NCBI GenBank assembly: GCA_005880605.1 | Contig: VBIS01000160.1 | Span: forward strand, 10,180-74,179 | Reading direction: 5' to 3' | Length of the DNA stretch: 64,000 nt | From: Chloroflexota bacterium | GTDB taxonomy: Bacteria > Chloroflexota > Dormibacteria > CF-121 | In this document: positions 1 to 64,000 of the stretch, in pieces | Numbering within the stretch: position 1 is the first letter of the stretch | How the letters are laid out: every line of letters starts with the position of its first letter | The notes under the pieces: generated by a model | Database searches by the model: none | What the model saw: only the letters and a program-made list of their open reading frames with translations | Told to the model about the DNA's origin: nothing | Position numbers and translations under genes: made by a program

Positions 1-761
1 ATGCCTTCGTCGTCGGCGGGCGCACGTTACGGTCGCGATTGATCCACGGCACCGGAAAGTACGCCTCGAACGAGGTTCTGGCTCGCTGCCTCGAGGCCGC
101 GCAACCCGACATGATCACGGTCGCCATTCGTCGCCTGAATCTCGAGGGCGGCCGCTCCGAGCTCGAGGGCATCGACCTGCGCCGCTACACGCTCCTGCCG
201 AATACCGCCGGCGCGACCACAGCCGACGCCGCCGTGCGCCTGGCGCGCATGGCTCGGGCGGCGGGCATGTCCGACTTCATCAAGGTCGAGGTGGTCGGCG
301 ATGAGGATACGCTGCTTCCCGATCCGCAGGGAACGCTGGAGGCCACCCGACAACTGGTCAAGGAAGGCTTCATCGTGATGGCCTACACCAGCGACGACGT
401 AGTGCAGGCAATCCGGCTCTACGAAGCCGGCGCGGCCGCGGTGATGCCGGGCGCGGCGCCCATCGGCACGACCCTGGGGCTGCAGAACCTCTTGAATCTT
501 CAGTTGATCATCAGCAAGGTCAACGTCCCCGTCATCGTCGACGCCGGCCTGGGCGTTCCGTCGGAGGCCGCGCGCTGTCTCGAACTCGGTGCGGCTGCCG
601 TCCTCGTCAACACCGCGATCGCGCGGGCTCAGGATCCGCCGGAGATGGCGCGCGCCTTTGCCGAAGCCGTCGTCGCCGGACGCCGCGCCTTCAACGCCGG
701 CCGGGCGCATATCGGCCTGAAGGCCGTCGCCAGCAGCCCGGTCGAGGGCATCCCCGTTTAG
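1..761 (+). CDS. thiG: Thiazole synthase ThiG, 5' partial. The true start lies upstream of the window.
   Basis: Translation from position 3 reads AFVVGGRTLRSRLIHGTGKY, matching the ThiG N-terminus motif (IGGK.F.SRLLLGTGKY). The rest aligns with the ThiG TIM-barrel (FIKVEVVGD, VMPGAAPIGT). No start codon lies inside the window in this frame. Confidence 0.85.
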   Translation, partial: AFVVGGRTLRSRLIHGTGKYASNEVLARCLEAAQPDMITVAIRRLNLEGGRSELEGIDLRRYTLLPNTAGATTADAAVRLARMARAAGMSDFIKVEVVGDEDTLLPDPQGTLEATRQLVKEGFIVMAYTSDDVVQAIRLYEAGAAAVMPGAAPIGTTLGLQNLLNLQLIISKVNVPVIVDAGLGVPSEAARCLELGAAAVLVNTAIARAQDPPEMARAFAEAVVAGRRAFNAGRAHIGLKAVASSPVEGIPV

Positions 762-816
762 CACGAGGCTCGCGCGCCGGCCGCGGACGCTCGCCGAGCT
801 TGGCGAACGCGGGATC

Positions 817-1764
817 TTGCGCTCGATCAGTCGCTACCTTGATGCGCCGTCGTCGGGGCTGCTGGTCGCGGCGCCCCAGGATGACGCCGCCGTCTGGCGT
901 GGCGATCCGATCGTGGTGGCAACCACCGACACGATGGTGGAGGAGATCGACTTTCGAGTCGAATGGCCTGGCTTTGACTTCAGGACACTTGGCCGGCGGC
1001 TGATGGCGATCAACCTCAGCGACCTGGCGGCGATGGGCGCGCAGCCGCGCCACGCGCTCGTGTCGCTGTCACTGCGCGGCACGCTACCTGCCGTCGACGT
1101 GACTCGCCTCTACCGCGGCATCGCCGAGCAAGCCCACCGGTACGGCTGCACGGTTGTGGGCGGCGACCTCAGCGGCACACTCGGACCATTGACGCTGACG
1201 GCGACGCTGGTTGGCCGTCTCGGCTCAGCTCGAGCGATGCTCCGCCGGGTCGGCGCCCGGCCGGGCTGGGTGATCGCGGTCACCGGTCGTTTGGGGGCAG
1301 CGACCGCGGGACTTCGTTTGCTCGAATCCGGTGCGCGGCCCGCCTCTCGAGAGGAGCGGGCGTGGGTCTCCGCGCAGCTCGACCCGACGCCGCGGATCGC
1401 TGCCGGGCGCGCGCTCGTCGATTCGGGGATTCGGGTTGGCGGTGACATCAGCGACGGCCTGTCGCGAGAGGTCGAGCGATTCGTTGAGAACGCGGGCCTG
1501 GGCGCAACCATCGACGTCCAACGCCTTCCACTGGCGAGCGGTTTGCACAAAAAGCAATGGCCGCTCGCCGTGACCGACTCGGAGGATTTCGAACTGATTT
1601 GCGCCGCGCCGCGCGCGCGCATGCGGATCGCCCAGCGCGCCCTGGCGCGCATCAACCTTCCACTGACGGTGGTGGGGGAGATCGACCGGCGTTCCGGGAT
1701 TCGCTATCGCAACGGCACCCGGTTGGAACGCGTGAAGACGGCTGGCTATGAGCACTTCCGTTAA
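817..1764 (+). CDS. thiL: Thiamine-monophosphate kinase ThiL (AIR-synthase-related fold).
   Basis: DDAAV and ATTDTMVEE(I/V)DF motifs are present, and the gene follows thiG. The start is uncertain: the TTG at 817 is the first canonical start. Homology (GERGILRSISRYL versus GEFSLIARYF) suggests the protein begins about 5 codons earlier, where there is no ATG/GTG/TTG. Confidence 0.75.
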   Translation: MRSISRYLDAPSSGLLVAAPQDDAAVWRGDPIVVATTDTMVEEIDFRVEWPGFDFRTLGRRLMAINLSDLAAMGAQPRHALVSLSLRGTLPAVDVTRLYRGIAEQAHRYGCTVVGGDLSGTLGPLTLTATLVGRLGSARAMLRRVGARPGWVIAVTGRLGAATAGLRLLESGARPASREERAWVSAQLDPTPRIAAGRALVDSGIRVGGDISDGLSREVERFVENAGLGATIDVQRLPLASGLHKKQWPLAVTDSEDFELICAAPRARMRIAQRALARINLPLTVVGEIDRRSGIRYRNGTRLERVKTAGYEHFR

Positions 1765-2203
1765 GACCGAATCGGTGGAGGAGACCCAGGCCCTTGGCCG
1801 CCGGCTTGGCGCCGCGCTCGAGGTGGGCGACGTGATCGGGCTCGAAGGCGACCTTGGGACCGGCAAGACAGAGCTGGTGAAAGGCATTGCGGAGGCGCTG
1901 GGCGTGACGGCCGGCGTGCACAGTCCAACCTTTGTGCTGCATCACCAATACAAGGGGCGGATGCCAGTCGAGCACTACGATCTGTATCGACTGGAGGGGC
2001 TCGCCTGGGTCGATACCGGGCTCGATGAACCAGCGCCCGATGCGGTCACCCTGATCGAGTGGCCGGAGCGTGCCGGTGTGTTGGAACGCTGGGCAACCAT
2101 CCTCATCCGTCTGACCGGTGGTCGTGACAACCGTCGGCGGCTGACGCTGCTGCGCGGACCCGATCGCGTTCGCGCGGTGTTTGAAGATGCGCCTGGCGAT
2201 TGA
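1748..2203 (+). CDS. tsaE: tRNA t6A37 biosynthesis ATPase TsaE (YjeE).
   Basis: P-loop GDLGTGKT in a ~150 aa protein. The gene overlaps the thiL 3' end and is followed by tsaB-rimI-tsaD. Confidence 0.8.
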   Translation: MSTSVKTESVEETQALGRRLGAALEVGDVIGLEGDLGTGKTELVKGIAEALGVTAGVHSPTFVLHHQYKGRMPVEHYDLYRLEGLAWVDTGLDEPAPDAVTLIEWPERAGVLERWATILIRLTGGRDNRRRLTLLRGPDRVRAVFEDAPGD

Positions 2204-2831
2204 CACCTCCGGCGTCGACCAGGCGATGGTCGTGTTGGACGCGCGCCGGGTGCTGGCGGCCGAGGATTGGGTCCGGCGCCGCGACGACCAGCCGGTGCTG
2301 GCGCGCCTCGAGGCATTGGTCAAGCGAGCCGGCGGGGGGCCGGACGACCTGGAGGCGGTGGCCGCGGCGCGGGGCCCCGGCTCGTTCACCGGCCTGCGGG
2401 TCGGCCTCTCATTAGCGGCGGGCCTGGCCTATGCCCGGCATGTTCCGCTCCACCTCATCGACAGCCTGCCCATCCTGGCCCGCCGGGCGAATGGCGACCC
2501 GGCGATGGTCGCCCTGCGGGACGCCGGCCGTGCCGAGGTGTTCACCTGGCGTGAGGGCGAGCCCGTGCGGCGGATGCCGGTCGCTGAGCTCGCTGGCTGG
2601 CTCCCGAACTCGGCGCGGGTGATCGCCGAGCCAGCCGGGATGCTGGCGACCTGGTCACCGAGCCAGGCTCATCTCGAGATCCCGGAGGCCGACCGGCGGC
2701 GCCAGAGCGCCGCGCTTGCAGATTCCGCCATCTGGACCTTCGAGTCGCAAAAACCACTGCGATATGATGAAGTCCAGGCGCTCTACGTCCAGCCCGCGGC
2801 CGCGGAGGAGCGCGCCAGGAAGGCCCCATGA
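2187..2831 (+). CDS. tsaB: tRNA t6A37 biosynthesis protein TsaB (YeaZ).
   Basis: N-terminus MRLAIDTS and the GPGSFTGLRVG motif are present. An ATG at 2187 is preferred over the TTG at 2181. Confidence 0.75.
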   Translation: MRLAIDTSGVDQAMVVLDARRVLAAEDWVRRRDDQPVLARLEALVKRAGGGPDDLEAVAAARGPGSFTGLRVGLSLAAGLAYARHVPLHLIDSLPILARRANGDPAMVALRDAGRAEVFTWREGEPVRRMPVAELAGWLPNSARVIAEPAGMLATWSPSQAHLEIPEADRRRQSAALADSAIWTFESQKPLRYDEVQALYVQPAAAEERARKAP

Positions 2832-3370
2832 TGCAGCTGAAGTCCCGAGTCCTTGTCGATGCCATGCGCGAGGATGACATCCCGCAAGTGCAGGCGATCG
2901 AGCGCGAGATTTTTCCGACGCCCTGGCCGCGGAATGCCTACTACCGGGAGCTGCACCACAACCGGTCGGCGTACTACATGGTGCTGCGGCGCGACGAGGA
3001 CATCGTCGGCTACGCCGGGCTCTGGAAGATGAGCGACGAAGCGCACATCACGACGGTCGGGGTGCGCGCCAACCAACAGGGCAAGGGCTACGGCCATGCC
3101 TTGATGGCCGCGCTGATCCAGCGCGCCTATCAACTCGGCTCGCGCTGGCTGACGCTCGAGGTGCGGCCCTCCAACGAGGTCGCGGTTCGCCTTTACGAAA
3201 AGTTCGGCTTCAAGGTGATCGGCCGGCGGCGCGGCTATTACACCGACAACAATGAAGACGCGATCGTCATGTGGTCGGATTCGATCCAGTCGGCGACCTT
3301 CAAGAAGCGCTTCAAGGACATCATGCAGACGCTCGAGATCGAAGGGCTCGACAGCAGCACGCCGGAGTAG
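2828..3370 (+). CDS. rimI: Ribosomal-protein-alanine N-acetyltransferase RimI (GNAT).
   Basis: GNAT acetyl-CoA motif (VRANQQGKGYGHALM). The gene sits in the conserved tsaB-rimI-tsaD order. Confidence 0.7.
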   Translation: MMQLKSRVLVDAMREDDIPQVQAIEREIFPTPWPRNAYYRELHHNRSAYYMVLRRDEDIVGYAGLWKMSDEAHITTVGVRANQQGKGYGHALMAALIQRAYQLGSRWLTLEVRPSNEVAVRLYEKFGFKVIGRRRGYYTDNNEDAIVMWSDSIQSATFKKRFKDIMQTLEIEGLDSSTPE

Positions 3371-4431
3371 TCACCGACACCCGGCGCGTCCTGGCGATCG
3401 AGACATCCTGTGATGAAACCGCGGCGGCGGTGGTTGGCGATGGCCCACGCCTGCTCTCGAACGTCATCCGCTCGCAGGACGCGCTGCACGCCCCCTACGG
3501 CGGGGTCGTCCCGGAGCTGGCGGCCCGGGCCCACCTGCAGACGCTGGTCCCGGTCATCGAGCGTGCTCTCGAGGAAGCCGGAACTCGCTGGGAGCAGATC
3601 GATGCCGTGGGCGTCACGCGCGGGCCCGGGCTGATCGGCTGCCTGCTGGTCGGCGTCAACCTGGGGCAGGCGATCGCCTGGGCGCGCGGCCTCCCGGTCA
3701 TTGGCGTCAGCCACCTGGCGGCCCACGTCTATGCTGCGCTGCTCGAGGACGAGCAGCTCCGCCCGCCGGTGCTCGGGCTGGTCGTCTCCGGTGGCCACAG
3801 CGACCTCATCCGATGGCAGGCGAACGGCGAGATCGCCGTGATCGGCCGGACGCGCGACGACGCCGCGGGAGAAGCGTTCGACAAGGGCGCGCGCATTCTG
3901 GGCCTGCCCTTTCCCGGTGGCCCCGCGATCGACAAACTGGCGGCGAGCGGCGACCCGAAGGCCGTCGCATTCCCGCGCCCCCGGGCACCAGGACTGGACT
4001 TCAGCTTCAGCGGCGTCAAGACCGCCCTGCTGTACGAGGTGCGCAAACGCAAGACGATCAGTGAGCAGGAGCGGGCCGACCTGGCGGCCAGCTACCAGGA
4101 AGCGATTGTCGACGCCCTCCTGCAGCGGGTGGAGGCCGCCATATTCCCCTCCCCCTCGGGGCAGTTCCCTCCCCCGCTTGCGGGGGAGGGTAGGGTGGGG
4201 GCCGTGGGCTCTTGGCAGACCATCGTGATCGGCGGCGGCGTCGCGCGCAACCGCCGGCTCCGCGAGGTGGCCCAGGCGCGGCTTGGGCATCTCGCCCGCC
4301 TGATCATCCCGGCACCCGAGCTATGCACCGACAACGCGGCCATGATCGGCGTCGCCGCGCTCATCGAGTGGGACCGGCGAGGCCCGGACCCGGCGCCGTT
4401 CGACGCGGACCCGAGCCTTGGCTTCGGTTAG
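3271..4431 (+). CDS. tsaD: tRNA N6-adenosine threonylcarbamoyltransferase TsaD (Kae1/Gcp), carrying an in-frame ~20-aa insertion that derives from a G-rich repeat element.
   Basis: LAIETSCDET, HLAAH, GGVARN and CTDNAAMIG motifs are present. The homology-predicted N-terminus (RRVLAIETS, near 3382) has no canonical start codon. The only in-frame ATG is at 3271, which overlaps rimI by 100 nt. Confidence 0.85.
   Translation: MVGFDPVGDLQEALQGHHADARDRRARQQHAGVVTDTRRVLAIETSCDETAAAVVGDGPRLLSNVIRSQDALHAPYGGVVPELAARAHLQTLVPVIERALEEAGTRWEQIDAVGVTRGPGLIGCLLVGVNLGQAIAWARGLPVIGVSHLAAHVYAALLEDEQLRPPVLGLVVSGGHSDLIRWQANGEIAVIGRTRDDAAGEAFDKGARILGLPFPGGPAIDKLAASGDPKAVAFPRPRAPGLDFSFSGVKTALLYEVRKRKTISEQERADLAASYQEAIVDALLQRVEAAIFPSPSGQFPPPLAGEGRVGAVGSWQTIVIGGGVARNRRLREVAQARLGHLARLIIPAPELCTDNAAMIGVAALIEWDRRGPDPAPFDADPSLGFG
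4147..4201 (+). repeat. Copy A of a G-run/C-run hairpin repeat: CCCTCCCC...CCCTCCCCCGCTTGCGGGGGAGGGTAGGGTGGGGG.
   Basis: Inverted repeat CCCTCCCCCGC/GCGGGGGAGGG plus four G-runs (G5 A G3 TA G3 T G5) match a canonical G-quadruplex motif. Related copies are at 4891-4925 and 11905-11950. This copy lies inside the tsaD reading frame. Confidence 0.6.
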
Positions 4432-4449
4432 CTCAGCCCTCGCGGCGGC

Positions 4450-4478
4450 TTGAAAGCTACCCCTCTATCAGCTATCAT
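4450..4478 (+). promoter_or_regulatory. Putative sigma-A promoter of groES: TTGAAA, 17-nt spacer, TATCAT.
   Basis: The -35/-10-like hexamers with 17-nt spacing sit immediately upstream of the CIRCE element and the groES ribosome-binding site (AAGGAGG). Confidence 0.5.
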
Positions 4479-4504
4479 TAGCACTCGGGCCAATTGAGTG
4501 CTAA
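4478..4504 (+). promoter_or_regulatory. CIRCE element (HrcA operator): TTAGCACTC-N9-GAGTGCTAA.
   Basis: A perfect match to the CIRCE consensus inverted repeat with a 9-nt spacer, about 30 nt upstream of the groES start. Confidence 0.9.
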
Positions 4505-4534
4505 ATCGTATTGTCACTACCTAAGGAGGGTTCC

Positions 4535-4837
4535 ATGAAGCTACGTCCACTGGGCGACCGCGTTGTGATCAAGCCCGTCGAGCGTGAGGAGAAGACCAAG
4601 AGCGGCATCGTGCTGCCGGACACCGCCAAGGAAAAGCCGCAGGAAGGCATGATCGAGGCCGTCGGCAACGGTCGGTTCATCGAGACCACCGGCAAGCGGG
4701 AGCCGCTCGACGTCAAGGTCGGCGACCGTGTCGTCTATGCGAAGTACGCCGGGAGCGAGATCAAGATCGAGGAAGTCGAGTACCTGATCCTGTCCGAGAA
4801 GGACATCCTGGCCGTCGTCGCGAACGGCAAGAGCTAA
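4535..4837 (+). CDS. groES: Co-chaperonin GroES (10 kDa).
   Basis: [14 protein letters not shown]...[21 protein letters not shown] matches GroES. An AAGGAGG ribosome-binding site lies 6 nt upstream of the ATG. No groEL follows. Confidence 0.9.
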
Positions 4838-4855
4838 CCACCGCACATCGACCGC

Positions 4856-4882
4856 GAGCCAGCCTGCGGGCTGGCTTTTTTT
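4856..4882 (+). terminator. Rho-independent terminator of groES.
   Basis: A perfect 8-bp stem AGCCAGCC/GGCTGGCT with loop TGCG is followed by T7. Confidence 0.8.
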
Positions 4883-5426
4883 ATTCCGCCTCGCCGCCTG
4901 CGGGGGAGGGTCGGGTCGGGGCGTTGCCTTTCGCGCGCGGGATCATCGGCAGCGCCAGCATCGCCTCGTTCATCTCGGCGTACTGTTCCTGGCTGCGCCA
5001 GTCGTAGTGCGGATTGCGCCAGCGGACATACCCGCGGTAATCGATCAAGAACAGCGACCGGTGCGCCACGCCACGCTCTTCATTCAGGACGCCATATTTG
5101 CGCGAAACCGACTTGTCCCAGTCGGCCAGGATCGGGAACGGAAGATCGCCCAGGCTCTTCGCATACGCCTTGTGCGCCCAGATGTGGTCGACGCTGATAC
5201 CCAGCACCTGCGTCTCGGCTTTGACGAACTGCTCGTGATCACCCCGCAAGGAGGTGAGCTCATTGGTTCAACCGGGGCTGAAGTCGAAGACGTAGAACGC
5301 GAGCAGCACGTGTTTGCTGCCGCGGAATGATGCGAGGCTGACCTGGTCGCCGTCAGGCGTCCCTGGCAGGTTGAAGTCCGGCGCCTGGTCACCCACGCCA
5401 GGCATCGACGGCAGGGTGCTGGACAT
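4881..5426 (-). CDS. BCP/PrxQ-type peroxiredoxin with an in-frame TGA at the peroxidatic-cysteine position. Candidate selenocysteine-containing peroxiredoxin (181 aa, U53).
   Basis: The minus strand encodes [83 protein letters not shown]...[17 protein letters not shown]. The TGA (plus coordinates 5268-5270) replaces the Cys of the universal FYP.DF(T/S)PG-C-T motif. The flanking sequence is in frame and homologous to Bcp on both sides of the TGA. Confidence 0.6.
4891..4925 (+). repeat. Copy B of the G-rich hairpin/G4 repeat: CCGCCTGCGGGGGAGGGTCGGGTCGGGG.
   Basis: Shares the GCGGGGGAGGGT(A/C)GGGT(C/G)GGGG core with copies A and C. On the minus strand it encodes the C-terminal tail ([12 protein letters not shown]) of the peroxiredoxin. 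Confidence 0.55.
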
Positions 5427-5443
5427 CGACCTATTGTAAGGCC

Positions 5444-6082
5444 GTGATTTTCCGCGACCGGCTCGACGCGGGCGAACGCCTGGCGGCAGCGCTCCAGCAG
5501 TACCGCGACGCGCCGGCGACCCTAGTGCTCGGCATCCCGCGCGGCGGCGTCGTCGTGGCGCGGGCGATTGCGGCTGCGCTGCATCTGCCGCTTGGCATCT
5601 GCCCGGTGCGCAAGCTCGGCGCCCCTGACAACCCGGAGCTGGCGATCGGCGCGGTCGACGACCAGGGCGTCACGGTCTTGGATCACAAGCTGAGCCGGCA
5701 CCTGGGCCTGACGGACGACGAACTGCTCGACGCCGCAGCGCGCCAGCGCGACGAACTGCGCGCCTGGTTGGCCGCGCTGGGGGCGAATGCCATCCCGCCG
5801 TTGCAGGGGCGGACGGCCATCCTTACCGACGACGGCGTCGCGACCGGCTACACCGCGCAGGCTGGCATCGAGTCGCTCCGCCGGCGGGGGGCGCAGCGGG
5901 TGGTGCTGGCGGTCCCGGTCGCACCACCCGATACGGCGGCCGTGCTGGCCGGACAGGTCGATGAGTTCGTCTGCCTCGTCACGCCGGAGCCGTTCTACGC
6001 GGTCGGCAACTTCTTCGAAGAGTGGCCACAGGTCACCGACGACGAGGTGCGAGCGCTGTTGCTGGCCGGTAACACGTTGTAG
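5444..6082 (+). CDS. Phosphoribosyltransferase-family protein (type I PRTase fold), function unknown.
   Basis: N-terminus [14 protein letters not shown] and a PRPP-binding-like [12 protein letters not shown] motif. The GTG start lies only 17 nt from the divergent peroxiredoxin ATG. Confidence 0.6.
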
Positions 6083-6132
6083 CGGAGGTTTTACACGGGC
6101 AAGGTCAGCCTCCCATCGCCGGTTACAGCGGT

Positions 6133-7608
6133 GTGAAGCTCTTCGCCAAGGGCAAGGTGGAGAAGGGCGGCCAGCAGCCAGCGGCGCCCGCGTTCAGCCC
6201 CATCAATCGATTCGGCCTGCTTGGCCTCCTCGACCAGGTGGTCAATGGTTCCCAGACGGGCGTGCTCGAGTTGCACGAGCCGCGAGGGAACTGGGTGTAT
6301 GCCTTCCAGGGCGGTGCCCTGACCCACGCCAGTGGCGGCCGGGTTCGCGGCGCTCGCCAGGCCTTCGATCTGCTCTGGGAATTCCAGAGCGGCGAGTGCA
6401 TGTTCGCCCCTGGACCCAACGCCAACCTGGCGGGCAACCTCTATATCGACAAGCCGCGCCTGCTCGACTTGCTGCGACGCAGCCAGGCCGCGCTGCAGGG
6501 TCCCTCGGCGCCCTACATCCCGCCCGATCAGCAGCGTCCGATCGCCCCGGCCACCTGGCAGCCGCCAACGGCTCCTCCCGCCTGGGGAGCGGCCGGCTAC
6601 CCGCCGCAGCCCGGTTATCCCCAGCCGCAGCAGCCGGGATATCCGCCGCAACCGCCGCCGCAGGGTTACCCCCAGGCGCCGCAACCGGGCTACGCCCCAC
6701 AGCAGCCCCAGGCGTACCCGCAGCCCCAGCCGCCACAGGGGTACCCCCAACCGCAGCAAGCGGGTTATCCCCCGCAGCAGCCGCCCCCGGGCTATCCGCC
6801 AGCCTCGTATCCGGGTGCCCTGCCGCAGGGTCAGCCCTACCCACAACCGCCTTATCCGCAGGCGCCCGGCGCGATGAGACCGCCGGCCGGGCAGCCCCAG
6901 CCCGCTTACCCGGCGTACCCGCAGCCGCAGGCGATGCCACCGCAGGCGATGCCACCGCAGCAGCCAATGGCGGCGCAGCCTCCGGTTGCGCCACCCGCTC
7001 CGGCCCGGCAGGTGACGCCCCCCAGCTTTTCGGTCCCACCGATGGCGATTCCCCGGAAGCGCGAGGCAGCACCGCTGCCGGCCTACCAGCCACCGGCCGC
7101 CCCGGCGCCCGCCCCGGAGCCGGCCAAGCTTGCCGCGCCGAAGGACGACCTTGCCGCGCTGCGCGCCAGCCTGGTCGGGCAGGCGCCGCCGGTCGCGCAG
7201 GCTGCGAGCGCGCCGGCGTGGGGGCTCCGCGGCGGCGAACCTGTGGCCCCAGCGGTCGTTCCCGGACGAAAGGGCAAGGACAAGGTCAAGCACAAGGACA
7301 AGGTCAAGGGCGCCAAGGCCCCCGTTGTCCAGGGAAAGGCGGCGCCGAAGCCCGACTCCAAGCTCAAGGCCAGCATCAAGATCCGATTGATCAAATTCCT
7401 GCTATGGGCTTGCGAGCGCCGCTACTCGCCGGACGACCACTGGACGTTGAAAGATGCCTTCGAGATTTCGACGATGGAGCTTCGTGATCAGTTCATCGGC
7501 GCCTTCTCGGAGTCATTGAAGTCAACCAAGAAAACTCGCGAGGACAATTTCGACGACACCGACGACATGGCCGCGGGCCGCATGCGCGGCCGTGGCCGCC
7601 GCCACTAA
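6133..7608 (+). CDS. DUF4388-domain protein with a ~130-aa Pro/Gln/Tyr-rich low-complexity linker and a conserved charged C-terminal region.
   Basis: The N-terminus (LLGLLDQVVNGSQTGVLEL...WVYAFQGGALTHA...AFDLLWEFQSGECMF) matches the DUF4388 pattern. It is followed by degenerate GYPQPQ-type repeats and a KDKVKHKDKVK segment. Confidence 0.6.
   Translation: MKLFAKGKVEKGGQQPAAPAFSPINRFGLLGLLDQVVNGSQTGVLELHEPRGNWVYAFQGGALTHASGGRVRGARQAFDLLWEFQSGECMFAPGPNANLAGNLYIDKPRLLDLLRRSQAALQGPSAPYIPPDQQRPIAPATWQPPTAPPAWGAAGYPPQPGYPQPQQPGYPPQPPPQGYPQAPQPGYAPQQPQAYPQPQPPQGYPQPQQAGYPPQQPPPGYPPASYPGALPQGQPYPQPPYPQAPGAMRPPAGQPQPAYPAYPQPQAMPPQAMPPQQPMAAQPPVAPPAPARQVTPPSFSVPPMAIPRKREAAPLPAYQPPAAPAPAPEPAKLAAPKDDLAALRASLVGQAPPVAQAASAPAWGLRGGEPVAPAVVPGRKGKDKVKHKDKVKGAKAPVVQGKAAPKPDSKLKASIKIRLIKFLLWACERRYSPDDHWTLKDAFEISTMELRDQFIGAFSESLKSTKKTREDNFDDTDDMAAGRMRGRGRRH
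6580..6990 (+). repeat. Degenerate tandem coding repeats (GYPPQP / PQPQ units) within the DUF4388 gene.
   Basis: Reiterated ggntayccnccncagccg-type units at the DNA level encode PQ-rich low-complexity protein. Confidence 0.6.
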
Positions 7609-7611
7609 CTA

Positions 7612-7653
7612 AACGCGCCGGCCTGAAGGCCGCTGGCCCGCGCGTTTTGGTTT
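7612..7653 (+). terminator. Rho-independent terminator after the DUF4388 gene.
   Basis: AACGCGCCGGCC...GGCCCGCGCGTT forms an 11/12-bp stem and is followed by TTTTGGTTT. Confidence 0.6.
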
Positions 7654-7665
7654 CTGATCAAACCG

Positions 7666-11879
<4,214 letters not shown>

Positions 11880-11904
11880 ACTGCCCACCACCGAAGGCCA
11901 TTTT

Positions 11905-11950
11905 CCCTTCCCCCTCCGGGGGAGGGCCGGGTGGGGGGCCGGTGGGGGCT
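11905..11950 (+). repeat. Copy C of the G-rich hairpin/G4 repeat: CCCTTCCCCCTCCGGGGGAGGGCCGGGTGGGGGGCCGGTGGGGG.
   Basis: Inverted repeat CCCCTCC/GGAGGGG plus five G-runs. It is intergenic, immediately downstream of ligA. Confidence 0.55.
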
Positions 11951-12000
11951 TTGCCGACCAGAGGCAGTCGCAGATAACGCTGAGTGAACGCTATCAAGAT

Positions 12001-12029
12001 TTGTAACGAATCGTGACAGCTCCTTAACT
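12001..12029 (+). promoter_or_regulatory. Possible sigma-70-type promoter (TTGTAA-N17-TTAACT) for the sensor gene.
   Basis: Hexamer spacing only; weak. Confidence 0.3.
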
Positions 12030-12062
12030 TCTCTTTCAGGCTCCGAGACGCATCATGCGATC

Positions 12063-15000
12063 GTGGCGTTCCCGACCATCCTCGCCGGGCCCAGCGACCG
12101 CGCCATCGGCCGCTTCCGACGGATCGGCGCTCGCGGGCTACTGGCTCTCCTAACAGCGGCGGCACTGATGCTGGTATCGGTCCTCGGGGCGCTGCTGCCG
12201 GACGCCACGTTGCCGCTCACCTGGTACGTCCCGGTGCTGGACAGCGCCATGGTGGTGACGCTGGCGGTGGTCCTTGCCCTCTCGTCCGCGGATGTTGTTC
12301 TCCGTCGTCACGGCCGCTCGTTACCCCTGGCGTTCGCCAGCGTCGTGATCGGGCTCTTGTGGCTCCAGCACATGCTGACCTTCCCTGGCGTCCTTCCGTT
12401 CCGGTTGCCGTTGGTCAGCAACCAGACCTCGAACTTCCTGTTCCACACGGCCCATATCGGCACGCCCGTGCTCTATATGGGGATTCTGTTGCATCGCTCT
12501 CATCCGCTGGCGAATCCCCGCCGGGCATTGTTCCGGACGCTAGCGCTCGCGCTAGGGCTCAGCATTGCGGCCATCGCCCTCACCGGCACGCTGGCGATGG
12601 TGCTGCCGCCACTGATCGTTGGAGGCCGCTTCACCGTTCTCAATACGCTCCTCCAGGCCGCCCCATTCCTGGTCGTCGCCTTCGCCACCACGGTGTACCG
12701 CAAGGGGCGCTGTCCGGAGCGACGCATCGAGGCGAGCGTGATCGCCGGCCTGCTGCTGGTCACCGTCGAGACCATGATGTTCATGTTCATGCGGGCGCGC
12801 TACGACGGGTTCTGGTACGTCGGGCACGCCTTGATGGTCCTCCCCTGCGCCGCCCTGCTGGTCGGCACCGTCGGCCTTTACGTGGCGGCACGGCGCGAAG
12901 CAGACGTTCAGCTGCGCGTCATGGGGCGGCTCAAGGAATCAGAGCGACATCTCCAGGTCATCATCGACACCTCGCCAAGCGCCGTGATCACCGCCGATGA
13001 GCAAGGCATGATCACCGGCTGGAATCGAAAGGCTGAAGAGATCTTCGGCTGGTCACACGACGAGGCGATCGGCCGGACGCTTGCGGCGACCATCATTCCG
13101 CGCCGCTACCGCGAGCTCCATCAGCGCGGGTTGACCAGGTTCATCGAAACCGGTGAAGGCAAGCTCCTGGGACGGCCCACCGAGCTGGCCGCCATGCACC
13201 GGGACGGTCGCGAGTTCCCTGTCGAGATTTCGGTGTCGCCGACCTCGCGCGCCGGGTCGCGCGTCGACTTTGTCGCCTTCGTCAGCGATATCAGCCACCG
13301 CCGCATGACTGATCGCCTCCGCGCCGTCCAGTTTGCGGTGACCAGGCCGCTGGCCAACGCGGCGACGTGGGCGGAGGCAGCGCCGCAGGTCCTGCAGGGC
13401 GTCTGCGAGACACTCGGCTGGCCGCTGGGCGAGTTCTGGGCGGTCGACCAGGAGGCGAACGTCCTGCGCTTGGCGTACGGCTGGTACAGGCCGACCCGGG
13501 ATTTTGCGGCGTTCGAAGCCTCCGGTCGCGAAGCCACCTTTGCCCGCGGCGTCGGCCTGCTAGGTCGGGTATGGGCGACTGGCCGAGCCCGATCGATCGA
13601 GGACGTGGCCTCGGACCCGAATTCGCAGCGTGCCGCCGCCGCCGCAAGCAGTGGCCTGCACGCCCAGTTCGCGTTTCCGATCACCAATGGCCGGAAGGTC
13701 ACCGGGGTGATCGCGCTCTTCAGCAACGACCGGCGCTCCCTCGATCCGGCAACGCTGCGGGTCATGGCTGACATCGGGAGCCAGATCGGCAACTTCATCG
13801 AGCGGCGCCGGGCGGAAGACGAATTGCGGCGCAGCGGCGACCGGATCCGAGCCATCCTTGACAACGTCGCGGACGGCATCATCACGCTCGATCAGCGCCT
13901 GGTGGTTCGCTCCTACAACCCGGCGGCCGAGCGGCTCTTCGGCTACGCCGTGGATGAGGTCATCGGCAAGGAGTTCGCCCGTCTGATCGCGGAACCGTTG
14001 CGCTCGGAGGTCAAGCCGCAACTGCGCTCCTACCTGCGCGCCCAGCAAGGGCTCTTCGAAATGGGAAGCCACGAGACCGCGGGCCTGCGGAAAGATGGCA
14101 CGACGTTCCCGATGGAGTTCAACGTTGGATGGCTCGGGCCGCAGCGCCTCGTGATCGGAAGCCTTCGCGACGTATCGGAGCGCAAGGCGGAGACCGAAGC
14201 GCTGCAATACCAGGCGCTGCACGATTCGCTGACCGGGCTGGCCAACCGAACGTTCCTTCAGGAGCGGCTGGAGGAGACGATCCGGGCGGGCGAGCGCGAG
14301 ATGAAACCGTGTGCGGTCCTGTTGATGGACCTGGACGGGTTCAAGAGTGTGAACGACAGCCTCGGCCACTCGGCCGGGGACCGGCTGCTGCAGCAGCTGG
14401 GCGAGCGCATGCGTCGCGTGCTGCGCAAGGCGGACACGATAGCCCGCTATGGCGGCGACGAGTTTGCCGTCGTGCCCTGGGGCGCGACCGATGTGACCCG
14501 CGCGGTGCTGATCGCGGAAAAGATCCTTAATGCCATGGATCAACCGTTCATCATCGACGAGCAGTCCATCTCGGTCAACCTGAGCATCGGGATCGCGGCC
14601 TTCCCCCAGCACGCCGACGATGCGGTAACGCTGATCCGCCGGGCCGACGTCGCCATGTACACGGCGAAGCGCGCCCGAAGCGGCTTCAGCGTCTACTCGG
14701 TCGATCAGGAAGGTGGCGAAAGCGGTGAGGGCGTCCCCCTGGTCGGGAAGCTTCGCTATGCGATCGATCAGTTCGAGCTGGTCCTCCACTACCAGCCGAT
14801 CGTGAATGCCGACGACGGCAAGCCGATGAAGGTTGAGGCCCTGGTCCGTTGGGGCCATCCGGTCCACGGGCTGCTGCCGACAGACGACTTCATCCCGGCG
14901 GCCGAGCAGACCAACCTGATCAGGCCCCTGACGGCATGGGTGCTCAACGAGGCGCTCGGCCAGGTTCACGCCTGGTCGAAAGCCGGCATCGAGATCGGCG

Positions 15001-15509
15001 TGTCCGTCAACCTCTCGGCGCGCAACCTGCTCGACACGGAGCTCCCGGACGCGGTGGAACAGTTGCTCCGGACCTGGCAGGTACCGCCAGAGAAGCTGAG
15101 TCTCGAGATCACGGAGGGCACCATCATCGCCAGCGAAGCCGAAGACACCCTGCAGCGGCTGCACGACATCGGGGTCCAGATCTCGGTGGACGACTTCGGC
15201 ACCGGCTACTCCTCACTGGCCTACCTCAAGCGGCTTCCAGTACGCGAGATCAAGATCGACAAGTCCTTCGTCATCGACATGGCTACCAATAGGGACGGCG
15301 CGGCCATCGTTCGATCCACGATCGACCTTGGTCACAGCCTGGGGTTGACGGTTGTCGCCGGAGGAGTCGAGGACGAGCCGACCGCCGCGTTACTCCGCGA
15401 GTACGGCTGCGACTCCCTCCAGGGCTTCCACATCAGCCGCCCCGCCGCGCCGGGCCCGCTCGGCCCCTGGCTCCGGACACGGACCGGGACCGGCGCGATG
15501 ATCGCCTGA
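12063..15509 (+). CDS. Membrane-anchored signalling protein with a polytopic N-terminal domain followed by PAS, GAF, PAS, GGDEF (diguanylate cyclase) and EAL (phosphodiesterase) domains.
   Basis: Seven to eight N-terminal hydrophobic helices. The RYGGDEF motif is intact, and the EAL motifs EALVRW and DDFGTGYSSL are intact. The GTG start is uncertain. Confidence 0.85.
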   Translation: MAFPTILAGPSDRAIGRFRRIGARGLLALLTAAALMLVSVLGALLPDATLPLTWYVPVLDSAMVVTLAVVLALSSADVVLRRHGRSLPLAFASVVIGLLWLQHMLTFPGVLPFRLPLVSNQTSNFLFHTAHIGTPVLYMGILLHRSHPLANPRRALFRTLALALGLSIAAIALTGTLAMVLPPLIVGGRFTVLNTLLQAAPFLVVAFATTVYRKGRCPERRIEASVIAGLLLVTVETMMFMFMRARYDGFWYVGHALMVLPCAALLVGTVGLYVAARREADVQLRVMGRLKESERHLQVIIDTSPSAVITADEQGMITGWNRKAEEIFGWSHDEAIGRTLAATIIPRRYRELHQRGLTRFIETGEGKLLGRPTELAAMHRDGREFPVEISVSPTSRAGSRVDFVAFVSDISHRRMTDRLRAVQFAVTRPLANAATWAEAAPQVLQGVCETLGWPLGEFWAVDQEANVLRLAYGWYRPTRDFAAFEASGREATFARGVGLLGRVWATGRARSIEDVASDPNSQRAAAAASSGLHAQFAFPITNGRKVTGVIALFSNDRRSLDPATLRVMADIGSQIGNFIERRRAEDELRRSGDRIRAILDNVADGIITLDQRLVVRSYNPAAERLFGYAVDEVIGKEFARLIAEPLRSEVKPQLRSYLRAQQGLFEMGSHETAGLRKDGTTFPMEFNVGWLGPQRLVIGSLRDVSERKAETEALQYQALHDSLTGLANRTFLQERLEETIRAGEREMKPCAVLLMDLDGFKSVNDSLGHSAGDRLLQQLGERMRRVLRKADTIARYGGDEFAVVPWGATDVTRAVLIAEKILNAMDQPFIIDEQSISVNLSIGIAAFPQHADDAVTLIRRADVAMYTAKRARSGFSVYSVDQEGGESGEGVPLVGKLRYAIDQFELVLHYQPIVNADDGKPMKVEALVRWGHPVHGLLPTDDFIPAAEQTNLIRPLTAWVLNEALGQVHAWSKAGIEIGVSVNLSARNLLDTELPDAVEQLLRTWQVPPEKLSLEITEGTIIASEAEDTLQRLHDIGVQISVDDFGTGYSSLAYLKRLPVREIKIDKSFVIDMATNRDGAAIVRSTIDLGHSLGLTVVAGGVEDEPTAALLREYGCDSLQGFHISRPAAPGPLGPWLRTRTGTGAMIA

Positions 15510-15529
15510 CTTCTTTTAATCTATAGGTC

Positions 15530-15832
15530 TTGGCCGAACCCGAGTCCGAGCTTTCGTCCCGTGAAGTCGAGCATGTCGCGCGCCTGGCGCGCTTGGGGAT
15601 CACCGCAGACGAGGTCGTCCGCTACCGCGATCAGCTCAGGCACATCCTGACCGCGATCGATGCCCTGAAGCAGGCCGATACCTCGACCGTTCCGGCGACC
15701 GCCCACCCGCTCGAGGAGCGCAACGTCATGCGCGAGGACCGGCGCGAACCCTCCCTGCCCGCCGAAATGGCGTTGAAGAACGCACCCAGCCGCGAGGGCT
15801 CGTACTTCAAGGTCAAGGCGATCCAGGAATGA
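15530..15832 (+). CDS. gatC: Asp/Glu-tRNA amidotransferase subunit C.
   Basis: ~100 aa protein (ARLARLGITADEVVRYRDQL) immediately upstream of gatA and gatB. Confidence 0.8.
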   Translation: MAEPESELSSREVEHVARLARLGITADEVVRYRDQLRHILTAIDALKQADTSTVPATAHPLEERNVMREDRREPSLPAEMALKNAPSREGSYFKVKAIQE

Positions 15833-17189
15833 CACTTTTTCAGCGGACCATCCGCGATCTGCACCAGATGCTGCTCGACCGCGAGATATCGTCTGTCGAG
15901 CTCACCGAGGCGGTCCTCGGCCAGATCGACGCGGTCGGCGAGCAGACGAAGGCCTACCTGCTCGTCACCCGCGAACTCGCCCTACGCCAGGCAAAGGCCG
16001 CGGACGAGCGGCTGCGGGCCAGACGCGATGTCAAGCCGCTGACCGGGATCCCGATCGCGCTCAAGGACGTCCTCTGCGTGAAGGACGTCGCATCGACGGC
16101 GGGTTCGAAGATCCTGAAGGGCTTTCTGCCGCCGTATAGCGCGACCGTCGTCGACCGCCTCGAGGCCGAGGGCGCGGTTTTCCTGGGAAAGACCAACTGC
16201 GACGAGTTCGCGATGGGCTCCTCGAATGAGAACTCGGGATACTGGCCGGTCCACAACCCCTGGGGACTCGACCGGGTACGGTCGGCGTCAAGCCGACCTA
16301 TGGACGCGTCAGCCGGTACGGTCTGATCGCCTTCGCGTCTTCGCTGGATCAAATCGGACCGATGACCCGCGACGTGGCCGACGCCGCGGTGTTGCTGCAG
16401 TCGATCGCCGGGCACGATCCGCGCGACTCCACCAGCTCGCAGAAGCCGGTGCCGGATTATCTGTCGAGCCTGCAGCGCGGCGTGAAGGGCATGCGCCTCG
16501 GCGTGCCGAAAGAATACTTCGTGGCCGGCATGGAGCCCGCGGTCGAGCAGGCGATCAACGACGCCATCCGGCTGCTCGAGCAGCAGGGCGCCTCAATCCA
16601 AGAAGTCAGCCTGCCTCATAGCGACGTCGCCCTGCCCGCCTACTACATCATCGCGCCGGCCGAGGCCAGCTCCAACCTGGCGCGCTACGACGGCGTTCGC
16701 TACGGGTACCAGGCCGAGGGTGCGAAAAACTTGATTGAGGAGTACGTGATGACCCGGCAGCAGGGCTTTGGCGCCGAGGTCAAGCGCCGGATCATGCTCG
16801 GGACCTACGCGCTGAGCTCCGGCTACTACGACGCCTACTACCTGCAGGCGCAAAAGGTCCGCACCCTGATCATCGACGACTTCAAGCGGGCCTTCGAAAA
16901 GGTCGATGCGCTGTTGGGGGCGACGTCGCCGACGGTGGCGTTCCCGCTCGGGGCGAAGACCCAGGATCCAGTCGCCATGTACCTGAACGACATCATCACC
17001 ATCCCCGCGAACCTCGGCAATGTCTGCGGCATCTCGGTGCCCTGCGGGCTGGCCGACGGCCTGCCGATCGGCCTGCAAGTCATCGCGCCGGGATTTCGCG
17101 AGGACACGGCCCTGCAGGTCGCCTATGCCTTCGAGGCCGCAGCCGACTTCCGCAAGCTCCAATCGCCGTTGATGCGGGCGGCCGCCTGA
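15829..17189 (+). pseudogene. gatA: Asp/Glu-tRNA amidotransferase subunit A with an internal out-of-frame deletion (~118 bp) that removes the amidase-signature catalytic serines. Disrupted gatA.
   Basis: The ORF from 15829 encodes the GatA N-terminus up to NPWGLDRV. Homology then resumes in the +2 frame at [31 protein letters not shown] and continues to 17189. About 39 aa (PGGSSGGSAAAVAAG...GTDTGGSIRQPAAFCGV) are missing. Confidence 0.7.
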
Positions 17190-18640
17190 TGGCGGTCGCC
17201 ACGCGCTACGAAGTCGTCGTGGGGCTCGAGGTCCATGCCCAGGTGCTGACGCAGAGCAAGATGTTCTGCGGGTGCTCGACCGACTATCTCGTAGCGCCGC
17301 CCAACGCGAACACGTGCCCCGTCTGCCTCGGGCTGCCGGGGTCCCTGCCAGTGATCAACCGGCGGGCGGTCGAGGCGACCATCCGCACCGCACTCGCGCT
17401 GAACTGCGAGATCCCCGAGTTCTCGAAGTTCGATCGCAAGAACTACTTCTACCCCGATCTGCCCAAGGGCTATCAGATTTCGCAGCACGATTTGCCATTC
17501 AGCCGTAACGGTCGCCTCGAGTTCGACGTCAAAGGCGAGGCCCGGCGCTGCGGAATCACCCGAGTGCACCTCGAAGAGGACACCGGCAAGCTGCAGCATG
17601 AAGGGGCGATTGAGCAAGCGCAATCCTCGCTGGTCAACTTCAACCGGGCTGGCGTGCCCCTGATGGAGATCGTCTCCGAGCCAGATCTGCGCAGCGCCGA
17701 CGAGGCGCGCGAGTACGTCATGCGCCTGCGCGCGATCCTGCAGTACATCGGCGTCAACAACGGCGATATGGAGTCAGGCCAGCTTCGCTGCGACGCCAAT
17801 GTGTCGCTCCGGCCCATGGGCCAGGCTGAGTTCGGCACCAAGGTCGAGGTCAAGAACATGAACTCCTTCCGGGCGATTCACCGCGCGATCGAGTACGAGA
17901 TCGAACGTCAGACGGAAGTCCTGGAGGCGGGCGGCCGGCTGGTCCAGGAAACGCGCGGTTGGAATGATGCCCGCGCCCTGACGGTCTCGCAGCGCACCAA
18001 GGAGTTCGCCGAAGACTACCGCTACTTCCCGGAGCCCGACCTGCCGCCCCTCGAGGTCAGCCGCGAGTGGGTGGCCGAAATCCGATCCCAATTGCCAGAG
18101 CTGCCGGCGGCGCGACGCGAGCGTTTGATCGCGGATCTCGGCCTCACCCCCTACGACGCCTCGGTGCTCACATCCTCGAAGCCGATGGCCGAGTACTTCG
18201 AGGAGATGGTGCGGTTGGGCGCCCCGCCCAAAGCGGCGGCGAATTGGATTCTCGGTGACTTCAGCCGCTTCCTCAACGCCGATCACAAGGAGATCCAGGA
18301 GGCATCGGTCAAGCCGGCGCACCTGCAGCAACTGATCGCGCTCATCGACTCGGGGGTCATCAGCGGCAAGATGGCAAAGCAGACCTTCGAGATGATGTAC
18401 CGCTCGCCGGACCCGGAGCCCGCTCTCACGGCGGCGAAAGGTTCGAGCCAGATCAGCGGGGACGCCGAGCTGGCTGGCATCGTCGACCAGGTCATCGCCG
18501 AAAACGAAAAGTCGGTCGTGGACTTCAAGGCGGGAAAGGCGCAGGCGTTGAAGTTCCTGATCGGTCAGGGGATGAAGCTCTCCAAAGGCCGGGCCAACCC
18601 GCAGCGGCTCGAGGCGCTGCTCCGAGAGAAAATCTCCTAG
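17189..18640 (+). CDS. gatB: Asp/Glu-tRNA amidotransferase subunit B.
   Basis: The N-terminus [24 protein letters not shown] is diagnostic of GatB. Confidence 0.9.
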
Positions 18641-19872
18641 TGCAACTCACCGTTGGCGAGCTCGCCCACGGCGGGGCGGCCGTGGCGCGGGTCGACGGCC
18701 GCGTCGTCTTCGTCGAAGGGGCGATCCCCGGAGAAACCGTCGAGGCCGACATCACGCACCGCCGGAAAGATTTCTGGCGTGCCCAGGCGACGGCCGTCCT
18801 CGAGCCGGCGGCCACACGCGTCGATCCGCCGTGTCCGTATTTCAAGGCCGGCTGTGGCGGCTGCCAGTTGCAGTACCTGGCCTATCCGGAACAGCTCGCC
18901 CAGAAACGGCAGGTGCTGCATCGCCAGTTCGAGCGCGCGCACCTCGAGTTTCCGATCGATCGGATCGACGCCCTGGGGATGGACGACCCGTGGCGCTACC
19001 GCCTGCGCGGTGAGTTTCATGTCTTGCGCCGCGCCGGGGCGGTCAGCCTCGGGTTCTATCGAAAGCACACCTACCAGACGTTGCCGATCGACGCCTGCCT
19101 GATCCACGTGGAGGCGATCGAACGGGCGCTGCCGGCCTTCGCGCGCGCCGCGGAGGACCCAGCGGCCGCTCGCGTCACCGCCCTCCAGTTCACCTGGGCG
19201 CCGGGAACGAGCGACCTGCTCTGGTCGCCGTATCCACCTGGCTCCGCGGATCCAGGATTTGGGACGCGCGCGGCGGGCTGGGTCCCAGAGCTCAACCTCA
19301 ACGACGACTCGATCGGCATGGAGGATGCCGGCCGCCACTTCCGCGTCCGGCCCGAGGCGTTCGTCCAGGTCAACTGGCGGCAGCGGGACGTGCTCTACGA
19401 GCGCGCGGTCGCGTTTGCACAGCTCAGTGGCCGCGAGCGGGTTGTCGATGCCTACGCCGGGATCGGCATGCTCACGGCGCGGCTCGCCGATCATGCCACG
19501 GATGTCATCGCGATCGAGGAAAGCCCCTACGCGGTACGACTCGGGGAGCTGAACATGCAGCTCAACGGCTGCGGCAATGTCAGCTACCGGCGCGGCCGTG
19601 TCGAAGATGCCGCGCCCGGGCTCGAGGGGGACGTTGATGTGCTCGTGCTCGATCCGCCGCGCGCGGGATGCGCCGAATCGGCGATCGAGGCAATGGCGAA
19701 TCTGAAGCCACAACGGGTTGTCTACATCTCGTGTGACCCGTCGACACTGGCTCGAGATGTCAATCGTTTTTGTGCTGCCGGACGCTATACCCTTGTGGAG
19801 GTGGCTTTCGTCGACTTGTTCCCCCAGACCTACCACATCGAAGCGGTGGTCAAGCTCGAACGCAACGCATGA
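18640..19872 (+). CDS. 23S rRNA (uracil-C5)-methyltransferase RlmD/RumA-like: TRAM domain, 4Fe-4S cluster and SAM-dependent methyltransferase.
   Basis: TRAM-like N-terminus, a CPYFKAGCGGCQLQ cysteine cluster, and a DAYAGIG SAM-binding motif. Confidence 0.75.
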   Translation: MQLTVGELAHGGAAVARVDGRVVFVEGAIPGETVEADITHRRKDFWRAQATAVLEPAATRVDPPCPYFKAGCGGCQLQYLAYPEQLAQKRQVLHRQFERAHLEFPIDRIDALGMDDPWRYRLRGEFHVLRRAGAVSLGFYRKHTYQTLPIDACLIHVEAIERALPAFARAAEDPAAARVTALQFTWAPGTSDLLWSPYPPGSADPGFGTRAAGWVPELNLNDDSIGMEDAGRHFRVRPEAFVQVNWRQRDVLYERAVAFAQLSGRERVVDAYAGIGMLTARLADHATDVIAIEESPYAVRLGELNMQLNGCGNVSYRRGRVEDAAPGLEGDVDVLVLDPPRAGCAESAIEAMANLKPQRVVYISCDPSTLARDVNRFCAAGRYTLVEVAFVDLFPQTYHIEAVVKLERNA

Positions 19873-22800
19873 GCTTTGTTCACCTCCATACGCACTCTGA
19901 GTTCAGCCTGCTGGACGGCGCGAGCCGCATCTCCGAGATGGTCCGCCTGGCGGCCGAAACCGGGATGCCGGCGATCGCGCTCACCGACCATGGCGTCCTC
20001 TACGGCGCCGTGGATCTCTACCTGCAGGCGAAAGCCGCCGGGATCAACCCCATCATCGGCCAGGAAGTCTATGTTGCCACTCGGTCCCGCCACCAGAAGG
20101 AAGGACGGGCCGACCGCGATCCTCATCATCTGATCCTGCTCGTCAAGAACCTGGAGGGCTATCGCAACCTGATCCAGCTCTCCAGCCTGGCGCACCTCGA
20201 GGGCTATTACTACAAGCCGCGGATCGACAAGGGATTGCTGGCCGAACACGCGCAGGGGCTGATCGCGCTCTCGAGCTGCCTCGGCGGAGAGGTGGCCAGC
20301 CGGCTACTCGAGGGCGACGAAGCCGGCGCGGAGCAGGTGGCGCGCGAATACCAGCGGATGTTCGGCGAGGACTACTTCCTCGAGGTCCAGGACCATGGGA
20401 TGGAGGAGCAGGCTCGCGTCAACGAGGGCCTGGCGCGCCTGTCACAGCGAACCGGGATTCCGCTGGTCGCCACCAACGACTCGCACTACACGCGCCAGGA
20501 CGACGCTGAGGCGCATGACATCCTGCTCTGTCTGCAGACCGGCACCGTGGTCTCGGATCAAAAGCGCATGCGATTCCACAATGACGAGTTCTATCTCAAG
20601 ACCCCGGCCGAGATGGCGGAGCGATTCCGTGAATTTCCGGAGGCCGTCGCCAACACGGTCCGGATCGCGGAGCGTTGTCACCTCGAGCTCGATACCAAGC
20701 CGCTCTTGCCTCGCTTTGAGGTGCCCCAAGGTGAGACCGCAGAATCCTACCTCCGCCGTCTTGCGGAGCAGGGGCTGAAGACGCGCTATCCCGAGCTGGG
20801 CCAGGTGGTGCGCGATCGCTTCGAGATGGAGTTCGGCGTCATCGAGGCGATGGGCTACGCGCCGTATTTCCTGATCGTCAGCGACTTCATCGACTTCGCC
20901 CGTCAAAACGGTGTGGCGGTCGGTCCGGGCCGCGGTTCCGCGGCGGGCAGCATCATCTCGTACGCGCTTGGCATCACCACCCTCGATCCCATCCAGCATG
21001 GCTTGATCTTCGAGCGCTTCCTCAACCGCGAGCGCATCTCCATGCCAGATATCGACGTCGATTTCGACGATCGGAATCGCGACCGCGTCATCGATTACGT
21101 CGGCCAGAAATATGGCCAGGATCATGTGGCGCAGATCATCACCTTCGGCACCATGAAGGCGCGGGCGGTGATCCGTGACGTCGGTCGCGCGCTCGACGTC
21201 CCGCTCCGCGAGGTCGACCACCTGGCCAAGCTGGTGCCGCCGACGCTCAACATGACGCTCGACAAGGCGATCCAGATGGTTCCCGAGCTCGCGCAGGCGG
21301 AAAAAGACCCCGTCTATGAGCGGCTGCTGAAGAACGCGCGCAAGCTCGAGGGTCTGGTTCGCCACGCGTCGACACACGCCGCCGGCATCGTGATCACGCC
21401 CGAACCGTTGCAGCACTATCTGCCGCTGCAGGCCAGCATCACGCGCGGCGACAAGAACGGCCAGGAAAAACGCGCGGTGATGACCCAGTACGAGATGAAC
21501 GCCGTGCAGAAAATTGGCTTACTGAAAATGGACTTCCTTGGCTTGCGGAACCTGTCCGTCATCGAAGACGCCTTGAAGAACCTCGAACAAACCCGCGGGC
21601 TCAAGCTCGACCTCGCTCAGATCCCGTGGGATGACCCCGCGACCTTCCGGCTCCTGCAGGCGGCGGACACGAACGGCGTGTTCCAGCTCGAGTCGGCCGG
21701 GCTGCGCCGGCTGCTCCAGGACATGCGACCCATGACCTTCGCGGACATCACCGCGGCGATCGCCCTTTTCCGCCCGGGGCCGCTCGAAGGCGGACTGGTC
21801 GATCAGTACATGAAGTGCAAGCACGGTGAGCAGGAGATCGTCTACCCGCTGCCGCAGCTCGAAGCCGACGTGCTGCGCGCCGCCATGGGCAAGAAGAAGA
21901 AGGAAGAGATGGCGAAGATGCGCGCCAAGTTCATCACCGGCGCGGTCGATCGCGGGGTGACCCAGGCGAAGGCGACGGAGATCTTCGACCTGATGGCCTT
22001 TTTCGCGGGCTACGGGTTCAACAAGTCCCACAGCGCCGCCTATGCCGTGATCTCCTATCAGACCGCCTTCCTGAAGGCCAACTACCCGCTCGAGTATCTC
22101 GCGGCCTTGCTCAACAACGAAGCGGGCAACTACGACAAGGTCGCGGCGGCCGTCCTCGATTGCCACGCGCGCAACATCGAGGTCTTACCGCCGGACGTCA
22201 ATTATTCCGAAGGCGGGTTCTCGGTGCAGGACGGGAAGGTCCGGTACGGATTGGCCGTCATCAAGAACGTGGGCGTTCGCGCGATCGAGCTGCTGCTCGC
22301 CGAGCGGCGGGCCAAAGGGCCCTTCAAGTCGCTGCTCGATCTGAGCGTCCGGGTCGATCCGCGCGAGATGAACAAGCGCGTCCTGGAAAGTCTGATCCGC
22401 TCCGGCGCCACCGACAGCCTGGGCGAGCGGGGCCGGCTGTTCGCCAGCATCGACCGCATCAGCGATCGGGCGGCGCAGATCATTAGCGAGCGCGAAAGTG
22501 GTCAGACGAACCTGTTCGGCATGCTGCCGGAGGCCGACGAGATGGACGACCCGTCAGCCGGCCTGGTCTCGGACATGCCGCCGATGCCCGACGACGAGCG
22601 GCTCAAGGGTGAGAAAGAATTGCTTGGTCTCTATTTGTCGGATCACCCGCTGCGGCGGATCGAGCAGGAGCTCCACGCGAAGGTGGACACCTATGCGAAC
22701 CAGGTCACACCGGACATGGAGGACTACGAAGTACGCATCGGCGGCGTGATCAAGGCGGTGCGACCGATCGTCACCAAATCGGGCAAGGCGATGGCGTTCG

Positions 22801-23375
22801 TCCAGCTCGAGGACCTGACCGCGACCATCGAAGTCATCGTCTTCCCGAAGGTGTTCGAAGAGCGACGAAGCTTGCTGTTATCCGACACCGTCGTCATCGT
22901 TCGTGGCAAGGTCGATGCCCGCGCCTCCGCCAACGACGACGATGAGCGCGCGGAACAGGCGAAAGTCATCGCGGATGAGATCCTCGCCTTCGACGATGCC
23001 GGCCACGAGCAGTGGGTCCGCAATCAGATGGTCCACCTCGATGTGCCCGCCGACGCAACCGCGGAGCAGATGGAAGCCCTCCAGGAGATCCTGGGCCGCT
23101 GCGCCGGCCCGGACCGGGTCGTGCTGCACTTGCAACGCGAGGACCAGGTCGTCGACATGGACCTGGGCGAAAAGTTCCGGGTCCAGGGTGGCGGGCTCGC
23201 CGGCGATCGCGCTCAGCGAGAGATCGACGCGCTGTTCAGCCGCCCGGTCTGGCGCCTGGAAGTGATCCGGCGTCGACCACCACGAAGGCGGCGACCGGCG
23301 CCCAATCGAATTGTCCGGGCCGCCGCGGAAACCAGCCACGGAACGGTCGCGCGAACGGCTCCGTGCTCTGCATGA
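19870..23375 (+). CDS. dnaE: DNA polymerase III alpha subunit DnaE, with an Arg-rich ~40-aa C-terminal read-through tail that overlaps the convergent yggT gene.
   Basis: The N-terminal PHP domain (MSFVHLHTHSEFSLLDG) and polymerase core motifs are recognisable throughout. The ATG at 19870 overlaps the end of the upstream gene. Confidence 0.9.
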
Positions 23376-23745
23376 CCATCTGTGTGATCGGGTGCCAGGG
23401 ATCCATCTTGAAGAATCCGAAGAAGATACGCACCAGTAGCAGAATGATGATGAAGACGAGGGCGTACCCGACGATCAGGACCAGCGTCCTGACGATATCG
23501 CCCGAGCCGATGAACGCGGCCAGCGCATAAAGAATGATGATGCCGACCAGGAAGGAGAGATCGAGGCCGCCCACCGGGGGGATGACTCGCCGGATCGGAG
23601 CCAGGTACCACTCGGTGGCCAGCAGGACGTACCGACCCGCCTGGGTGTAGAGCATCTGCGGGAACCAGGAGAAAATGGCCCGCACGATCAACACCAGGAT
23701 GAACAGGTTGATCAGCGTGACGATCAGCGAAGCTCCGGGGAACAT
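23236..23745 (-). CDS. YggT-family (Ycf19) membrane protein with two YggT repeats.
   Basis: Duplicated ~80-aa hydrophobic units (LVLIVRAIFSWFPQ... and a second unit). The 3' end is uncertain and overlaps the dnaE tail. Confidence 0.6.
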   Translation of the reverse strand: MFPGASLIVTLINLFILVLIVRAIFSWFPQMLYTQAGRYVLLATEWYLAPIRRVIPPVGGLDLSFLVGIIILYALAAFIGSGDIVRTLVLIVGYALVFIIILLLVRIFFGFFKMDPWHPITQMVMQSTEPFARPFRGWFPRRPGQFDWAPVAAFVVVDAGSLPGARPGG

Positions 23746-23792
23746 CGCTGGCTAGTTTACGGGGTCGCGGCTAAACACAGGCTAAGAGCCGG

Positions 23793-26400
23793 CTAGCGCT
23801 TCCGGCGGCGTGCCAGCAGGTCGCCGGTTGGATCCTCGGGTGGCTTCTTCGGCGCCCGTGGTTGCGCGGCTCGTGCGGCGCGGATGCCATCGACGCGCTC
23901 CTTGAGGCGGGTGACCGTGGCTTCCGCCGGGACGGCGGGCGTCGGCCGGCGCGCCACGGCCGCTCGCCAGGCGGGCATGTCTTCAAGCCGGAAGATCAGA
24001 CGGCGCAGCGCGACGTCCACCGGGAAGAGCAGGATCGCGAGCACCAGCAGGAGCTCGCCGATCGGCAGCGCGGCTCGGACGTTCGGTACCGTCACCCGGA
24101 ACGCCTGCGACACGTCGCTGAGCAGGACCCCGCCGCCGGCCTGGGCGATGGCCTTGAGGGTGGCGACGTCGGTGCCGAGATCGCGGTATTCCGGCGAGTA
24201 GGGGACGACCAGCCCGCTGGTCGTCGTGTGTCGAACCACGCCGCCGGCTGACTCACTCACGTGCAGCAAGTAGCTGCCTACCTGGTCGGTCGGCAGGTCG
24301 CCCTCGAAACGGCCGGGCCCGGTCGACGACAGGATCAGGCCGGCGGCGGCCAGGTCAGGGGTCAGGGCATTGACCGTCACCGTGGCACCGGAGGTCGGCG
24401 GCGCCGTCACGAGGAGGTGGGTGTGGTCGCCCTGGACGCGGGTCTCGACCTGCAGCGCGGGATCGCCCGGCTGCGGCAGGCTGGCGTGCACGATGTCGCC
24501 AAAGAAGCGATTGGCTGCCGACCACTGGAGCAGGCCGGCGGTCCAGCGGCCCTGGGCGTCACTGGTCCAGGCCATGACCCGGCCGAGGCCGTACTGCCAG
24601 GTTGCCAGCAGGGGATCGCCCTGCGGGCTCTTGAGCACGACGTCGGCGGCGGCGCGAGGGGTGGTCGCGACGTATCCGGTCAGGGCGGGGAAAGCGTCCA
24701 GCGGCACACCGGGAAGGACCTCGGCCAAGGAGGCGAGTTGCGGGGCGATCCGCCCCTCGACGATCCAGGGCTTGAGCGCCTCGCGGGTTTCTTTCAAGAA
24801 AATCTGGGGCACGTCGGACAGGCTGTTGCTCTGATAGAAGCGACCGTGGCCCCAACCCGCCATCGCCTGCATGGTCGCTGCGTCGAAGCTGTTGGCCGCG
24901 ATCGCGACGGTGGAGACCGTGATCCCACGGCCGTGCATGGCGGTGATCTGGGACTGGTAGTCGCGGTCGGGCGCGTCGCCATCACCGAACAGAATCACGT
25001 GCTTGATCGATGCGGTCGTTTTCGTCAGCTGGTCATTGGCGGCACTCAGGTCCGGCGAGTAGCTCGGAGGGTCGCCCAGTCCCATGGCCTCGATCTTTTT
25101 CTTGATGGCGGCCTTGTCGGTCAGTGGTCCGAGCGGCACGACGATGGTGCCCATGTTGCCGTTGGTGACCCCGACCATGTCGCGCGGCGTGAGTTGGTCG
25201 ATCACCGACTCCGCGGCGCCGCGTAAGACCTGGTCGCCCGTACCGCTCTCCGTCGACTCCAGCACGAGCACCACCGCCACCGGCGGCTTCTGCATATCCT
25301 GGGGAAGCTGGATCTGCACCGGGAGCGTCGTCTCGAGCGCGGTGCCCGCGTAGCCGCCCGGGCCATAGCTGTCGGCGCCGCCGATGACGACGAGTCCGGT
25401 GCCGAGGTCCCGCACTGACGCCTGGAGCAGGGCCATGCCGTCGGCGCCCAGGCTCGACGCTGGGATGTTGACCATGACGACCGCCTGGTAGGCGGCGAGG
25501 TCAGCCGCCGATCGCGGTAGCTGGTCGGGCGTGACGACCGAGGTCCCGATGCCGGTCGACCGCAGCGCCGACTCGAGGCTTGCCGCCTCGCCCGTGGTGT
25601 TCTCGACCAGCAGCACGCGGGGAGGGCCGACCACCTGGATCAGCGCCTCGCCCAGGTTGTTCTCCGCGTACGTATCGCGCACCGGGTCGATCACGACACG
25701 GACCGCGTGGAACCCGGGCTGGCTGGGCTTCACCGTTTGCTTGATCGTGGTTTCGCCGGGGGCGAGGTCGAGCGGGGCCGTGCTGATGAGCGTTCGGTCG
25801 AGATACCAACGCGCCGTCGCGTGGGTGCTCGTGTTGCTGACGATCAGCGCCTGCGTGTCGGCCTGCTGGCCCTGCGTCAGGGTTTTCGGGGCGTCCAGTC
25901 GATCGACGTAGACCTCGGCCCCCAGCGGCACCGGCAGCGCCACGGTATCGACGCGGACGCCCTCAGCGCGTAACAGGCGTGCTTCCGCGACCGCGTCGCC
26001 GAGATTTCCGCGGCCGTCACTGATGAGCACGATGTGCCGGCGGCTGTCGTCAGGGAGAATCGAGCCACCCAGTTGCAGGGCCGCTGCCACGTCGGTGTAA
26101 TGCGGATTGGGCTGGCTCTGGAACTCTCCGAACCATCGCGGCCTCGCTGTCGAGCGCGCTCTGCACACTGGCCGACAAGTCCGCGGCGACGAGCAGCGAT
26201 TGCTTGGCCGGCGTGGTCTGGACCTGGAAGCCGGCCAGCGAGGCAGTCAGCAGCAGCACGATCAGCGTGCGCAGGCCAAGCGAGAGGCGCGCGCGTCGCG
26301 GTGGCAACGGCGGAGGGAAGATGCGCCAGATGACGACGATGACCGCCAGCGCCAGCACGCCCGCCCCCAGGAAGAGGGGGCGGGTGATTTCAAAGCCCAC
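23793..26400 (-). CDS. Large VWA-domain protein with an N-terminal TM helix and a GATase1-like/DUF4159-like region. The reading frame is broken near 26100-26170, probably by a frameshift or internal deletion.
   Basis: The ORF 26400-26050 (membrane anchor plus DLSAS motif-like start of VWA) and the ORF 26168-23793 (YTDVAAAL...HIVLISDG end of VWA) are in different frames and overlap. About 45 aa of the VWA core appear to be missing. Confidence 0.5.
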
Positions 26401-28213
26401 GGTGGAAGGCCAGCCATTCGGCCGTCACGATCGCGAGCGCCGCCAACGCGATCCAGGGCCAGATCTCCAGCTGGCCCGGGTGGGTCGCCTGGACGGCGAC
26501 CGCCCGCGTTGGTGGCAGCGTCAGCCGGTCGGGCGGCTTGAGCTGCGAGATCGCATCGGAGAACAGGTTGACGCTGAACCAGGACCGCTGGACCTGGCCG
26601 CCGATCACCTGCTCGACGACGTAGAGGCCGGTCGGATCCGTCTCGGCGAAGCTGGCGATCGCGCCGGTCGCCAGCGCGCCACGGCTGCCGTCCGGCCGGA
26701 TCACGCTCACCGCTGTGGCACCGGGCTCGGGCACGATGGTCACCGGCTCGTCCGGATGGAAGCTGTGGCTCGGCACGCTTGGCGGCAACATCCACTCGCT
26801 GAGGTTCTGGGTCAGGATCGGGAAGGCGATCCGCAATGGCAGGTCGGACTCATGCAGGTCGAAGCCGATCAGCACCTGCCGGAACGGCTCATCGCGAACC
26901 AGTACCAGTGGCGTCTGTAGGCTGCTGATCAGCGGCCGTCCGAAGGTCGAGGCGCGCAGATCCTCGCTTCGTGCCACGTGTACGTCCTGCAGATCGACGT
27001 TCGCCAGCAGCGGGTCGCCGGCGTCGACGGCGCGAACGCGCCCGATGCCGAGCGCCGGCCCGCCAGCCAGCGCTGAGCCCGCCGGCGGATCGACCATCCA
27101 GAACGGCCCGTCAGGCAGCACCGGTGGGACGAAGCGGTCGAAGACCGTCATCGCGTACGCGGCGCTCGCCTTGTACGCCGCCGGCGCGACGACGTCGAGT
27201 TGAAAGTCCGAGCGCAGCCGCAATGCCTGCTCGAGAAAGACATTCCCCGGCGTCACCAGTAGCACCTTGAAGGCGCGCGGCGTGCGAGCCACCGCAGTCG
27301 CCGTGTCGTCGACGGCGAAGATATCGCCGGTGGCGAGGTGTGCTGTCACCGACGTGGCATCCGACGGAACCGGGAACACGAGATCCTGTCCCTGGCCGGC
27401 CGGCAAGGTGAGCGGCCGGACGTCGAGCAGGTGGCCGTCGGCGCGCCATTCCAGGCTGACCGAACGCACCTGCTGGCCGAAATTCTGCAGGTGCAGGTAG
27501 GCTGCGCGGGTCTGCGCACTGGTGCGCACCGTCAGCGATGTCAGCCCGACATTCTCGCCCGACACCCCGACCCGGTGATAGTCGACGGGAAAGGGCAGTC
27601 CGGCGGCGAAGGACGAGCGAAGGGGTTGCACGATGCCGTCGGAGAACAGGTACGCTCGCGCGTCGTCGCCGGACCGGACCAGGCCGGCCGCCAGCGACAA
27701 CGCTGCCGACAGATCGGCGGGGCCGTTGCTGGCGGTGACGCCGTTCACCGCGCGATGCAGCGCGTCGCGGTCGCCGGTCACGGACGCGATGATTCTCGAC
27801 GTCGGACCAGCGGCGATCACGGTCATCCGGTCCGAGGGCCCGAGTTGGTCGATGACGGCGTTGACCTGGCGCTTCGCCTCAGCGAGGCGCGACGGCGTGA
27901 CGTCAGTCGCCTGCATCGAGGCGGAGGCGTCGAGCAGGACGATGCTGTGACGGGCCAGCGAGGCCCCCGCCGGCAAGACCGGCTGCACCGCGGCGGCGAC
28001 CAGGGCGGCGGCCGCCAGCAACTGCAGGAAGAGCAGCCAGCTCGGACGCAGGCGCTGCCATGGCACGTTTGCCTGCCGGTCGCGGATCTGGGTTGGCCAG
28101 AGATGCAGCGCCGGCACCACGCGCGTGGGCCGGCGAATCTTCAAGAAATACAGCGCGATGATGGCCGGGAGCGTCAACGCCAGGACGGCAGCCAGCGGTG
28201 CGAGGACGGTCAT
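26390..28213 (-). CDS. BatA-like VWA-domain membrane protein.
   Basis: TM anchor (LAAVLALTLPAIIALYFLKIRRP) followed by a VWA domain (IVLLDASASM ... YLFSDG). The start is placed at Met43 of the ORF (MTVLAP...). Confidence 0.65.
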   Translation of the reverse strand: MTVLAPLAAVLALTLPAIIALYFLKIRRPTRVVPALHLWPTQIRDRQANVPWQRLRPSWLLFLQLLAAAALVAAAVQPVLPAGASLARHSIVLLDASASMQATDVTPSRLAEAKRQVNAVIDQLGPSDRMTVIAAGPTSRIIASVTGDRDALHRAVNGVTASNGPADLSAALSLAAGLVRSGDDARAYLFSDGIVQPLRSSFAAGLPFPVDYHRVGVSGENVGLTSLTVRTSAQTRAAYLHLQNFGQQVRSVSLEWRADGHLLDVRPLTLPAGQGQDLVFPVPSDATSVTAHLATGDIFAVDDTATAVARTPRAFKVLLVTPGNVFLEQALRLRSDFQLDVVAPAAYKASAAYAMTVFDRFVPPVLPDGPFWMVDPPAGSALAGGPALGIGRVRAVDAGDPLLANVDLQDVHVARSEDLRASTFGRPLISSLQTPLVLVRDEPFRQVLIGFDLHESDLPLRIAFPILTQNLSEWMLPPSVPSHSFHPDEPVTIVPEPGATAVSVIRPDGSRGALATGAIASFAETDPTGLYVVEQVIGGQVQRSWFSVNLFSDAISQLKPPDRLTLPPTRAVAVQATHPGQLEIWPWIALAALAIVTAEWLAFHRGL

Positions 28214-28223
28214 GACACAGCGC

Positions 28224-29096
28224 TCATGCGAGCAGGCCGATCCGCCGCAGCGTGACCTGCACCATCTCGTCGATCGGTTCCGAGGTGGAAAGCCGGGCGA
28301 AACGCAGACCGCGGCGATGGGCGGCGCGCTCGATCTCATCCGTCCGCTGGGCCAGCGCCTTCACATAGCTGCCCTGAGTGAGCGGCGTCGCCGTGAACTC
28401 GCGCTCGACGCCGGTTTCGGCATCCCGCAGTCGGGCGTCGCCGGACCAGTCCGGGGCGAGCTCCTGGGGAGCGAGCAGCTGGAGCACGGCGCCTTCCTGG
28501 TGCGCTCGCTGCAGCGCCGTCAGGGCCGGATCCAGCGCCGACTCGCCGAGCCCGTCGGTGATCAAGACCGTCATGCCCGGTCGCTGGCGGCCAATCGGCC
28601 AGACCAGCTTCTCGTAGTTGGTCACGCCGCCGGCCGGAAAGGATTGCAACCGGGAAAAAAGCGTCGCGGCGGCGCGGCGGCCACGCGAGGGCGCTCCTCC
28701 CGAGGTCTCACCCTCGGCAAACACGGTGAGGCGTACGCGGTCGAGCGCGGCGAGGGCGACGTAGGCGATGGCACCGGCCAGCTGCCGCGCGGTCGCCGCC
28801 TTGTTGGGCTTGCCCCAGTCCATCGAGCCGCTCAGGTCGACGAAGAGACTCAGCGGCAGTTCTTCTTCCGCGACGAAGAGCCGCAGCATGAAGCGATCGA
28901 GGCGCGCATAGGCATTCCAGTCGATCAAGCGGAAATCGTCGCCGGGCGTGTAATTTCGGTAGTCCGCGAACTCGACCGACTGACCGCGACGCTTGGAGCG
29001 GCGCTCGCCACCCATCTGGCCGCTGACGGCGCGCCGAACCTGGAGCGCGAGGGCCTCGAGGCGTCGGAGCAGAGCCGGCTCCAGCAGGGGGGCCAT
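28224..29096 (-). CDS. DUF58-family protein (VWA-like), the usual MoxR partner.
   Basis: VEFADYRNYTPGDDFRLIDWNAYARLDRFMLRLF matches DUF58. It lies directly downstream of moxR. Confidence 0.75.
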   Translation of the reverse strand: MAPLLEPALLRRLEALALQVRRAVSGQMGGERRSKRRGQSVEFADYRNYTPGDDFRLIDWNAYARLDRFMLRLFVAEEELPLSLFVDLSGSMDWGKPNKAATARQLAGAIAYVALAALDRVRLTVFAEGETSGGAPSRGRRAAATLFSRLQSFPAGGVTNYEKLVWPIGRQRPGMTVLITDGLGESALDPALTALQRAHQEGAVLQLLAPQELAPDWSGDARLRDAETGVEREFTATPLTQGSYVKALAQRTDEIERAAHRRGLRFARLSTSEPIDEMVQVTLRRIGLLA

Positions 29097-29101
29097 TGCG
29101 G

Positions 29102-30100
29102 CTATTCCCGGCCGGGTTCCTTGGGGGTCTGCTCCAGGATGTCGCTGATGATCTTGTCGGCCGCGATGCCGTCCGCCTCGGCCTCGAACTGCAGGAAGAT
29201 CCGGTGTCGCAGCGCCGGCCCGGCGACGGCATTGAGATCGTCAAAGGCCACGTTGTAGCGGCCTTCAAGCAGGGCGCGGACTTTCCCGGCGAGGATCAGC
29301 GTCTGCATCCCGCGCGGGCTCGCGCCCCAGCGGACGTAGCGGCGCACCGAGTCGAGCTGGGTGCGGTCGGGATGGGTGGCCGAAATCAGCCGCGCGGCGT
29401 AGCCCAGCACGTGCTCGGCGATCGGAACCTCACGCGCGACGCGCTGCGCTGCCATGACGGCGTTCGCGTCCGCTACCGGCTTGAGCTGTGGCGTCGATTC
29501 GCCCGTCGTGCGTCGCGCGATCTCCAGCAGGTCTTTTTCACTGGGAAAAGGAACCAGCACCTTGAAGAAAAATCGATCGAGTTGCGCCTCAGGCAAGGGG
29601 TAGGTTCCCTCGAGCTCGATCGGGTTCTGGGTGGCGAGCACGAAAAACGGGTTGGGCAGCGGTCGCGTCTGGGTCCCAACGGTCACCGTGTGTTCCTGCA
29701 TGGCCTCGAGTAAGGCGCTTTGCGTTTTGGGTGTGGCGCGGTTGATCTCGTCGGCGAGCACGAGGTTCGCAAAGATGGGGCCCGCCTGGTAATGAAACTC
29801 GCGGCGGCCGGCTTCGTCGCCGATGACATTCGTGCCCACGATGTCGGCGGGCATCAGGTCGGGCGTGAACTGGATGCGCGAAAAGCTCATCGTCAGGGCC
29901 TGGCCAAGCGAACGAACGAGCACGGTCTTGCCCAGCCCGGGGACGCCTTCGAGCAGGACGTGGCCGCCGGCGATCAGCGCGATCACGGTATCGCGGAGGA
30001 GGTCTTTCTGACCGACGATCAGCCGGGCGAGCTCGGCTTCGAGCGATTGCGCAAGCTCGGTCACCTGGGTTGCGTCGACGCGCGGTTCTTCGGCGATCAT
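29102..30100 (-). CDS. MoxR-family AAA+ ATPase.
   Basis: Walker A GVPGLGKT, Walker B LADEINRA, and the C-terminal MoxR lid. Confidence 0.9.
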   Translation of the reverse strand: MIAEEPRVDATQVTELAQSLEAELARLIVGQKDLLRDTVIALIAGGHVLLEGVPGLGKTVLVRSLGQALTMSFSRIQFTPDLMPADIVGTNVIGDEAGRREFHYQAGPIFANLVLADEINRATPKTQSALLEAMQEHTVTVGTQTRPLPNPFFVLATQNPIELEGTYPLPEAQLDRFFFKVLVPFPSEKDLLEIARRTTGESTPQLKPVADANAVMAAQRVAREVPIAEHVLGYAARLISATHPDRTQLDSVRRYVRWGASPRGMQTLILAGKVRALLEGRYNVAFDDLNAVAGPALRHRIFLQFEAEADGIAADKIISDILEQTPKEPGRE

Positions 30101-30121
30101 GATCCTCCCTGGCGCATTACG

Positions 30122-31729
30122 TTATTTCGGACCGGGTCCAGTCTGCTCACCGAGTTGCGAGAAGTACTGGCGGACGAGGTCGCGCTCACTGCCCGGAATG
30201 AGACTCTGGTTGGTGGCATCGAGTGCCGCCTGCTGATAGGCCTGGATCACCTGGCTGTAGGGGCTGAGCGGCACGTCCTGGCCGGGTCCGAGCGGCGTGG
30301 GATCGTTCTGCGACTGACCGGGCACAGGCTGGCCCGGCACGTAGACGCGCTCGGTGCTCTTCGCGCCCGCGCCGCTCCCGGTACCTGACCCGCTCGAACC
30401 CGTCCCCCCGTTGCCACCGTTGCCACTCCCCGATCCGGTGCCGGTGCCGGTGCCGGTTCCGGTGCCGCTGCCATTGCCATTCCCGGTGCCGGTGCCATTC
30501 CCGCTTCCGTTGCCGCTGCCACTCGCACCTGGCGACGCTCCCGTGCCGGCGCCGGGCGACGTCCCGGCCCCCGGGGATGCGCTGGCGTTCGGCTGACCAC
30601 CCTGGCCCTTCGCATCGCGGTCCGCCTGGGTGGCGAGCTCCTGGCGCGCCGCTTCCAGGCCGTTGATCGCCGATGCGACCGCCTGGTCGGTATTCTGCTG
30701 CTGCTGCAGCGAGTCGAGCTGGCTGGCGACGTCGTTGAGCGCCTGCGCGGCGGAGTTGGGATCGCCGTTCTGCAGTGAGGACGAGGCTTTGCTCAGCGAA
30801 TCGCGCATCTGGCTGTTCTGCGCCTGCTGCGCGGCCTTCTCCAAAGCCTTGGCCAGGTCCTGACGGTCTTTGGGCGACATGTTCTGAAGCTGGGCAGCCA
30901 GGTCGCGCACCGACTGCGCGCCCTTGGCGGGACTGGTGCTGATCGCCTGGGCGGCACTGCGGCCGGCGGCGGTGCCGCTGAGCGCATTCGCGAGATTCTG
31001 GGCGCTGCTGCTCAACGCCGGCGTGCCCGGATCCGTCAGCCGCTGCAGTTGCTGCTCCGCCGGCGTGATCGACTCGAGGGCCTTGCGTGGACTGTCGGCC
31101 TGCCGGATCTTCGCCTGCGCGTCCTGAAGAATTTTCTGCACCTGGGGATCGACCGGGGTCGGCTTGGCGCTCTCGGCGACTTTCTTCTGCGCGTCCTGGA
31201 CGGCTTTCGCCGCACGAGCCTGGCTGGTGCGATCCGCCTTCTGCTGGGCCAGCACCTGGTCCATCGGGTTGGGCAGCACCGCGAGTGCCAGGGCGAAAAT
31301 CGCCAGGACCGCGACCAATGAGGCTTCGCCGCGGTTGACCCGTACCGGGAAGGCGGCCGCCAGCCGGGTACGGGTGGCATGCTGCAGCGCATCGCGTCGC
31401 TGCACGTCGTCGAGGGCGCCGGACTCGGTCCGCCGTTCCCACGCCGTCGACAGTCGCTCCTTCAGACCGAGCCGGATGTCCGCGAGCCGCATCAAGATGG
31501 CCGCGCTCGGCCGGCGGAGTAGCCACGCGATCGCCGCGATCGCGAGCGCGACCGGGACACCGACCGCGGCCACCGTCGCGCGCTGCTCAACGGGCGTCAG
31601 CCTCGCAATGAGCAGCACGACGGCCACCCACCCCGCCGCCGCCACCAGGCCGTGCACGGCGTATCGAGCCCCCCGGGCGCGGGCCGCGGCTCGGCGGAGT
31701 TCTCGGATGATCGCGTCGAGCGAGCTCAT
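30122..31729 (-). CDS. Membrane protein with two N-terminal TM helices, a long Gln/Ala-rich coiled-coil region and a Gly/Ser/Thr/Asn low-complexity tract.
   Basis: Hydrophobic segments at the N-terminus. A heptad-like QAQ/AKA region is followed by NGSGNGTGTGNGNGSGTGTGTG. Confidence 0.5.
   Translation of the reverse strand: MSSLDAIIRELRRAAARARGARYAVHGLVAAAGWVAVVLLIARLTPVEQRATVAAVGVPVALAIAAIAWLLRRPSAAILMRLADIRLGLKERLSTAWERRTESGALDDVQRRDALQHATRTRLAAAFPVRVNRGEASLVAVLAIFALALAVLPNPMDQVLAQQKADRTSQARAAKAVQDAQKKVAESAKPTPVDPQVQKILQDAQAKIRQADSPRKALESITPAEQQLQRLTDPGTPALSSSAQNLANALSGTAAGRSAAQAISTSPAKGAQSVRDLAAQLQNMSPKDRQDLAKALEKAAQQAQNSQMRDSLSKASSSLQNGDPNSAAQALNDVASQLDSLQQQQNTDQAVASAINGLEAARQELATQADRDAKGQGGQPNASASPGAGTSPGAGTGASPGASGSGNGSGNGTGTGNGNGSGTGTGTGTGTGSGSGNGGNGGTGSSGSGTGSGAGAKSTERVYVPGQPVPGQSQNDPTPLGPGQDVPLSPYSQVIQAYQQAALDATNQSLIPGSERDLVRQYFSQLGEQTGPGPK
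30365..30530 (-). repeat. Hexanucleotide simple-sequence repeat (GGTGCC/GGTTCC/GCTGCC units) inside the coding region, encoding a GS/GT tract.
   Basis: About 25 near-tandem 6-nt units are visible on the plus strand (ggtgccggtgccggtgccggttccggtgcc...). Confidence 0.7.
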
Positions 31730-32760
31730 GCGACCACTCGAGCGCGCCGTCGCCAGGGCAAATGCCGGATCGGTGGCAGCAGGAGCGCGCTCAGGATCAG
31801 CGCAAGCAGGCAGATCGCGAGCTGCATGGTAATGGTGGCCTGCCAGTACTGCCAGCCGCTAAAGAGCCCGCTGGGGATCGTGGTCCCAATGGGTTGCGGC
31901 GGGTTGAAGGGCTGGCCGACCGCGCCCTTGCCGATCGGCACCGTGGTCACGTAGCAGGACTGGGCGCCATTCGGCCCCGCGCTGCACGCCATCCCTCCGC
32001 CCTGCGCCATGTTGTAGACGCCGTTGCGGATGCCATAGCCGGTCACGGGCGCATTCATGCCGATCACGACCAGCGGCAGGATCGGGCTGAGGTAGGTGAC
32101 GGCCGGCGGCGCCGGGGCCTTGGTGGCATTCGGGTTGATGTCGGTGGGGAAGAGTAGCCCGAATAGCAGGCTGCCCGCCAGCAAGATAAAGGCGGCGCCA
32201 TAGGCGGAGACCGTTGCCGGCAGCGTCCGCTTGAATGCGGTCGAGCAGGCGAGGCCGATGATGCCGAGGGTGAGGGCGGCGACCGCCGTCACCAGGAAGG
32301 CAATCAGCACCTGGTCGAGCTCGATCCCGCCAAACAGGAAGACAAGGCTGAAGATCGGCACCGAGAGGAGCAGCAGCAAGATCACGAACGACATCGAAGC
32401 AAGCAGCTTGCCCCAGAGAATCGAAAATGCGGGCAGCTTGGTGACGAAGAGCAGGTCGATCGTCTGCCGCTCGCGCTCGCTGCTGACGGCCCCGGCCGTG
32501 AGCGCCGGGGTGATGAAGGCCAGCAGCACCATCTGGAAAAGGATCAGCCACAGGAACAGGACCTGGCCGTAGTTGGCGGCCTGCGCGCCGTTGAAGGAGT
32601 TGCGCGCGCTCGATGCCGTCGAGGAAAAGATCGCCCAGCCAACGCCGCCCAGCAGCAGGATATAAATCGTCATCGCCAGCGGCGATCGCCAGGTGCGCAT
32701 CCTGGATCGGTACTCCTTGGCGACGATCGGGTTCCAGAGTGCGATCGCGATGCGGTTCAT
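31726..32760 (-). CDS. ABC-2 family transporter permease.
   Basis: Six predicted TM helices and an ABC-2 permease-like pattern. It overlaps the ATPase gene. Confidence 0.65.
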   Translation of the reverse strand: MNRIAIALWNPIVAKEYRSRMRTWRSPLAMTIYILLLGGVGWAIFSSTASSARNSFNGAQAANYGQVLFLWLILFQMVLLAFITPALTAGAVSSERERQTIDLLFVTKLPAFSILWGKLLASMSFVILLLLLSVPIFSLVFLFGGIELDQVLIAFLVTAVAALTLGIIGLACSTAFKRTLPATVSAYGAAFILLAGSLLFGLLFPTDINPNATKAPAPPAVTYLSPILPLVVIGMNAPVTGYGIRNGVYNMAQGGGMACSAGPNGAQSCYVTTVPIGKGAVGQPFNPPQPIGTTIPSGLFSGWQYWQATITMQLAICLLALILSALLLPPIRHLPWRRRARVVA

Positions 32761-33683
32761 CAGATATCCTCCGACGTCGCTTTCATGAACGCGTCTTCGA
32801 GGCCGCCCTCGAGCTGACTGAAGCCCGAGACCTTGATGCCGGCCGCGGTCAAGGCCTGCAGGATGCCGGCGGCGGCGGCATCGTCGCCATCGTAATGGGC
32901 TTCGATGGCGCCGTTGACCGTTACGACCTCGTGGACCGCGGGCAGGGGCTTGAGCACGGCGGCGGCTTCTTCCTTATGTCCGAGCACCGTGATGCGCAGC
33001 CGCCGGCCGGTGGTCAGCTGTCGGATGACCTCCTGCACTGGCCCGGTCGCGCGCATCCGGCCCTGGTCGATGATGCCGATCATGGTGCAGAGCTCGGTGA
33101 GCTCGGGCAGGATGTGGCTCGAGATGATGATCGTCTTGCCCATGGTTTGAAGTTCTTTCAAAATCTCGCGCATCTCGACGCGGGCTCGTGGATCGAGGCC
33201 CGAGGCCGGTTCGTCCAGGAGCAAGACGGCGGGATCATGGACCAGCGCCCGGGCGAGGCACAGCCGCTGCTTCAAGCCCCGCGAAAGGGTATCGACCGCC
33301 TGGTCCCGACGGTCAGTCAGTCCGACCAGCTCGAGCAGGTCGTCGGCGATCTTCTTGCGGCGGGCTTTGGGCTGCCGGTAGCAGGCGGCGTAGAAATCGA
33401 GATACTCGCCCGCGGTCAGCTGGTCGTAGACGCCGAAGAAATCCGGCATGTAGCCAAGGCGCTCATGCACCAGGTCGGGATGCTCGGTGACGTCGGCGCC
33501 GTCGACCAGCGCCCGGCCGGCTGTGGGCTCGAGGAGCGCCGCCAGAATCCGCAGCGTCGTCGTCTTGCCCGCCCCGTTCGGTCCGACGAATCCGAAGATT
33601 TCGCCTTTGGGGACCTCGAAGGAGACGTGATCGAGCGCGGTGCGACCGCCGTACAGCTTGGTCAGTCCCTCGACGGCGATCAT
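32760..33683 (-). CDS. ABC transporter ATP-binding protein.
   Basis: Walker A GPNGAGKTT, signature LSRGLKQRL, Walker B LLLDEP. Confidence 0.85.
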   Translation of the reverse strand: MIAVEGLTKLYGGRTALDHVSFEVPKGEIFGFVGPNGAGKTTTLRILAALLEPTAGRALVDGADVTEHPDLVHERLGYMPDFFGVYDQLTAGEYLDFYAACYRQPKARRKKIADDLLELVGLTDRRDQAVDTLSRGLKQRLCLARALVHDPAVLLLDEPASGLDPRARVEMREILKELQTMGKTIIISSHILPELTELCTMIGIIDQGRMRATGPVQEVIRQLTTGRRLRITVLGHKEEAAAVLKPLPAVHEVVTVNGAIEAHYDGDDAAAAGILQALTAAGIKVSGFSQLEGGLEDAFMKATSEDI

Positions 33684-34168
33684 TGGACCGTCCCCGACAG
33701 CGAGATGCTGCCCGCCAGCAAGCCGCCGTTCGTGGTGGTCAGGCGCAGCCGGATGAGGCCGGTGGACGGGTCGACCGCGCTATCCGGCAGGGCGGTGGTC
33801 CCGTTGTCCTGGTAGGCGATGTCGCTCCAGGTCGCGTGGGACCAATCCCACACTTGCCCCACCACTGTCGGTCCGGTTTGGGTCGTGTTTCCCGGGGGCC
33901 CGAACTTCGGCCCATAGGGGTTCTGGGCACTGATCGAGACCGCGGTCAGGTGAGCGCCGCCGCTGAGCGACGGGGCAAACTCGTAGGTGACGCTGCCGTT
34001 CTGCATCAGGAGCATGCCGGGCGGCCCCTGACTCTGGGTATCGCCCACGACATCCACGATGCGGCCGCTGACGACGCCGGCCGGCAACGGTCCGGTACCA
34101 ATCTGGTCCACCACCAGCGACAGGACGACCGCACCGAGCGCCGTCGACCGGGGATGGCTCCCGTTCAC
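33680..34168 (-). CDS. Hypothetical membrane-anchored or secreted protein.
   Basis: ORF with an N-terminal hydrophobic segment. No recognisable domain. Confidence 0.35.
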   Translation of the reverse strand: MNGSHPRSTALGAVVLSLVVDQIGTGPLPAGVVSGRIVDVVGDTQSQGPPGMLLMQNGSVTYEFAPSLSGGAHLTAVSISAQNPYGPKFGPPGNTTQTGPTVVGQVWDWSHATWSDIAYQDNGTTALPDSAVDPSTGLIRLRLTTTNGGLLAGSISLSGTVQ

Positions 34169-34187
34169 GCTGAGACCTTGGAGCGAC

Positions 34188-36026
34188 TCATGGGTCCAGG
34201 TCGCGGTCGGCGGCCGTCATCGTCGGGCCCCCAGGGCCGTAGCCGCCCTGGTAGATCCCGGATTGGTTGTAGATCCGCATATAGAGAGGTTGAGCGAGCG
34301 ACGTCCCAGCTTTTGGTGCCAGGCTCAGGCTCGCCGAGGCGCCCGGCTTGAGCGCGCCGATGGTCTGAAAGCTATCGCCCGCGATCAGGACGGCGTCCGT
34401 GAAGGTGCTGCTCGAGCGATTCTCGATCGTACCCTTGAGCTGGCCGTTCACGACGGCCACGTGAGCGGTCAGCTTCGGCGCCGCGGTGACGCCTTCCGTA
34501 GCGAAGCCGCCCAGCGCGAAGGCCGTCATCCCGGAGAGCGTCACCTGGTTGCTGGCCACGTTGACCCGGACGCTGCCCGCGTAGGCGTAGCCGTTGTTGG
34601 TCGTGATCGGACTGATCAGCAGGCGTTCGCCGCCCGGGTTCGCCTGGTAATCGCCCCGACTGGGCGGGATGATGCCGGTGTAGGTTTCCTGGTACGCGTG
34701 ATCCGACCCGGGCTGGACGTGAATGATCGCGATCTGGTTGGTCTGAACCGACCGGCCTTTGGTGAAAATACCCGCTCCGTAGGCGCCCCCCGCCGCGAGC
34801 AAGGCGATCAGGGGGACGGTCACCCAGGCAAGGGCGCGACGCCGCATCGCGCCCAGGACGAGATAGTTCACCGGCCCGACCAGCAGGACGTAGATCAATA
34901 CCAGCGCGCCCGTGAGCTGCAAGGACGGTAAATCGAGGCCGGGCAGGTTGCCCAGGACTTGGGTCAGGGCGCTGCTTTTGGAGGCGATCGACTGCTGAGC
35001 ACCGAAACCCATCGGCGCCGGTCCCATCATCACGTTGGGGCCGTTCTGCGCCGTGCTTCCCTGTCCGAAGAAGGCGCGAGACATGACCTGGCGCAGGATG
35101 GTGCGACTGGCGCTCGCGACGGCGAGCGGTTGCTGGTTCCAATCAAACGTCGACATCGTGACGACACCGGCCCCGAAGGGGCGCTCGAGGATCAGCGGCT
35201 TACCGGAATCGCTTAACCAGGCCAGCCCACTGGTGATCGTCCCCGTGGCGATCTCGACCGCGGCTCCGCCAGCGGCGGTCGTATCGATCACAGCCGTACC
35301 CGTGACCTGCAGGGGAAGGATCGCGGGCGGAAGGCCGGCGAGCGTCTTTCGCCAGGCGGCGCCGGTGCCGACGAGCAGGTCGCCGCCGGCCGCGACATAG
35401 TCCGCGATGGCGGCGCGCTGGCCGGCCGTCAGGCTATCGGTCGCGAAGTCATCGACGACCAGGATGTCGAAGGCACGTAGTGGAATCGACGAATCCGCAA
35501 TGTCATCGGCGTGCAGATGCACCACACGGGCCGCGATGCCGCCCGGATGGACGGCGGCGAAGTCGTCAAGCGCGGCGCTCTGATCCGACAGGACGCCGAT
35601 CAGCGCCGACGTCGTCGCGCCGCTGGCCGAGTCCTGGGAGACGGCGACCCGGCCCTGCTGGGTGATGCGGGCGGTGATGGTGGCGCCGGTGGTGTTCTCC
35701 ACGAGGTAGAGCCGCACGCGCTTGCTCGCGCCGCTGGCCAGGCTGATCGGCTCCTCGTAGATGGTGAAGCCGCTGACCCCTGGTTGGGCGTTCAGCGATT
35801 CCTGGACCTCGAGCGTGCCGTCCACGCCGGCACCGGTATTCCGGGCATCGATCGTCACCGGCATCCAGGAGCCAGCCGTGACCACGTCCTGGTAGCCGAC
35901 GTGGACGGTCAGCGTCAGGGGATTGCTCGCCGCCTGAGCCGGAATGGCGGCGATCGGAAGCCCAAATGCGGTCAGAGCCGTTGCGAGGCCGATCCGCGCG
36001 GGCAGGCGCCGCCCCCAGAGACGCAT
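34188..36026 (-). CDS. Signal-peptide protein with central TM helices, possibly an ABC-exporter auxiliary component (GldG- or DUF4350-like).
   Basis: Signal peptide MRLWGRRLPARIGLATALTAFGLPIAAIPAQA. A GATase1-like ILVVDDFATDSL...VAAGGDLLV segment and TM helices near residue 430. The ORF start at 36194 would overlap the tRNA, so Met57 was chosen as the start. Confidence 0.5.
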   Translation of the reverse strand: MRLWGRRLPARIGLATALTAFGLPIAAIPAQAASNPLTLTVHVGYQDVVTAGSWMPVTIDARNTGAGVDGTLEVQESLNAQPGVSGFTIYEEPISLASGASKRVRLYLVENTTGATITARITQQGRVAVSQDSASGATTSALIGVLSDQSAALDDFAAVHPGGIAARVVHLHADDIADSSIPLRAFDILVVDDFATDSLTAGQRAAIADYVAAGGDLLVGTGAAWRKTLAGLPPAILPLQVTGTAVIDTTAAGGAAVEIATGTITSGLAWLSDSGKPLILERPFGAGVVTMSTFDWNQQPLAVASASRTILRQVMSRAFFGQGSTAQNGPNVMMGPAPMGFGAQQSIASKSSALTQVLGNLPGLDLPSLQLTGALVLIYVLLVGPVNYLVLGAMRRRALAWVTVPLIALLAAGGAYGAGIFTKGRSVQTNQIAIIHVQPGSDHAYQETYTGIIPPSRGDYQANPGGERLLISPITTNNGYAYAGSVRVNVASNQVTLSGMTAFALGGFATEGVTAAPKLTAHVAVVNGQLKGTIENRSSSTFTDAVLIAGDSFQTIGALKPGASASLSLAPKAGTSLAQPLYMRIYNQSGIYQGGYGPGGPTMTAADRDLDP

Positions 36027-36169
36027 CTCGTTCAGTAAGACGCCCGGCGGCCTGAAAAGTTCCGTTCGGGCAGTATGGTCGGCCCCTGCGGGGTCGTCAA
36101 TCGGCATCCGGCCCAGGTAAGCCAGCCGAAATGGACCGAGAGTGGCGAGCCAGCGGGCTAGAAGCGAAC

Positions 36170-36252
36170 TGCCGGAGGAGGGACTCGAACCCACACGGAC
36201 TTACGCCCAGGCGCTTTTGAGGCGCCCTCGTCTACCATTCCGACACTCCGGC
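36170..36252 (-). tRNA. tRNA-Leu(CAA), class II with a long variable arm.
   Basis: Reverse complement: GCCGGAGTGTCGGAATGGTAGACGAGGGCGCCTCAAAAGCGCCTGGGCGTAAGTCCGTGTGGGTTCGAGTCCCTCCTCCGGCA. It has a 7-bp acceptor stem, anticodon loop CTCAAAA and a GGTTCGAGTCC T-loop. Coordinates are +/-1. Confidence 0.85.
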
Positions 36253-36288
36253 GGCGAAACCCTGCGAGTATATCGGACGTTCCCGGAT

Positions 36289-36316
36289 GGAACTTATTAG
36301 CAATGTTTGCGTCTAA
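36289..36316 (+). promoter_or_regulatory. Putative ECF-sigma-type autoregulatory promoter (GGAACTT ... CGTCTAA).
   Basis: A GGAAC -35-like element and a CGTC -10-like element, about 16 nt apart, about 20 nt upstream of the ECF sigma factor ATG. Confidence 0.35.
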
Positions 36317-36332
36317 AGGCAGGAATCGCTAG

Positions 36333-36914
36333 ATGGACGATCGCGACCTGGTGGGGCGGGCCCGCCGGGGCGATCCTGAGGCGTTTACCCAACTGATCAT
36401 GCAATACCAGGTACCGGTCTACAACATGGCGCTGCGGATGGTCGGCAGGCCCGACGATGCCGCCGACATCGCCCAGGAGGCCTTTACGCGCGCCTGGGAA
36501 AAGATTCGCACCTTACGCGATGCGCCCTTCAAGTCCTGGCTGTTCCAGATCGCGGCAAACCTGTGTTACGACCATTTCCGGCGAGGCCGGCGATACGGCG
36601 AGATGCCTGACGAAGAAACCAACAAAGTGATCGGGCTCGGCATTGCGACCCCGGACCCGCAGGAGCGTGCCGAGGCGCGCGAGCGCAACCGGCTGGTGCG
36701 CGAGAGCATCGAGGCGTTGGACCCAGACATGCGCCTGGCGATCGTGCTGCGCGACGTCAACGGCATGGCCTACGACGAGATCGCCGGTGTGCTGCGCGTG
36801 CCACTGGGGACTGTGAAGTCCCGGATCGCACGGGCGCGGGCGCAGGTCCAGGAGCACCTGCAGCAGTATCCGGATTTCTTTCCGTCGACCAGGGAGGACG
36901 CTCGTGCCGAGTGA
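36333..36914 (+). CDS. ECF (group IV) sigma-70 factor.
   Basis: Region 2 (FTQLIMQYQVPVYNMALRMVG...DIAQEAF) and region 4 (LAIVLRDVNGMAYDEIAGVLRVPLGTVKSRIARAR). Confidence 0.85.
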   Translation: MDDRDLVGRARRGDPEAFTQLIMQYQVPVYNMALRMVGRPDDAADIAQEAFTRAWEKIRTLRDAPFKSWLFQIAANLCYDHFRRGRRYGEMPDEETNKVIGLGIATPDPQERAEARERNRLVRESIEALDPDMRLAIVLRDVNGMAYDEIAGVLRVPLGTVKSRIARARAQVQEHLQQYPDFFPSTREDARAE

Positions 36915-37746
36915 GCCGCGCATCCCCATGGAGCCGACGCTGGAAGAGCTATCGGCGTATCTCGATCACGAGCTGGATGACGGCGCCAAGGCGCGCGTCG
37001 CCGAGCATGTCGCGGGGTGCGCGGATTGCAAAATGCGCCTCGATGGACTACGACAGACCGCCTATGCGATCCGGGCGTTGCCGATGGAGACGCCGCCGCG
37101 GACCTTCACCGTCCCGGCAACGAGTCGCAGGTCGGTGCGCTGGGCGCCCGTCGCCGGCTGGCTCGGGGGCGTTGCCGCGGCGATGCTTGTCATCGTCTTC
37201 GGCGTCATGCACCTGAGCTTGCCGCCGCTTGGCATGGGGACTGCAGGCGCGGCGCATCCGGTCAGCGGAGGCCTTGGTCAGGGGGCCGCGCCCTACGCGC
37301 AGGGCGCGCCCTACCGCCAGGTCGCGCCGCTCGAGGGATCAACGCGCTACGCTCCCGACTCAGCTCTGAGTGCCTCCTCCAGCAACTCCAAGACCGTGAT
37401 GGACGCCCAGAGCTCGTCACGCTCGCTCACGATCAGCACGGATGCCGCCTCTTACCATGCCTCCGGCGTCGTCACCATTCATGTGACAACCAAGGGGCTT
37501 TCCACCGAGGAGGCTTCGTCGGTGCGAATCTTGCTGATGAGGGAAACGGGACAAGGCGGCTATCTCGTCAGACTCGCGGCCCCGTCGAACGCACCGGCGT
37601 TTCCCTCCGACTACCAGGCTGCCTACTCGATCCCGCAAATGCAGCTCCCCGCCCCGGTCGCGGGCAACTACACGCTGCAGGTCACGGTTGACACCAGCGA
37701 CCACTCCGGCCTGGTGGCCTGGCTGCCGTTGACGATTACGCCTTAG
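36904..37746 (+). CDS. Anti-sigma factor with an N-terminal zinc-binding anti-sigma domain (HxxxCxxC), one TM helix and an extracytoplasmic domain.
   Basis: AEHVAGCADCKMRL motif and a TM helix (WLGGVAAAMLVIVFGVM). The gene overlaps the sigma gene stop. Confidence 0.7.
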   Translation: MPSEPRIPMEPTLEELSAYLDHELDDGAKARVAEHVAGCADCKMRLDGLRQTAYAIRALPMETPPRTFTVPATSRRSVRWAPVAGWLGGVAAAMLVIVFGVMHLSLPPLGMGTAGAAHPVSGGLGQGAAPYAQGAPYRQVAPLEGSTRYAPDSALSASSSNSKTVMDAQSSSRSLTISTDAASYHASGVVTIHVTTKGLSTEEASSVRILLMRETGQGGYLVRLAAPSNAPAFPSDYQAAYSIPQMQLPAPVAGNYTLQVTVDTSDHSGLVAWLPLTITP

Positions 37747-38249
37747 CTCTTCTCCGGCGGCGGACCTTCCAGATCCGGAAGGTCCATGCTGTTGATCAGC
37801 TCTTTGAAGATTGAGAGCCGGTCTTCCTCCTCCTCTTCCTTTTCGGGGAAGACGCCGGCCTTGTCGAGGACATCCTGCGACACCATAATGGGGCAGGTCA
37901 TGCGGACCGCCAGTGCGATCGCGTCGCTCGGCCGGGAGTCGATCTCGACCTCCTTGCCGTTCACGGCGAGAAATAGTCGCGCGAAGAACACCTCGTTCGT
38001 CAGTGAGGTCACCTGGATTTTCTTCAAGCGCATCTCGGCGCTTTGAAGAATGTTGGCGAGCAGGTCGTGCGTGATGGGCCGCTCCGGCGTGATGCCCGTG
38101 ATTTTCAGCGCGATGGCATTGGCCTCGTAGATCCCGATCCAGATAGGCAAATAGCGGTCGGTCTCTTTTTCTTTCAGAATCACGACGTGCTGCCCGCTGG
38201 GCATGTGGACACGGATGGAGTCGACCTGCATTTCGACGAATTTTGCCAT
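37743..38249 (-). CDS. Bifunctional nuclease family protein (DUF151/BFN).
   Basis: RYLPIWIGIYEANAIALKITG...RPITHDLL core motif, with an acidic C-terminal tail. Confidence 0.75.
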   Translation of the reverse strand: MAKFVEMQVDSIRVHMPSGQHVVILKEKETDRYLPIWIGIYEANAIALKITGITPERPITHDLLANILQSAEMRLKKIQVTSLTNEVFFARLFLAVNGKEVEIDSRPSDAIALAVRMTCPIMVSQDVLDKAGVFPEKEEEEEDRLSIFKELINSMDLPDLEGPPPEKS

Positions 38250-38325
38250 CCTGAATTCGAGCCTATCTTATCATCGGGTTTTTAAGAGAAAGACAACGGT
38301 TGCGAGATTCCAGCGCGCCTAAACT

Positions 38326-41175
38326 TTGATCGTGACAGCACCACAGGACGAGCCGAAAGCGAGGCCGCGGCTCGTCCTCATCGACGGCCACTCCCTGGTC
38401 TACCGGGCCTTTTTCGCGCTCCCCTCGTTGACCGACAGGAATGGCCGGATGGTCAATGCGGCCTACGGGTTCACGTCGATGCTGTTGCTGGCCCTCCAGG
38501 AGCACCCGGACTACGTCCTGGCCTCGTTCGATCTGGGTGGCCGGACCTTCCGGCACGAGGAGCTGGCCCAGTACAAGGCGACGCGCCGGCCCACCCCACC
38601 CGAGCTCTCGCCGCAGTTTCCGCTGACACGCGATATCGTTCGGGCGTTTGGTATCCCTATTTACGAGGTTCAGGGCGTCGAGGCGGACGACGTGATCGGC
38701 ACCCTGGCGAGGCAAGCCCGCGAGCAGGGCTTGCACAGCACCATCGTGACCGGGGACCTCGACGCGCTGCAACTGGTTAACGAGGACGTCTTTGTCTTGA
38801 CCAGCAAGCGCGGCGTGTCGGAGACGATTCTTTACACGCCGGACCGCGTTCGCGAGCGCTATGGCCTCGAGCCCATCCAGACCGTCGATCTCAAGGGCCT
38901 CGTTGGCGACGTCTCGGACAACATCCCGGGCATTCGCGGCATCGGCGAGAAGACCGCGATCAAGCTGATCCAGGAATTCGGCTCGGTCGAAAATCTCGTC
39001 GAGAACCGCGCGCGCGTCACCCCGCCCAAGGTCCAGAAGCTCCTCGATGAGCACTGGGAGCAGGCCTTGCTGAGCAAGAAGATGGCGACCATCCTGCTCG
39101 ACGTCGACGCCAAACTCGATCTGAGCCACGGCTCCGCCAAGGACTATCGCCCGGACGCGGCCCGCACCATCCTGGCCGACCTGGGCTTCCGCAGCCTGGC
39201 GGCGCGCGTGCCGACCACCTGGAGCGACGGCAGCGCCATGTCGGCGCCACCGATCTTTGCCCCGCCGGCGAGAGAGCAGGGCCGGCTCCCCCTCGACGGA
39301 GAACCGGTGCGGCCGCCCGCGCAATCGACACTGGCCCTCGAGTCGCCGCCGACAGAGGTCGTCACCGTTGTTCGCGAGACGGCCGAGCTCGATCGAGTAG
39401 TCGCTGCCTTTGCCGCGGCCGACCGGGCCGGCTTCCAGGTCGTGACGCTCGATGACGTGCCGAGACATGGCCGCATCGCCGCCCTCGTCATCGGCCTGAA
39501 CGAAGGCGAGATTTACTACGTGCCACTGGCACACGAGCAGGAGCGTTGCCTGGAGGTGCGACATGTTCTTCAGCGCTTTGCCCCGAGCCTCCAGAGCGCC
39601 AAGCCATCGAAGCTCGGCTTCAACCAGAAGGGCGACTACCTGGCGCTCCGTGCCCACGGGATCGAGCTTGCTGGCGTCGATTGGGATCTGCTGGTGGCCG
39701 CCTATTTATTGAACTCTGGCGTTCGTTCACCCAGCCTCGAGGCGCTCGCCTCGGACGTCTTGCATCGCGTCATCGAGGGGCGCGAGTCCTTGTTCGGCAG
39801 CGGCAAGACGGCGATGACCTGCGACCAGGTCGACATCATGCGGGCTGCGGCGTTTTACGGAGACCGGATGCGCGTAATGCTGGAGCTCGCACCGCGACTC
39901 GAGTCCGAGCTCGACCGGCTTGGCAACGCCGAATTGTTTCGCGATCTCGAAATGCCGCTGGTGCCAGTGCTCGCCGAGGTCGAAATTGCGGGCGTGGCGA
40001 TCGACCTCCCCTACCTGCAACAGGTGTCGCGCGAACTGTACGAGCAATTGCAGCGTCTGGACCAGGAGATCGCCGACGTGGCGCATGGGCCGATCAACGT
40101 CAACTCGCCGCAGCAGCTGGCGAGATTTCTCTTTGAAGACCTGAATCTCCCCGGTGGGCGCAAGACGAAGAGTGGTTACTCGACCGACGCCAACGTGCTC
40201 GAGGGCCTGCGCGACCAGCATCCCGTCGTCGGGAAGATCCTGGAGTTTCGACAATTGAGCAAGCTCAAGGGCACCTACGTCGATGCGCTGCCGCTACTGG
40301 TCGACCCGCGCACCAAGCGCGTGCACACCAGCTTCAATCAAACCGTCGCGGCCACCGGCCGCCTGTCGTCCTCCGATCCCAACTTACAAAACATTCCCAT
40401 CCGAACCGAAGTTGGTCAGAAGGTGCGGCGTGCGTTCGTGCCGAGCCGGCCCGGTGACGTCCTGCTCTCGGCAGATTACTCGCAGATCGAGCTCCGCGTG
40501 CTGGCGCATATGACCGACGACCCGGTGCTGCTCGACGCCTTTGCCCGCGGCGAAGACATTCATGCGCGGACGGCGGCCGAAGTCTTTGGCATCCCACAGG
40601 AGCAAGTTACGGCCAATCAGCGGCGCCTCGCCAAGGTCGTCAATTTCGGCTTGTTCTACGGCCTGAGCGACTTCGGCCTCGCGCGCGACACCGGCATGTC
40701 CACGGAAGAGGCGCGCACGTTCATCGACGCCTACTTTCGCGCCTACAATCGGGTTCGCGAATTCCTCGAAGGCATCAAGATCCAGGCCCGCGAGCAGGGC
40801 TATGTCGAGACGGTGCTCCATCGCCGGCGTTATATCCAGGACATTCGATCCCCGAATCGCCTGCTGCGCCAGGGTGCCGAGCGGATTGCCATCAACATGC
40901 CGGTGCAGGGATCCGCAGCCGACATCATGAAGCTGGCCATGATCAGGCTGAATAGCTATATGCACGAGGAGCGCCTTGCCAGCCGCATGATCCTGACGGT
41001 GCACGATGAACTCGTCTTCGAAGTGCCCCCGGCTGAGCGCGCTCGTCTGATCGAAGTCGTCCCCGACCTGATGGCGACGGCGTATCCACTCAAAGTCCCC
41101 CTACAGGTCGATCTCAAGCTCGGGCCCAACTGGCAGGACATGGAGCGGGTGCGGCTGGTTGCCGCCAAGGCCTGA
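38326..41175 (+). CDS. polA: DNA polymerase I (5'-3' exonuclease, 3'-5' exonuclease-like and polymerase domains).
   Basis: LVLIDGHSLVYRAFFA at the N-terminus and the polymerase motifs DYSQIELR and QVHDELVFE. Confidence 0.9.
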   Translation: MIVTAPQDEPKARPRLVLIDGHSLVYRAFFALPSLTDRNGRMVNAAYGFTSMLLLALQEHPDYVLASFDLGGRTFRHEELAQYKATRRPTPPELSPQFPLTRDIVRAFGIPIYEVQGVEADDVIGTLARQAREQGLHSTIVTGDLDALQLVNEDVFVLTSKRGVSETILYTPDRVRERYGLEPIQTVDLKGLVGDVSDNIPGIRGIGEKTAIKLIQEFGSVENLVENRARVTPPKVQKLLDEHWEQALLSKKMATILLDVDAKLDLSHGSAKDYRPDAARTILADLGFRSLAARVPTTWSDGSAMSAPPIFAPPAREQGRLPLDGEPVRPPAQSTLALESPPTEVVTVVRETAELDRVVAAFAAADRAGFQVVTLDDVPRHGRIAALVIGLNEGEIYYVPLAHEQERCLEVRHVLQRFAPSLQSAKPSKLGFNQKGDYLALRAHGIELAGVDWDLLVAAYLLNSGVRSPSLEALASDVLHRVIEGRESLFGSGKTAMTCDQVDIMRAAAFYGDRMRVMLELAPRLESELDRLGNAELFRDLEMPLVPVLAEVEIAGVAIDLPYLQQVSRELYEQLQRLDQEIADVAHGPINVNSPQQLARFLFEDLNLPGGRKTKSGYSTDANVLEGLRDQHPVVGKILEFRQLSKLKGTYVDALPLLVDPRTKRVHTSFNQTVAATGRLSSSDPNLQNIPIRTEVGQKVRRAFVPSRPGDVLLSADYSQIELRVLAHMTDDPVLLDAFARGEDIHARTAAEVFGIPQEQVTANQRRLAKVVNFGLFYGLSDFGLARDTGMSTEEARTFIDAYFRAYNRVREFLEGIKIQAREQGYVETVLHRRRYIQDIRSPNRLLRQGAERIAINMPVQGSAADIMKLAMIRLNSYMHEERLASRMILTVHDELVFEVPPAERARLIEVVPDLMATAYPLKVPLQVDLKLGPNWQDMERVRLVAAKA

Positions 41176-42021
41176 GTGCCCGAGCTGCCCGAAGTTGAGA
41201 CCATCGTGCAAGACTTGCGGCCGCAGCTTGCCGGCCGCCGCATCGAGTCGGTGCAATTGACTCGCGATCCGGCGATTCGCGGCCGACTCGTGCGCTACCC
41301 GAAGGCCACAACGTTCATTCGCCGCCTGCGCGGAAGGACGATCAGGTCCGTGGAGCGCCGTGGCAAATATCTCGTCATGCCGCTGGATAAGGACGGCGAG
41401 CGGCTGGTTGTTCACCTCGGGATGACCGGACATCTACGGGTGTGGGAACCGGAAGAGGCGCCGGTCAAGCACACGCACTTTCGGGCCTTGCTCGATAGCG
41501 GGTTGGAACTGCGGTATGACGACCCCCGGCAGTTCGGGCGGCTGCTGCTCGGTACCCAGGAAGCCCTCATCGCCGGCCGCGCCTTCCCCGCCAGGCTCGG
41601 CCCCGAGCCGATCCACGGGGATCTGACGGAAGCCGAATTCGACCGGATCGTCAAGTCCCGCCGGCGGCCGATCAAAGCCGCCTTGCTCGATCAGTCCTTC
41701 CTGGCCGGCGTGGGCAATATCTACGCGGATGAGGCATGCTTTCGGGCTGGAATCCGTCCTAGCCGGTGGACGCATCGGCTCACCGGGCGTGAACGCCGGG
41801 CGCTCTACTCGGCGATCCAGGAGGTACTGGAAAACAGCATTGCGGCACGAGGCTCGTCGATCATCAACTACGTCGACGCCTTTGGGCTTCGGGGGACCAA
41901 CCAGGAGAAGCTGCTCGTCTACGGGCGAAGCGGCGAGCCCTGCATAAAATGCGGGACGCCATTGCAGGGGACCCGCCTGGCCGGCCGCGGCACCGTCTAC
42001 TGCCGCAAGTGCCAGCGCTAG
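41176..42021 (+). CDS. mutM: Formamidopyrimidine-DNA glycosylase Fpg/MutM.
   Basis: The N-terminus (M)PELPEVE places the catalytic Pro at position 2. The C-terminal zinc finger is CIKCGTPL...YCRKCQR. GTG start. Confidence 0.85.
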   Translation: MPELPEVETIVQDLRPQLAGRRIESVQLTRDPAIRGRLVRYPKATTFIRRLRGRTIRSVERRGKYLVMPLDKDGERLVVHLGMTGHLRVWEPEEAPVKHTHFRALLDSGLELRYDDPRQFGRLLLGTQEALIAGRAFPARLGPEPIHGDLTEAEFDRIVKSRRRPIKAALLDQSFLAGVGNIYADEACFRAGIRPSRWTHRLTGRERRALYSAIQEVLENSIAARGSSIINYVDAFGLRGTNQEKLLVYGRSGEPCIKCGTPLQGTRLAGRGTVYCRKCQR

Positions 42022-42056
42022 GCCGGCCTCGCTGGCCGGTTCTCAGCCGCAGGCTG

Positions 42057-42977
42057 ATGATCACGGCCGCCGCGTTTGCCGCCGGATTCGTCCTGATCGC
42101 GTTGCTGGTGAGCCTTGGCGTCTTCGGCGGCTTCAACTTGCGCCTGACCCACTATTTGCAAGGCCGTGGCAGTTTCGGGCAGGACGTTGGGCTCGGTATT
42201 TTCGCCTATCTGGGCAGCATCGAGCTGACGCTGGTGATCGCCGCCCTGATCGGATTGGCCCTCTTTCGTGGCTTGCGCCTGCTCGCCGTCTTGCCGGTGG
42301 CCGTGATCCTGGTTGCCACCGGGATCGAAATCCTCGGCAAGGTCATCGTGCCGAGCGTCGCTCCCGGCAAAACCTTCCAGCGCTTCCCGGATATTCTGCC
42401 CTCGCTCAGCCACCCCGCCGGGACGTACTCGTTTCCCAGTGGCCACGTGGTGCGGGCAACGATCGCCTATGGCCTCGTACTCTATCTCGCGGAGCGCTGG
42501 GAGCTCTTCGGCCGCGACAGTTCGCGCCTCAGCCCGGTACTGGTGCTGGTCGTCTTTCTTGTCGGGTACGCCGTCGTGTACCTCGGCTGGCACTGGTTCG
42601 CTGACGCCGTTGGCGGCTTACTCCTGGGTCTGACGCTGCTCTTTGGTCTGATCGCCTACCTCGAGCGCAAGCGCACGACTGCCGAGCAGCTTTTGAATTG
42701 CAGGGAGTCGCTGGGGTGGTTTGAGAGTGAACGGCACTACCTACAATTAAGAGGTGCCAAAGTTCTCCTTTACGGCTGGGTTTTCCCCGGCGGGCGGCCA
42801 GCCGGAGGCTATCCAGAAGCTTGCCGAAGGGGTCGAAAAGGGCCAGAAACACCAGGTCCTGCAGGGTGTGACCGGCTCCGGCAAGACGATGGTGGTCGCC
42901 CAGATGATCCAGGAGATCCAGCGGCCGACGCTCGTCATGTCGCCCAACAAGACGCTGGCGGCGCAGCTGTGCAGTGA
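42057..42977 (+). CDS. PAP2-family membrane phosphatase. The 3' end is uncertain: the ORF runs 224 nt into uvrB.
   Basis: Six TM helices with PAP2 motifs (KVIV...PSGH...SRLSP...H). The PAP2 domain ends near 42690. Confidence 0.55.
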
Positions 42978-44814
42978 GTTTCGGTCATTCTTCCCGCAGA
43001 ACGCCGTCGAGTACTTTGTCAGCTACTACGACTATTACCAACCGGAGGCCTACATCCCCCGGAGCGATACCTACATCGAGAAAGACTCCTCGCGAAACGA
43101 TGAGATCGACCGGCTCCGCCAGTCCGCCACGCGGGCGCTGCTAACCCGCCCCGATGTCATCGTCGTGGCCAGCGTGTCGTGCATCTACGGCGTCGGGTCG
43201 CCCGAGGACTACCTCGGCGAGTCCGTCGAGATCCATGCCGGTGAGGGATTCCGTCGCGACATCTTTCTTCGCAAGCTGACCAATCTGCAGTACCAGCGCA
43301 ATGACGTGGACTTCGGGCGCTCGCGTTTCCGCGTTCGCGGCGACACCGTCGACGTCCAGCCGTCCTACGACCAGATCGCGACACGGATCCAGTTCAACGG
43401 CGACGAGGTGGAGCGGATCGTCCAGCTCGACCCGCTGACCGGCGAGGTCATCGGCGACGTCGAGTCGTTCCAGGTTTTCCCGGCCACCCACTACGTAACG
43501 CCGCGGGAGAAGTTGTTGCGGGCGCTCGACGCCATCAGCGAGGAGCTCGAGGAACGGGTTGCTTGGTTCGAGAGCCAGGGCAAGCTGCTCGAGGCCCAGC
43601 GGCTTCGGCAGCGGACCATGTTCGACCTGGAGATGATGCGGGAGACCGGCAGCTGTGCCGGCATCGAGAACTACTCGCGGCACCTCACCGGCCGGCGTCC
43701 CGGGCAGGAGCCCTACACCCTGATGGACTTTCTTCCCAAGGACACACTGATCGTCGTCGACGAGTCCCACGTCGGGGTGCCGCAGATCGGCGGCATGTAC
43801 GGCGGTGACCGGTCCCGCAAGATCCCCCTGGTCGATTACGGCTTCCGGCTGCCGTCCGCGCTTGACAACCGGCCGTTGACGTTTGCCGAATGGGAACGAA
43901 AGGTACAACAGGTGGTCTACGTCACCGCCACGCCAGGTCCGTACGAGCAAGAGCGCTCCCAGCAAACGGTCGAGGTGGTGATCCGGCCCACGGGTCTCGT
44001 CGATCCCACGGTCGAGGTACGCCCGACCACCGGCCAGATCGACAACTTGCTGGGGGAGATCCACAAGCAAGTCGACAAGAAGCAGCGCACGCTGATCACC
44101 GTGCTGACGAAGAAGATGGCGGAAGACATGACGGACTATCTGCGGGAAATGGGCATCAAGGTGAACTACCTCCACTCCGATGTCGATACGCTGGAGCGGG
44201 TCGAGATTCTGCGCGACCTGCGGCTGGGCGTCTACGACGTGCTGGTCGGCATCAACCTGCTCCGGGAAGGCCTCGACCTGCCAGAGGTCGCCTTGATCGC
44301 GATCCTGGACGCCGACAAAGAGAGCTACATGCGCGACGCGCGCTCCCTGATCCAGACGATCGGGCGGGCGGCGCGCAACGTCGAAGGGCACGTCATCCTG
44401 TACGCGGACGGCATCAGCGGCTCGATGCAGCGAGCCATGGACGAGACGGAGCGCCGGCGCAACCTCCAGATCGCCTACAACGAGGAGCACGGCATTACGC
44501 CGGCCACCATCATCAAGGCGGTGTACAACCTGGAGCGGCAGCAATCTCGAGCCATCGAAGACACGATCGCCACGCTGGCGTCCGGGCTGCCTCCAGACGA
44601 GATCGAGCGCTTGATCAAAGATCTGGAGCGTCAGATGAAGAAGGCGGCCCGCGACCTGCAGTTCGAACGCGCCGCCGAGCTACGCGACCGGCTGGTGGCG
44701 CTGCGCCGCGATGCCATGGAATATCGAGACTCGCTGCCGCCGGCGGCCGCCGCCGAGTCGGGCCAGTGGCACAAGCCCAAGACCAGTCGCATGAGGGCGA
44801 AGGTTCGTGGCTGA
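42754..44814 (+). CDS. uvrB: Excinuclease ABC subunit B.
   Basis: [18 protein letters not shown]...GVTGSGKT and helicase motifs. Confidence 0.9.
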
Positions 44815-47671
44815 CAAGAAGGCCCCCAGGGGGCAGCACACCGAGATCGTCATCCGGGGCGCGCGCGAGCACAACCTGAAGGACGTCGACCTCACCATCC
44901 CGCGGGACAAGCTGGTGGTCTTCACCGGGCTCTCCGGCTCGGGCAAGTCGTCACTGGCCTTCGACACCATCTACGCCGAAGGACAGCGCCGCTACGTCGA
45001 GTCCCTGTCGTCCTACGCCCGCCAGTTCCTCGGCCAGATGGACAAGCCCGACGTCGATCAGATCGACGGGCTGTCGCCCGCCATCTCGATCGACCAGAAA
45101 GGAACCAGCCATAACCCGCGGTCGACGGTCGGCACCGTCACCGAGATCTACGACTACATGCGCCTGATGTGGGCCCGGATCGGCCACCCGCACTGCCCGA
45201 TCAGCGGCCACGAGATCACGCGCCAGACGACCGAGCAGATTGCCGACAAAGTCATGGAGCTACCTGCCGGGAGCCGGGTGATGATCCTGGCGCCGGTCAT
45301 CCGCGACCGTAAGGGCGAGCACCATGACGTGCTGTCCGAGGCGCGCAAGTCGGGCTTCGTCCGGGCCCGCGTCGACGGCAACCTCTATGAGCTGACCGAG
45401 CGGGTCCCGCTCGACAAGAACAAGAAGCACAACCTCGAGATCGTGGTGGACCGGCTGGTGATCGACAAGCAGGGCATCAGCCGGTTGCGCGAGTCGGTGG
45501 AGACCGCGGCCAAGATGGCCTCGGGCCTGGTGCTGGTCGTGCCCAGCGACGGTAAGGGTGAGGAGCAGCTCTTCAGCCAGAATTTCGCCTGCCCTCATGA
45601 CGGCTTCTCCATGGAAGAGCCCGCGCCCCGGAATTTTTCCTTCAACAACCCGCACGGCGCCTGCCCGGCGTGCACCGGGCTGGGCAGCAAGCTCGAAATC
45701 GATCCCGACCTCGTCATCCCGGACAAGAACCGGCCGCTCAGCGATGGTGCGATTCGCTCCCTGGGCCGCTCGTCGTATTTCTACAACGACCTGGTCGAGG
45801 CGGTCGCCAATCGCTACAAGATCCCGATGGACAAGCCGTTCGGCAAGCTCACCGTCAAAGAGCGGCAGATCATCCTCTACGGCAACAACGGCGATCCGCT
45901 GCGGGTGAGGTACCAGACGAGCGAGGGACAGCGGCGCTGGTACGAGACCTCTTACGAGGGCATTATTCCCAACCTCGAGCGCCGGCATCGAGAGACCGAG
46001 TCCGAGTTCATCCGCGCGGAGATCGAGCGGCTGATGACGCCGCGGCCGTGCCCCGTGTGCAAAGGGAAGCGGCTCAAGCCCGAATTCCTGGCGGTGACGG
46101 TTACCGATCGCTCGATCATGGACGTCTGCGACCTCTCGATCACGGGTGCCCAGGATTGGTTTAGCAAGCTCCGGCTCTCGGAGCGCGAGCTCCTGATCGC
46201 CCGCGCCATCCTGAAGGAGATCCGCGAGCGGCTTCAATTCCTCGTCGACGTCGGCCTCGACTACCTGAGTCTGGCCCGCGCCGCCGACTCACTCTCGGGC
46301 GGGGAGGCGCAGCGGATCCGGCTCGCCACCCAGATCGGGTCCAAGCTGATGGGTGTCCTCTACATTCTCGATGAGCCGTCGATCGGGCTGCATCAGCGCG
46401 ACAATCGAAAGCTGATCACCACGCTGCTGGCGCTGCGAGACATCGGCAACACGGTGGTCGTCATCGAGCACGACGAAGAGACGATGCGGACAGCCGACTT
46501 CATCGTCGATATCGGGCCCGGCGCCGGCGAGCACGGCGGGAAGATCGTCGCCACCGGGACGTTCGACGATATTTTGAAATCGCCCGAATCGATCACCGGG
46601 GCGTTCCTGCGCGGCGAGCGATCGATCCCATTGCCGACGCGGCGCCGCAAGGGAAACGGGCAAATGCTGGTCGTCCGCGGAGCAACTGAAAACAACTTGA
46701 AGAACATCGACGTCTACTTTCCATTGGGCAAACTGATCTGCGTGTCCGGGGTCAGCGGCTCGGGCAAGAGCACGCTGGTGAGCGACATTCTGTACCGGCG
46801 CCTGGCGCAGCACTTCTATCGCGCCAAAGACCGCCCGGGTGCCGCCCGCGAGGTTTCCGGCCTGGGCTTCGTCGACAAGGTGATCAATGTCGACCAGTCG
46901 CCGATCGGGCGGACGCCCCGCTCCAACCCGGCGACCTACACCGGCGTCTTCACCTATATCCGCGAGCTGTTTTCCGAAATGCCCGAGGCGAAGGTGCGCG
47001 GCTACAAGCCGGGCCGGTTCAGCTTCAACGTCAAGGGCGGCCGCTGCGAAAACTGCGAAGGCGACGGCATCATCAAGATCGAGATGCACTTCTTGCCGGA
47101 CGTCTACGTCCCTTGCGAAGTCTGCAAGGGCAAGCGCTATAACCAGGAGGCGCTCGAGGTCACCTATCGCGGCAAAACCATCGCCGACGTGCTGGACATG
47201 AGCGTCGAGGAGGCGACCGCGTTCTTCGATCGGATTCCGAAGATCAAGCGCAAGCTGCAAACGCTCTGTGAGGTCGGTCTTGGCTATATCCGGCTCGGAC
47301 AGCCGGCGACGCAGCTGTCGGGTGGCGAGGCACAGCGGGTCAAGCTGACCGAAGAACTCAGCCGGCGTGATACGGGGAAGACCTTCTATATCCTTGATGA
47401 GCCGACCACCGGCCTGCACTTCGCCGACATCGAGCGGCTGCTGAACGTCCTGCATCGCCTGGTCGACGCTGGCAACACCGTGGTCGTCATCGAGCACAAC
47501 CTCGACGTGCTCAAGACCGCCGATCACATCATCGACCTCGGCCCGGAAGGCGGGGACAAAGGCGGCGAAGTCGTCGCCGCCGGCACCCCGGAAGAGATCG
47601 TGCGCAACCGCCGGTCCTACACGGGCCAATACCTCAAGCGTGTCCTCGACCCGGAGCTCGCGATAGCCTAA
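44807..47671 (+). CDS. uvrA: Excinuclease ABC subunit A.
   Basis: Two ABC ATPase modules ([23 protein letters not shown]; [11 protein letters not shown]) and zinc fingers. Confidence 0.9.
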
Positions 47672-47675
47672 GGAC

Positions 47676-49547
47676 GTGGCGACCGCGACCCAGAAGGCAA
47701 CTCCGATCACGGAGCGGCCGGAATATCTTCGAGAACGATTGAAGGCCCTGCCGGAGACGCCGGGCGTCTATCTGATGCGCGACGCCCAGGGCCGGGTGAT
47801 CTACGCCGGCAAGGCGCTCAGCCTGCGTAACCGGGTGCCCAACTATTTCCAGGCCTCAAGCGTCCTGCCAGAGCACATTGCGGCCATGGTCGAGCGCGTC
47901 TACGAGTTCGAGGTGATCACCACCGCGAACGAGAAGGAAGCCCTGGTGCTCGAGCAGACGATGATCAAGCGGCATCGTCCTCGGTTCAACATCCGCCTCC
48001 GGGATGACAAGAACTATCTCTACATCAAATTGCCCTTGAACGAGGATTTCCCGCGCATCACGCTGGTTCGCCGGCCGGGCAACGACGGCGCCCGGTACTG
48101 GGGCCCGTACACGCATGCGATCGCGCTGCGGACGACGCTGAAGACGGTCCGTCGCGTCATCCCCTATCGGAGCTGCAAAGACTCGGAGTTCGCGCTCGGA
48201 CGCCCCTGCTTTTACTTTCACTTGAATCTCTGCTCGGCGCCGTGCGCGGGCTTCATCAACCGCGAGGACTACCACGAGCAGCTGAACCAGGTGGCCAGCT
48301 TCCTCGACGGCCGCTCCGACCACGTCGCCAAGCGGCTCAAGGAACAGATGCAGGCCGCGGCTGACAAGCTCGAGTACGAGGCCGCGGCTCGCTACCGGGA
48401 TCGCCTTGACGCAATGGAGCGAATGGCGGAACGGCAGAAAGTGCTGGCCATGGGCCGCTACGACCAGGATCTCTTCGGACTGGCGCGGGCGGACGGCCAG
48501 GGATCGGTCCGGGTGTTCAGCGTGCGCGAGGGGAGACTGTCCGGCTCCGAGAACTTCGATCTCGTCGGCCTCGACAAGGATCAGACCGACGCCGACATCC
48601 TGAATGCCTTTGTCAGCCAGTACTACGTGAACGCGACCCACATCCCGAAAGAGGTCTTCGTCCCGGCCTCGCTCCCCGACCGTGAGCTGATCGAGCAATG
48701 GCTCACCGAGCGCCGCGGGAGCAACGTGACCGTTCGGGTTCCGCAGCGCGGCAAGCAGCGGGAGCTACTGCAGCAGGCCGCCGCCAACGCGCAGGAAACG
48801 ATGCGCCAGTTGCGCATCAAGCTGGACTACGATGCCGACCGCACGGCCTCGCTGCTCAACGACCTGCAGACGCGGCTGGCGCTGCCGACCCTCCCGATCC
48901 GGATCGAGTGCTACGACATTTCCAATATCCAGGGCAAGTACCCGGTCGGCTCGATGGTTGTCTTCGAGGATGGCCGACCCAAACCGGCCCACTATCGGCA
49001 CTTCAAGATCAAGACGGTCCAGGGCGCGAATGACTTCGCCATGCTGCAGGAGGTGCTCCGCCGGCGCTTCAGCCGGCATGCCCGGTCCGAGGAGGGAATC
49101 CCGGAGGAGCCCAGCTTCAGCCACCTGCCCGACCTGGTCCTGATCGACGGCGGCAAGGGCCAGCTGTCGGCCGCGCGCGAGGTGATGGAGGCGATGGGGC
49201 TCGCCTCGGTGTCGACCTTCGGCCTGGCCAAGGAGCAGGAGGAGCTGTTCCAACCCGGCCAGAGCGAGCCCATCCGTCTCCCGATCGACTCGGAGGCGCT
49301 CTTCCTGGTGCAGCGGGTCCGGGACGAGGCGCATCGTTTTGCCATCACCTTTCACCGGGTGGTCCGCAAGAAGGACGCTTTTGCCTCGGTGCTGGACGGC
49401 ATCACCGGCCTGGGTCCGGTCCGGCGCCGGGCGCTGCTCCGCCACTTCGGCGGCATCGACAACATCCGAAACGCGACGGTCGAGGAGCTGATGGCGGTCA
49501 AGGGCATCATCCGGCCGGTGGCGGTCGCCATCAAGGAGATGCTCTGA
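47676..49547 (+). CDS. uvrC: Excinuclease ABC subunit C.
   Basis: GIY-YIG domain ([19 protein letters not shown]), a UvrBC domain and an RNase H-like endonuclease domain. Confidence 0.9.
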
Positions 49548-49551
49548 GATA

Positions 49552-49782
49552 ATGCGGGCCGTGGATCGGCCGGCCCGCCGTTGCTCGTTTTGTGGCAAGA
49601 AGCAGGGTGAGGTGCGGCTGGTGGCCGGCCCCAGCGACGTCTATATCTGCAACCTCTGTGTCGCCCTCTGCAACGAGATCCTGGCTCACGACGTCCCACC
49701 AGAGCGGCCTGAGCCGCCCGGGTCCCCGGGAAAGCGGTCCGGACGGGGGCCCCTCATCGTGACCGAGGTCACCTCCGGCTAG
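49552..49782 (+). CDS. Stand-alone ClpX-type C4 zinc-finger domain protein (76 aa).
   Basis: [34 protein letters not shown] matches the ClpX N-terminal zinc-binding domain (CSFCGK...KLIAGPSVYICDECV.LC). Its ATG is 5 nt after the uvrC stop. Confidence 0.6.
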
Positions 49783-49852
49783 GTCCGAACCGGCGACCCG
49801 GGCCAAAAGTGGCCGAGGTGCCAGCCATGCCGCCGGTTGGCGTTATAGGGGC

Positions 49853-51610
49853 GTGCCGGACTCGCCGAACCTGTCGAGCGCGCTCGGCGAGACCGTCAAC
49901 CATGGGCGGCAGTTCCTCGCGCGCGTCGAATCGCTCGCCGAGAGCCTCTCTGCCGAGCTGGCCAGTCACGAGGAGGCGAGCCGCCGCTGGGCCGGTGAAC
50001 GGCAGGCGATCAATGCCGAGGCGGAAAAGCTGCGCGCCCAGATCGAGGCCCTCAATGCCACCCTGGCGGACCTGCGCAAGACCGTCCACCTCGTCGAACA
50101 GGAGCGCGACCAGGTGGCCGCCGATCGCGACCAGGCCCGGCAGGCGCGTGAGGTCGCCGAGCGCGACCTTGGCGGGACCCGAGAGCGCCTGGCGGCCGCC
50201 GAACAGGAGGCCACCCGTCGCCAGGCCGAGCTCGCTGGCGTGACCGCCGATCTCGCTCGGCTGCGGGACCAACTCGGCGTCGTGACCAAGGACCGGGACG
50301 CCCTGCAGGCCGACCAGATTCAGTGGGGCCTGGACCGGGAGCAGTTGCTCGGCGAGCAAGCGCGCATGAAGGAGCGCTTAGCTGACGTCGACCGCGACCT
50401 CGCGGGTCAGCGGGCCGAATATCAGGCGCTGGTCCAGCGCCATGCCGAGCTGACCGAACAGTCCAACAAGCTGGCAGCCGATTGGGGCGCCCGCCGGCAG
50501 GCGCTAGCGGCCGAGATCCATGCCCAGGGCGAAGAAATGGAGCAGGTACGTAAATTGCTCCAGGAGAGCCAGGAGCGCGAGCGGCGCGTGGTCGGCCTGC
50601 CGCAGGCGACGTCGGTGGCCGGGGCGGCCAGCCCCGAGCAGAGTCACCTCATCAACTCGCGACTCAACGCGCTGGTCGGCTTTTCCAGCGTCTTGCTCGA
50701 CGAGCGGGCGCATCCGCTCAGTGTCGAGGAGCGTCGCGAGTACCTCAAGTATCTGCACGACAGCGCCATCAAGCTGACCGAGACGGTACGCGCCTTGACC
50801 GGCACCCATGCCCCCGCGGACGTCGCCCCGGCTGTCGACCGGGAACGCCGGCCGCCTGACATCCTGGTCGCCGACAACGACCCATCGTCGCGTCAGCGGA
50901 TCGAGCCCTTCCTCAAGCGGGCCGGCTACGAAGTCGTCTATGTCGAGAATGGCCCGCGCGCCCTCGAGAAGGCATCCCACCTTCAACCCCTCGCCATCCT
51001 CATCGACGCACAGCTGCCGCCAAGCGGCGCGCCCGCGCTCGTCCGCGAGTTGCGCAAGGATCCCCGTACCCGCGATATCCCGCTGGTGCTGCTGGTGGCC
51101 CCCGACGCCCCGGCGGTGACGATGGCCGATTGCGAGGTGCTGGTCAAGCCGATCGATCGGCAGCAGCTCGTCCAGCTGATGGTGCGATTCGACCTGATGG
51201 CGGACGGCAAGGTGGCGAAGAAGATGCCCGCCAACCTGCTGGTGATCGACGACGATGCCCAGGCGGTCAGCCTGGTCAAAGCGATCCTGAAGCCGTATAA
51301 CGTCCGGGTCAGCTCGGTCGATAACGCGCGGGCTGGGATCGAGCAGGCGTTGCGCAATAAGCCTGACCTGGTGATTCTTGACCTCGTGATGCCGGGGGTC
51401 GACGGCTTCGAGGTGATCGCCGCCCTGCGCCGCGACAAGGAAATGAGCCGGGTGCCGATCCTGGTTCACACCGCCAAGACGCTGACACCCGAGGACCGGC
51501 AGCGGCTCGAGGGCAAAGTTGAATCGATCGTCGAGAAGGCGGAATTCCAGCCAGAACGCTTCCTGGAACTCCTGCTGAAGCGCGGCGAACGCCGCAAGCG
51601 CGCCGCTTAG
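49853..51610 (+). CDS. Signalling protein with a long N-terminal coiled coil, a HisKA/DHp-like domain, two receiver (REC) domains and no HATPase domain.
   Basis: Heptad-rich region of ~250 aa. SHLINSRLNALVGFSSVLLDE is HisKA-like and carries the His. REC1 has DILVADND...LAILIDAQLP, and REC2 has LLVIDDD...DLVILDLVMPGVDG...K. Confidence 0.65.
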   Translation: MPDSPNLSSALGETVNHGRQFLARVESLAESLSAELASHEEASRRWAGERQAINAEAEKLRAQIEALNATLADLRKTVHLVEQERDQVAADRDQARQAREVAERDLGGTRERLAAAEQEATRRQAELAGVTADLARLRDQLGVVTKDRDALQADQIQWGLDREQLLGEQARMKERLADVDRDLAGQRAEYQALVQRHAELTEQSNKLAADWGARRQALAAEIHAQGEEMEQVRKLLQESQERERRVVGLPQATSVAGAASPEQSHLINSRLNALVGFSSVLLDERAHPLSVEERREYLKYLHDSAIKLTETVRALTGTHAPADVAPAVDRERRPPDILVADNDPSSRQRIEPFLKRAGYEVVYVENGPRALEKASHLQPLAILIDAQLPPSGAPALVRELRKDPRTRDIPLVLLVAPDAPAVTMADCEVLVKPIDRQQLVQLMVRFDLMADGKVAKKMPANLLVIDDDAQAVSLVKAILKPYNVRVSSVDNARAGIEQALRNKPDLVILDLVMPGVDGFEVIAALRRDKEMSRVPILVHTAKTLTPEDRQRLEGKVESIVEKAEFQPERFLELLLKRGERRKRAA

Positions 51611-52440
51611 CCCGGGACTTCCTCCGCGGTCGGTCGGGCTTCCGCCGGTTGCACCTCGCGAGGGCCGGCAAGGCGTTCCGTGCGCAGCAGGTAGGCAATC
51701 ACGGGGAGCGTGAGCGCGATCACCACGAGCGCGGTCACTTGCGCCTGCTTGAGGCCGCCGAGCACGACGATGTTGTCGCGCAAGAAGAAGATGAAGAACT
51801 GGCTGGCGGAGTAGAGGACGATGTAGATCATGGCCAGCATGCCATCGGGGTGAACCCGGGTACGCAAGTTCCAGAGCAACACGAACAGCGCCAGGCTGAT
51901 CAGCAGCTCATAGAGGCTGGCCGGTTGGACGGGGACGTTGAGGGGCCCGAAGGTGTTGGGGTTGGTGTATTCGAACCCCCAGCCGTTCGTCTTGTAGCCC
52001 ACGATGTCGCCGTTGATGATGTTGCCGATGCGGCCGATCGCCTGGCCGATCGTCATCCCGATCGCCCCGACGTCGAGCAGGCTCCAGAAGGGGATGTGCC
52101 ACCGCCATGAGGAGATCGCCACTGCCACGGCTCCGCCGAACATCGCCCCGAAGAAGGCCATCCCGCCTTGCCACACCGCGATGATCTCGGCCGGGTGGTG
52201 CCAGTAGAAGCTCGGGTTATTCTGGACGACGTAGTAGAGCCGCCCGCCGATGATGCCCAGGACGGCAGCCAGCAGCGCCACGTTCATCAACTGGTCCCGG
52301 CTCATGCCCCGCCGCGTCGCCTCCCGCAAGGCGACCTGGATGGCGACATAGAGGCCAAGCGCGATCATGATCCCGTACCAGTGGATCTTCAGCCCCCCGA
52401 TCGTCACCAGTACCGGATCGATCCCGATCTTGATCAACAC
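51607..52440 (-). CDS. lgt: Prolipoprotein diacylglyceryl transferase.
   Basis: Lgt signature (HWYGIMIALG...GGRLYYV...FFG...GNIINGD). Confidence 0.85.
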   Translation of the reverse strand: MLIKIGIDPVLVTIGGLKIHWYGIMIALGLYVAIQVALREATRRGMSRDQLMNVALLAAVLGIIGGRLYYVVQNNPSFYWHHPAEIIAVWQGGMAFFGAMFGGAVAVAISSWRWHIPFWSLLDVGAIGMTIGQAIGRIGNIINGDIVGYKTNGWGFEYTNPNTFGPLNVPVQPASLYELLISLALFVLLWNLRTRVHPDGMLAMIYIVLYSASQFFIFFLRDNIVVLGGLKQAQVTALVVIALTLPVIAYLLRTERLAGPREVQPAEARPTAEEVPG

Positions 52441-52494
52441 GGCCCCAGTTTACGAGGTCAGGGTTGCAGGATTTCCCGAGGGTAATCTGAGCGC

Positions 52495-55588
<3,094 letters not shown>

Positions 55589-55593
<5 letters not shown>

Positions 55594-56362
55594 GCCGCTC
55601 ATCGCCGGCAACTGGAAGATGCACTTCACCGTTCCCGAGGGGCTGGAGTACGCGCTGCGCCTGCGCCATGACCTCGAGGCGTTTGCGACGCTCGTCGAGC
55701 TGGTGATCCTGCCGCCGGCGGTCATGTTGTGGGAGATTGCCAACGCGCTTCGCGGTTGCCCGGTCGAGGTGGGTGCGCAGAACGCCTCCTGGGAAGACCA
55801 GGGACCGTTCACGGGCGAGATTTCGCCCAAGATGCTGGCTGGGTGGTGCCACCACCTGCTGATCGGACACTCCGAGCGGCGCCAGCTCTTCAACGAGACG
55901 GACGAACAGCTCAACCGAAAGCTGCAGGCGGCGTTCCGCCACAACCTGAAGGTGATCCTGGCTCTGGGCGAGACGCTCGAGGAGCACGATCTCGGCCGGA
56001 CGGAGGAGGTCATCACGCGGCAGCTCAGCGCCGCGCTCTACGGCATCGACGTGAAGCGAGCCATCGACCTGACGCTCGCGTACGAGCCGGTCTGGGCGAT
56101 CGGAACCGGGCGCGCCGCCACCCCCGAGTACGCCGACGAGACGATGGGCATGATCCGCAACCTGCTCGCGGGGAAATTCGGCCAGCTGGCTTCCGAGATT
56201 CGCATTCTTTATGGGGGCAGCGTGAACCCGGCGAACGCGCGAAGCCTGATGGAGAAGCCGGAGATCGATGGGGCGCTGGTTGGCGGCGCCAGCCTGAAGG
56301 CCGCCGACTTCACCGCGATCGTCCAGGCCACGGCCGAGGTCGTCCAGTCGGCGCGAGCGTGA
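55589..56362 (+). CDS. tpiA: Triosephosphate isomerase.
   Basis: MRRPLIAGNWKM, GHSERR and YEPVWAIGTG motifs. The gene overlaps the pgk stop by 5 nt. Confidence 0.9.
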
Positions 56363-57930
56363 ACCCGGCGCCGGGGCGCCCGCTGGTGCTGGTGATCATC
56401 GACGGCTGGGGATACCGCACCGACACTGCCGGCAACGCCATCGCCGCGGCGAAGACGCCGAATTGGGACGCGCTGTGGCAGCGTTGGCCGCATACGACGC
56501 TGGCTGCCGCGGGTGAACCCGTCGGCCTGCCCGAGGGCCAGCAAGGAAACTCCGAGGTCGGACACCTCAACATCGGGGCGGGCCGCATCGTCTACCAGGA
56601 CCTCACCCGGATCAACCTCGCCATCGAGGACAGGAGTTTCTTCAGCAATCCGGTTCTGAGCGCGGCAATGCGGTCGGCCGCGGCGGGCCACGCGTTACAC
56701 CTGATGGGCCTGGTCTCGCCGGGTGGCGTCCACAGCTCAACCCAACATCTCTATGCGCTGCTCCAGATGGCGCATGGACTGGCCGTTCCCCATGTCTTCG
56801 TTCATGCCTTCACCGACGGGCGCGACGAGCCGCCGACCAGCGCGGCCGGCTACATGACCGAGCTCGTCGAGCGCATCGGCTCCGTCGGAAGCGGCCAGGT
56901 GGCCTCGGTCAGCGGCCGCTACTACGCGATGGACCGCGACAAGCGCTGGGACCGGACCGAGCGGGCCTATCGCACCGTGGTCGAGGCGAGTGGACCCACA
57001 GCGCCCGACCCGGTCGCCTTCATCAAACAGAGCTACGACGACGGGATCAACGATGAATTCCTGATGCCAACCCGCATCGTGCCGCCTGGTCAGTCCCCCC
57101 CGCCGCCGATCAGCGATGACGACAGCGTCATCTTCTTCAACTTCCGTCCGGACCGGGCCCGTCAGCTGAGCCACGCCATCGTGGATGACACCTGGGACCA
57201 CTTTGAGCGGCGGCACCGGCCCCGGCTCGCGCATTTCGTGACCTTCACCGAGTACGAGAAAGGCCTGCCGGCCGAGGTCGCTTTTCCCGATGAGCCGTTG
57301 CTCGGGGTATTGGCGGAGGTCGTTGCCGATGCCGGCTGGCAACAGTTCCACACGGCCGAGACGGAGAAATATGCGCACGTGACCTATTTCCTCAACGGCG
57401 GACGTGAGGCGCCGTTTCCTGGCGAGGACCGGCTCCTTATCCCGTCTCCGCGGGTGCCGACCTATGACACCCATCCCGAGATGAGTGCGCGCCCAGTTAC
57501 GGACGAGCTCCTCGACCGGCTGCGCAGCGGACGCTACCGCTTCATCGTCGTCAACTTCGCCAATCCCGACATGGTGGGGCACACCGGCGTCTTCCCGGCG
57601 ACGGTGAAGGCGGTCGAGGTCGTCGATGCCATGCTCGGCCGGATCGCGGACGCCGTGCTTCCAGCCCACGGCATCCTGGCGATCACGGCCGATCACGGCA
57701 ACGCCGAGCTGAAGGTCGACCCCGGCGGCGCGCCGCTGACCGCCCACACGACGAGCCCGGTCCCGTTCATCCTGGCCGGGGACGAGGCCATCCTGGCGCT
57801 CCGGGACGGCGGCAAGCTGGGGGACGTGGCGCCCACGTTGTTACGCGTGGTCGGGCTGCGCACATCGGCGGAGATGACGGGCGACGACCTCACGGCGTTG
57901 ACGTCGCCCAGTCCTGCTCGAGCCGGCTGA
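56359..57930 (+). CDS. gpmI: 2,3-bisphosphoglycerate-independent phosphoglycerate mutase.
   Basis: LVIIDGWG N-terminus and a C-terminal ITADHGN metal-binding motif. GTGA overlap with tpiA. Confidence 0.85.
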   Translation: MNPAPGRPLVLVIIDGWGYRTDTAGNAIAAAKTPNWDALWQRWPHTTLAAAGEPVGLPEGQQGNSEVGHLNIGAGRIVYQDLTRINLAIEDRSFFSNPVLSAAMRSAAAGHALHLMGLVSPGGVHSSTQHLYALLQMAHGLAVPHVFVHAFTDGRDEPPTSAAGYMTELVERIGSVGSGQVASVSGRYYAMDRDKRWDRTERAYRTVVEASGPTAPDPVAFIKQSYDDGINDEFLMPTRIVPPGQSPPPPISDDDSVIFFNFRPDRARQLSHAIVDDTWDHFERRHRPRLAHFVTFTEYEKGLPAEVAFPDEPLLGVLAEVVADAGWQQFHTAETEKYAHVTYFLNGGREAPFPGEDRLLIPSPRVPTYDTHPEMSARPVTDELLDRLRSGRYRFIVVNFANPDMVGHTGVFPATVKAVEVVDAMLGRIADAVLPAHGILAITADHGNAELKVDPGGAPLTAHTTSPVPFILAGDEAILALRDGGKLGDVAPTLLRVVGLRTSAEMTGDDLTALTSPSPARAG

Positions 57931-58933
57931 GAAAGACCCGCGCCAGCATCGCGTCGCGCACCAGCAGGTCGAGCTCGTGGTTGCGCGTAAAGCCGGAGCG
58001 CGACCAGTTGCAGCTCCCAAACAGCACGATCTGGCGGTCGAAGATGCCCAGCTTGGCGTGCAGCAGCTCGTCGCCCGCCTGACGATAGACCCGTACCTGC
58101 GCACCTGCCGCCTCCAGCTCCGTCATTGAAGCGCCATTCTGTGGCTGGGTCGGGTCCAGAACCGCACGAACCTGGACACCGTGGCGGGCGGCGGCAATCA
58201 GCGCGTCGAGCACCAGGCGATCGCTGAGTACGAACATTTCAATCTCGATCGACCGCTGGGCGGCGCGGATCGTGGCCAGGGCCGCGACCCGGATCCCGTC
58301 TCCCGGATGGGTCACCAGCACCTGCACCTGCCGGTCCATCGACGGCGGCGGCAGCGGGGCCGCCTCGCCGGCCAGGGCGAGATCCTGGCGGAAGACACGC
58401 TCGAGGTTGCCGACGACGGGCCCCGTCGCCAGCACGTCGAAGTCGTGATTCAGGCGCGAGTGTGTGCCCCAGTTGATGCCGCCCACGATCGCCTCCGCCC
58501 CGTCGACGATCAAGAGCTTCACGTGGTCGATGGTCAGGCGCTCCACTGGAAACGCGACCACCCGGATCCCGCCTTGCTCGAGCTCCGCCCAGATGGGCCG
58601 GCTGCTTCGCTCCGACGGATCCTTGATGCCGGTGACCGTGACGCCGCGGTCGTGCGCGTCGAGCAGTAAGGCCGCCAGGTCGGGTCGCTGGAACTCATAG
58701 AGCTCGAGGTCGATCGATGTGCGGGCGTGACGCAGCGCGTCGACGATCACCGAAAACGCGCTCGGCCCATCCGGCAGCGGCAGCAGCTGGTCGGCGCCGG
58801 TGACGATCGGCACCACCGGGATGGGCGGGAGCGGCGCCATGTAGTCAGAGGAGGTACGGCCCGGGGCACAGGAGGCAGCCAGCAGCGCCAGGAGGAGGAG
58901 GGGCAACCGGAGGCGGTGGACCGGGCCGTACAC
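57890..58933 (-). CDS. Phospholipase D family lipoprotein (two HKD motifs).
   Basis: Lipobox LLALLAASC. HKD motifs at DHVKLLIVDG and LHAKLGIFD. It overlaps gpmI convergently by 41 nt. Confidence 0.7.
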   Translation of the reverse strand: MYGPVHRLRLPLLLLALLAASCAPGRTSSDYMAPLPPIPVVPIVTGADQLLPLPDGPSAFSVIVDALRHARTSIDLELYEFQRPDLAALLLDAHDRGVTVTGIKDPSERSSRPIWAELEQGGIRVVAFPVERLTIDHVKLLIVDGAEAIVGGINWGTHSRLNHDFDVLATGPVVGNLERVFRQDLALAGEAAPLPPPSMDRQVQVLVTHPGDGIRVAALATIRAAQRSIEIEMFVLSDRLVLDALIAAARHGVQVRAVLDPTQPQNGASMTELEAAGAQVRVYRQAGDELLHAKLGIFDRQIVLFGSCNWSRSGFTRNHELDLLVRDAMLARVFLSRLEQDWATSTP

Positions 58934-59039
58934 GCCGGCATACTAATACGGATTTGTATATATGTCAAGACTAGTCATGACAGGTCGTAGGACCGCCGGC
59001 ACGCCGAATTGGCGGTATAATTCAGCGGCCCTAAATCAG

Positions 59040-59267
59040 ATGAAAGCCTTTCTCGGTGTCGTGGAACTCACGCTCGCGCTGCTGGTCATGCTTGGCGTGC
59101 TGCTCCAGACGCCCAAGGCGAGCGGGCTCGGTGGCACCATCGGCGGCGGCGGCGATTCGGGCGGCGGCTACCGTACCAAGCGCGGGCTCGAGAAGAACCT
59201 CTTCTATGCCACGATCGGACTCGTCGTCCTTTTCGTGGTGGTATCCGTCGTCTACATCAGAGTTTGA
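59040..59267 (+). CDS. secG: Preprotein translocase subunit SecG.
   Basis: MKAFLGVVELTLALLVMLGVLLQTPKASGLGGTIGGGG matches SecG. Met27 of the longer ORF was chosen as the start. Confidence 0.65.
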   Translation: MKAFLGVVELTLALLVMLGVLLQTPKASGLGGTIGGGGDSGGGYRTKRGLEKNLFYATIGLVVLFVVVSVVYIRV

Positions 59268-60892
59268 TCCGGCGCGGGCTGCTCGCCACCGCGGTGGGCG
59301 TGCCGCTCCTCGCTCTGCTGACGGTTCTCGTGCTGGTGTTTCGGGGCGTCATCCTTGCCCCCGAGGCGCCGCGAAGCGGCGGCACCTTCGTCGAGGGCGT
59401 CGTCGGTCAGCTCGGCTCGCTCAACCCGCTGTTCGGCGCGGCGACGGCGGGGTCCAACGACCTCGACGCGCTGCTCTTCGAGCCGCTCGTGCGGGTGCTG
59501 CCGAGCGGTAGCATCGAGGGCCGGCTCGCGTCGCGCTGGGACGTCAGCCCTGACGGGCGCACCTATACCTTCACCATCCGGCCCAACGCGCACTGGTCGG
59601 ACGGAACGGGGGTCACCGCCGACGACGTCGTCTTCACCGTCCGGACGGTCCAGGACTCGCAGTTTCCCGGGGTCGTGCTCAACCAGAGCTGGAAGGACAT
59701 CATCGCGACCGCGGTCGACTCGAACCATGTCCGCTTCGCCCTGCCCGGCCACAATGCTGGGTTCCTGGCCAACCTGGAGCTCCTCGACATCCTGCCCGGG
59801 CACCTGCTCGCCGGCAAGGCCATGGGAGAGCTGGCGTCGGCTTCGCCCAACCTCAACCCGGTCGGCACCGGGCCCTTCCGGCTGGTCGCCAACCTCGGGG
59901 ATCGAATCCAGCTGGAACGCAATCCCTTCGCATGGCGCCGGCCGTGGCTCGACACCATGACGATCCGCAGCTTTGCATCGCAGTCGGCCGCGCTCGACGC
60001 CCTCGACCGCGGGCAGATCGACGGGCTCGGCAATCTCACGCCCGCCGGCGCCGCCCAGGAGCGGACCAATCGACAGGTCAGCGTGCTGACCGCCTCGACC
60101 TATCAATATGCGGAACTGCTCTTCAACCTCAAGACCGACGAACCCTATTTCCAGGACGTCAAGGTTCGGCAGGCGATCGCGAAAGCCATCGACCGGACCG
60201 CCATCATCCGCGACGTGCTGGGCAGCCAGGCGGTGCCCGATGATGGGCCGATCCCTCGCTCGATCAGCTGGGCCTACGACAGTGCCGCGCAGCAGCCGGC
60301 CTACGACCCGACGGCCGCCGGCAAGCTGCTCGACGACGCCGGCTGGCCCCTGGTCAACGGCATCAGGACCAAAGGCACGGTCAGCCTCAGCTTCGGGCTC
60401 ACGGTGTCGAGCGATGTGCCGCCGTACGAGCGCGTTGCCGCCGAGGTGGCGGACCAGCTGGCCCAGGTCGGCATCGTGGCCGAGGTGCGGCCGGTGACCA
60501 CCGCCTCGCTGATCCACGACTACCTCAACCCGCGCACCTTTGATATGACGCTCACCGCCTTCGACAACGGGCCGGACCCCGATGTCTACACCTTCTGGCA
60601 TTCGTCACAGTCGCACACCGGGGGCTTCAACTTCTCCGGCATGAAGAAGAATGTGTTCATCGACAGCGACCTCGAGGCTGGTCGCAACACGCTCGACCTG
60701 ACCGCACGGGCCAAGGCTTACATGACCTTCCAGGAGGACTTCGCCAAGGAAATCCCTGCGGTCTTTCTCTATAGCCCGCGCTACGTGATGGCGATCAGCC
60801 GCCGGTTTCACGGGGTCCGCATCGACTCTGCGATCGAACCCGAGGAGCGTTATGCCTACATCAGCGACTGGTACTACGAGGTAGGTCGTTGA
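59264..60892 (+). CDS. ABC transporter substrate-binding protein, family 5 (peptide/nickel type).
   Basis: Signal anchor and SBP_bac_5-like core (GGTFVEGVVGQLGSLNP...HWSDGTGVTADDVVFT). No cognate permease or ATPase lies adjacent. Confidence 0.7.
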   Translation: MIRRGLLATAVGVPLLALLTVLVLVFRGVILAPEAPRSGGTFVEGVVGQLGSLNPLFGAATAGSNDLDALLFEPLVRVLPSGSIEGRLASRWDVSPDGRTYTFTIRPNAHWSDGTGVTADDVVFTVRTVQDSQFPGVVLNQSWKDIIATAVDSNHVRFALPGHNAGFLANLELLDILPGHLLAGKAMGELASASPNLNPVGTGPFRLVANLGDRIQLERNPFAWRRPWLDTMTIRSFASQSAALDALDRGQIDGLGNLTPAGAAQERTNRQVSVLTASTYQYAELLFNLKTDEPYFQDVKVRQAIAKAIDRTAIIRDVLGSQAVPDDGPIPRSISWAYDSAAQQPAYDPTAAGKLLDDAGWPLVNGIRTKGTVSLSFGLTVSSDVPPYERVAAEVADQLAQVGIVAEVRPVTTASLIHDYLNPRTFDMTLTAFDNGPDPDVYTFWHSSQSHTGGFNFSGMKKNVFIDSDLEAGRNTLDLTARAKAYMTFQEDFAKEIPAVFLYSPRYVMAISRRFHGVRIDSAIEPEERYAYISDWYYEVGR

Positions 60893-60929
60893 TCAGCGCG
60901 CTCGTCGTCCGAAAAGACCAGCCTAATAA

Positions 60930-60992
60930 GCGGGCCCCAGCGTGGAAAGGCCCGCGTATCAGCGAGCCCCGGTGTGGGAAGGCGAGCGTATG
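60930..60992 (+). repeat. Tandem ~31-nt imperfect duplication (GCGGGCCCCAGCGTGGAAAGGCCCGCGTATC / AGCGAGCCCCGGTGTGGGAAGGCGAGCGTATG). The first unit forms a 7-bp hairpin.
   Basis: Direct inspection: about 75% identity between adjacent units, immediately 3' of tRNA-Leu(CAG). Confidence 0.5.
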
Positions 60993-61002
60993 AGAGATAG
61001 AG

Positions 61003-61086
61003 TGCGGCTGAAAGGACTTGAACCTTCAAGGGCTTGCGCCCACCAGGCCCTGAACCTGGCGTGTTTACCGATTTCACCACAGCCGC
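61003..61086 (-). tRNA. tRNA-Leu(CAG), class II.
   Basis: Reverse complement: GCGGCTGTGGTGAAATCGGTAAACACGCCAGGTTCAGGGCCTGGTGGGCGCAAGCCCTTGAAGGTTCAAGTCCTTTCAGCCGCA. It has a 7-bp acceptor stem, anticodon loop TTCAGGG and a long variable arm. Coordinates are +/-1. Confidence 0.85.
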
Positions 61087-61101
61087 GTCGAACTACAGAT
61101 T

Positions 61102-61758
61102 TTGCCACAGCCGCCTATGGCGCGCGCGCTCGCTGAGCTGACGGCGGCTGAGCTGGCGGTCTTTCGCCGCCGCCTGGACCAGCCGGCCAAGATCCAACGG
61201 TTCCTCGACGAGATCCCCTACAACATCGAGGCGGACGGGGAGACCTTCCGGTCGCCTCGGCGTGTGCTTGCGGATGGGACGGCGAATTGCATCGAAGGCG
61301 CGGTGCTGGCGGCCGCGGCGCTCCGGGTGCAGGGCGAACCGCCCCTGATCATGGATCTGACGGCGGTCCGAGACGAAGACCACGTAATCGCGGTGTTTCG
61401 GAGCCGTTCACTCTGGGGCGCGATCGCCACCAGCAAATTCACGGGGCTGCGCTATCGAGAGCCGGTCTACCGCACCCTGCGTGAGCTGGCGATGTCCTAC
61501 TTCGAGCAATACTTCAACTTGGCCGGGGAGCGCACGCTGCGCGGGTACGGGCGCCCGGTCAACCTGGCCCGCTTCGATCGGTTGCGGTGGATGACCAGTG
61601 CCGAGGCCCTGTGGCCGATCGCCGCGCACCTCGAGCGGATCCCGCACATCCCGCTGTTACCCGCGACCGCGGCCCGGCGGCTGACATCGCTCGGTCCCGA
61701 CCTTCGGGCGGCCGGTCTGCTAGCGCATCCCACGGCCGGTCCCACGCGGCGCGGTTGA
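61102..61758 (+). CDS. Hypothetical protein with a transglutaminase-like / papain-like Cys-His-Asp signature.
   Basis: GTANCIEGAVLAAAALRVQGEPP followed by DHVIAV is reminiscent of transglutaminase-like cysteine peptidase cores. This is a weak call. Confidence 0.35.
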   Translation: MPQPPMARALAELTAAELAVFRRRLDQPAKIQRFLDEIPYNIEADGETFRSPRRVLADGTANCIEGAVLAAAALRVQGEPPLIMDLTAVRDEDHVIAVFRSRSLWGAIATSKFTGLRYREPVYRTLRELAMSYFEQYFNLAGERTLRGYGRPVNLARFDRLRWMTSAEALWPIAAHLERIPHIPLLPATAARRLTSLGPDLRAAGLLAHPTAGPTRRG

Positions 61759-61848
61759 CATTATCGGTAACACTTGTTAAATTAGCGAAACTATCATTCA
61801 AATGGCACGGCAATCCGGCCGTGCGGGGCATTCGATGCGGAGGAAGGG

Positions 61849-62152
61849 AATGAGAAAAGGCGCTACGGAACCGGATATCCCCCTGGAAGCGGTGCAGTCG
61901 CTCTTGACCCGAGTCATCTGGCAGGCGGTCGCCGATCTCAGCGTCGAGGCCTACCAGCCGGAGGCCCAGCGGTTCTTTGCCGGCCAGACCTTCGTCGAGT
62001 ACTGTGACATCCTCGGCTGGAACGTGCGCCGCGCCCGCGCTAGCCTTGGGAAGTTCCTGGATAGCGGCTCGCGGATCTCAGGCAACCATCTTCTGACCGC
62101 GCCCGAGCTCGCCGCTCAGCACGGTTCGGCCCCTTCCGCCGTCGCGATCTAA
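61849..62152 (+). CDS. Small hypothetical protein upstream of the two-component system.
   Basis: ORF with a GGAGGA ribosome-binding site before the ATG at 61849. No recognisable domain. Confidence 0.3.
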
Positions 62153-62217
62153 GCCGACTTTTGGCCAGTACCAAAAGCTGGCCGGCTGAACCGCTAGACT
62201 TGGAGGCGGTAAAGTCC

Positions 62218-62889
62218 ATGAACCTCCTCCTCGTCGAGGACGAGCGAAAGCTCTCGACGCTGCTCAAGCAGCTCCTGGAGGATGAACGCTACGCCGTCGA
62301 CATCGCGTCGGACGGCGAGCGAGCCCAGGAGCTTGCTGAAACGGCGCGCTATGACGCCATCATCCTCGACCTCATGATCCCCAAGAAGGACGGGATGGAG
62401 GTCTGCCGCTGGCTCCGCCAGAATCGCATCCAGACACCGGTGATCATGCTGACCGCACGGAGTCAGATCCACGACCGGGTCGCGGGCCTGGACGCTGGCG
62501 CGGATGACTACTTGCCGAAGCCCTTCGCCTTCGAGGAGCTGCTGGCCCGACTGCGCGCCTTGATGCGACGCGAACAAAAGAATGGTCATGCCAACCGGTT
62601 GCAGGTGGCCGACCTTGTCCTCGACTTGAAGACGCACCAGGTTCGGCGTGGCGACACCCCGATCGAGCTGACCGCCCGAGAGTTCGCCTTGCTGGAATTT
62701 TTGATGCGGCACCCGAACCAGGTGTTGACGCAAGCGCAGATCGCGGAGCGCGTCTGGGACTACAACTTCGAAGGCACCACCAACCGCGTCGCCGTTTACA
62801 TCTCCTACCTGCGCGACAAGATCGACGAGGGCCGCTCCCCGAAGCTCATCCAAACGGTGTATGGGGTCGGGTACCGGCTGTCGGGATGA
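62218..62889 (+). CDS. OmpR-family response regulator.
   Basis: REC domain (LLLVEDE...IILDLMIPKKDG...K) and a winged-helix trans_reg_C domain (VYGVGYRL). Confidence 0.85.
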   Translation: MNLLLVEDERKLSTLLKQLLEDERYAVDIASDGERAQELAETARYDAIILDLMIPKKDGMEVCRWLRQNRIQTPVIMLTARSQIHDRVAGLDAGADDYLPKPFAFEELLARLRALMRREQKNGHANRLQVADLVLDLKTHQVRRGDTPIELTAREFALLEFLMRHPNQVLTQAQIAERVWDYNFEGTTNRVAVYISYLRDKIDEGRSPKLIQTVYGVGYRLSG

Positions 62890-64000
62890 TGTTCCGGGGC
62901 GCGCTGGTGCGCCTCGCCGCGCAATACTTCGTGCTGCTCGTCCTGATCTTGGGATTCTTCGATCTGATCGTCTACGTCACCGTGTCGCAGTCGCTGCAGG
63001 CGAAGGCCGATAACGATCTCAAGCACGCGGTCAGTCAGGCAGCCAAAGAGGTCGTCGCCACCGATACCGTCTCCGTTAATGCGCAGGGGCTGCTCGACCC
63101 AAGCGTCGCCGACACCTTCGTTCGCGTGCTCGACGTCAAAGGCCAGGAAGTCAGCCAGCCGCAGCCCGCGCTCAAGAAGCTCTTCAACAGCCCGAGCCTG
63201 AAGGACCCGATCGCCGCCGCGAAGGCGGGCCAATCGGGAGACACGCAGGTTTCGAGCGGCTCAGACCTCTATGTCGTCCACACCAGCGCCATCGTCAACC
63301 CGAAGTCGAAAAAGGTCGTAGGGGTGATGCAGGTGGCGCAGCCGATCTCCTGGGTCGGGGATGCGTTGTCGGGCCTGGTTCGCCAGCTGGTGCTCGCCTC
63401 GGTCATCGGGATCATCCTCGGCGCCCTGGCCTCGCTGCTGATGGCGACCCGCTCGCTGCGACCGATTAGCCGTGCCTTCCAGCGCCAACGTGAGTTCGTG
63501 GCCGACGCATCGCACGAGTTGCGCACGCCGCTGACCCTGATTCGAACCAACGTCGAGGCCTGGCTGCGGCGCTCGAATGGTCAGACGCGTACCTATGCCC
63601 AGAGCATCGTGGAGGAGGTTGAACAGCTGAATCGGATCGTGGGCGATTTGACCACCCTCGCCCTGGCCGACGCCAGGCAGCTGCGCCTCAATCCCAGGCC
63701 GATCGAGCTCAACGAAGTCGTCAAAGGGCTGATCGCGCAGGCCACGCCCTTGGCGGATGAGCGAGGGGTGCAGCTTCGCCCGGATCTGAACGGCGGCGTG
63801 CGTGTGGACGCCGATCTGGTCCGCGTCCGCCAGCTGTTGCTGATCCTGATCGACAACGCGCTGGCGCATACGCCGACAGGCGGGGAAGTCGCGGTGGGGG
63901 TTGTCCGACAAAACGGGCGCGCCCACGTCACGGTGACCGACACCGGGGAGGGGATTCCAACGAGCGACCTCCCCCATATTTTCGAGCGCTTCTACCGCGC
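62886..64000 (+). CDS. Sensor histidine kinase (TM, HAMP, HisKA, HATPase), 3' partial.
   Basis: The ORF continues to the window edge. It has a SHELRTPLT H-box and N/G-box motifs (LILIDNALAHTP, DTGEGIP). ATGA overlap with the regulator. Confidence 0.8.
   Translation, partial: MMFRGALVRLAAQYFVLLVLILGFFDLIVYVTVSQSLQAKADNDLKHAVSQAAKEVVATDTVSVNAQGLLDPSVADTFVRVLDVKGQEVSQPQPALKKLFNSPSLKDPIAAAKAGQSGDTQVSSGSDLYVVHTSAIVNPKSKKVVGVMQVAQPISWVGDALSGLVRQLVLASVIGIILGALASLLMATRSLRPISRAFQRQREFVADASHELRTPLTLIRTNVEAWLRRSNGQTRTYAQSIVEEVEQLNRIVGDLTTLALADARQLRLNPRPIELNEVVKGLIAQATPLADERGVQLRPDLNGGVRVDADLVRVRQLLLILIDNALAHTPTGGEVAVGVVRQNGRAHVTVTDTGEGIPTSDLPHIFERFYR

What the first reader, a model, noticed from the sequence alone, without database searches (positions are those of the whole stretch)
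4147..4201. G-quadruplex/hairpin repeat element inserted in-frame inside the essential tsaD gene
- TsaD carries an extra ~20 aa ([26 protein letters not shown]) between the conserved EAIVDALL and IVIGGGVARN blocks. Other TsaD/Kae1 proteins have only a few residues there.
- The inserted DNA is CCCTCCCC...CCCTCCCCCGCTTGCGGGGGAGGGTAGGGTGGGGG. This is a C-run/G-run inverted repeat whose G-strand is a textbook G4 motif (G5 A G3 TA G3 T G5).
- Near-identical elements recur at 4891-4925 and 11905-11950.
- A structured mobile-like repeat tolerated in-frame in an essential t6A enzyme is unusual.
Basis: seen in the sequence. Interest (0 to 1): 0.65.

Follow-up and report, generated by a model that had tools for sequence, protein, structure and literature searches.

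The report
Triplex/G4 hairpin repeat inside tsaD
A 40-base G/C-rich repeat of a kind already known from E. coli intergenic DNA (BoxC / intrastrand-triplex motif) sits in frame inside the tRNA-modification gene tsaD of a soil Chloroflexi bacterium, adds a floppy 19-residue loop to the enzyme, and is the fastest-changing spot between near-identical strains.

Summary
TsaD carries 19 extra residues, coded by 4141-4218. The spacing there is 32-33 residues in 78 distant TsaDs and 51 here. Among 120 close homologues, 63 have the short loop and 57 carry 50 different inserts.

The DNA core (4167-4201) is CCCTCCCCC-GCTTGC-GGGGGAGGG-TA-GGGTGGGGG. This is a hairpin followed by a G-block that mirrors the hairpin's G-arm. 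That three-block layout defines the published BoxC / PIT / TMECO class of intrastrand-triplex motifs (Holder 2015), which others have read as a G4-hairpin switch (Kaplan 2016). The same bases also fit a G4 motif.

Two more copies lie at 4885-4928 and 11900-11949. The exact G-block pattern occurs across many phyla, and at least 10 of 129 copies sit in frame in Pfam-verified genes.

A sister assembly is 99.6% identical over 11.9 kb. There, 42 of 50 mismatches and all five real indels fall at the two intact elements.

My reading is a tolerated, unstable passenger repeat translated as a disordered surface loop. How it spreads is unknown. It is a new variant of a known kind, and of moderate interest.

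The parts
3388..4431 (+). tsaD coding region. It runs from the conserved N-terminus VLAIETSCDET to the stop codon. The true start codon is uncertain.
   Evidence: ORF 3271..4431. PDB TsaD hits reach E 1e-77. Homologues carry PF00814. Relatives show tsaE-tsaB-rimI-tsaD synteny.
4141..4218 (+). Variable segment of tsaD: 26 codons, [26 protein letters not shown]. It replaces the 7 codons QAADPAP of empty alleles, a net gain of 19 residues.
   Evidence: DNA and protein alignment with empty alleles L001, L203 and L207 and with filled alleles. Loop length is invariant in 78 distant TsaDs.
4143..4155 (+). Extra partial left end, ATTCCCCTCCCCC. This is a second C-arm copy, upstream of the complete motif.
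   Evidence: Read from the sequence. The same ATTC-CCCTCCCCC left end is seen in L200, L201 and L202 elements.
4167..4175 (+). C-arm CCCTCCCCC.
   Evidence: It forms a perfect hairpin with 4182-4190. Including the closing G-C pair, this is a 10-bp stem with a 4-nt loop.
4176..4181 (+). Loop 1, GCTTGC.
   Evidence: Loop 1 lengths of 3-8 nt (mode 5) in 96 copies across phyla.
4182..4190 (+). G-arm 1, GGGGGAGGG. It is the Watson-Crick partner of the C-arm.
4193..4201 (+). G-arm 2, GGGTGGGGG. It is the exact mirror of G-arm 1 with T opposite A, which would allow 9 reverse-Hoogsteen triads. Together with G-arm 1 it also forms the motif G5-A-G3-TA-G3-T-G5.
   Evidence: Read from the sequence. G4 regex hit. 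The architecture is defined in PMC4666352.
4885..4928 (+). Copy 2, a 44-bp insertion with a decayed C-arm. It lies after the groES terminator and supplies the last codons (about 15) and the stop codon of the minus-strand peroxiredoxin gene.
   Evidence: Clean presence/absence against L201 and L202; the alignment against L203 is less clean. Translation of 4881-5420 on the minus strand ends ...[19 protein letters not shown].
11900..11949 (+). Copy 3, about 20 nt after the ligA stop codon. It has a bulged C-arm, G-arm 1, G-arm 2 and an extra GGTGGGGG.
   Evidence: At the same site L200 and L201 carry a different variant, L203 has none, and L206 has the reverse orientation.

Best explanation
**What it is.** The extra TsaD segment is a copy, with an extra half-copy of the left arm, of a short (about 40 nt) dispersed G/C-rich repeat. 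The repeat has three blocks: a C-arm, a complementary G-arm, and a mirror G-arm. This places it in the same structural class as the E. coli BoxC / PIT / TMECO intrastrand-triplex motifs.

**How it is tolerated.** It lies in the codons for the junction between a long helix and the following beta-strand (GGGVARN) of TsaD. It is read through in a frame without stop codons and gives a Pro/Gly-rich, probably disordered, surface loop. The enzyme tolerates this loop, so the element behaves as a passenger rather than a functional domain.

**Why it varies.** As single-stranded DNA the element can fold into a hairpin, a triplex or a G4. As mRNA it can fold into a hairpin or a G4. I infer that such folding during replication or repair makes the site prone to slippage, small deletions or duplications, and recombination patches. 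In a gene under purifying selection only in-frame variants survive, which gives the observed swarm of length alleles.

**Shown:** the insertion, repeat-family membership, the architecture, the in-frame translation, presence/absence among relatives, and the concentration of strain differences at the elements.

**Inferred:** loop disorder and neutrality, a non-B-DNA cause for the instability, and how copies arise at new sites (unknown).
For: - **Architecture.** The motif has 9/9 Watson-Crick pairs plus a 9/9 mirror block. It matches the class II motif definition of Holder et al.: 9-nt stems and loops of 1-6 nt.
- **Triad change across families.** Compared with the published TMECO consensus (CCCTCTCCC / GGGAGAGGG / GGGTGAGGG), this family (CCCTCCCCC / GGGGGAGGG / GGGTGGGGG) changes one whole triad, from T:A*A to C:G*G, so all three blocks stay matched. 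This rests on comparing two consensus sequences.
- **Repeat family.** There are 3 copies in the window against 0.02 expected.
- **Insertion.** The loop length is fixed in 78 distant TsaDs. Close relatives have empty alleles. L204 has a clean 39-nt insertion that keeps QAA...PAPT. Copy 2 is a clean 44-bp insertion.
- **Instability.** The 120 homologues split into 63 empty and 57 filled, with 50 distinct inserts adding 5 to 40 residues, some tandem, in at least two reading frames of the same DNA. Filled and empty alleles interleave on the TsaD tree.
- **Sister assembly.** WIN and L200 are 99.6% identical over 11.9 kb. Of 50 mismatches, 42 fall in the two 500-bp bins that hold the intact elements, and all 5 real indels fall there. 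The decayed copy 2 is identical in both.
- **Second gene.** L201 and L202 have identical TsaD but differ by a hairpin-sized deletion in another in-frame copy.
- **Tolerated loop.** The insert is coil with pLDDT below 50, between helix 226-252 and strand 278-283. It corresponds to a gap in the PDB alignment.
- **Coding placement is general.** Copies lie in frame within GlnE, xanthine dehydrogenase, the E2 acyltransferase linker, PrmC, HrpA, Mfd (twice), PurL, a GH3 glycosidase and a TIR-AAA protein.
Against: - No structure formation was measured. For TMECO, neither double-stranded DNA nor in vivo DMS footprinting showed a triplex.
- This variant has longer G-runs than TMECO, so G4 may win over triplex. 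ViennaRNA favours an RNA G4 (-31.9) over the hairpin (-24.2 kcal/mol), using a rough energy model.
- The AF2 model is poor overall (mean pLDDT 60), so calling the loop disordered is soft.
- All comparison sequences are metagenome assemblies. Repeats are places where assemblers switch strains, so some differences between WIN and L200 may be strain mosaics rather than in situ mutation. The differences near ligA extend about 30 nt into the gene, which looks like a recombination patch.
- Neutrality is assumed. A role for the loop or for the mRNA structure is not excluded.
- The origin of new copies is unexplained.
Confidence: 0.72

Rival explanations
1. The element is an active non-autonomous mobile cassette, REP/REPIN-like or MITE-like. 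An enzyme encoded elsewhere inserts it in either orientation. It repeatedly colonises the same permissive sites, including coding loops.
For: - The boundaries are discrete and recurrent: 5'-ATT(T)C-CCCTCCCCC ... GGGTGGGGGC-3'.
- There are clean filled-versus-empty comparisons of 39 and 44 bp.
- Three sites carry the element in opposite orientations in different lineages: tsaD (L206 against the others), the ACPS-NnrD linker (L203 against L200 and L202), and the region downstream of ligA (L206 against WIN, L200 and L201).
- Filled and empty alleles interleave on the tree.
- Each lineage has its own sub-consensus for loops and flanks.
- Across 95 copies, positions -3 to -1 are A/T-rich and +1/+2 lean towards T then G.
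Against: - There are no terminal inverted repeats beyond the hairpin itself, no target-site duplication, and no conserved target sequence on the left flank.
- I did not look for a transposase in the window, and none is linked to BoxC/TMECO in the papers I read.
- Opposite orientations could also come from alternative decay of one symmetric full palindrome. Such four-block copies exist in 11 of 129 cases.
- Allele exchange by homologous recombination could also produce the interleaving.
Confidence: 0.25
2. The insert is a selected, functional feature. Either it is a lineage-specific TsaD loop (a partner or tRNA contact), or it is a cis-acting DNA or RNA structure, for example a G4 or hairpin that paces translation, stabilises the mRNA, or promotes programmed recombination as the pilE G4 does in Neisseria.
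For: - The reading frame is kept in all 57 filled alleles.
- The G-rich strand is the sense strand in most tsaD alleles, so the mRNA carries the hairpin/G4.
- The G-block G3-N-G3-NN-G3-N-G3 resembles the pilE G4. This resemblance is from my own knowledge and was not tested.
Against: - Half of the close relatives lack it entirely.
- The peptide is not conserved: 50 variants, two frames, reversed in L206.
- The same DNA occurs in intergenic positions and in unrelated genes.
- PIT elements showed no promoter or terminator activity in E. coli (Hoyne and Maher 2002, as cited).
- In-frame survival is simply what purifying selection on tsaD would leave.
Confidence: 0.08
3. The insert is an assembly or sequencing artefact, for example a chimeric join through a genomic repeat or errors in a G-rich hairpin.
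For: - All data are metagenome assemblies.
- P0013 carries the empty and the filled loop in tandem, which looks like a chimera of two alleles.
- G-rich hairpins are error-prone for short-read sequencing (my own knowledge).
Against: - Dozens of independent assemblies from JGI, ENA and NCBI place in-frame elements at the same codon position with intact flanks.
- The lengths differ by multiples of three. Random errors or misjoins would not keep the frame.
Confidence: 0.03

Closest known systems
BoxC / PIT elements / TMECO intrastrand-triplex motifs of E. coli and other Proteobacteria (Bachellier 1990s; Hoyne and Maher 2000, 2002; Holder et al. 2015, PMC4666352)
   Same: - The three-block layout is the same: a 9-nt C-arm, a 3-6 nt loop, a complementary 9-nt G-arm, a short loop, and a mirror 9-nt G-arm.
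- Both are dispersed in multiple copies and sometimes form full palindromes.
- Both associate with local sequence change between strains, including deletions of hairpin size.
   Different: - The sequence variant has a single A (GGGGGAGGG / GGGTGGGGG) rather than GGGAGAGGG / GGGTGAGGG, and loop 2 is 2 nt rather than 3. It fails the literal TMECO pattern.
- The host is Chloroflexi, and the exact motif is spread over many phyla, not only Proteobacteria.
- The literature I read describes the E. coli copies as intergenic. Here copies are translated in frame inside conserved genes.
G-quadruplex-hairpin-duplex switch (HPG1/HPG2) of E. coli (Kaplan et al. 2016, PMC5100583)
   Same: The same class of sequence is read as four G-tracts with short loops, preceded by a complementary C-tract, so that the hairpin and the G4 compete.
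   Different: - Those copies are intergenic.
- That paper set aside G4 candidates in protein-coding regions.
- Here the G-tracts are longer (G5), and the element is coding.
Rickettsia palindromic elements (RPE) and the Coxiella MITEs that insert in frame in protein genes (PMC1779305, PMC5896051, PMC2229807)
   Same: They are selfish-looking palindromic repeats found in frame inside conserved, even essential, protein genes. They are translated as extra surface segments, and presence/absence varies among relatives.
   Different: - RPEs and MITEs are about 100-150 bp or more, and are not G/C triplex motifs.
- MITEs typically have terminal inverted repeats and target-site duplications.
- This element is about 40 nt with neither feature.
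- Its peptide is hypervariable rather than family-conserved.
REP / REPIN elements mobilised by RAYT (Y1) transposases
   Same: They are short (20-40 nt) extragenic palindromes, present in many copies, without target-site duplications, and often located just after stop codons, as copies 2 and 3 are.
   Different: - There is no conserved GTAG-type head.
- This element has a third mirror block.
- No RAYT is known or was found.
- Occurrence inside coding sequence.

Membership tests
Class II G/C-rich intrastrand-triplex motif (ITxF definition; BoxC/PIT/TMECO class) | Three consecutive blocks on one strand: a pyrimidine arm, a complementary purine arm, and a second purine arm that mirrors the first (G*G:C, and T or A opposite A:T). 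Stems are 6-15 nt with at most 1 mismatch. | tested here: met
   In copy 1, CCCTCCCCC / GGGGGAGGG / GGGTGGGGG gives 9/9 pairs and a 9/9 mirror. Copy 3 has one bulge. Copy 2 has a decayed C-arm.
Class II G/C-rich intrastrand-triplex motif (ITxF definition; BoxC/PIT/TMECO class) | Loops of 1-6 nt. | tested here: met
   Loop 1 is GCTTGC (6 nt, or 4 nt if the closing G-C pair forms). Loop 2 is TA (2 nt).
Class II G/C-rich intrastrand-triplex motif (ITxF definition; BoxC/PIT/TMECO class) | More copies than chance would give, dispersed in the genome. | tested here: met
   There are 3 copies in 64 kb against 0.02 expected. Further copies occur in syntenic relatives. The pattern is spread across many phyla. 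A whole-genome count was not possible.
Class II G/C-rich intrastrand-triplex motif (ITxF definition; BoxC/PIT/TMECO class) | Associated with raised local variability between closely related strains. | tested here: met
   Between WIN and L200, 42 of 50 mismatches and all 5 real indels in about 14 kb fall at the two intact elements.
Class II G/C-rich intrastrand-triplex motif (ITxF definition; BoxC/PIT/TMECO class) | The single strand folds into a triplex in vitro (CD, NMR). | not testable with these tools
   Only a hairpin and a G4 could be modelled. Triplex energetics are not available in the tools.
TMECO sensu stricto (pattern CCCTCNCCC N3-6 GGGNGAGGG N3 GGGNGAGGG) | A literal match to the published pattern. 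| tested here: not met
   The C-arm and G-arm 1 fit. G-arm 2 is GGGTGGGGG, with G where the pattern has A, and loop 2 is 2 nt rather than 3.
TMECO sensu stricto (pattern CCCTCNCCC N3-6 GGGNGAGGG N3 GGGNGAGGG) | Intergenic location (as the literature describes the E. coli copies). | tested here: not met
   Copy 1 is inside tsaD. Copy 2 supplies the 3' end of the peroxiredoxin coding sequence.
Canonical G-quadruplex motif | Four tracts of at least 3 G separated by loops of 1-7 nt. | tested here: met
   The motif is G5-A-G3-TA-G3-T-G5. The only G4-regex hits on the + strand of the window are the three elements.
Canonical G-quadruplex motif | Actual G4 folding in DNA or RNA. | not testable with these tools
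   ViennaRNA's G4 model favours an RNA G4 (-31.9 against -24.2 kcal/mol for the hairpin), but this is only a prediction. For the related TMECO, NMR showed a triplex and not a G4.
MITE / RPE-type in-frame selfish element | Terminal inverted repeats and target-site duplication. | tested here: not met
   The filled-versus-empty junctions at tsaD (L204) and at copy 2 show no duplication. The only inverted repeat is the internal hairpin.
MITE / RPE-type in-frame selfish element | In-frame presence inside conserved protein genes, with presence/absence among relatives. | tested here: met
REP/REPIN-RAYT system | A conserved 5' tetranucleotide head (GTAG-like) next to the palindrome, and a cognate RAYT gene. 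| tested here: inconclusive
   The left end in this lineage is ATT(T)C, not GTAG. Across phyla there is only an A/T-rich bias at positions -3 to -1. No search for a RAYT gene was possible without whole genomes.

The most novel reading that the evidence does not exclude
These G/C-rich triplex/G4 cassettes could be an active insertion system that works in either orientation and is spread across bacterial phyla. The mobilising machinery, or a structure-directed repair pathway, would be unidentified. It would repeatedly seed the same permissive sites, including loops and linkers of housekeeping enzymes (TsaD, Mfd, GlnE, PurL, HrpA, PrmC). After insertion the cassettes would act as built-in generators of loop-length variation in proteins.
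Probability: 0.2. Interest if true: 0.75.

Novelty: new variant of a known kind. Interest (0 to 1): 0.5.

Why it matters
BoxC/PIT/TMECO-type motifs have been known for about 30 years. In the papers I read they have no accepted function or origin, and the E. coli copies are treated as intergenic.

This locus gives a clean natural experiment.
- The same motif is read through in frame in a conserved tRNA-modification enzyme, with empty, filled, tandem and reversed alleles among close relatives.
- Nearly all sequence divergence between two 99.6%-identical assemblies is concentrated on the intact copies.

Two things follow.
- The claimed link between intrastrand-triplex or G4 motifs and local genome instability becomes directly testable, because an in-frame reporter is already provided by nature.
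- Such motifs are a recurrent source of Pro/Gly-rich loop insertions in bacterial housekeeping proteins. This matters for gene annotation, for alignment-based phylogenomics, and for interpreting odd 'PSPxxGEGxG' segments in proteins.

Tried and rejected
- **Rfam.** Both the gathering and the permissive search found nothing at the elements, only sub-threshold noise.
- **Plain hairpin energy.** For copies 2 and 3 it is no better than shuffles, and for copy 1 it is marginal. 'Stable hairpin' alone does not define the family.
- **Metagenome scan with the TsaD protein.** The other 78 loci served only as a loop-length control.
- **Coding versus intergenic test on the cross-phylum hits.** In high-GC DNA, 60 of 129 elements are 'spanned' by long ORFs. 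I kept only those with a coding-like GC3 pattern and Pfam domains around the element. I rejected L139, L172 and L163, where the element lies upstream of the first domain and is probably in the 5' UTR. I also rejected L144, L125, L146 and L083, which have no Pfam match.
- **AlphaFold2.** With 45 close homologues the model is weak (pLDDT 60). I used it only for secondary-structure placement and ran no fold search.
- **P0093, the triple-tandem allele.** No DNA was available.
- **Literature searches.** Raw sequence strings mostly returned eukaryotic promoter or primer hits. GGGAGAGGG combined with repeat, intergenic and hairpin found the two key papers.
- **RimI-TsaD fusion.** I considered and dropped this reading of the 536-aa homologues. 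Their N-terminal part looks like an out-of-frame read across rimI.
Full report
**1.

The window encodes tsaB (2181-2831), rimI (2828-3370) and tsaD (conserved part 3388-4431) on the + strand, followed by groES. Relatives show the operon tsaE-tsaB-rimI-tsaD. The protein matches solved TsaD structures of E. coli and Salmonella at E about 1e-77.

Between the blocks EAIVDALLQRVEAA and TIVIGGGVARN the window has [26 protein letters not shown]. The PDB alignments leave an 18-19 residue gap exactly there.

In 78 TsaDs of 40-54% identity fetched from metagenomes, the anchor-to-anchor stretch is 32 residues (33 in three of them). In the window it is 51. Close relatives at 80-89% identity have the short form EAAQAADPAPTIVLGGG. 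The segment that differs is 4141-4218, which is 26 codons in place of 7.

**2. The DNA is a repeat**

Shuffles give 0.02 expected, and the repeat finder groups the three as one family. A G4 regular expression finds only these three sites on the + strand of the 64 kb. Rfam has nothing there.

**3. Anatomy**

- Copy 1 is CCCTCCCCC (4167-4175), GCTTGC, GGGGGAGGG (4182-4190), TA, GGGTGGGGG (4193-4201).
- The first two blocks form a perfect hairpin.
- The third block is the exact mirror image of the second, with T where the second has A.
- An extra half-copy of the left end, ATTCCCCTCCCCC, lies at 4143-4155.
- Copy 3 (11900-11949) has the same three blocks with one bulge and an extra G-block.
- Copy 2 (4885-4928) keeps both G-blocks but has a decayed C-arm.

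**4. This architecture is already described**

Searching the literature with the related string GGGAGAGGG led to Holder et al. 2015 (PMC4666352).
- The E. coli BoxC repeats were re-described as PIT elements by Hoyne and Maher, and named TMECO by Holder et al.
- The pattern is 5'-CCCTCNCCC N3-6 GGGNGAGGG N3 GGGNGAGGG-3', a class II purine-motif intrastrand triplex.
- Holder et al. found 3610 copies in 262 proteobacterial genomes.
- By CD and NMR, the single-stranded oligos form a triplex and not a G4.
- No triplex was detected in duplex DNA or in vivo.
- No promoter or terminator activity was found.
- The loci vary more between E. coli strains than control loci do.

Kaplan et al. 2016 (PMC5100583) read the same E. 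coli sequences as a G-quadruplex-hairpin-duplex switch.

The window's element meets the structural definition: 9-nt stems, loops of 6 and 2 nt, and a mirror third block. It fails the literal TMECO pattern because it carries one A rather than two.

Comparing the two families, one whole triad has changed together, from T:A*A to C:G*G, so all three blocks stay matched. I take this as an argument that the three-block relation itself is maintained, not just a hairpin or just G-tracts. It is an inference from two consensus sequences.

**5. Distribution**

It returned 119 stretches from Alpha- and Betaproteobacteria, Planctomycetota, Chloroflexi, Nitrospirae, Acidobacteria, Gemmatimonadota, Bacteroidota, Spirochaetes and others.

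The pattern did not require a C-arm. Even so, 96 of the 129 copies have CCCTCCCCC (at most 1 mismatch) 3-8 nt upstream, and 11 are full four-block palindromes.

**6. Coding placement is not unique to tsaD**

Among those 129 copies I kept ORFs with coding-like GC3 and checked them against Pfam. I counted at least ten as in frame inside real genes, most with a domain on both sides of the element or spanning it:
- GlnE
- a xanthine-dehydrogenase hammerhead domain
- the lipoyl-E3BD linker of an E2 acyltransferase
- PrmC
- HrpA
- Mfd (twice)
- PurL
- a GH3 glycosidase
- a TIR-AAA protein
- probably also the tail of a DEAD-box helicase

In the window's own lineage, the linker of an ACPS-NnrD fusion protein also carries the element.

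Copy 2 of the window is a clean 44-bp insertion relative to L201 and L202. It rewrites the C-terminal tail and the stop codon of the minus-strand peroxiredoxin gene.

**7. Dynamics**

- Of the 120 best TsaD homologues (77-100% identity), 63 have the empty loop and 57 carry inserts of 5 to 40 extra residues. There are 50 distinct insert sequences, some tandem.
- At least two reading frames of the same DNA are used: FPSPARGGGSGWGP and [13 protein letters not shown].
- On a neighbour-joining tree built without the loop, filled and empty alleles interleave.
- L204 shows a clean 39-nt insertion that keeps QAA...PAPT.
- In L206 the tsaD element and the ligA-downstream element are in the opposite orientation. 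In L203 the ACPS-NnrD element is also reversed.
- L200, a contig assembled from another sample, is 99.6% identical to the window over 11.9 kb. Of 50 mismatches, 14 fall in the 500-bp bin holding the tsaD element and 28 in the bin holding the ligA-downstream element. All five real indels (12, 1, 7, 23 and 11 nt) are at these two elements.
- The decayed copy 2 is identical in both. In tsaD the indels sum to 18 nt, so the frame is kept.
- L201 and L202 encode identical TsaD but differ by a hairpin-sized deletion in the ACPS-NnrD copy.

**8. Where the loop sits**

The AlphaFold2 model is of modest quality (mean pLDDT 60, from 45 close homologues). It places the insert as coil (253-277, pLDDT below 50) between helix 226-252 and strand 278-283. 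This agrees with the PDB alignment. I use it only to say that the insert lies at a helix-strand junction and is probably disordered.

**9. Interpretation**

The best-supported reading is a tolerated passenger. A BoxC/PIT/TMECO-class repeat was inserted in a permissive loop of tsaD and is translated as a Pro/Gly-rich coil. It is kept in frame by purifying selection on the host gene. It changes fast because the DNA is prone to slippage, small deletions or duplications, and recombination.

The link to non-B DNA is inferred from the literature and from the contrast between intact and decayed copies. It was not measured here.

As RNA, a purine-motif triplex is not expected (cited). ViennaRNA's rough G4 model favours a G4 (-31.9) over the hairpin (-24.2 kcal/mol).

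**10. Rivals**

- **Mobile cassette.** It is supported by sharp recurrent ends (ATT(T)C...GGGGGC), clean filled/empty pairs and both orientations at three sites. It lacks terminal repeats, target duplications and any enzyme. Opposite orientations can also arise from alternative decay of a symmetric four-block palindrome.
- **Selected function of the loop or structure.** This is unlikely, given absence in half of the close relatives, the unconserved peptide, and the same DNA in unrelated contexts.
- **Artefact.** This is very unlikely, given many independent in-frame assemblies. P0013 does look like a chimera of two alleles.

**11. Verdict**

- Novelty is a new variant of a known kind: a different sequence variant, a different phylum, and a coding context.
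- Interest is moderate at 0.5. The in-frame, hypervariable, multi-allelic locus is a good natural test-bed for the instability claimed for triplex/G4 motifs. In-frame copies in several housekeeping genes across phyla are not reported in the papers I read.

Noticed in passing
window 4881-5405 (minus strand); TGA at 5268-5270: The AhpC/TSA-type peroxiredoxin gene has an in-frame TGA exactly at the peroxidatic cysteine position (…[16 protein letters not shown]…). Gene callers split the gene at a similar position (about 110 + about 50 aa) in L200, L202, L203, L205 and L206. It is probably a selenocysteine peroxiredoxin. A small hairpin lies 13 nt downstream of the TGA.
   Followed up: partly
window 3271-3431: tsaD has no canonical start codon between the rimI stop (TAG, 3368-3370) and its conserved N-terminus VLAIETSCDET (from 3388). 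The only upstream ATG/GTG/TTG in frame is GTG 3271, which overlaps rimI by 100 nt. Gene callers chose GTG 3431 instead and cut off the ASKHA motif (P0001 starts VVGDG...). The real start may be CTG 3391 or depend on translational coupling.
   Followed up: partly
P0013 (metagenome protein, 351 aa): One TsaD homologue carries the empty and the filled version of the loop in tandem (…[59 protein letters not shown]). It is most likely an assembly chimera of two alleles present in one sample, which would imply polymorphism within the population.
   Followed up: no
L200 1082-1115 (+); L202 3386-3419 (+); L203 3562-3592 (-); L201 gene 1-1110: The same element sits in frame in the linker of an ACPS-NnrD (holo-ACP synthase / carbohydrate-kinase) fusion protein, just upstream of the window's region. 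It is in opposite orientation in L203. L201 has a hairpin-sized deletion relative to L202, although the two have identical TsaD.
   Followed up: yes
L087, L094, L096, L102, L103, L136, L152, L165, L178, L181, L184: Copies of the exact G-block motif from distant phyla lie in frame inside GlnE, xanthine dehydrogenase, an E2 acyltransferase linker, PrmC, PurL, HrpA, Mfd (two unrelated genomes), a TIR-AAA protein, a DEAD-box helicase tail and a GH3 glycosidase.
   Followed up: partly
L139 and L172 (upstream of uvrB); L152 and L165 (mfd); L136 (hrpA); window 11900-11949 (after ligA): Several of the verified copies are in or next to DNA-repair or helicase genes: uvrB twice, mfd twice, hrpA and ligA. 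This may be chance in a small sample. I did not test it statistically.
   Followed up: no
L142 2941-3700: A Clostridia MAG contig holds four copies of the G-block at a spacing of 225-290 bp. Each is followed by the same GTGCAAGACC(T/C)GCCCCCTTTCCAAGGGGGC. This looks like a tandem array of a longer composite repeat.
   Followed up: no
window 6500-6920 (minus-strand G4 hits); ORF 5787-7487 region: The three G4-regex hits on the minus strand fall in a stretch whose + strand carries many C5 runs in repetitive CCGCAGC-type sequence. They are unrelated to the triplex element.
   Followed up: no

Follow-up and report, generated by a model that had tools for sequence, protein, structure and literature searches.

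The minus-strand gene prx at 4881-5426 of the window, by which we mean the whole 64 kb stretch of DNA that was analysed, very probably encodes a genuine selenoprotein in which selenocysteine (Sec) would be inserted at the in-frame UGA at 5268-5270. The initial annotation had proposed this gene as a candidate selenoprotein, and the proposal is supported by retention of the TGA in 125/125 related loci, a dN/dS of 0.09, the position of Cys homologues outside the Sec clade and a constraint at the RNA level next to the recoded codon.

Reading frame and active site of prx

The features on which the assignment of the gene product depends are the following:

4881-5426, minus strand: predicted prx selenoprotein gene of 181 codons, with ATG at 5426-5424, Sec-UGA as codon 53 and a TAA stop at 4883-4881
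5268-5270, minus strand: candidate Sec codon UGA, in frame at the peroxidatic (Cp) position of prx
5289-5291, minus strand: Val46 codon, position -7 from Sec, aligned to the Pro of FYPLDF, usually the conserved active-site Pro
5277-5279, minus strand: Ser50 codon, position -3 from Sec, counterpart of the catalytic Thr in PxxxT/SxxC
5058-5060, minus strand: Arg123 codon, conserved catalytic Arg, aligned with the Arg of GIALRGLFIID

Translation of 4881-5426 agreed with the initial annotation on the coordinates of the TGA and on the surrounding motif, and revealed this TGA as the sole internal stop. With Cys in place of the stop, the product matched the Pfam profile AhpC-TSA (PF00578) with E=1.1e-34 and 119.5 bits (cut-off 26), whereby residues 11-136 covered profile positions 1-123 of 124 in one stretch spanning the TGA, which bears out the earlier statement that homology is unbroken on either side of it. 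Its placement on the peroxidatic Cys was likewise upheld: in an alignment with solved 2-Cys Prx and AhpE structures the stop coincided with Cp, and Ser50 and Arg123 took the places of the catalytic Thr and Arg, and in an alignment with Sec and Cys peroxiredoxin homologues the TGA column was occupied by Cys in 53 of 53 Cys homologues.

At -3, all 15 Sec forms have Ser and 52/53 Cys forms have either Ser or Thr; Arg123 was invariant in the alignment of the Sec clade and nearly invariant in wider homologue alignments. Position -7 differed between the two groups, with Val, Ala or Ile in 15/15 Sec forms versus Pro in 52 of the 53 Cys homologues; across 96 sequences it was Val in 95% and otherwise Ala or Ile. 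The Pro-to-Val change travels with Sec. Of the features by which peroxiredoxins are recognised, prx shows a match to the family profile that covers the entire thioredoxin fold, PxxxT/SxxC(U) and the catalytic Arg, and it lacks the conserved active-site Pro (Val46).

With U53 as the proposed Sec, the whole protein contains no Cys residue, and the product is predicted to be a 1-Sec-type peroxiredoxin from which the resolving Cys is absent. The initial description as PrxQ/BCP-like holds for the local motif DFSPG-U-TxE, but the subfamily itself is unsupported, as prx stays below the cut-off of every NCBIfam equivalog and lies, by overall score, between Prx1, AhpE and BCP. The local motif may be said to resemble that of PrxQ/BCP without the resolving Cys.

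Conservation of the TGA, split annotation and gene context

For the comparative analysis, 128 DNA loci were fetched, 48 from species-representative genomes and 80 from soil metagenome contigs. The genome loci derived mostly from Candidatus Dormibacterota and from soil bins named 'Chloroflexi bacterium CF_', together with a few from Limnocylindria or other Chloroflexota and a few short contigs binned elsewhere. Among the assemblies and contigs with a copy of prx are GCA_005889525.1 (VBHG01), JAXLXE010000001.1 (3.19 Mb), CAWCIV010000004.1 (1.5 Mb) and JBDTEO010000019.1. Two loci end at contig edges and do not cover the site; all 125 related loci that cover it (45 GTDB species genomes and 80 soil contigs) carry TGA, down to a protein identity of 44%. 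The recoded stop is always TGA and never TAA or TAG, no related copy contains a frameshift or an extra stop, and TGC occurs at a single locus, that of an Actinomycetes MAG whose homologue shares 45% identity. In a neighbour-joining tree, 15 TGA-containing sequences formed one clade and the retrieved Cys homologues (<=47% identity) fell outside it. The in-frame UGA is thus aligned to Cys in homologues and kept as UGA in orthologues, the pattern expected of a selenoprotein gene.

Strong purifying selection acts on the two parts of the reading frame alike. Among 96 distinct sequences, the 40 codons preceding the TGA gave a dN/dS of 0.086 and codons +15 to +100 after it one of 0.090, with dS of ~1.0-1.2 (0.99-1.19) in both flanks. 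These low values on both sides indicate that both halves of prx are translated and constrained as protein.

Public annotation presents the gene differently. On every contig examined (6 contigs), gene callers rendered prx as two ORFs of 52 and 122 aa; in the wider set the gene appears as a 52-aa piece and a 'redoxin' fragment of ~110-125 aa, and no full-length product was called on these contigs or among the ~60 closest protein clusters (56-91% identity), nearly all of which are products of 102-125 aa. About 25 of these short clusters were aligned and start just past the stop, as L/MR(G/E)D..., while a few N-terminal fragments among the homologues end in ...FYVFDFSPG; the full-length Cys homologues (FSPGCTNE) share <=47% identity with prx. 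The C-terminal fragment begins at the following codon:

5247-5249, minus strand: TTG (Leu60) in the hairpin loop described below, the false start used for the 122-aa fragment (ORF 4881-5249)

The shortened homologues that were inspected begin at the position of this TTG or a few codons earlier. No Shine-Dalgarno motif was found upstream of TTG 5249-5247, and the 52-aa and 122-aa halves each match PF00578 separately. At the amino-acid level, the six codons that separate the TGA from this TTG are 98-100% conserved.

The first ~15-16 kb of the window are collinear with contigs of Dormibacterota MAGs at 72-86% DNA identity and include thiG, tsaB, rimI, tsaD, groES, prx, a phosphoribosyltransferase gene, pcrA and ligA. 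This collinearity places the window in a Dormibacterota genome and prx in a housekeeping region inherited vertically. Two elements flank the gene:

5433-5438, minus strand: -10-like hexamer TACAAT, separated from the ATG by 6 nt (TACAAT-AGGTCG-ATG)
4856-4877, no strand assigned: GC-rich hairpin with a T-run, lying where groES (4511-4837, plus strand) and prx converge

The hexamer lies within the 17-bp gap to the divergent phosphoribosyltransferase gene (5444-6082, plus strand); most relatives retain CTACAATAGGTCGATG, and TATAGT stands at a similarly short distance in a second clade. The proximity of TACAAT to the ATG suggests a leaderless or very short-leader prx mRNA. A two-hexamer sigma-70 promoter scan upstream of prx gave no full match. 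The element at 4856-4877 consists of a 9-bp stem followed by TTTTTATT, and on the prx strand AAAAAA precedes the stem. It is a probable plus-strand terminator for groES, perhaps shared with prx.

The constrained segment and hairpin downstream of the UGA

Directly downstream of the UGA, synonymous variation drops and a stem-loop can be drawn:

5226-5261, minus strand: suppressed synonymous variation over codons +3 to +14 (GAG CUC ACC UCC UUG CGR GGU GAU CAC ...)
5239-5257, minus strand: SECIS-like hairpin with 5' arm UCACCUC (5257-5251), loop CUUGC (5250-5246) and 3' arm GGGGUGA (5245-5239)

Over codons +1 to +14, dS was 0.25, that is ~4-5x below the flanks. All 96 distinct sequences share ACC, TCC and TTG without exception; for CGA, GGT and GAT the conservation is 92-98%. 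Except for ACC, the fixed codons are minority codons here, with TTG accounting for 9% of Leu, CGA for 10% of Arg and GGT for 11% of Gly, as computed from the genes of the window. This constraint at the RNA level sits where a bacterial SECIS belongs.

A hairpin 7-25 nt downstream of the UGA had been noted in the initial annotation. It does exist, but is better drawn as UCACCUC-CUUGC-GGGGUGA at 5257-5239, with a 7-bp stem that starts 10 nt after the UGA and a 5-nt loop that starts 17 nt after it. The 24-nt core folds with -9.3 kcal/mol, and a 42-nt segment with -9.8 kcal/mol. Over 46 distinct sequences 88.5% of cells were paired, versus 35-56% in slid controls. The main relatives share the form UCACCUC-CUUGC-G(A/G)GGUGA, whereas in a divergent clade (L042-L047) the hairpin is found at the same distance with its register shifted by 1-2 nt (ACCUCC-UUUAG-GGAGGU). 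Within this clade, L043 (ACGUCC/GGACGU) and L044 (ACCUCC/GGAGGU) differ by a compensatory pair; in a Limnocylindria-like clade an A-U pair is replaced by U-A, yet the adjacent pair becomes C.A. Double changes affect one stem pair only, in 4 sequences, in a region that scarcely varies and in which two registers coexist; the thin covariation follows from this low variability. On the mixed-register alignment RNAalifold returned an irrelevant 4-bp helix instead of that of the hairpin, because the register of the divergent clade is shifted by 1-2 nt.

The hairpin is not unusually stable: when the same peptide is recoded synonymously, 39% of the variants are equally or more stable, and a 76-nt fold compared with dinucleotide shuffles gave z = -0.2. 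What argues for a functional RNA element is the suppression of synonymous sites together with its position, rather than energy or covariation.

As a reference we used the bSECIS consensus in PMC13188914, Fig. 2A, which describes a loop of 3-9 nt, an upper stem of 4-16 bp, an MFE of <= -7.5 kcal/mol, a spacing of 16-37 nt between UGA and loop, and a G at one or both of loop positions 1 and 2 (PMC13188914). The prx hairpin agrees with three of these four published features, namely loop and stem size, spacing (17 nt for the main clade and 18-19 nt for the L042-L047 clade) and energy. It departs from the loop rule, as CUUGC has its G at position 4 and distant members have UUUAG or UUGAA. A search of the window and loci against Rfam families returned nothing at the gathering threshold or at E <= 10.

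The invariant core of the hairpin, UCACCUCCUU, reaches from the 5' arm into the first part of the loop (CCUCCUU) and is identical to the usual 3' tail of bacterial 16S rRNA, as in E. coli (anti-Shine-Dalgarno). In most relatives the 3' arm, GAGGUGAUC, is a perfect Shine-Dalgarno sequence, and the hairpin would therefore be an SD:anti-SD duplex. Internal initiation from the SD-like 3' arm was considered and rejected: the copy in the window has no start codon 5-12 nt downstream, and the GTG that some relatives carry in frame, 12 nt downstream, is not conserved. As a speculative and rather unlikely possibility, the hairpin may represent a distinct class of bacterial SECIS, an intramolecular SD:anti-SD duplex acting via the ribosomal anti-SD or a divergent SelB. 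If this were true, prx would be the first evidence for Sec decoding in Dormibacterota.

Proposed selenocysteine insertion, competing readings and known relatives

We consider it highly likely that Sec is inserted at UGA-53 by a SelB-mediated process directed by the hairpin and that the product is a 1-Sec peroxiredoxin; from the data above we infer both the identity of residue 53 as Sec and the binding of SelB by the hairpin. With the UGA at 5268-5270 in the ribosomal A site, the hairpin at 5257-5239 would lie at the mRNA entrance, where, by analogy with E. coli fdhF, it would recruit SelB.GTP.Sec-tRNASec and thereby outcompete release factor 2. The prx stem starts 10 nt after the UGA, compared with 11 nt for the minimal SECIS stem-loop of E. 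coli fdhF. In the folded enzyme, a selenolate activated by Ser50 and Arg123 would attack the hydroperoxide to give a selenenic acid. As the protein is devoid of cysteine, an external thiol partner, thioredoxin or similar, would have to reduce this intermediate and recycle the enzyme in a '1-Sec' mechanism.

Several other explanations of the internal TGA were weighed. When only one sequence carries a lone in-frame stop, a nonsense pseudogene or a sequencing or assembly error is usually the cause, but here this is barely credible: the same TGA recurs across no fewer than 45 species, in assemblies made independently from many samples, dN/dS is equally low on both sides and every copy is free of frameshifts and additional stops, so that the comparative data have already refuted it. 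A truly split gene, encoding a 52-aa N-terminal peptide and a separate 122-aa protein initiated at TTG 5249-5247, would agree with the two ORFs that every gene caller yields and with the PF00578 match of each half. We nevertheless regard it as highly improbable, since the break would fall inside one thioredoxin-fold domain and remove exactly the catalytic residue, the TTG lacks a Shine-Dalgarno motif and lies inside the hairpin loop, the six codons from TGA to TTG are conserved as amino acids even though they would be an untranslated spacer, and the stop is TGA, never TAA or TAG, in all 125 loci. The chance of a genome-wide reassignment of TGA to a sense codon in this lineage is virtually negligible, and within the window it is refuted. 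At 66% G+C, 26/43 ORFs with high GC3 terminate with TGA, in line with the initial annotation, which had called TGA an ordinary stop elsewhere in the window. PcrA/UvrD (7666-9891) ends in TGA one residue past the Pfam match of its C-terminal tudor domain, GatC (15530-15832) five residues past the end of the GatC profile, TsaB (2181-2831) also terminates with TGA, and a number of TGA stops overlap with the start codon of the following gene, for example at 9888-9891 and 15829-15832. In a window scan, no real in-frame TGA with coding signal on both sides was found other than that of prx; a site at polA/mutM was rejected as a stop directly before the start of the next gene, and a second extra site was rejected for a composition that is not coding-like (GC2 > GC1). 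The same scan of the related loci yielded no further selenoprotein gene, the other sites being stop-then-start or apparently non-coding, and a motif scan for TGA with the CCUCCUU hairpin matched prx alone.

The remaining explanation accepts site-specific readthrough of the UGA and differs in the inserted residue, which would be Cys delivered by a tRNASec-like tRNA-Cys, or Trp or Cys introduced by hairpin-stimulated near-cognate suppression. tRNASec-like tRNAs charged with Cys have been described, which counts in its favour. So does the outcome of the search for the Sec-decoding genes: E. coli SelA, SelB and SelD, used as tblastn queries against the 64 kb window and the 128 loci, revealed no selA, selB or selD, only weak cross-matches to ThiL and IF-2, and ARAGORN found no tRNA-Sec in the window or loci. 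This absence is nearly uninformative, because the loci searched (~1 Mb) all hold the same ~20 kb syntenic region, ~2% of a genome. A literature search for a link between Dormibacterota and selenocysteine or selenium returned nothing relevant. The hairpin loop, which lies off the canonical SelB-binding consensus (PMC13188914), also favours another residue. Against this stands the position of the UGA at a redox Cys with Cys homologues, the classical signature of Sec (PMC1794560, PMC13188914). Moreover, the insertion of Cys through a costly recoded stop, with TGC or TGT one mutation away, is unlikely to have lasted in 125/125 loci over a dS of ~1, and Trp at Cp would inactivate the enzyme. Overall, we consider a residue other than Sec very unlikely and retain the assignment of prx as a selenoprotein.

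The catalogue of bacterial selenoprotein families has included Sec-peroxiredoxins with T/SxxU since the early 2000s; they were counted in 2006 (PMC1794560) and are present in a 2026 inventory (PMC13188914). PrxU of the Eubacterium acidaminophilum type (NF040737) shares with prx the AhpC/TSA fold and a UGA at the peroxidatic site in SxxU, and for PrxU-type proteins, too, Cys homologues exist and a hairpin lies just downstream within the coding sequence. However, prx reaches 76.2 bits with this model (cut-off 270), falls in a separate clade, has no resolving Cys and carries Val for Pro at -7. Its host belongs to an aerobic-soil phylum, Dormibacterota, whereas the selenoprotein-rich organisms in Table 3 of PMC1794560 are mostly anaerobes.

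PrxQ/BCP and AhpE have in common with prx the motif F-Y-x-x-D-F-S/T-P-G-C/U-T-x-E and a core of ~150 residues; M. tuberculosis AhpE aligns to prx residues 8-140 with E ~4e-20, and the E. coli-type BCP model NF006960 scores 64.5 bits. In contrast to these proteins, prx has Sec for Cys and Thr at +5, where many PrxQ have the resolving Cys, and its clade possesses its own conserved C-terminal extension, WRNPxYDWRSxEQY.... Prx-SUH (NF045827) and Prx-like thiol:disulfide oxidoreductase selenoproteins are likewise thioredoxin-fold members of the wider Prx/redoxin superfamily, but their Sec motifs are CxxU/UxxC, and prx scores 22 bits with NF045827 (cut-off 298). None of the curated NCBIfam selenoprotein models reaches its cut-off on prx. 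The hairpin resembles the bSECIS of Zhang & Gladyshev and that of fdhF as an in-ORF stem-loop right after the UGA and differs in lacking G(G/U) at loop positions 1-2, in its invariant CCUCCUU block and in matching no Rfam model. Within the Sec-peroxiredoxins, a known kind, the prx group forms a clade that is new and unannotated, notable for its host phylum, its consistently split annotation, its non-canonical SECIS loop and the Pro-to-Val change.

As the hairpin departs from the bSECIS loop rule, SECIS-first predictors would probably miss the prx family, and tools of this type could usefully be tested on it. Correcting the annotation would give a widespread, uncultured phylum of soils its full-length antioxidant enzyme back. 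Furthermore, prx would imply a Sec-decoding trait in Dormibacterota and related Chloroflexota lineages, which would spend this trait on peroxide scavenging in soils.

Hairpin arms and ribosomal pairing sequences

The 5′ arm and loop start of the SECIS-like hairpin within the peroxiredoxin gene prx (5239-5257, minus strand) read UCACCUCCUU, and the same element is found in the related loci L001-L128. This stretch is identical to the anti-Shine-Dalgarno sequence conserved at the 3′ end of 16S rRNA in bacteria, and the 3′ arm of the hairpin, GAGGUGAUC in most relatives, represents a perfect Shine-Dalgarno sequence. CCUCCUU proved invariant among the distinct aligned sequences (46/46) despite a differing pairing register in some of them, and CACCTCCTT occurs only once in the whole 64 kb window. 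No start codon was found at Shine-Dalgarno distance after the Shine-Dalgarno-like 3′ arm, and the resemblance of the two arms to this pair of sequences may be a coincidence.

Neighbouring genes and related contigs

6133-7608, plus strand: 491-aa ORF with strong coding signal

The position of this ORF beside prx is kept in related contigs, and neither the ORF nor its counterparts there yielded a Pfam match. Its long central region is highly Pro/Gln/Gly-rich and carries PQPGYPPQ repeats.

Four relatives (L001, L002, L003 and L039) featuring a near-identical Dormibacterota-type peroxiredoxin locus (84-97% protein identity) are assigned to Eisenbacteria, Acidoferrum, Thermoanaerobaculia and Binatus MAGs. 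Three of the four contigs are 2-5 kb long, and these contigs were probably mis-binned rather than the locus being horizontally transferred.

41173, plus strand: TGA ending a polA-like ORF, directly followed by the same-frame GTG start of an fpg/mutM-like gene

Apart from the one in prx, the window has no other TGA junction of this kind, with one frame running through it and coding-like signal both before and after. The fpg/mutM-like protein reads PELPEVETI..., and the TGA was rejected as a recoding site, being an ordinary stop-start junction between the two genes.

Start of prx and translation initiation

5433-5438, minus strand: -10-like TACAAT, about 6 nt before the prx ATG (5424-5426)

The sequence with this hexamer, CTACAATAGGTCGATG, is kept upstream of prx in the window and in most relatives among L001-L128, with TATAGT taking the place of the hexamer in another clade. 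The divergent phosphoribosyltransferase gene starts just 17 bp from prx (at 5444), so that the promoters of both genes must lie within each other's coding regions. As the -10-like hexamer sits this close to a start codon preceded by no Shine-Dalgarno motif, the sequence suggests a leaderless prx mRNA. The convergent groES has AAGGAGG as its upstream Shine-Dalgarno-like match. Since such a match of at least 5 nt precedes any of the candidate starts in only about 10 of the 43 ORFs in the window, this lineage seems, judging from these motifs, to initiate translation in a largely Shine-Dalgarno-independent way.

What the first reader, a model, noticed from the sequence alone, without database searches (positions are those of the whole stretch)
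23793..36026. A 12-kb MoxR/DUF58/VWA (Bat-like) cluster fused to an ABC-2 exporter, anchored at tRNA-Leu(CAA)
- Nine co-directional, mostly overlapping or abutting genes lie immediately downstream of tRNA-Leu(CAA).
- In order: a signal-peptide protein (GldG/DUF4350-like), a small membrane protein, an ABC ATPase, an ABC-2 permease, a TM plus coiled-coil plus GS/GT-tract protein, a MoxR ATPase, DUF58, a BatA-like VWA protein, and a VWA/GATase-like protein. yggT follows.
- MoxR-DUF58-VWA modules are chaperone-like systems of poorly understood function.
- Coupling to an ABC exporter and a long coiled-coil/low-complexity membrane protein in one operon is not a described arrangement, to my knowledge.
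- No integrase is present, but the tRNA anchoring is worth noting.
Basis: inference. Interest (0 to 1): 0.55.

Follow-up and report, generated by a model that had tools for sequence, protein, structure and literature searches.

The report
ABC exporter joined to MoxR/VWA operon
A soil Dormibacterota bacterium has an eight-gene operon that joins an ABC-2 exporter to a MoxR/DUF58/VWA chaperone module through an unnamed helical membrane protein. The same block recurs in three bacterial phyla, so the coupling is real, but its cargo and function are unknown.

Summary
The cluster is real, and the coupling of its two halves is real. The gene list needs correcting.

- **Gene count.** There are eight genes, not nine. 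The "small membrane protein" is the C-terminal end of gene 1. Both look split because the window lacks 89 bp and 101 bp that every relative has.
- **Conservation.** The gene order is G1 (GldG-like), ABC ATPase, ABC-2 permease, G5, MoxR, DUF58, BatA/VWA, VWA-GATase1-like. It is identical in 36 of 36 Dormibacterota loci long enough to hold it, including loci with unrelated flanks. It also recurs in Acidimicrobiales, Syntrophomonadaceae and other low- and high-GC lineages.
- **G5.** G5 is a widespread family with no Pfam model. Its predicted fold is confident and all-helical, and it has no match among solved structures. It acts as the hinge: in other lineages it pairs with only one module.
- **Regulation.** In this subclade the operon and the divergent ECF sigma gene carry the same GGAACTT-N-GCGTC promoter motif.
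- **tRNA.** The tRNA is conserved synteny, not an island anchor.
- **Function.** The most likely role is an ECF-controlled envelope export or assembly complex. This is inferred, not shown.
- **Verdict.** It is a new variant of Bat-like MoxR systems.

The parts
36072..36100 (-). Sigma-70-like promoter candidate, TTGACG-N17-CATACT, between the tRNA and gene 1
   Evidence: Consensus scan. Both hexamers are conserved in 7 of 8 aligned relatives while the spacer varies. No transcript data.
36039..36063 (-). ECF-type promoter motif GGAACTTTT-N11-GCGTC, ending 12 nt upstream of the gene 1 ATG
   Evidence: the extended motif occurs only twice in the 64 kb window; it is present upstream of gene 1 in all 26 non-duplicate Dormibacterota loci that have the neighbouring ECF sigma gene, and in none of the 22 loci that lack it.
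34188..36026 (-). Gene 1 (G1), N-terminal 612 codons. It contains a signal anchor, a beta-sandwich, a GATase1/GH42-middle-like alpha/beta domain and two TM helices. The frame is broken at 34201/34200 by a missing 89 bp.
   Evidence: Orthologs are single ORFs of 793-840 aa. AlphaFold2 model of the 96%-identical ortholog. Foldseek hits to GH42 enzymes. Weak to confident DUF7408 and DUF4350 hits in orthologs. Junction mapped.
33680..34168 (-).
   Evidence: It aligns to the C-terminus of the 812-aa orthologs. It has no hydrophobic segment and is modelled as beta-rich.
32760..33683 (-). ABC ATPase of the DrrA/GldA-like ABC-2 class
   Evidence: ABC_tran 110.9 bits and DrrA1-3_C. DrrA and GldA models score below their cut-offs. 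Walker A, signature and Walker B motifs are present.
31726..32760 (-). ABC-2 permease with 6 TM helices and a 105-aa outside loop
   Evidence: ABC2_membrane_3 and ABC2_membrane_2. TM map.
30122..31729 (-). G5, the hinge protein. It has a TM hairpin, a conserved basic cytoplasmic loop (AD.RLGL.ERLSTAWE), a third TM (LPNP), an outside helical bundle, a disordered G/S/N/T tract and a conserved C-terminal helix pair (VR.YF..L).
   Evidence: No Pfam or NCBIfam hit. The family has 2468 representatives. Alignment A3. AlphaFold2 mean pLDDT 82.8. No PDB match by fold or by sequence. Its start overlaps the permease stop by 4 bp.
29102..30100 (-). MoxR AAA+ ATPase of the AAA_3 (MRP) type; cytoplasmic
   Evidence: AAA_3 213 bits and AAA_lid_2. 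Walker A GVPGLGKT. No TM segment.
28224..29096 (-). DUF58 protein with a DLSGS MIDAS-like motif; cytoplasmic
   Evidence: DUF58 100 bits. Motif. No TM segment.
26390..28213 (-). BatA-type membrane VWA protein: BatA_N double TM, VWA with a DASAS MIDAS motif, about 510 aa outside, and a C-terminal TM
   Evidence: BatA 40 bits and VWA_2 62 bits. Topology counts. The VWA domain of the BatA-type protein BB0173 was shown experimentally to face the periplasm (PMC5700661).
23793..26400 (-). Last gene (G9): double TM, VWA (DLSAS), VWA, GATase1_like, a C-terminal TM and a 70-aa basic tail. In the window it is split into two frames (26050-26400 and 23793-26168) by a missing 101 bp at 26134/26133.
   Evidence: Intact orthologs of 901-936 aa. 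Pfam on the intact ortholog. Junction. Start GTG 26400 overlaps the BatA stop.
36289..36313 (+). Matching ECF-type motif GGAACTTATT-N10-GCGTC, ending 19 nt upstream of the divergent ECF sigma gene
   Evidence: Conserved upstream of the sigma gene in all loci that carry that gene.
36333..37746 (+). ECF sigma factor (36333-36914) and zf-HC2 membrane anti-sigma factor (36904-37746). They are the probable regulators of the operon in this subclade.
   Evidence: Sigma70_r2, Sigma70_r4_2 and Sigma70_ECF for the first gene, and zf-HC2 for the second. This synteny is kept in about half of the Dormibacterota loci.

Best explanation
**What it is.** This is one eight-gene operon that encodes a cytoplasmic-membrane complex lying mostly outside the cell. 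It joins two modules.
- An ABC-2 exporter (ATPase plus permease) with a GldG-like accessory protein, G1.
- A Bat-like module made of a cytoplasmic MoxR AAA+ ATPase, a cytoplasmic DUF58 protein and two membrane-anchored VWA proteins with outward-facing MIDAS domains.

**How the modules are joined.** G5 is the hinge between them.
- Its start codon overlaps the permease stop codon.
- Its conserved basic cytoplasmic loop is the likeliest docking site for MoxR and DUF58.
- Its helical stalk, flexible Gly-rich tract and conserved C-terminal domain project outward, next to the VWA and GATase1-like domains.

**Regulation.** In this lineage the operon is probably transcribed from an ECF-sigma-dependent promoter controlled by the divergent ECF sigma/anti-sigma pair. 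That pairing suggests a response to the state of the envelope.

**Most likely function.** ATP-driven export or surface assembly and maintenance of an unidentified envelope component. MoxR and DUF58 would assemble or remodel the VWA scaffold.

**Shown versus inferred.**
- Shown here: gene content, cross-phylum colinearity, predicted topology and the shared promoter motif.
- Inferred: physical contacts, cargo and physiological role.
For: **Colinearity**
- Permease-G5-MoxR order holds in 55 of 55 Dormibacterota loci, and the complete order in 36 of 36.
- The block is intact where flanks differ, for example L002, L035 and L039.
- Outside the phylum, 10 of 10 loci with room carry the complete order.
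- Named examples are Acidimicrobiales L077, Syntrophomonadaceae L125, low-GC L075 and L111, and L123.

**Coupling signals**
- Gene spacing is -11 to +21 bp, and the permease/G5 overlap is 4 bp in several phyla.
- No terminator lies between the modules.

**Domains**
- Walker and MIDAS motifs are intact.

**Topology**
- Positive-inside counts place about 2,400 residues outside the membrane. MoxR and DUF58 have no TM segment.
- The VWA domain of a BatA-type protein faces the periplasm in Borrelia (PMC5700661).

**G1**
- The model shows an Ig-like domain plus an alpha/beta domain that match GH42 middle-domain folds.
- Orthologs hit DUF7408 and DUF4350.
- This is the fold class reported for GldG and DUF4350 (PMC5898192).

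**G5**
- The model is confident, and the family architecture is conserved across the alignment.

**Regulation**
- The identical extended motif occurs only at the two divergent promoters in the window.
- It is present in 26 of 26 loci with the ECF sigma neighbour and in 0 of 22 without it.
- The sigma and anti-sigma domains are confirmed.

**Related operons**
- MRP-type MoxR operons affect envelope integrity in Rhizobium (cited in PMC3893208).
Against: - There are no transcript, interaction or phenotype data. Every genome involved is a MAG or a metagenome contig.
- The modules are separable.
  - G5 relatives occur with MoxR and DUF58 but no ABC genes (L070, L117, L119, L122).
  - They occur with the ABC genes but no MoxR (L112).
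  - They also occur alone (L072 and the P0392 contig).
- G1 itself has no family hit. Its model is poor overall, with mean pLDDT 56.
- A profile-profile test of G1 against G9 was not significant.
- No cargo, enzyme or surface substrate is encoded in the block.
- The correlation between the motif and the ECF sigma neighbour coincides with a phylogenetic split, so it may count only a few independent events.
- In this window two of the eight genes are frame-broken.
Confidence: 0.6

Rival explanations
1. Two independent systems happen to be neighbours: an ABC-2 efflux or immunity pump with its accessory protein, and a separate Bat-like MoxR operon.
For: - Each module exists without the other next to a G5 relative. 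L112 has the ABC genes only. L070, L117 and L122 have the MoxR genes only.
- The ABC ATPase resembles DrrA-type drug exporters, scoring 246 bits, which is below the cut-off.
Against: - Colinearity is 36/36 and 10/10 across lineages in which G5 identity falls to about 25%.
- The block is kept when the flanks change.
- The stop and start codons overlap at the module boundary.
- No terminator or promoter-like site lies between the modules.
Confidence: 0.07
2. It is a GldAFG-type surface-motility or adhesion apparatus of monoderm bacteria. The exporter would power or supply moving surface adhesins, here the VWA proteins.
For: - The ATPase hits GldA at 222.8 bits and the permease hits GldF weakly.
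- G1 has the GldG/DUF4350 fold class (PMC5898192).
- VWA/MIDAS domains are classic adhesion modules (PMC3893208).
Against: - The GldA, GldF and GldG equivalog thresholds are all missed (402.6, 288.5, no hit).
- No other gld or spr family turned up in the cluster.
- The VWA proteins are anchored at both ends in the cytoplasmic membrane, which does not suit a mobile adhesin.
Confidence: 0.1
3. It is a maturation system for an extracytoplasmic metallo- or cofactor enzyme. The ABC-2 pump would act like NosFY and export a cofactor or ion. MoxR-VWA would act like a chelatase or like methanol-dehydrogenase MoxR to insert it.
For: - MoxR family members activate methanol dehydrogenase, NorQ targets and CO dehydrogenase (PMC3893208).
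- The ATPase shows sub-threshold similarity to the ABC subunit of the PQQ-dehydrogenase system and to CcmA.
- MIDAS motifs are intact.
Against: - No candidate client enzyme is encoded in or next to the block in any lineage.
- The neighbouring genes vary freely.
Confidence: 0.1
4. It is an anti-phage or conflict system of the MoxR-vWA type.
For: The MoxR protein also matches PF20030 bpMoxR at 37 bits.
Against: - AAA_3 scores far higher, at 213 bits.
- No beta-propeller or effector domain is present.
- PADLOC gives only generic ATPase hits.
- The block sits in conserved core synteny between dnaE and polA, not in a variable island.
Confidence: 0.03
5. In this particular genome the operon is a decaying pseudogene cluster. 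The 89-bp and 101-bp losses would be real deletions that inactivate gene 1 and the last gene.
For: - The losses are clean, are absent from all six closest relatives compared, and shift the frame.
- There are no N runs in the window.
Against: - Two further losses of similar size (115 bp and about 90 bp) hit the essential dnaE gene within the same 12.4 kb. That points to an assembly artefact.
- Apart from these points every ORF is open and 84-97% identical to relatives.
Confidence: 0.25

Closest known systems
Bacteroides fragilis BatI (aerotolerance) operon and its relatives in Borrelia (bb0170-0176), Leptospira and Rhizobium leguminosarum (RL3499-RL3502, cmdA-D)
   Same: - MRP-type MoxR (AAA_3), then DUF58, then a BatA_N plus VWA membrane protein, then a second VWA protein.
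- The VWA domains face outward from the cytoplasmic membrane (PMC5700661).
- Mutants of the Rhizobium operon have envelope defects (PMC3893208).
   Different: - No TPR (BatC), BatD or SH3 (BatE) proteins are present.
- It has instead an ABC-2 exporter, a GldG-like protein and G5 upstream in the same operon.
- The last protein carries two VWA domains and a GATase1_like domain.
- It is found in monoderm-type phyla of the kingdom Bacillati.
GldA/GldF/GldG ABC transporter of Flavobacterium gliding motility
   Same: An ABC ATPase, an ABC-2 permease and a large accessory protein with a GATase1/flavodoxin-like outside domain.
   Different: - All three equivalog models are missed.
- G1 has two central TM helices and a second large outside domain.
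- No other gliding genes are present.
- GldAFG has not been reported linked to MoxR. This last point is from my own knowledge; my literature searches found no such link.
Archaeal arCOG01314 (DUF4350, GldG-like) plus MoxR plus vWA predicted secretion or membrane-remodelling system (Makarova, Galperin and Koonin 2015, PMC5898192)
   Same: A GldG-like membrane-anchored protein with an outside flavodoxin-like domain is encoded with a COG0714 MoxR ATPase and a vWA protein. That system is also predicted to be a secretion or remodelling complex.
   Different: - The archaeal system has no ABC transporter genes, no BatA-type proteins and no G5.
- It carries Ig-like S-layer-type proteins instead.
- G1 orthologs hit DUF4350 only weakly, at E 0.015-0.03.
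DUF4175 / TIGR02302 low-complexity membrane proteins
   Same: - UniRef names one G5-family member a 'DUF4175 domain-containing protein'.
- From memory only, DUF4175 proteins share the build of N-terminal TM segments plus a long low-complexity region, and they sit near MoxR/DUF58 genes.
   Different: - hmmscan of 34 G5-family members against Pfam-A at E <= 10 did not list DUF4175 among the 25 families that most members match, the only ones shown.
- NCBIfam gave no hit for the window's G5 at E <= 0.01.

Membership tests
Bat-like MoxR(MRP)-DUF58-BatA/VWA operon | AAA_3-type MoxR ATPase directly followed by a DUF58 protein | tested here: met
   AAA_3 213 bits and DUF58 100 bits. The genes are 5 bp apart.
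Bat-like MoxR(MRP)-DUF58-BatA/VWA operon | Membrane protein with the BatA N-terminal double-TM domain plus a VWA domain with a MIDAS motif | tested here: met
   PF07584 40 bits, VWA_2 62 bits and a DASAS motif.
Bat-like MoxR(MRP)-DUF58-BatA/VWA operon | TPR (BatC), BatD and SH3 (BatE) partners | tested here: not met
   No TPR, BatD or SH3 family was found in any of the eight proteins or their intact orthologs.
Bat-like MoxR(MRP)-DUF58-BatA/VWA operon | Aerotolerance, stress or envelope phenotype | not testable with these tools
   The organism is uncultured.
ABC-2 type exporter | ABC_tran ATPase with intact Walker A, signature and Walker B motifs, next to an ABC2_membrane permease | tested here: met
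   The two genes overlap by 1 bp.
GldAFG gliding-motility transporter | Proteins reach the GldA, GldF and GldG equivalog scores | tested here: not met
   GldA 222.8 against a cut-off of 402.6. GldF 22.5 against 288.5. No GldG hit.
GldAFG gliding-motility transporter | Accessory protein with a GldG-type (GATase1/flavodoxin-like) outside domain | tested here: inconclusive
   - Foldseek gives local hits to GH42 enzymes at E about 5e-5.
- The model domain has pLDDT 70-82.
- Orthologs hit DUF7408 and DUF4350 weakly to confidently.
arCOG01314/DUF4350-MoxR-vWA system (PMC5898192) | [quoted passage not shown] | tested here: not met
   - G1 has a signal anchor, two central TM helices and a second outside domain.
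- DUF4350 hits are only at E 0.015-0.03, and only in orthologs.
arCOG01314/DUF4350-MoxR-vWA system (PMC5898192) | COG0714 MoxR ATPase plus a vWA protein in the same operon | tested here: met
DUF4175 (Pfam) | Match to the family model | tested here: not met
   Not among the 25 most-matched families shown for 26 and for 34 family members. A UniRef name for P0259 says otherwise.
MoxR-vWA-beta-propeller ternary conflict systems | bpMoxR ATPase with vWA and beta-propeller partners and effector domains | tested here: not met
   - bpMoxR scores 37 bits, far below AAA_3.
- No beta-propeller or effector domain is present.
- PADLOC gives nothing specific.
ECF sigma regulon member | Adjacent ECF sigma/anti-sigma pair, with the same -35/-10-like motif upstream of both the sigma gene and the target operon | tested here: met
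   The motif is present in 26/26 loci with the sigma neighbour and 0/22 without it.
ECF sigma regulon member | Sigma-dependent transcription start | not testable with these tools
   This needs 5' end mapping or in vitro transcription.
tRNA-anchored genomic island | Integrase, a direct repeat of the tRNA 3' end, atypical composition and variable presence at the tRNA | tested here: not met
   - No integrase lies among the ORFs beside the tRNA; the neighbours are gene 1 on one side and the ECF sigma/anti-sigma pair on the other.
- GC is 0.683 for the cluster against 0.662 for the window.
- The tRNA-block adjacency is conserved in L001, L003 and L004, and the tRNA is absent in L002, where the block lies elsewhere.
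- I did not search for a direct repeat of the tRNA 3' end.

The most novel reading that the evidence does not exclude
The block is a widespread, previously unrecognised envelope machine of Bacillati (Terrabacteria). In it, a new three-TM helical stalk protein (G5) mechanically couples an ABC-2 exporter and its GldG-like partner to a MoxR AAA+/DUF58 motor and outward-facing VWA scaffolds. In some lineages it is under ECF sigma control. It would be the first MoxR/Bat-type system with an identifiable transport partner. That would give a concrete way to test what these long-enigmatic operons do.
Probability: 0.3. Interest if true: 0.75.

Novelty: new variant of a known kind. Interest (0 to 1): 0.58.

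Why it matters
- **Open question.** MoxR-DUF58-VWA (Bat-like) operons are among the most widespread bacterial gene clusters with no known mechanism. Here the module is welded to an ABC-2 exporter and a GldG-like protein, and this holds across at least three phyla. That implies the chaperone-like module serves an export or surface-assembly process.
- **Testable partner.** G5 is a specific candidate for the link between the modules. It is a large family without a model, it has a confident predicted fold, and it has no solved relative.
- **Experimental handle.** The ECF sigma link gives a way to induce the operon and suggests a role in sensing the envelope.
- **Uncultured phylum.** For Dormibacterota, the block is one of the few conserved multi-gene envelope systems that can now be pointed to.

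Tried and rejected
- **Family searches.** Pfam and NCBIfam gave nothing usable for G1, the '162-aa protein' and G5.
- **Solved structures.** Profiles of the G5 and G1 families against PDB sequences gave only linker and low-complexity noise, or nothing. Foldseek of the G5 model against the PDB gave nothing below E 0.4.
- **G1 versus G9.** hhalign of the two families, run to test a shared GATase1-like domain, was not significant at E 0.16. I do not claim this homology.
- **Other libraries.** PADLOC gave only generic ATPase hits, so I rejected a defence-system reading. Rfam found no RNA family in 22500-37500.
- **Metagenome scans.** The diverse alignment A4 had no usable pattern. The A5 group gave no confirmed locus.
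- **Homolog search on P0284.** It returned no named organisms.
- **Literature.** Searches for MoxR/DUF58/ABC/GldG/BatA/DUF7408 combinations found no description of this arrangement. The Rhizobium RL3499-3502 paper is not held.
- **tRNA island idea.** Rejected.

Full report
**Organism and observation**

The window comes from a member of Candidatus Dormibacterota. The closest proteins are 85-96% identical and come from soil metagenomes and from MAGs named Dormibacteraeota, or Chloroflexi in older labels.

All genes of the finding lie on the minus strand. tRNA-Leu(CAA) is at 36170-36252. The first gene starts at ATG 36026 and the last ends at 23793.

Pfam confirms these assignments:
- an ABC ATPase at 32760-33683
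- an ABC-2 permease at 31726-32760
- a MoxR AAA_3 ATPase at 29102-30100
- DUF58 at 28224-29096
- a BatA_N plus VWA protein at 26390-28213
- a VWA plus GATase1_like protein downstream of that
- YggT at 23236-23745

NCBIfam places the ATPase nearest to DrrA and GldA and the permease faintly near GldF. All these scores fall below the family thresholds. Distances between consecutive genes run from -11 to +21 bp. No terminator-like site lies between the modules.

**Corrections to the gene list**

Relatives have eight genes, not nine.
- The first gene is a single ORF of 793-840 aa in relatives, and the last is a single ORF of 901-911 aa.
- DNA alignment shows the window lacks 89 bp at 34201/34200 and 101 bp at 26134/26133 relative to every relative compared. 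Both losses shift the frame.
It has no hydrophobic segment.
- The last gene really begins at GTG 26400, overlapping the BatA stop.

Two more losses of similar size occur nearby.
- A 115-bp loss at 23276/23275 removes the 3' ends of the convergent yggT and dnaE genes.
- A loss of about 90 bp lies inside dnaE near 21862.

Four clean losses of about 100 bp within 12.4 kb, two of them in an essential gene, look more like an assembly artefact than biology. I cannot prove this.

**Is the coupling conserved?**

I scanned one genome per species using a G5 alignment. This gave 66 loci, nearly all Dormibacterota. tblastn maps of all the proteins gave these results:
- The permease lies directly upstream of G5 in 63 of 63 loci with room.
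- MoxR lies directly downstream in 59 of 59.
- Both hold in 55 of 55.
- The complete colinear order holds in 36 of 36.

In roughly half of these loci the flanking genes (polA, the ECF sigma gene, yggT, dnaE) are absent, yet the block is unchanged. The block therefore moves as a unit.

A profile search showed that G5 belongs to a much larger family. It has 2468 representatives at E <= 1e-3 and 331 at E <= 1e-30, mostly full-length proteins of 500-620 aa. The contexts of distant members (24-35% identity) show the same eight-gene order in:
- a high-GC soil lineage (L073, L078-L110)
- low-GC lineages (L075/L076, L111)
- L123/L124
- an Acidimicrobiales MAG (L077)
- a Syntrophomonadaceae MAG (L125)

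All named lineages belong to the kingdom Bacillati. The 4-bp overlap between the permease stop and the G5 start recurs in several of them. Neither is met.

The modules are nevertheless separable. G5 relatives occur in three other arrangements:
- with MoxR and DUF58 (with or without BatA) but no ABC genes, in L070, L117, L119 and L122
- with G1, the ABC ATPase and the permease but no MoxR, in L112
- alone, in L072 and the P0392 contig

G5 is the common element, which makes it the hinge.

**The two proteins without a family**

*G1.* An AlphaFold2 model of the 96%-identical full-length ortholog is poor overall, with mean pLDDT 56. It still resolves these parts:
- a beta-sandwich at residues 37-132
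- an alpha/beta domain at 141-300, with pLDDT 70-82
- two TM helices
- beta-rich C-terminal domains

Foldseek gives local matches of about 220-245 columns at E 5e-5 to 1e-3 to GH42 beta-galactosidases and related glycosidases. The GH42 middle domain is the fold that Makarova et al. matched to DUF4350 and GldG (PMC5898192). Orthologs from other phyla hit DUF7408 (weak in L075 and L125, confident in L123) and DUF4350 (E 0.015-0.03) at that position. The G9 ortholog of L075 hits DUF7408 over its GATase1_like region. The 'GldG/DUF4350-like' label is thus supported at the level of fold class, not family membership.

*G5.* No Pfam or NCBIfam hit was found. UniRef calls one member a DUF4175 protein, which I could not reproduce. 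The AlphaFold2 model is confident, with mean pLDDT 82.8 and values above 90 for residues 1-376. It shows:
- a TM hairpin
- a helical cytoplasmic loop
- a third TM helix
- an outside helical bundle at 156-376
- a disordered G/S/N/T tract at 383-459
- a C-terminal helix pair

Nothing in the PDB matches it by fold or by sequence. The most conserved positions of the whole family lie in two places. One is the basic cytoplasmic loop (AD.RLGL.ERL.TA.E). The other is the C-terminal motif (VPY..V..Y...A......P....VR.YF..L).

**Topology**

Positive-inside counts give this layout:
- G1 has two large domains outside, of 342 and 395 aa.
- G5 has 386 aa outside.
- The BatA protein has 510 aa outside.
- G9 has 755 aa outside, plus a 70-aa basic tail inside.

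MoxR and DUF58 have no TM segment. This agrees with the experimentally determined periplasmic orientation of the VWA domain of the BatA-type protein BB0173 (PMC5700661). The cytoplasmic ATPase can therefore reach the outside scaffold only through short cytoplasmic loops and tails. The conserved G5 loop is the most obvious of these. This last step is inference.

**Regulation**

The 143 bp between the tRNA and gene 1 hold a conserved sigma-70-like TTGACG-N17-CATACT.

Closer to the ATG lies GGAACTTTTCAGGCCGCCGGGCGTC. A near-identical GGAACTTATTAGCAATGTTTGCGTC lies 19 nt upstream of the divergent ECF sigma gene. The extended motif occurs only at these two places in the 64 kb window. The neighbouring genes are an ECF sigma factor and a zf-HC2 membrane anti-sigma factor.

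Across Dormibacterota the pattern is consistent:
- All 26 non-duplicate loci with this sigma/anti-sigma neighbour carry the motif upstream of both gene 1 and the sigma gene.
- None of the 22 loci without the neighbour carries it upstream of gene 1.

The two groups are also separate clades, so the number of independent events is small. Even so, the simplest reading is that the operon belongs to the regulon of the adjacent ECF sigma factor in this subclade. That fits an envelope-related role.

**The tRNA**

tRNA-Leu(CAA) precedes the block in L001, L003 and L004 and is absent in L002, where the block lies in another context. No integrase was found. The GC content of the block (0.683) is close to that of the window (0.662). 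The tRNA is ordinary conserved synteny.

**Interpretation**

The best-supported reading is one operon for a membrane complex with a very large extracytoplasmic part. An ABC-2 exporter with a GldG-like partner is joined through G5 to a Bat-like MoxR/DUF58/VWA module.

By analogy with MRP-type MoxR operons that affect envelope integrity (PMC3893208), and with the predicted archaeal DUF4350-MoxR-vWA secretion or remodelling system, I propose ATP-driven export or surface assembly and maintenance of an unknown envelope component. The cargo and the physical contacts are not shown.

Rival readings and their weights:
- chance neighbours, 0.07
- a Gld-like motility or adhesion device, 0.10
- cofactor or enzyme maturation, 0.10
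- a conflict system, 0.03, after PADLOC gave nothing specific
- separately, a 0.25 chance that the frame breaks are real and this copy is defective

**Novelty**

Searches of the held literature found no description of an ABC-2/GldG-like plus MoxR/DUF58/BatA operon, nor of DUF7407 or DUF7408. All the building blocks are known kinds, and a GldG-like-MoxR-vWA link was already proposed for archaea.

I therefore class this as a new variant of a known kind. It has two features of real interest: the cross-phylum fusion to an exporter, and the G5 family, which has no model.

Noticed in passing
window 34201/34200, 26134/26133, 23276/23275 and about 21862-21868: Relative to all six closest relatives compared, the window lacks clean segments of 89, 101, 115 and about 90 bp, all within 12.4 kb. 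The losses break gene 1 and the last gene of the operon, remove the 3' ends of convergent yggT and dnaE (whose ORFs now overlap by 140 bp), and shorten dnaE. There are no N runs. This is probably an assembly artefact, but that is unproven.
   Followed up: partly
window 36039-36063 (-) and 36289-36313 (+): A pair of near-identical ECF-type promoter motifs (GGAACTT-N-GCGTC) lies upstream of the operon and of the divergent ECF sigma gene. It co-occurs perfectly with the sigma/anti-sigma neighbour across Dormibacterota loci: 26/26 with the neighbour against 0/22 without.
   Followed up: yes
L112:2957-4576, L117:2644-4626, L070:8444-10186, L072:10001-11728: G5-family proteins occur with the ABC module only, with the MoxR module only, or alone. 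G5 is therefore a free-standing family that can recruit either module.
   Followed up: partly
L002:4702-5472 (-) and L112:4661-5767 (-): A baeRF_family10 (release-factor-like) gene sits directly next to the block in two unrelated contexts. It is upstream of gene 1 in a Dormibacterota locus that lacks the ECF sigma neighbour, and downstream of G5 in L112. This may be coincidence.
   Followed up: no
L075:11647-12462 and L076:11647-12573: In the low-GC version of the cluster there is a gap of 0.8-0.9 kb with no called gene between G5 and MoxR. The same junction is 21 bp in the window.
   Followed up: no
L077:18086-20296: The Acidimicrobiales cluster carries an extra ninth gene, a 736-aa BNR/Ycf48-like beta-propeller protein. 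Its start overlaps the end of the G9 homolog.
   Followed up: no
loci L029, L045, L046, L047, L062: Several contigs carry a typical Dormibacterota block (55-83% G5 identity) but belong to MAGs labelled Nitrosotalea, Sulfotelmatobacter, Eisenbacteria, Binatus or Verrucomicrobiia. This is probably binning contamination or mislabelling.
   Followed up: no
proteins P0013, P0016, P0018, P0041 and P0259: Sources name G5 orthologs 'ribosomal protein S20', 'chemotaxis protein histidine kinase CheA', 'FtsK/SpoIIIE-like' or 'DUF4175 domain-containing protein'. The first three are low-complexity artefacts. I could not reproduce the last with Pfam-A.
   Followed up: partly
window 61002-61086 (-): A second tRNA-Leu gene (anticodon CAG) lies elsewhere in the window.
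   Followed up: no

What the first reader, a model, noticed from the sequence alone, without database searches (positions are those of the whole stretch)
49552..49782. Stand-alone ClpX-type zinc-finger mini-protein translationally coupled to uvrC
- A 76-aa ORF starts 5 nt after the uvrC stop.
- It reproduces the C4 zinc-binding N-domain of ClpX (CSFCGK...AGPS.VYIC..CV.LC) with nothing else attached.
- Stand-alone ClpX zinc-finger domains could act as adaptor mimics or competitors for ClpXP substrate delivery.
- Genetic linkage to the uvrBAC block suggests a DNA-damage-related regulatory role.
Basis: partly seen in the sequence, partly recalled or inferred. Interest (0 to 1): 0.55.

Follow-up and report, generated by a model that had tools for sequence, protein, structure and literature searches.

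The report
Free-standing ClpX zinc-finger mini-protein after uvrC
A small, strongly conserved gene just after the DNA-repair gene uvrC in soil bacteria of the uncultured phylum Dormibacterota encodes only the zinc-finger docking domain of the ClpX protein-unfolding machine plus a conserved tail peptide, so it probably steers regulated protein breakdown, but its function is untested.

Summary
The ORF is real. Pfam zf-C4_ClpX matches at E=5e-16, the predicted fold superposes on the E. coli ClpX zinc-binding domain (ZBD) at 1.3 Å, and there is no AAA+ module. More than 250 small homologues (59-94 aa listed) exist. In all 30 Dormibacterota loci examined the gene directly follows uvrB-uvrA-uvrC. 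The ZBD is under purifying selection (dN/dS about 0.11).

- **Start and expression.** The conserved start is the GTG at 49561 (73 aa), not the ATG at 49552. That ATG lies inside a conserved extended -10 box (TGnGATAAT), 6-9 nt upstream of the start in 26 of 27 aligned loci. The gene therefore looks like a separately transcribed, leaderless unit rather than one translationally coupled to uvrC.
- **Architecture.** Something else is attached: a Pro-rich disordered linker and a conserved C-terminal peptide, GPL[IV]RTE[VI][IT]S[SG]-COOH.

No Gram-positive-type LexA box was found.

My best reading (confidence 0.4) is a trans-acting mimic of the ClpX N-domain, acting as decoy, anti-adaptor or bridging adaptor. 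The link to excision repair rests only on conserved position. I could not check whether Dormibacterota ClpX keeps its own ZBD. No functional study of a stand-alone protein with this domain was found.

The parts
49552..49782 (+).
   Evidence: It is 100% identical to NCBI 'hypothetical protein E6J16_09610 [Chloroflexota bacterium]'.
49561..49782 (+). Conserved coding sequence: GTG start, 73 aa (MDRPARRC...TEVTSG), TAG stop
   Evidence: A GTG or ATG at this codon is present in all 27 aligned loci, and most homologues begin with V/M-D-R-P.
49576..49686 (+). ClpX-type C4 zinc-binding domain (treble clef)
   Evidence: Pfam PF06689 E=5.4e-16. PDB 1ovx E=9e-11. AlphaFold2 pLDDT is above 90 here. Foldseek matches 2ds8_B at rmsd 1.3 Å and 61% identity.
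49582..49593 (+). First CxxC zinc knuckle (C11, C14 in 76-aa numbering)
   Evidence: Invariant in 56 of 56 sequences. Coordinates checked.
49648..49659 (+). Second CxxC at the start of the helix (C33, C36)
   Evidence: Invariant in 56 of 56 sequences. Coordinates checked.
49690..49746 (+). Variable Pro-rich linker ([19 protein letters not shown])
   Evidence: Linker length is 6-28 aa, median 18, with 29% Pro across 115 homologues. Confidence falls away after the domain, with pLDDT below 50 from residue 54 of the 73-aa protein.
49747..49779 (+). Conserved C-terminal peptide [11 protein letters not shown] (family consensus GPL[IV]RTE[VI][IT]S[SG]-COOH)
   Evidence: E at -5 in 116 of 120, S at -2 in 114 of 120, T at -6 in 106 of 120, L at -9 in 101 of 120. 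It is in fixed register with the C-terminus in 113 of 120.
49525..49553 (+). Promoter-like element: TCGCCA, 17-nt spacer, TG-n-GATAAT. The TG of the uvrC stop codon doubles as the extended -10 TG.
   Evidence: It is the only hit of the promoter scan in 49300-50000, with 0 expected by chance. ATAAT is exact in 26 of 27 loci, 6-9 nt (mostly 7) upstream of the start, whatever the distance to the uvrC stop.
47676..49547 (+). uvrC
   Evidence: Pfam GIY-YIG, UVR, UvrC_RNaseH and HhH domains.
42754..47671 (+). uvrB (42754-44814) and uvrA (44807-47671), overlapping by 8 nt
42742..42747 (+). TACAAT -10 box, 6 nt upstream of the uvrB GTG (leaderless-type)
   Evidence: ACCTACAATTA is the only conserved block upstream of uvrB between the window and L001.
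49818..49852 (+). Conserved upstream element of the next gene (GTGCCAGCC ... CGTTATAGGGGC, then GTG)
   Evidence: The core CGTTATAG and an upstream GCCAG(C) block recur in 20 of 21 loci (GTGCCAGCC in the window; L014 lacks the element).
49853..51610 (+). Downstream neighbour: 585-aa coiled-coil protein with two receiver (REC) domains
   Evidence: Pfam Response_reg twice. It is present in most loci but absent in the deep-branching L024-L026.

Best explanation
**What is shown.**
- It is a real, separately expressed small gene (73 aa, about 7.8 kDa) of Candidatus Dormibacterota.
- The product has three parts: a ClpX-type Cys4 zinc-binding domain, a variable Pro-rich disordered linker, and a conserved 10-11-residue peptide at the extreme C-terminus.
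- The ZBD is about as similar to the E. coli ClpX ZBD as myxobacterial ClpX ZBDs are.
- There is no ATPase module.
- A conserved extended -10 box sits 6-9 nt before the start codon.

**What is inferred.**
- The mRNA is leaderless and made from the gene's own promoter inside the 3' end of uvrC.
- The domain binds zinc and dimerises like the ClpX N-domain, and it keeps that domain's ability to bind adaptor and substrate peptides.
- The protein therefore acts in trans on ZBD-dependent substrate selection by ClpXP. It could work as a decoy or anti-adaptor that withholds clients from ClpX. Alternatively it could work as a bridging adaptor whose C-terminal peptide docks to a partner. The layout (folded dimer, flexible linker, terminal docking peptide) is the one used by tethering adaptors such as SspB.
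- A role in tuning the stability of excision-repair or other DNA-damage proteins is suggested only by the fixed position after uvrBAC and by the E. coli precedent of UvrA turnover by ClpXP.
For: **Domain identity and fold.**
- Pfam, PDB sequence search, AlphaFold2 and Foldseek agree.
- Identity to full-length myxobacterial ClpX ZBDs is 63-69%.
- By hand from the alignment, identity to the E. coli ZBD is about 25 of 34 positions over the zinc-finger core. A hand comparison of the E. coli sequence with the myxobacterial ClpX sequences gives the same figure for myxobacterial ClpX against E. coli.

**Selection and conservation.** dN/dS is 0.106, and more than 250 homologues of 59-94 aa were found.

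**Adaptor-like architecture.** The tail is disordered and carries a conserved C-terminal peptide in register with the carboxy-terminus.

**Protein binder rather than DNA binder.** The ZBD has a net charge of about +1 and a pI of 8.4.

**Own promoter.** The same TANNNT-N6-7-start layout occurs at uvrB, lgt, polA and whiA.

**Literature.**
- Most known ClpX adaptors dock on the ZBD (PMC5515868).
- Free ZBD added in trans inhibits RssB-mediated sigma-S degradation (PMC7226468).
- UvrA is degraded by ClpXP after repair (Pruteanu and Baker 2009, as cited in PMC3082913).

**Position.** The gene follows uvrC in 30 of 30 loci, including three loci where the downstream gene differs.
Against: - There is no direct evidence of any interaction with ClpX, ClpP, Uvr proteins or adaptors.
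- The C-terminal peptide does not match the known ZBD-binding motifs (SspB LRVVK, RssB-derived LKxh).
- AlphaFold2 did not dock the tail onto the protein's own ZBD.
- The gene has its own promoter and the whole fpg-uvrBAC-whiA-gap region is syntenic, so adjacency to uvrC may be historical rather than functional.
- No LexA box was found.
- ZBD-like domains occur in many unrelated architectures, so the fold is a general protein-binding module and need not point to ClpX.
- I could not find the Dormibacterota clpX gene.
Confidence: 0.4

Rival explanations
1. It is a small inhibitor or partner of a transcription or signalling protein, unrelated to ClpX. The model is Bacillus CsfB/Gin, a stand-alone dimeric treble-clef zinc protein that inhibits sigma factors. 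The target might be the coiled-coil double-receiver protein encoded next door, or a sigma factor.
For: - CsfB is the one characterised free-standing protein whose dimeric fold is most similar to the ClpX N-domain (PMC5890618).
- zf-C4_ClpX occurs as an accessory domain on cyanobacterial sigma factors (PMC11119718).
- The response-regulator gene follows the mini-gene in most loci.
- The three deep-branching loci that lack this gene also lack the canonical tail motif.
- Receiver-type adaptors do dock on the ClpX N-domain. This is documented for RssB (PMC7226468); for CpdR it rests on my own knowledge.
Against: - The response-regulator gene has its own conserved promoter-like element.
- The co-absence of that gene and the tail motif amounts to a single phylogenetic event.
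- Pfam gives no match to the Gin family.
- The ZBD here is roughly 74% identical to true ClpX ZBDs over the zinc-finger core (hand count), whereas CsfB is only about 20% identical. That argues for ClpX-like ligands.
Confidence: 0.2
2. It is an accessory factor of nucleotide excision repair. It would bind UvrC, UvrB or UvrA, or damaged DNA, through the zinc finger and/or the tail, independently of proteolysis.
For: - The position immediately after uvrBAC is invariant in 30 of 30 loci, and it survives gain or loss of the downstream gene.
- The 64-kb window is rich in DNA replication and repair genes: pcrA, ligA, dnaE, polA, fpg.
- Treble-clef fingers can bind nucleic acids (general knowledge).
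Against: - The gene has a separate promoter.
- The domain is only weakly basic.
- No such factor is known in well-studied UvrABC systems.
- The family was found only in Dormibacterota-like contigs.
- The wider region is syntenic, so adjacency carries little weight.
Confidence: 0.15
3. It is the detached N-domain of a split ClpX. Dormibacterota ClpX would lack its own ZBD, and this protein would supply it in trans, docking through the C-terminal peptide.
For: - The ZBD is as ClpX-like as those of real ClpX proteins.
- A conserved terminal peptide could serve as the tether.
- I found no Dormibacterota ClpX with a ZBD, although the searches were not designed to find one reliably.
Against: - The gene is not next to any clpX or clpP gene, and there is none in the window or the loci.
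- The tail does not resemble the linker that joins the ZBD to the AAA+ module (the LPxPxEI region) in the ClpX sequences seen.
- Stand-alone ZBD families also exist in Chloroflexota, a phylum whose ClpX proteins carry a ZBD.
- The ZBD is near-universal in bacterial ClpX (general knowledge).
Confidence: 0.08
4. It is a redox- or zinc-sensing small protein. The Cys4-Zn site would be oxidised under oxidative or disulfide stress, switching binding of the tail or domain on or off.
For: - The protein has five conserved cysteines: four zinc ligands plus the conserved LC.
- From my own knowledge, the ClpX ZBD is oxidant-sensitive in Bacillus and this stabilises Spx.
- Nearby genes include fpg, which repairs oxidative base damage.
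Against: There is no specific evidence. The same cysteines are simply those of every ClpX ZBD. This reading is also compatible with the main explanation rather than exclusive of it.
Confidence: 0.07
5. It is a chance ORF in GC-rich DNA with no function.
For: Many spurious overlapping ORFs exist in this 66% GC window.
Against: The Pfam E-value is 5e-16, dN/dS is 0.11, the codon-position entropy pattern fits coding sequence, and more than 250 homologues are conserved across species whose UvrC proteins are down to about 80% identical.
Confidence: 0.01

Closest known systems
N-terminal zinc-binding domain of ClpX (E. coli residues 1-60; PDB 1OVX, 2DS5-2DS8)
   Same: It has the same Pfam family, the same CxxC...CxxC zinc ligands and the same predicted treble-clef fold (rmsd 1.3 Å). 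Identity is about 74% over the zinc-finger core.
   Different: It is not attached to an AAA+ ring. It has a one-residue shift in the beta-hairpin ([10 protein letters not shown] versus EVRKLIAGPS-). CDEC becomes C[NH]LC. It carries its own conserved C-terminal peptide.
Tethering adaptors of ClpXP such as SspB (dimeric body, flexible linker, C-terminal ClpX-binding peptide)
   Same: The three-part layout is the same: a folded (probably dimeric) domain, a disordered linker of variable length, and a short conserved peptide at the very C-terminus.
   Different: The folded part is itself a ZBD rather than a substrate-binding domain. The terminal peptide (GPLIRTEVISS) does not match LRVVK. No binding was tested.
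Anti-adaptors (IraD, IraM, IraP), and recombinant free ZBD used as a competitor in vitro
   Same: The proposed mode of action is the same: a small trans-acting protein that blocks delivery of clients to ClpXP. Free ZBD does this for RssB and sigma-S (PMC7226468).
   Different: The Ira proteins are unrelated in sequence and bind RssB rather than mimicking ClpX. To my knowledge and in my searches, no natural ZBD decoy has been described.
CsfB/Gin of Bacillus subtilis (PDB 5N7Y)
   Same: It is a free-standing small zinc protein with a dimeric treble-clef fold most similar to the ClpX N-domain and a low-complexity C-terminal tail (PMC5890618).
   Different: It is only about 20% identical to the ClpX ZBD and is not in PF06689. 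It is an anti-sigma factor specific to sporulation.
Database entries named 'ClpX C4-type zinc finger protein', and small ZBD-only phage families (phrog_6797, phrog_12435, phrog_5259)
   Same: These are also stand-alone or tandem zf-C4_ClpX proteins. The search found 7870 clusters at 50% identity with E<=1e-3, though that count is not split between true ClpX and other architectures. The top 150 are all non-ClpX architectures.
   Different: None has a known function. The Chloroflexota 'MARRQ' family has no conserved tail and sits in mixed genomic contexts.

Membership tests
Pfam PF06689 zf-C4_ClpX (ClpX N-terminal zinc-binding domain) | HMM score above the gathering threshold | tested here: met
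   58.6 bits against 27, E=5.4e-16, profile positions 1-38 of 39.
Pfam PF06689 zf-C4_ClpX | Four zinc-ligand cysteines, CxxC-(18)-CxxC | tested here: met
   C11, C14, C33 and C36 are invariant in 56 of 56 homologues.
Pfam PF06689 zf-C4_ClpX | Treble-clef fold: two beta-hairpins plus a C-terminal helix | tested here: met
   The AlphaFold2 model has pLDDT above 90 over the domain. The top Foldseek hits are the ClpX ZBD crystal structures, rmsd 1.3-2.6 Å.
Pfam PF06689 zf-C4_ClpX | Zinc binding and constitutive dimerisation | not testable with these tools
   This needs metal analysis and SEC-MALS or a multimer prediction. Only monomer prediction was available.
ClpX AAA+ unfoldase (NCBIfam TIGR00382 / NF003745) | AAA+ ATPase module with Walker motifs and the IGF loop; score above the equivalog cut-off | tested here: not met
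   36 bits against a cut-off of 371, and only model positions 3-47 match. The ORF stops after 73-76 aa.
SspB-type tethering adaptor | C-terminal ClpX-binding peptide matching LRVVK or L[RK]xh | tested here: not met
   The tail consensus is GPL[IV]RTE[VI][IT]S[SG]. Only the layout resembles SspB.
CsfB/Gin anti-sigma factor family | Sequence membership in the Gin family | tested here: not met
   The Pfam scan at E<=0.01 returns only zf-C4_ClpX.
LexA/SOS regulon member | LexA operator upstream of the gene or operon | tested here: inconclusive
   No GAAC-N4-GTTC box (one mismatch allowed) lies near uvrB or the mini-gene, and matches in the window are at chance level: 22 observed against 22.6 expected. 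There is no inverted repeat at either promoter. The LexA motif of this phylum is unknown.
Leaderless gene with its own promoter | -10 element ending 6-9 nt upstream of the start codon, with no Shine-Dalgarno sequence | tested here: met
   TGnGATAAT is exact (ATAAT) in 26 of 27 loci, 6-9 nt from the GTG/ATG. The nearest AAGGAG is 22 nt upstream of the GTG.
Leaderless gene with its own promoter | Mapped transcription start at the start codon | not testable with these tools
   This needs 5' end mapping in metatranscriptomes or a heterologous host.
Translationally coupled gene pair (uvrC and mini-gene) | Conserved overlap or near-abutment of stop and start | tested here: not met
   The ATG at 49552 has a counterpart in only 4 of 27 loci. 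The conserved start lies 13-40 nt after the uvrC stop.

The most novel reading that the evidence does not exclude
This would be the first natural decoy or plug-in copy of the ClpX N-domain. It would be a leaderless, separately regulated mini-protein that competes with or extends ClpX's own docking platform. Through its conserved C-terminal peptide it would couple that activity to a specific partner, such as excision-repair proteins, the neighbouring double-receiver protein or another protease. It would also be the first handle on a very large, uncharacterised class of ZBD-only and tandem-ZBD proteins found in bacteria and phages.
Probability: 0.25. Interest if true: 0.65.

Novelty: new variant of a known kind. 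Interest (0 to 1): 0.4.

Why it matters
ClpXP substrate choice is largely set by what docks on the ClpX zinc-binding domain. A cell that makes extra free copies of that domain, from a separate promoter and with a conserved docking tail, would have a simple way to re-route or block regulated proteolysis.

Proteins of this type are common in sequence databases, including tandem arrays, fusions and phage versions, but I found no functional study of any of them. This family has several features that make it a good entry point for in vitro work:
- it is small;
- its motif is clearly defined;
- it is conserved across a phylum;
- it has a fixed neighbour, uvrC.

The organisms are uncultured, however, so tests would have to be biochemical or in a heterologous host.

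The locus also illustrates leaderless promoters embedded in the 3' end of an upstream gene. Here the uvrC stop codon supplies the TG of the extended -10 box.

Tried and rejected
1. **Looking for clpX or clpP.** tblastn with a myxobacterial ClpX against the window and all Dormibacterota loci found only the mini-gene.
2. **Finding the Dormibacterota ClpX elsewhere.**
   - The genome scan returned myxobacterial ClpX genes.
   - The metagenome scan returned 58 full-length ClpX genes.
   - Tetranucleotide and codon-usage comparison showed that none resembles the window's lineage.
   - Cluster look-ups gave organism names for only two of the eight clusters found: Anaerolineae and Dehalococcoidia.
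   - The split-ClpX rival therefore remains untested. I ran no further search on it because the ranking would be dominated by the query's own phylum.
3. **SOS box.** No Gram-positive-type LexA box or palindrome lies at the uvrB or mini-gene promoters.
4. **A general link between stand-alone ZBDs and DNA damage.** A second family in Chloroflexota lies near lexA in 2 contigs. In the other contigs examined it lies next to an SF1 helicase, an AAA ATPase or metabolic genes, or on contigs too short to show any informative neighbour. There is no rule.
5. **Tail docking.** AlphaFold2 left the tail disordered.
6. **The tail motif elsewhere.** It was not found elsewhere in the six-frame translation of the window.
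7. **Other libraries.** Rfam and PADLOC gave nothing relevant.
8. **Literature.** Searches for stand-alone ClpX zinc-finger proteins found no functional study.

Full report
**Observation**

The ORF reported at 49552..49782 on the + strand is present and encodes 76 aa. The uvrC stop codon TGA is at 49545-49547, so the ATG at 49552 begins at the fifth base after it.

- Pfam assigns residues 9-45 to zf-C4_ClpX, with E=5.4e-16 and 58.6 bits against a cut-off of 27.
- The NCBIfam ClpX equivalog models match only their first ~47 positions and score ten-fold below their cut-offs. This is a ZBD without the ATPase.
- The upstream gene is a complete UvrC, with GIY-YIG, UVR, two RNase-H-like domains and HhH.

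**Is it a real gene?**

- A search of the large protein collection returned 256 proteins at E<=1e-3. The 120 listed are 59-94 aa long and carry only PF06689.
- One of them is 100% identical and is named 'hypothetical protein E6J16_09610 [Chloroflexota bacterium]'.
- Over the 43 ZBD codons of 27 species-level loci, mean dN is 0.096 and mean dS is 0.90, a ratio of 0.106.
- Column entropy is 0.22, 0.19 and 0.99 for codon positions 1, 2 and 3.
- The overlapping antisense ORFs are therefore by-products of high G+C content.

**Lineage and synteny**

Record titles of the genome-collection hits place the family in Candidatus Dormibacterota. Older NCBI records label these 'Chloroflexi bacterium'.

- In the window and in L001-L026 the order is uvrB-uvrA-uvrC-mini.
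- Three more divergent members, P0161, P0151 and P0136, are also preceded by uvrC. That makes 30 of 30 loci.
- Downstream, most loci have a 585-aa coiled-coil protein with two receiver domains, then lgt on the opposite strand, whiA, gap and pgk.
- In the deep-branching L024-L026 (UvrC about 81% identical) the receiver protein is absent and lgt follows directly.
- The uvrC-mini junction has therefore survived at least one change downstream. Even so, the region as a whole is syntenic, which limits what adjacency can prove.
- The remaining genome hits, L027-L039, are ordinary full-length ClpX genes of Myxococcota. L040 is an actinobacterial protein with a C-terminal ZBD.

**Start codon and expression**

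- In 27 aligned loci the conserved start is a GTG or ATG at the codon for V/M of 'VDRP...'. In the window this is the GTG at 49561.
- An ATG equivalent to 49552 exists in only four loci, and it is part of the sequence GATAAT-G.
- The pentamer ATAAT is exact in 26 of 27 loci and lies 6-9 nt, mostly 7, upstream of the conserved start. This holds even in L002, L005, L010 and L014, where the uvrC stop is 30-40 nt further upstream.
- By eye, most loci also have TG one base before the hexamer. In the common arrangement this is the TG of the uvrC stop codon.
- The consensus scan reports exactly this site, TCGCCA-17-GATAAT with TG at 49525-49553, as the only promoter-like match in 49300-50000. Zero are expected from shuffles.
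- There is no terminator-like site there.
- The only Shine-Dalgarno-like sequence, AAGGAG, lies within the uvrC codons IKE, 22 nt from the GTG.
- The same TANNNT-N6-7-start layout is seen at uvrB, where TACAAT is the only conserved block upstream of uvrB between the window and L001. It is also seen at lgt, polA and whiA. In contrast, gap has a classical GGAGG.
- The downstream receiver gene likewise has its own conserved upstream element.

My inference is that the mini-gene is a separate, leaderless transcription unit whose promoter is embedded in the end of uvrC. It is not a gene translationally coupled to uvrC. No transcript data were available.

**Anatomy of the protein**

- Alignments show an invariant ZBD core, with the zinc ligands C11, C14, C33 and C36, plus F13, G26, P27, L39 and C40 (76-aa numbering). 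The same columns are invariant in the 56-sequence alignment.
- AlphaFold2 with a 56-sequence alignment gives pLDDT above 90 over the domain and below 50 for residues 54-73.
- The best Foldseek matches are the E. coli ClpX ZBD crystal structures, for example 2ds8_B at rmsd 1.3 Å over 41 residues and 61% identity. The best sequence match in the PDB is 1ovx at E=9e-11.
- After the domain comes a linker of 6-28 residues, median 18, with 29% proline.
- The C-terminus carries a peptide conserved in register with the carboxy-terminus, G-P-L-[IV]-R-T-E-[VI]-[IT]-S-[SG]. E at -5 occurs in 116 of 120 sequences, S at -2 in 114, T at -6 in 106 and L at -9 in 101.
- Short variants that have lost most of the linker still end in AEVTSP or AEVLST.
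- The deep-branching loci L024-L026 have divergent tails.
- The protein is about 7.8 kDa with pI 8.4, and the ZBD has a net charge near +1. That does not look like a dedicated DNA binder.

**How it probably works**

The domain is about as similar to bona fide ClpX ZBDs from distant phyla as those are to each other: 63-69% to myxobacterial ClpX and, by hand, about 25 of 34 core positions to E. coli. This suggests that it is held to ClpX-like binding surfaces.

The literature offers several relevant points:
- Most known ClpX adaptors dock on the ZBD (PMC5515868).
- Recombinant ZBD dimerises, and when added in trans it inhibits RssB-dependent sigma-S degradation (PMC7226468).
- In E. coli, UvrA is removed by ClpXP once repair is finished (Pruteanu and Baker 2009, as cited in PMC3082913).

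The three-part layout of folded dimer, flexible linker and terminal peptide is that of tethering adaptors such as SspB. I therefore favour a trans-acting mimic of the ClpX N-domain. It would act either as a decoy or anti-adaptor, or as a bridging adaptor whose tail docks to a partner.

Every step beyond 'it is a ClpX-type ZBD with a disordered linker and a conserved terminal peptide' is inference. The tail matches no known ZBD-binding motif. AlphaFold2 did not dock it on its own domain. I give this reading a confidence of 0.4.

**Rivals**

- (a) A CsfB-like regulator. Bacillus CsfB/Gin is a free-standing dimeric treble-clef protein whose fold is closest to the ClpX N-domain, and it inhibits sigma factors (PMC5890618). 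zf-C4_ClpX also decorates cyanobacterial sigma factors (PMC11119718). The neighbouring double-receiver protein is a candidate partner, and its absence coincides with loss of the tail motif in L024-L026. That coincidence is a single phylogenetic event.
- (b) A proteolysis-independent excision-repair accessory factor.
- (c) A detached N-domain of a ZBD-less ClpX. I could not test this.
- (d) A redox or zinc sensor.
- (e) A chance ORF, which is excluded.

**The unresolved check**

I could not locate a Dormibacterota clpX.

- None is in the window or the flanks.
- The exhaustive representative search lists no ClpX-length protein among its best 150 hits. If a Dormibacterota ClpX ZBD exists, it is therefore not an especially close relative of the mini-protein.
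- A metagenome scan gave 58 full-length ClpX genes, all with a ZBD. By tetranucleotide and codon usage none belongs to this lineage.
- Cluster look-ups gave organism names for only two of the eight clusters found: Anaerolineae and Dehalococcoidia.

**SOS link**

GAAC-N4-GTTC, allowing one mismatch, occurs at chance frequency in the window: 22 observed against 22.6 expected. None lies near uvrB or the mini-gene. There are no inverted repeats at either promoter. The LexA motif of this phylum is unknown, so this result is negative but not final.

**Wider picture and novelty**

- The representative search finds 7870 clusters at 50% identity with E<=1e-3. The top 150 are non-ClpX architectures. They include stand-alone minis, tandem arrays of 2-5 ZBDs, and fusions, for example to an Hsp70-like/Sel1 protein and to aspartate carbamoyltransferase.
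- PHROGs holds three small phage families of this type, with no informative annotation (two 'unknown function', one labelled only 'protease').
- A second stand-alone family in Chloroflexota ('MARRQ...') has no conserved tail. It lies near lexA in two contigs but elsewhere in others.
- Full-text searches found no functional study of any stand-alone protein with this domain.
- Databases already label such proteins 'ClpX C4-type zinc finger protein'.
- I therefore class this as a new variant of a known kind. The domain is known. The free-standing, tail-bearing, uvrC-adjacent, leaderless family is not described.

**Verdict**

The translational-coupling and SOS ideas do not. The function remains inferred. 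I score interest at 0.4. This is a clean, testable entry point into an unexplored class of ClpX N-domain mimics, but the evidence for mechanism is circumstantial and the organism is uncultured.

Noticed in passing
window 42742-42756, 49545-49563, 52440-52460 (- strand), 38320-38334, 52477-52497: Several genes have a TANNNT box 6-8 nt before the start codon and no Shine-Dalgarno sequence. These are uvrB (TACAAT), the mini-gene (GATAAT), lgt (TAAACT), polA (TAAACT, which suggests the real start is the GTG at 38332) and whiA (GGTAAT). In contrast, gap has GGAGG. Leaderless initiation seems common in this lineage. The uvrC stop codon supplies the TG of an extended -10 box.
   Followed up: partly
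window 49853-51610, with a conserved upstream element at 49818-49852: The downstream gene encodes a 585-aa protein with a long N-terminal coiled coil, a segment that looks to me like a histidine-kinase dimerisation (DHp) region (SHLINSRLNAL...; not detected by Pfam), and two receiver domains. Pfam detects no output domain. Its core upstream element, CGTTATAG with an upstream GCCAG(C) block, recurs in 20 of 21 loci. The gene is absent in the deep-branching loci L024-L026.
   Followed up: partly
window 41949-42977 versus L001 63-1118: The PAP2 ORF runs 342 aa and overlaps the first ~220 nt of uvrB. The L001 orthologue is 217 aa and is followed by a 122-aa gene on the minus strand. This may be a frameshift, or it may be ORF over-extension in GC-rich DNA.
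   Followed up: no
window 7666-11879, 19770-23375, 38326-42021: The window is unusually rich in DNA replication and repair genes besides uvrBAC. It holds pcrA/uvrD and ligA (overlapping stop and start), dnaE, and polA followed directly by fpg (stop and start abut).
   Followed up: partly
window 47676-55593: The order uvrC-(mini, receiver protein, lgt)-whiA-gap-pgk recalls the uvrC-rapZ-yvcK-whiA-gap-pgk-tpi cluster of Actinobacteria and Firmicutes (my own knowledge). Here rapZ and yvcK are missing, and the mini-gene and receiver gene occupy their place.
   Followed up: no
contigs of P0255 and P0274 (no DNA held); L046, L045, L049: A different stand-alone ZBD family in Chloroflexota/Ktedonobacterales ('MARRQ...CSFCGK...') lies 150 nt downstream of lexA in one contig and 1.6 kb from lexA in another. 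Other members sit next to an SF1 helicase fragment, an AAA ATPase or metabolic genes.
   Followed up: partly
proteins P0121, P0122, P0145, P0180, P0139: ZBD-like domains occur in tandem arrays of 2-5 copies. They also occur fused to an Hsp70-like/Sel1-repeat protein (two C-terminal ZBDs) and to aspartate carbamoyltransferase (two N-terminal ZBDs). None of the top 150 representative hits is a ClpX.
   Followed up: no
L006, L023; protein P0109: Some contigs titled 'Candidatus Binatus sp.' and 'uncultured Actinomycetes' carry the Dormibacterota-type uvrC-mini-receiver-lgt-whiA block, with UvrC 78-92% identical to the window. A mini-protein of the same family is named 'Candidatus Acidoferrum sp.' by NCBI (its contig was not examined). 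These are probably binning or labelling errors.
   Followed up: no
window 12063-15509; 23793-30100; 36904-37746; 61003-61086 (-): Other content of the window includes an 1148-aa MASE3-PAS-GAF-GGDEF-EAL signalling protein, a MoxR (AAA_3)/VWA/BatA cluster, a zf-HC2 anti-sigma-like protein, and one tRNA.
   Followed up: no
L016, L020, L022 (mini-genes of 52 aa): Three related genomes have lost almost the whole linker and the GPLxR part of the tail but keep a terminal AEVTSP or AEVLST. This suggests the last five or six residues are the essential part of the motif.
   Followed up: no
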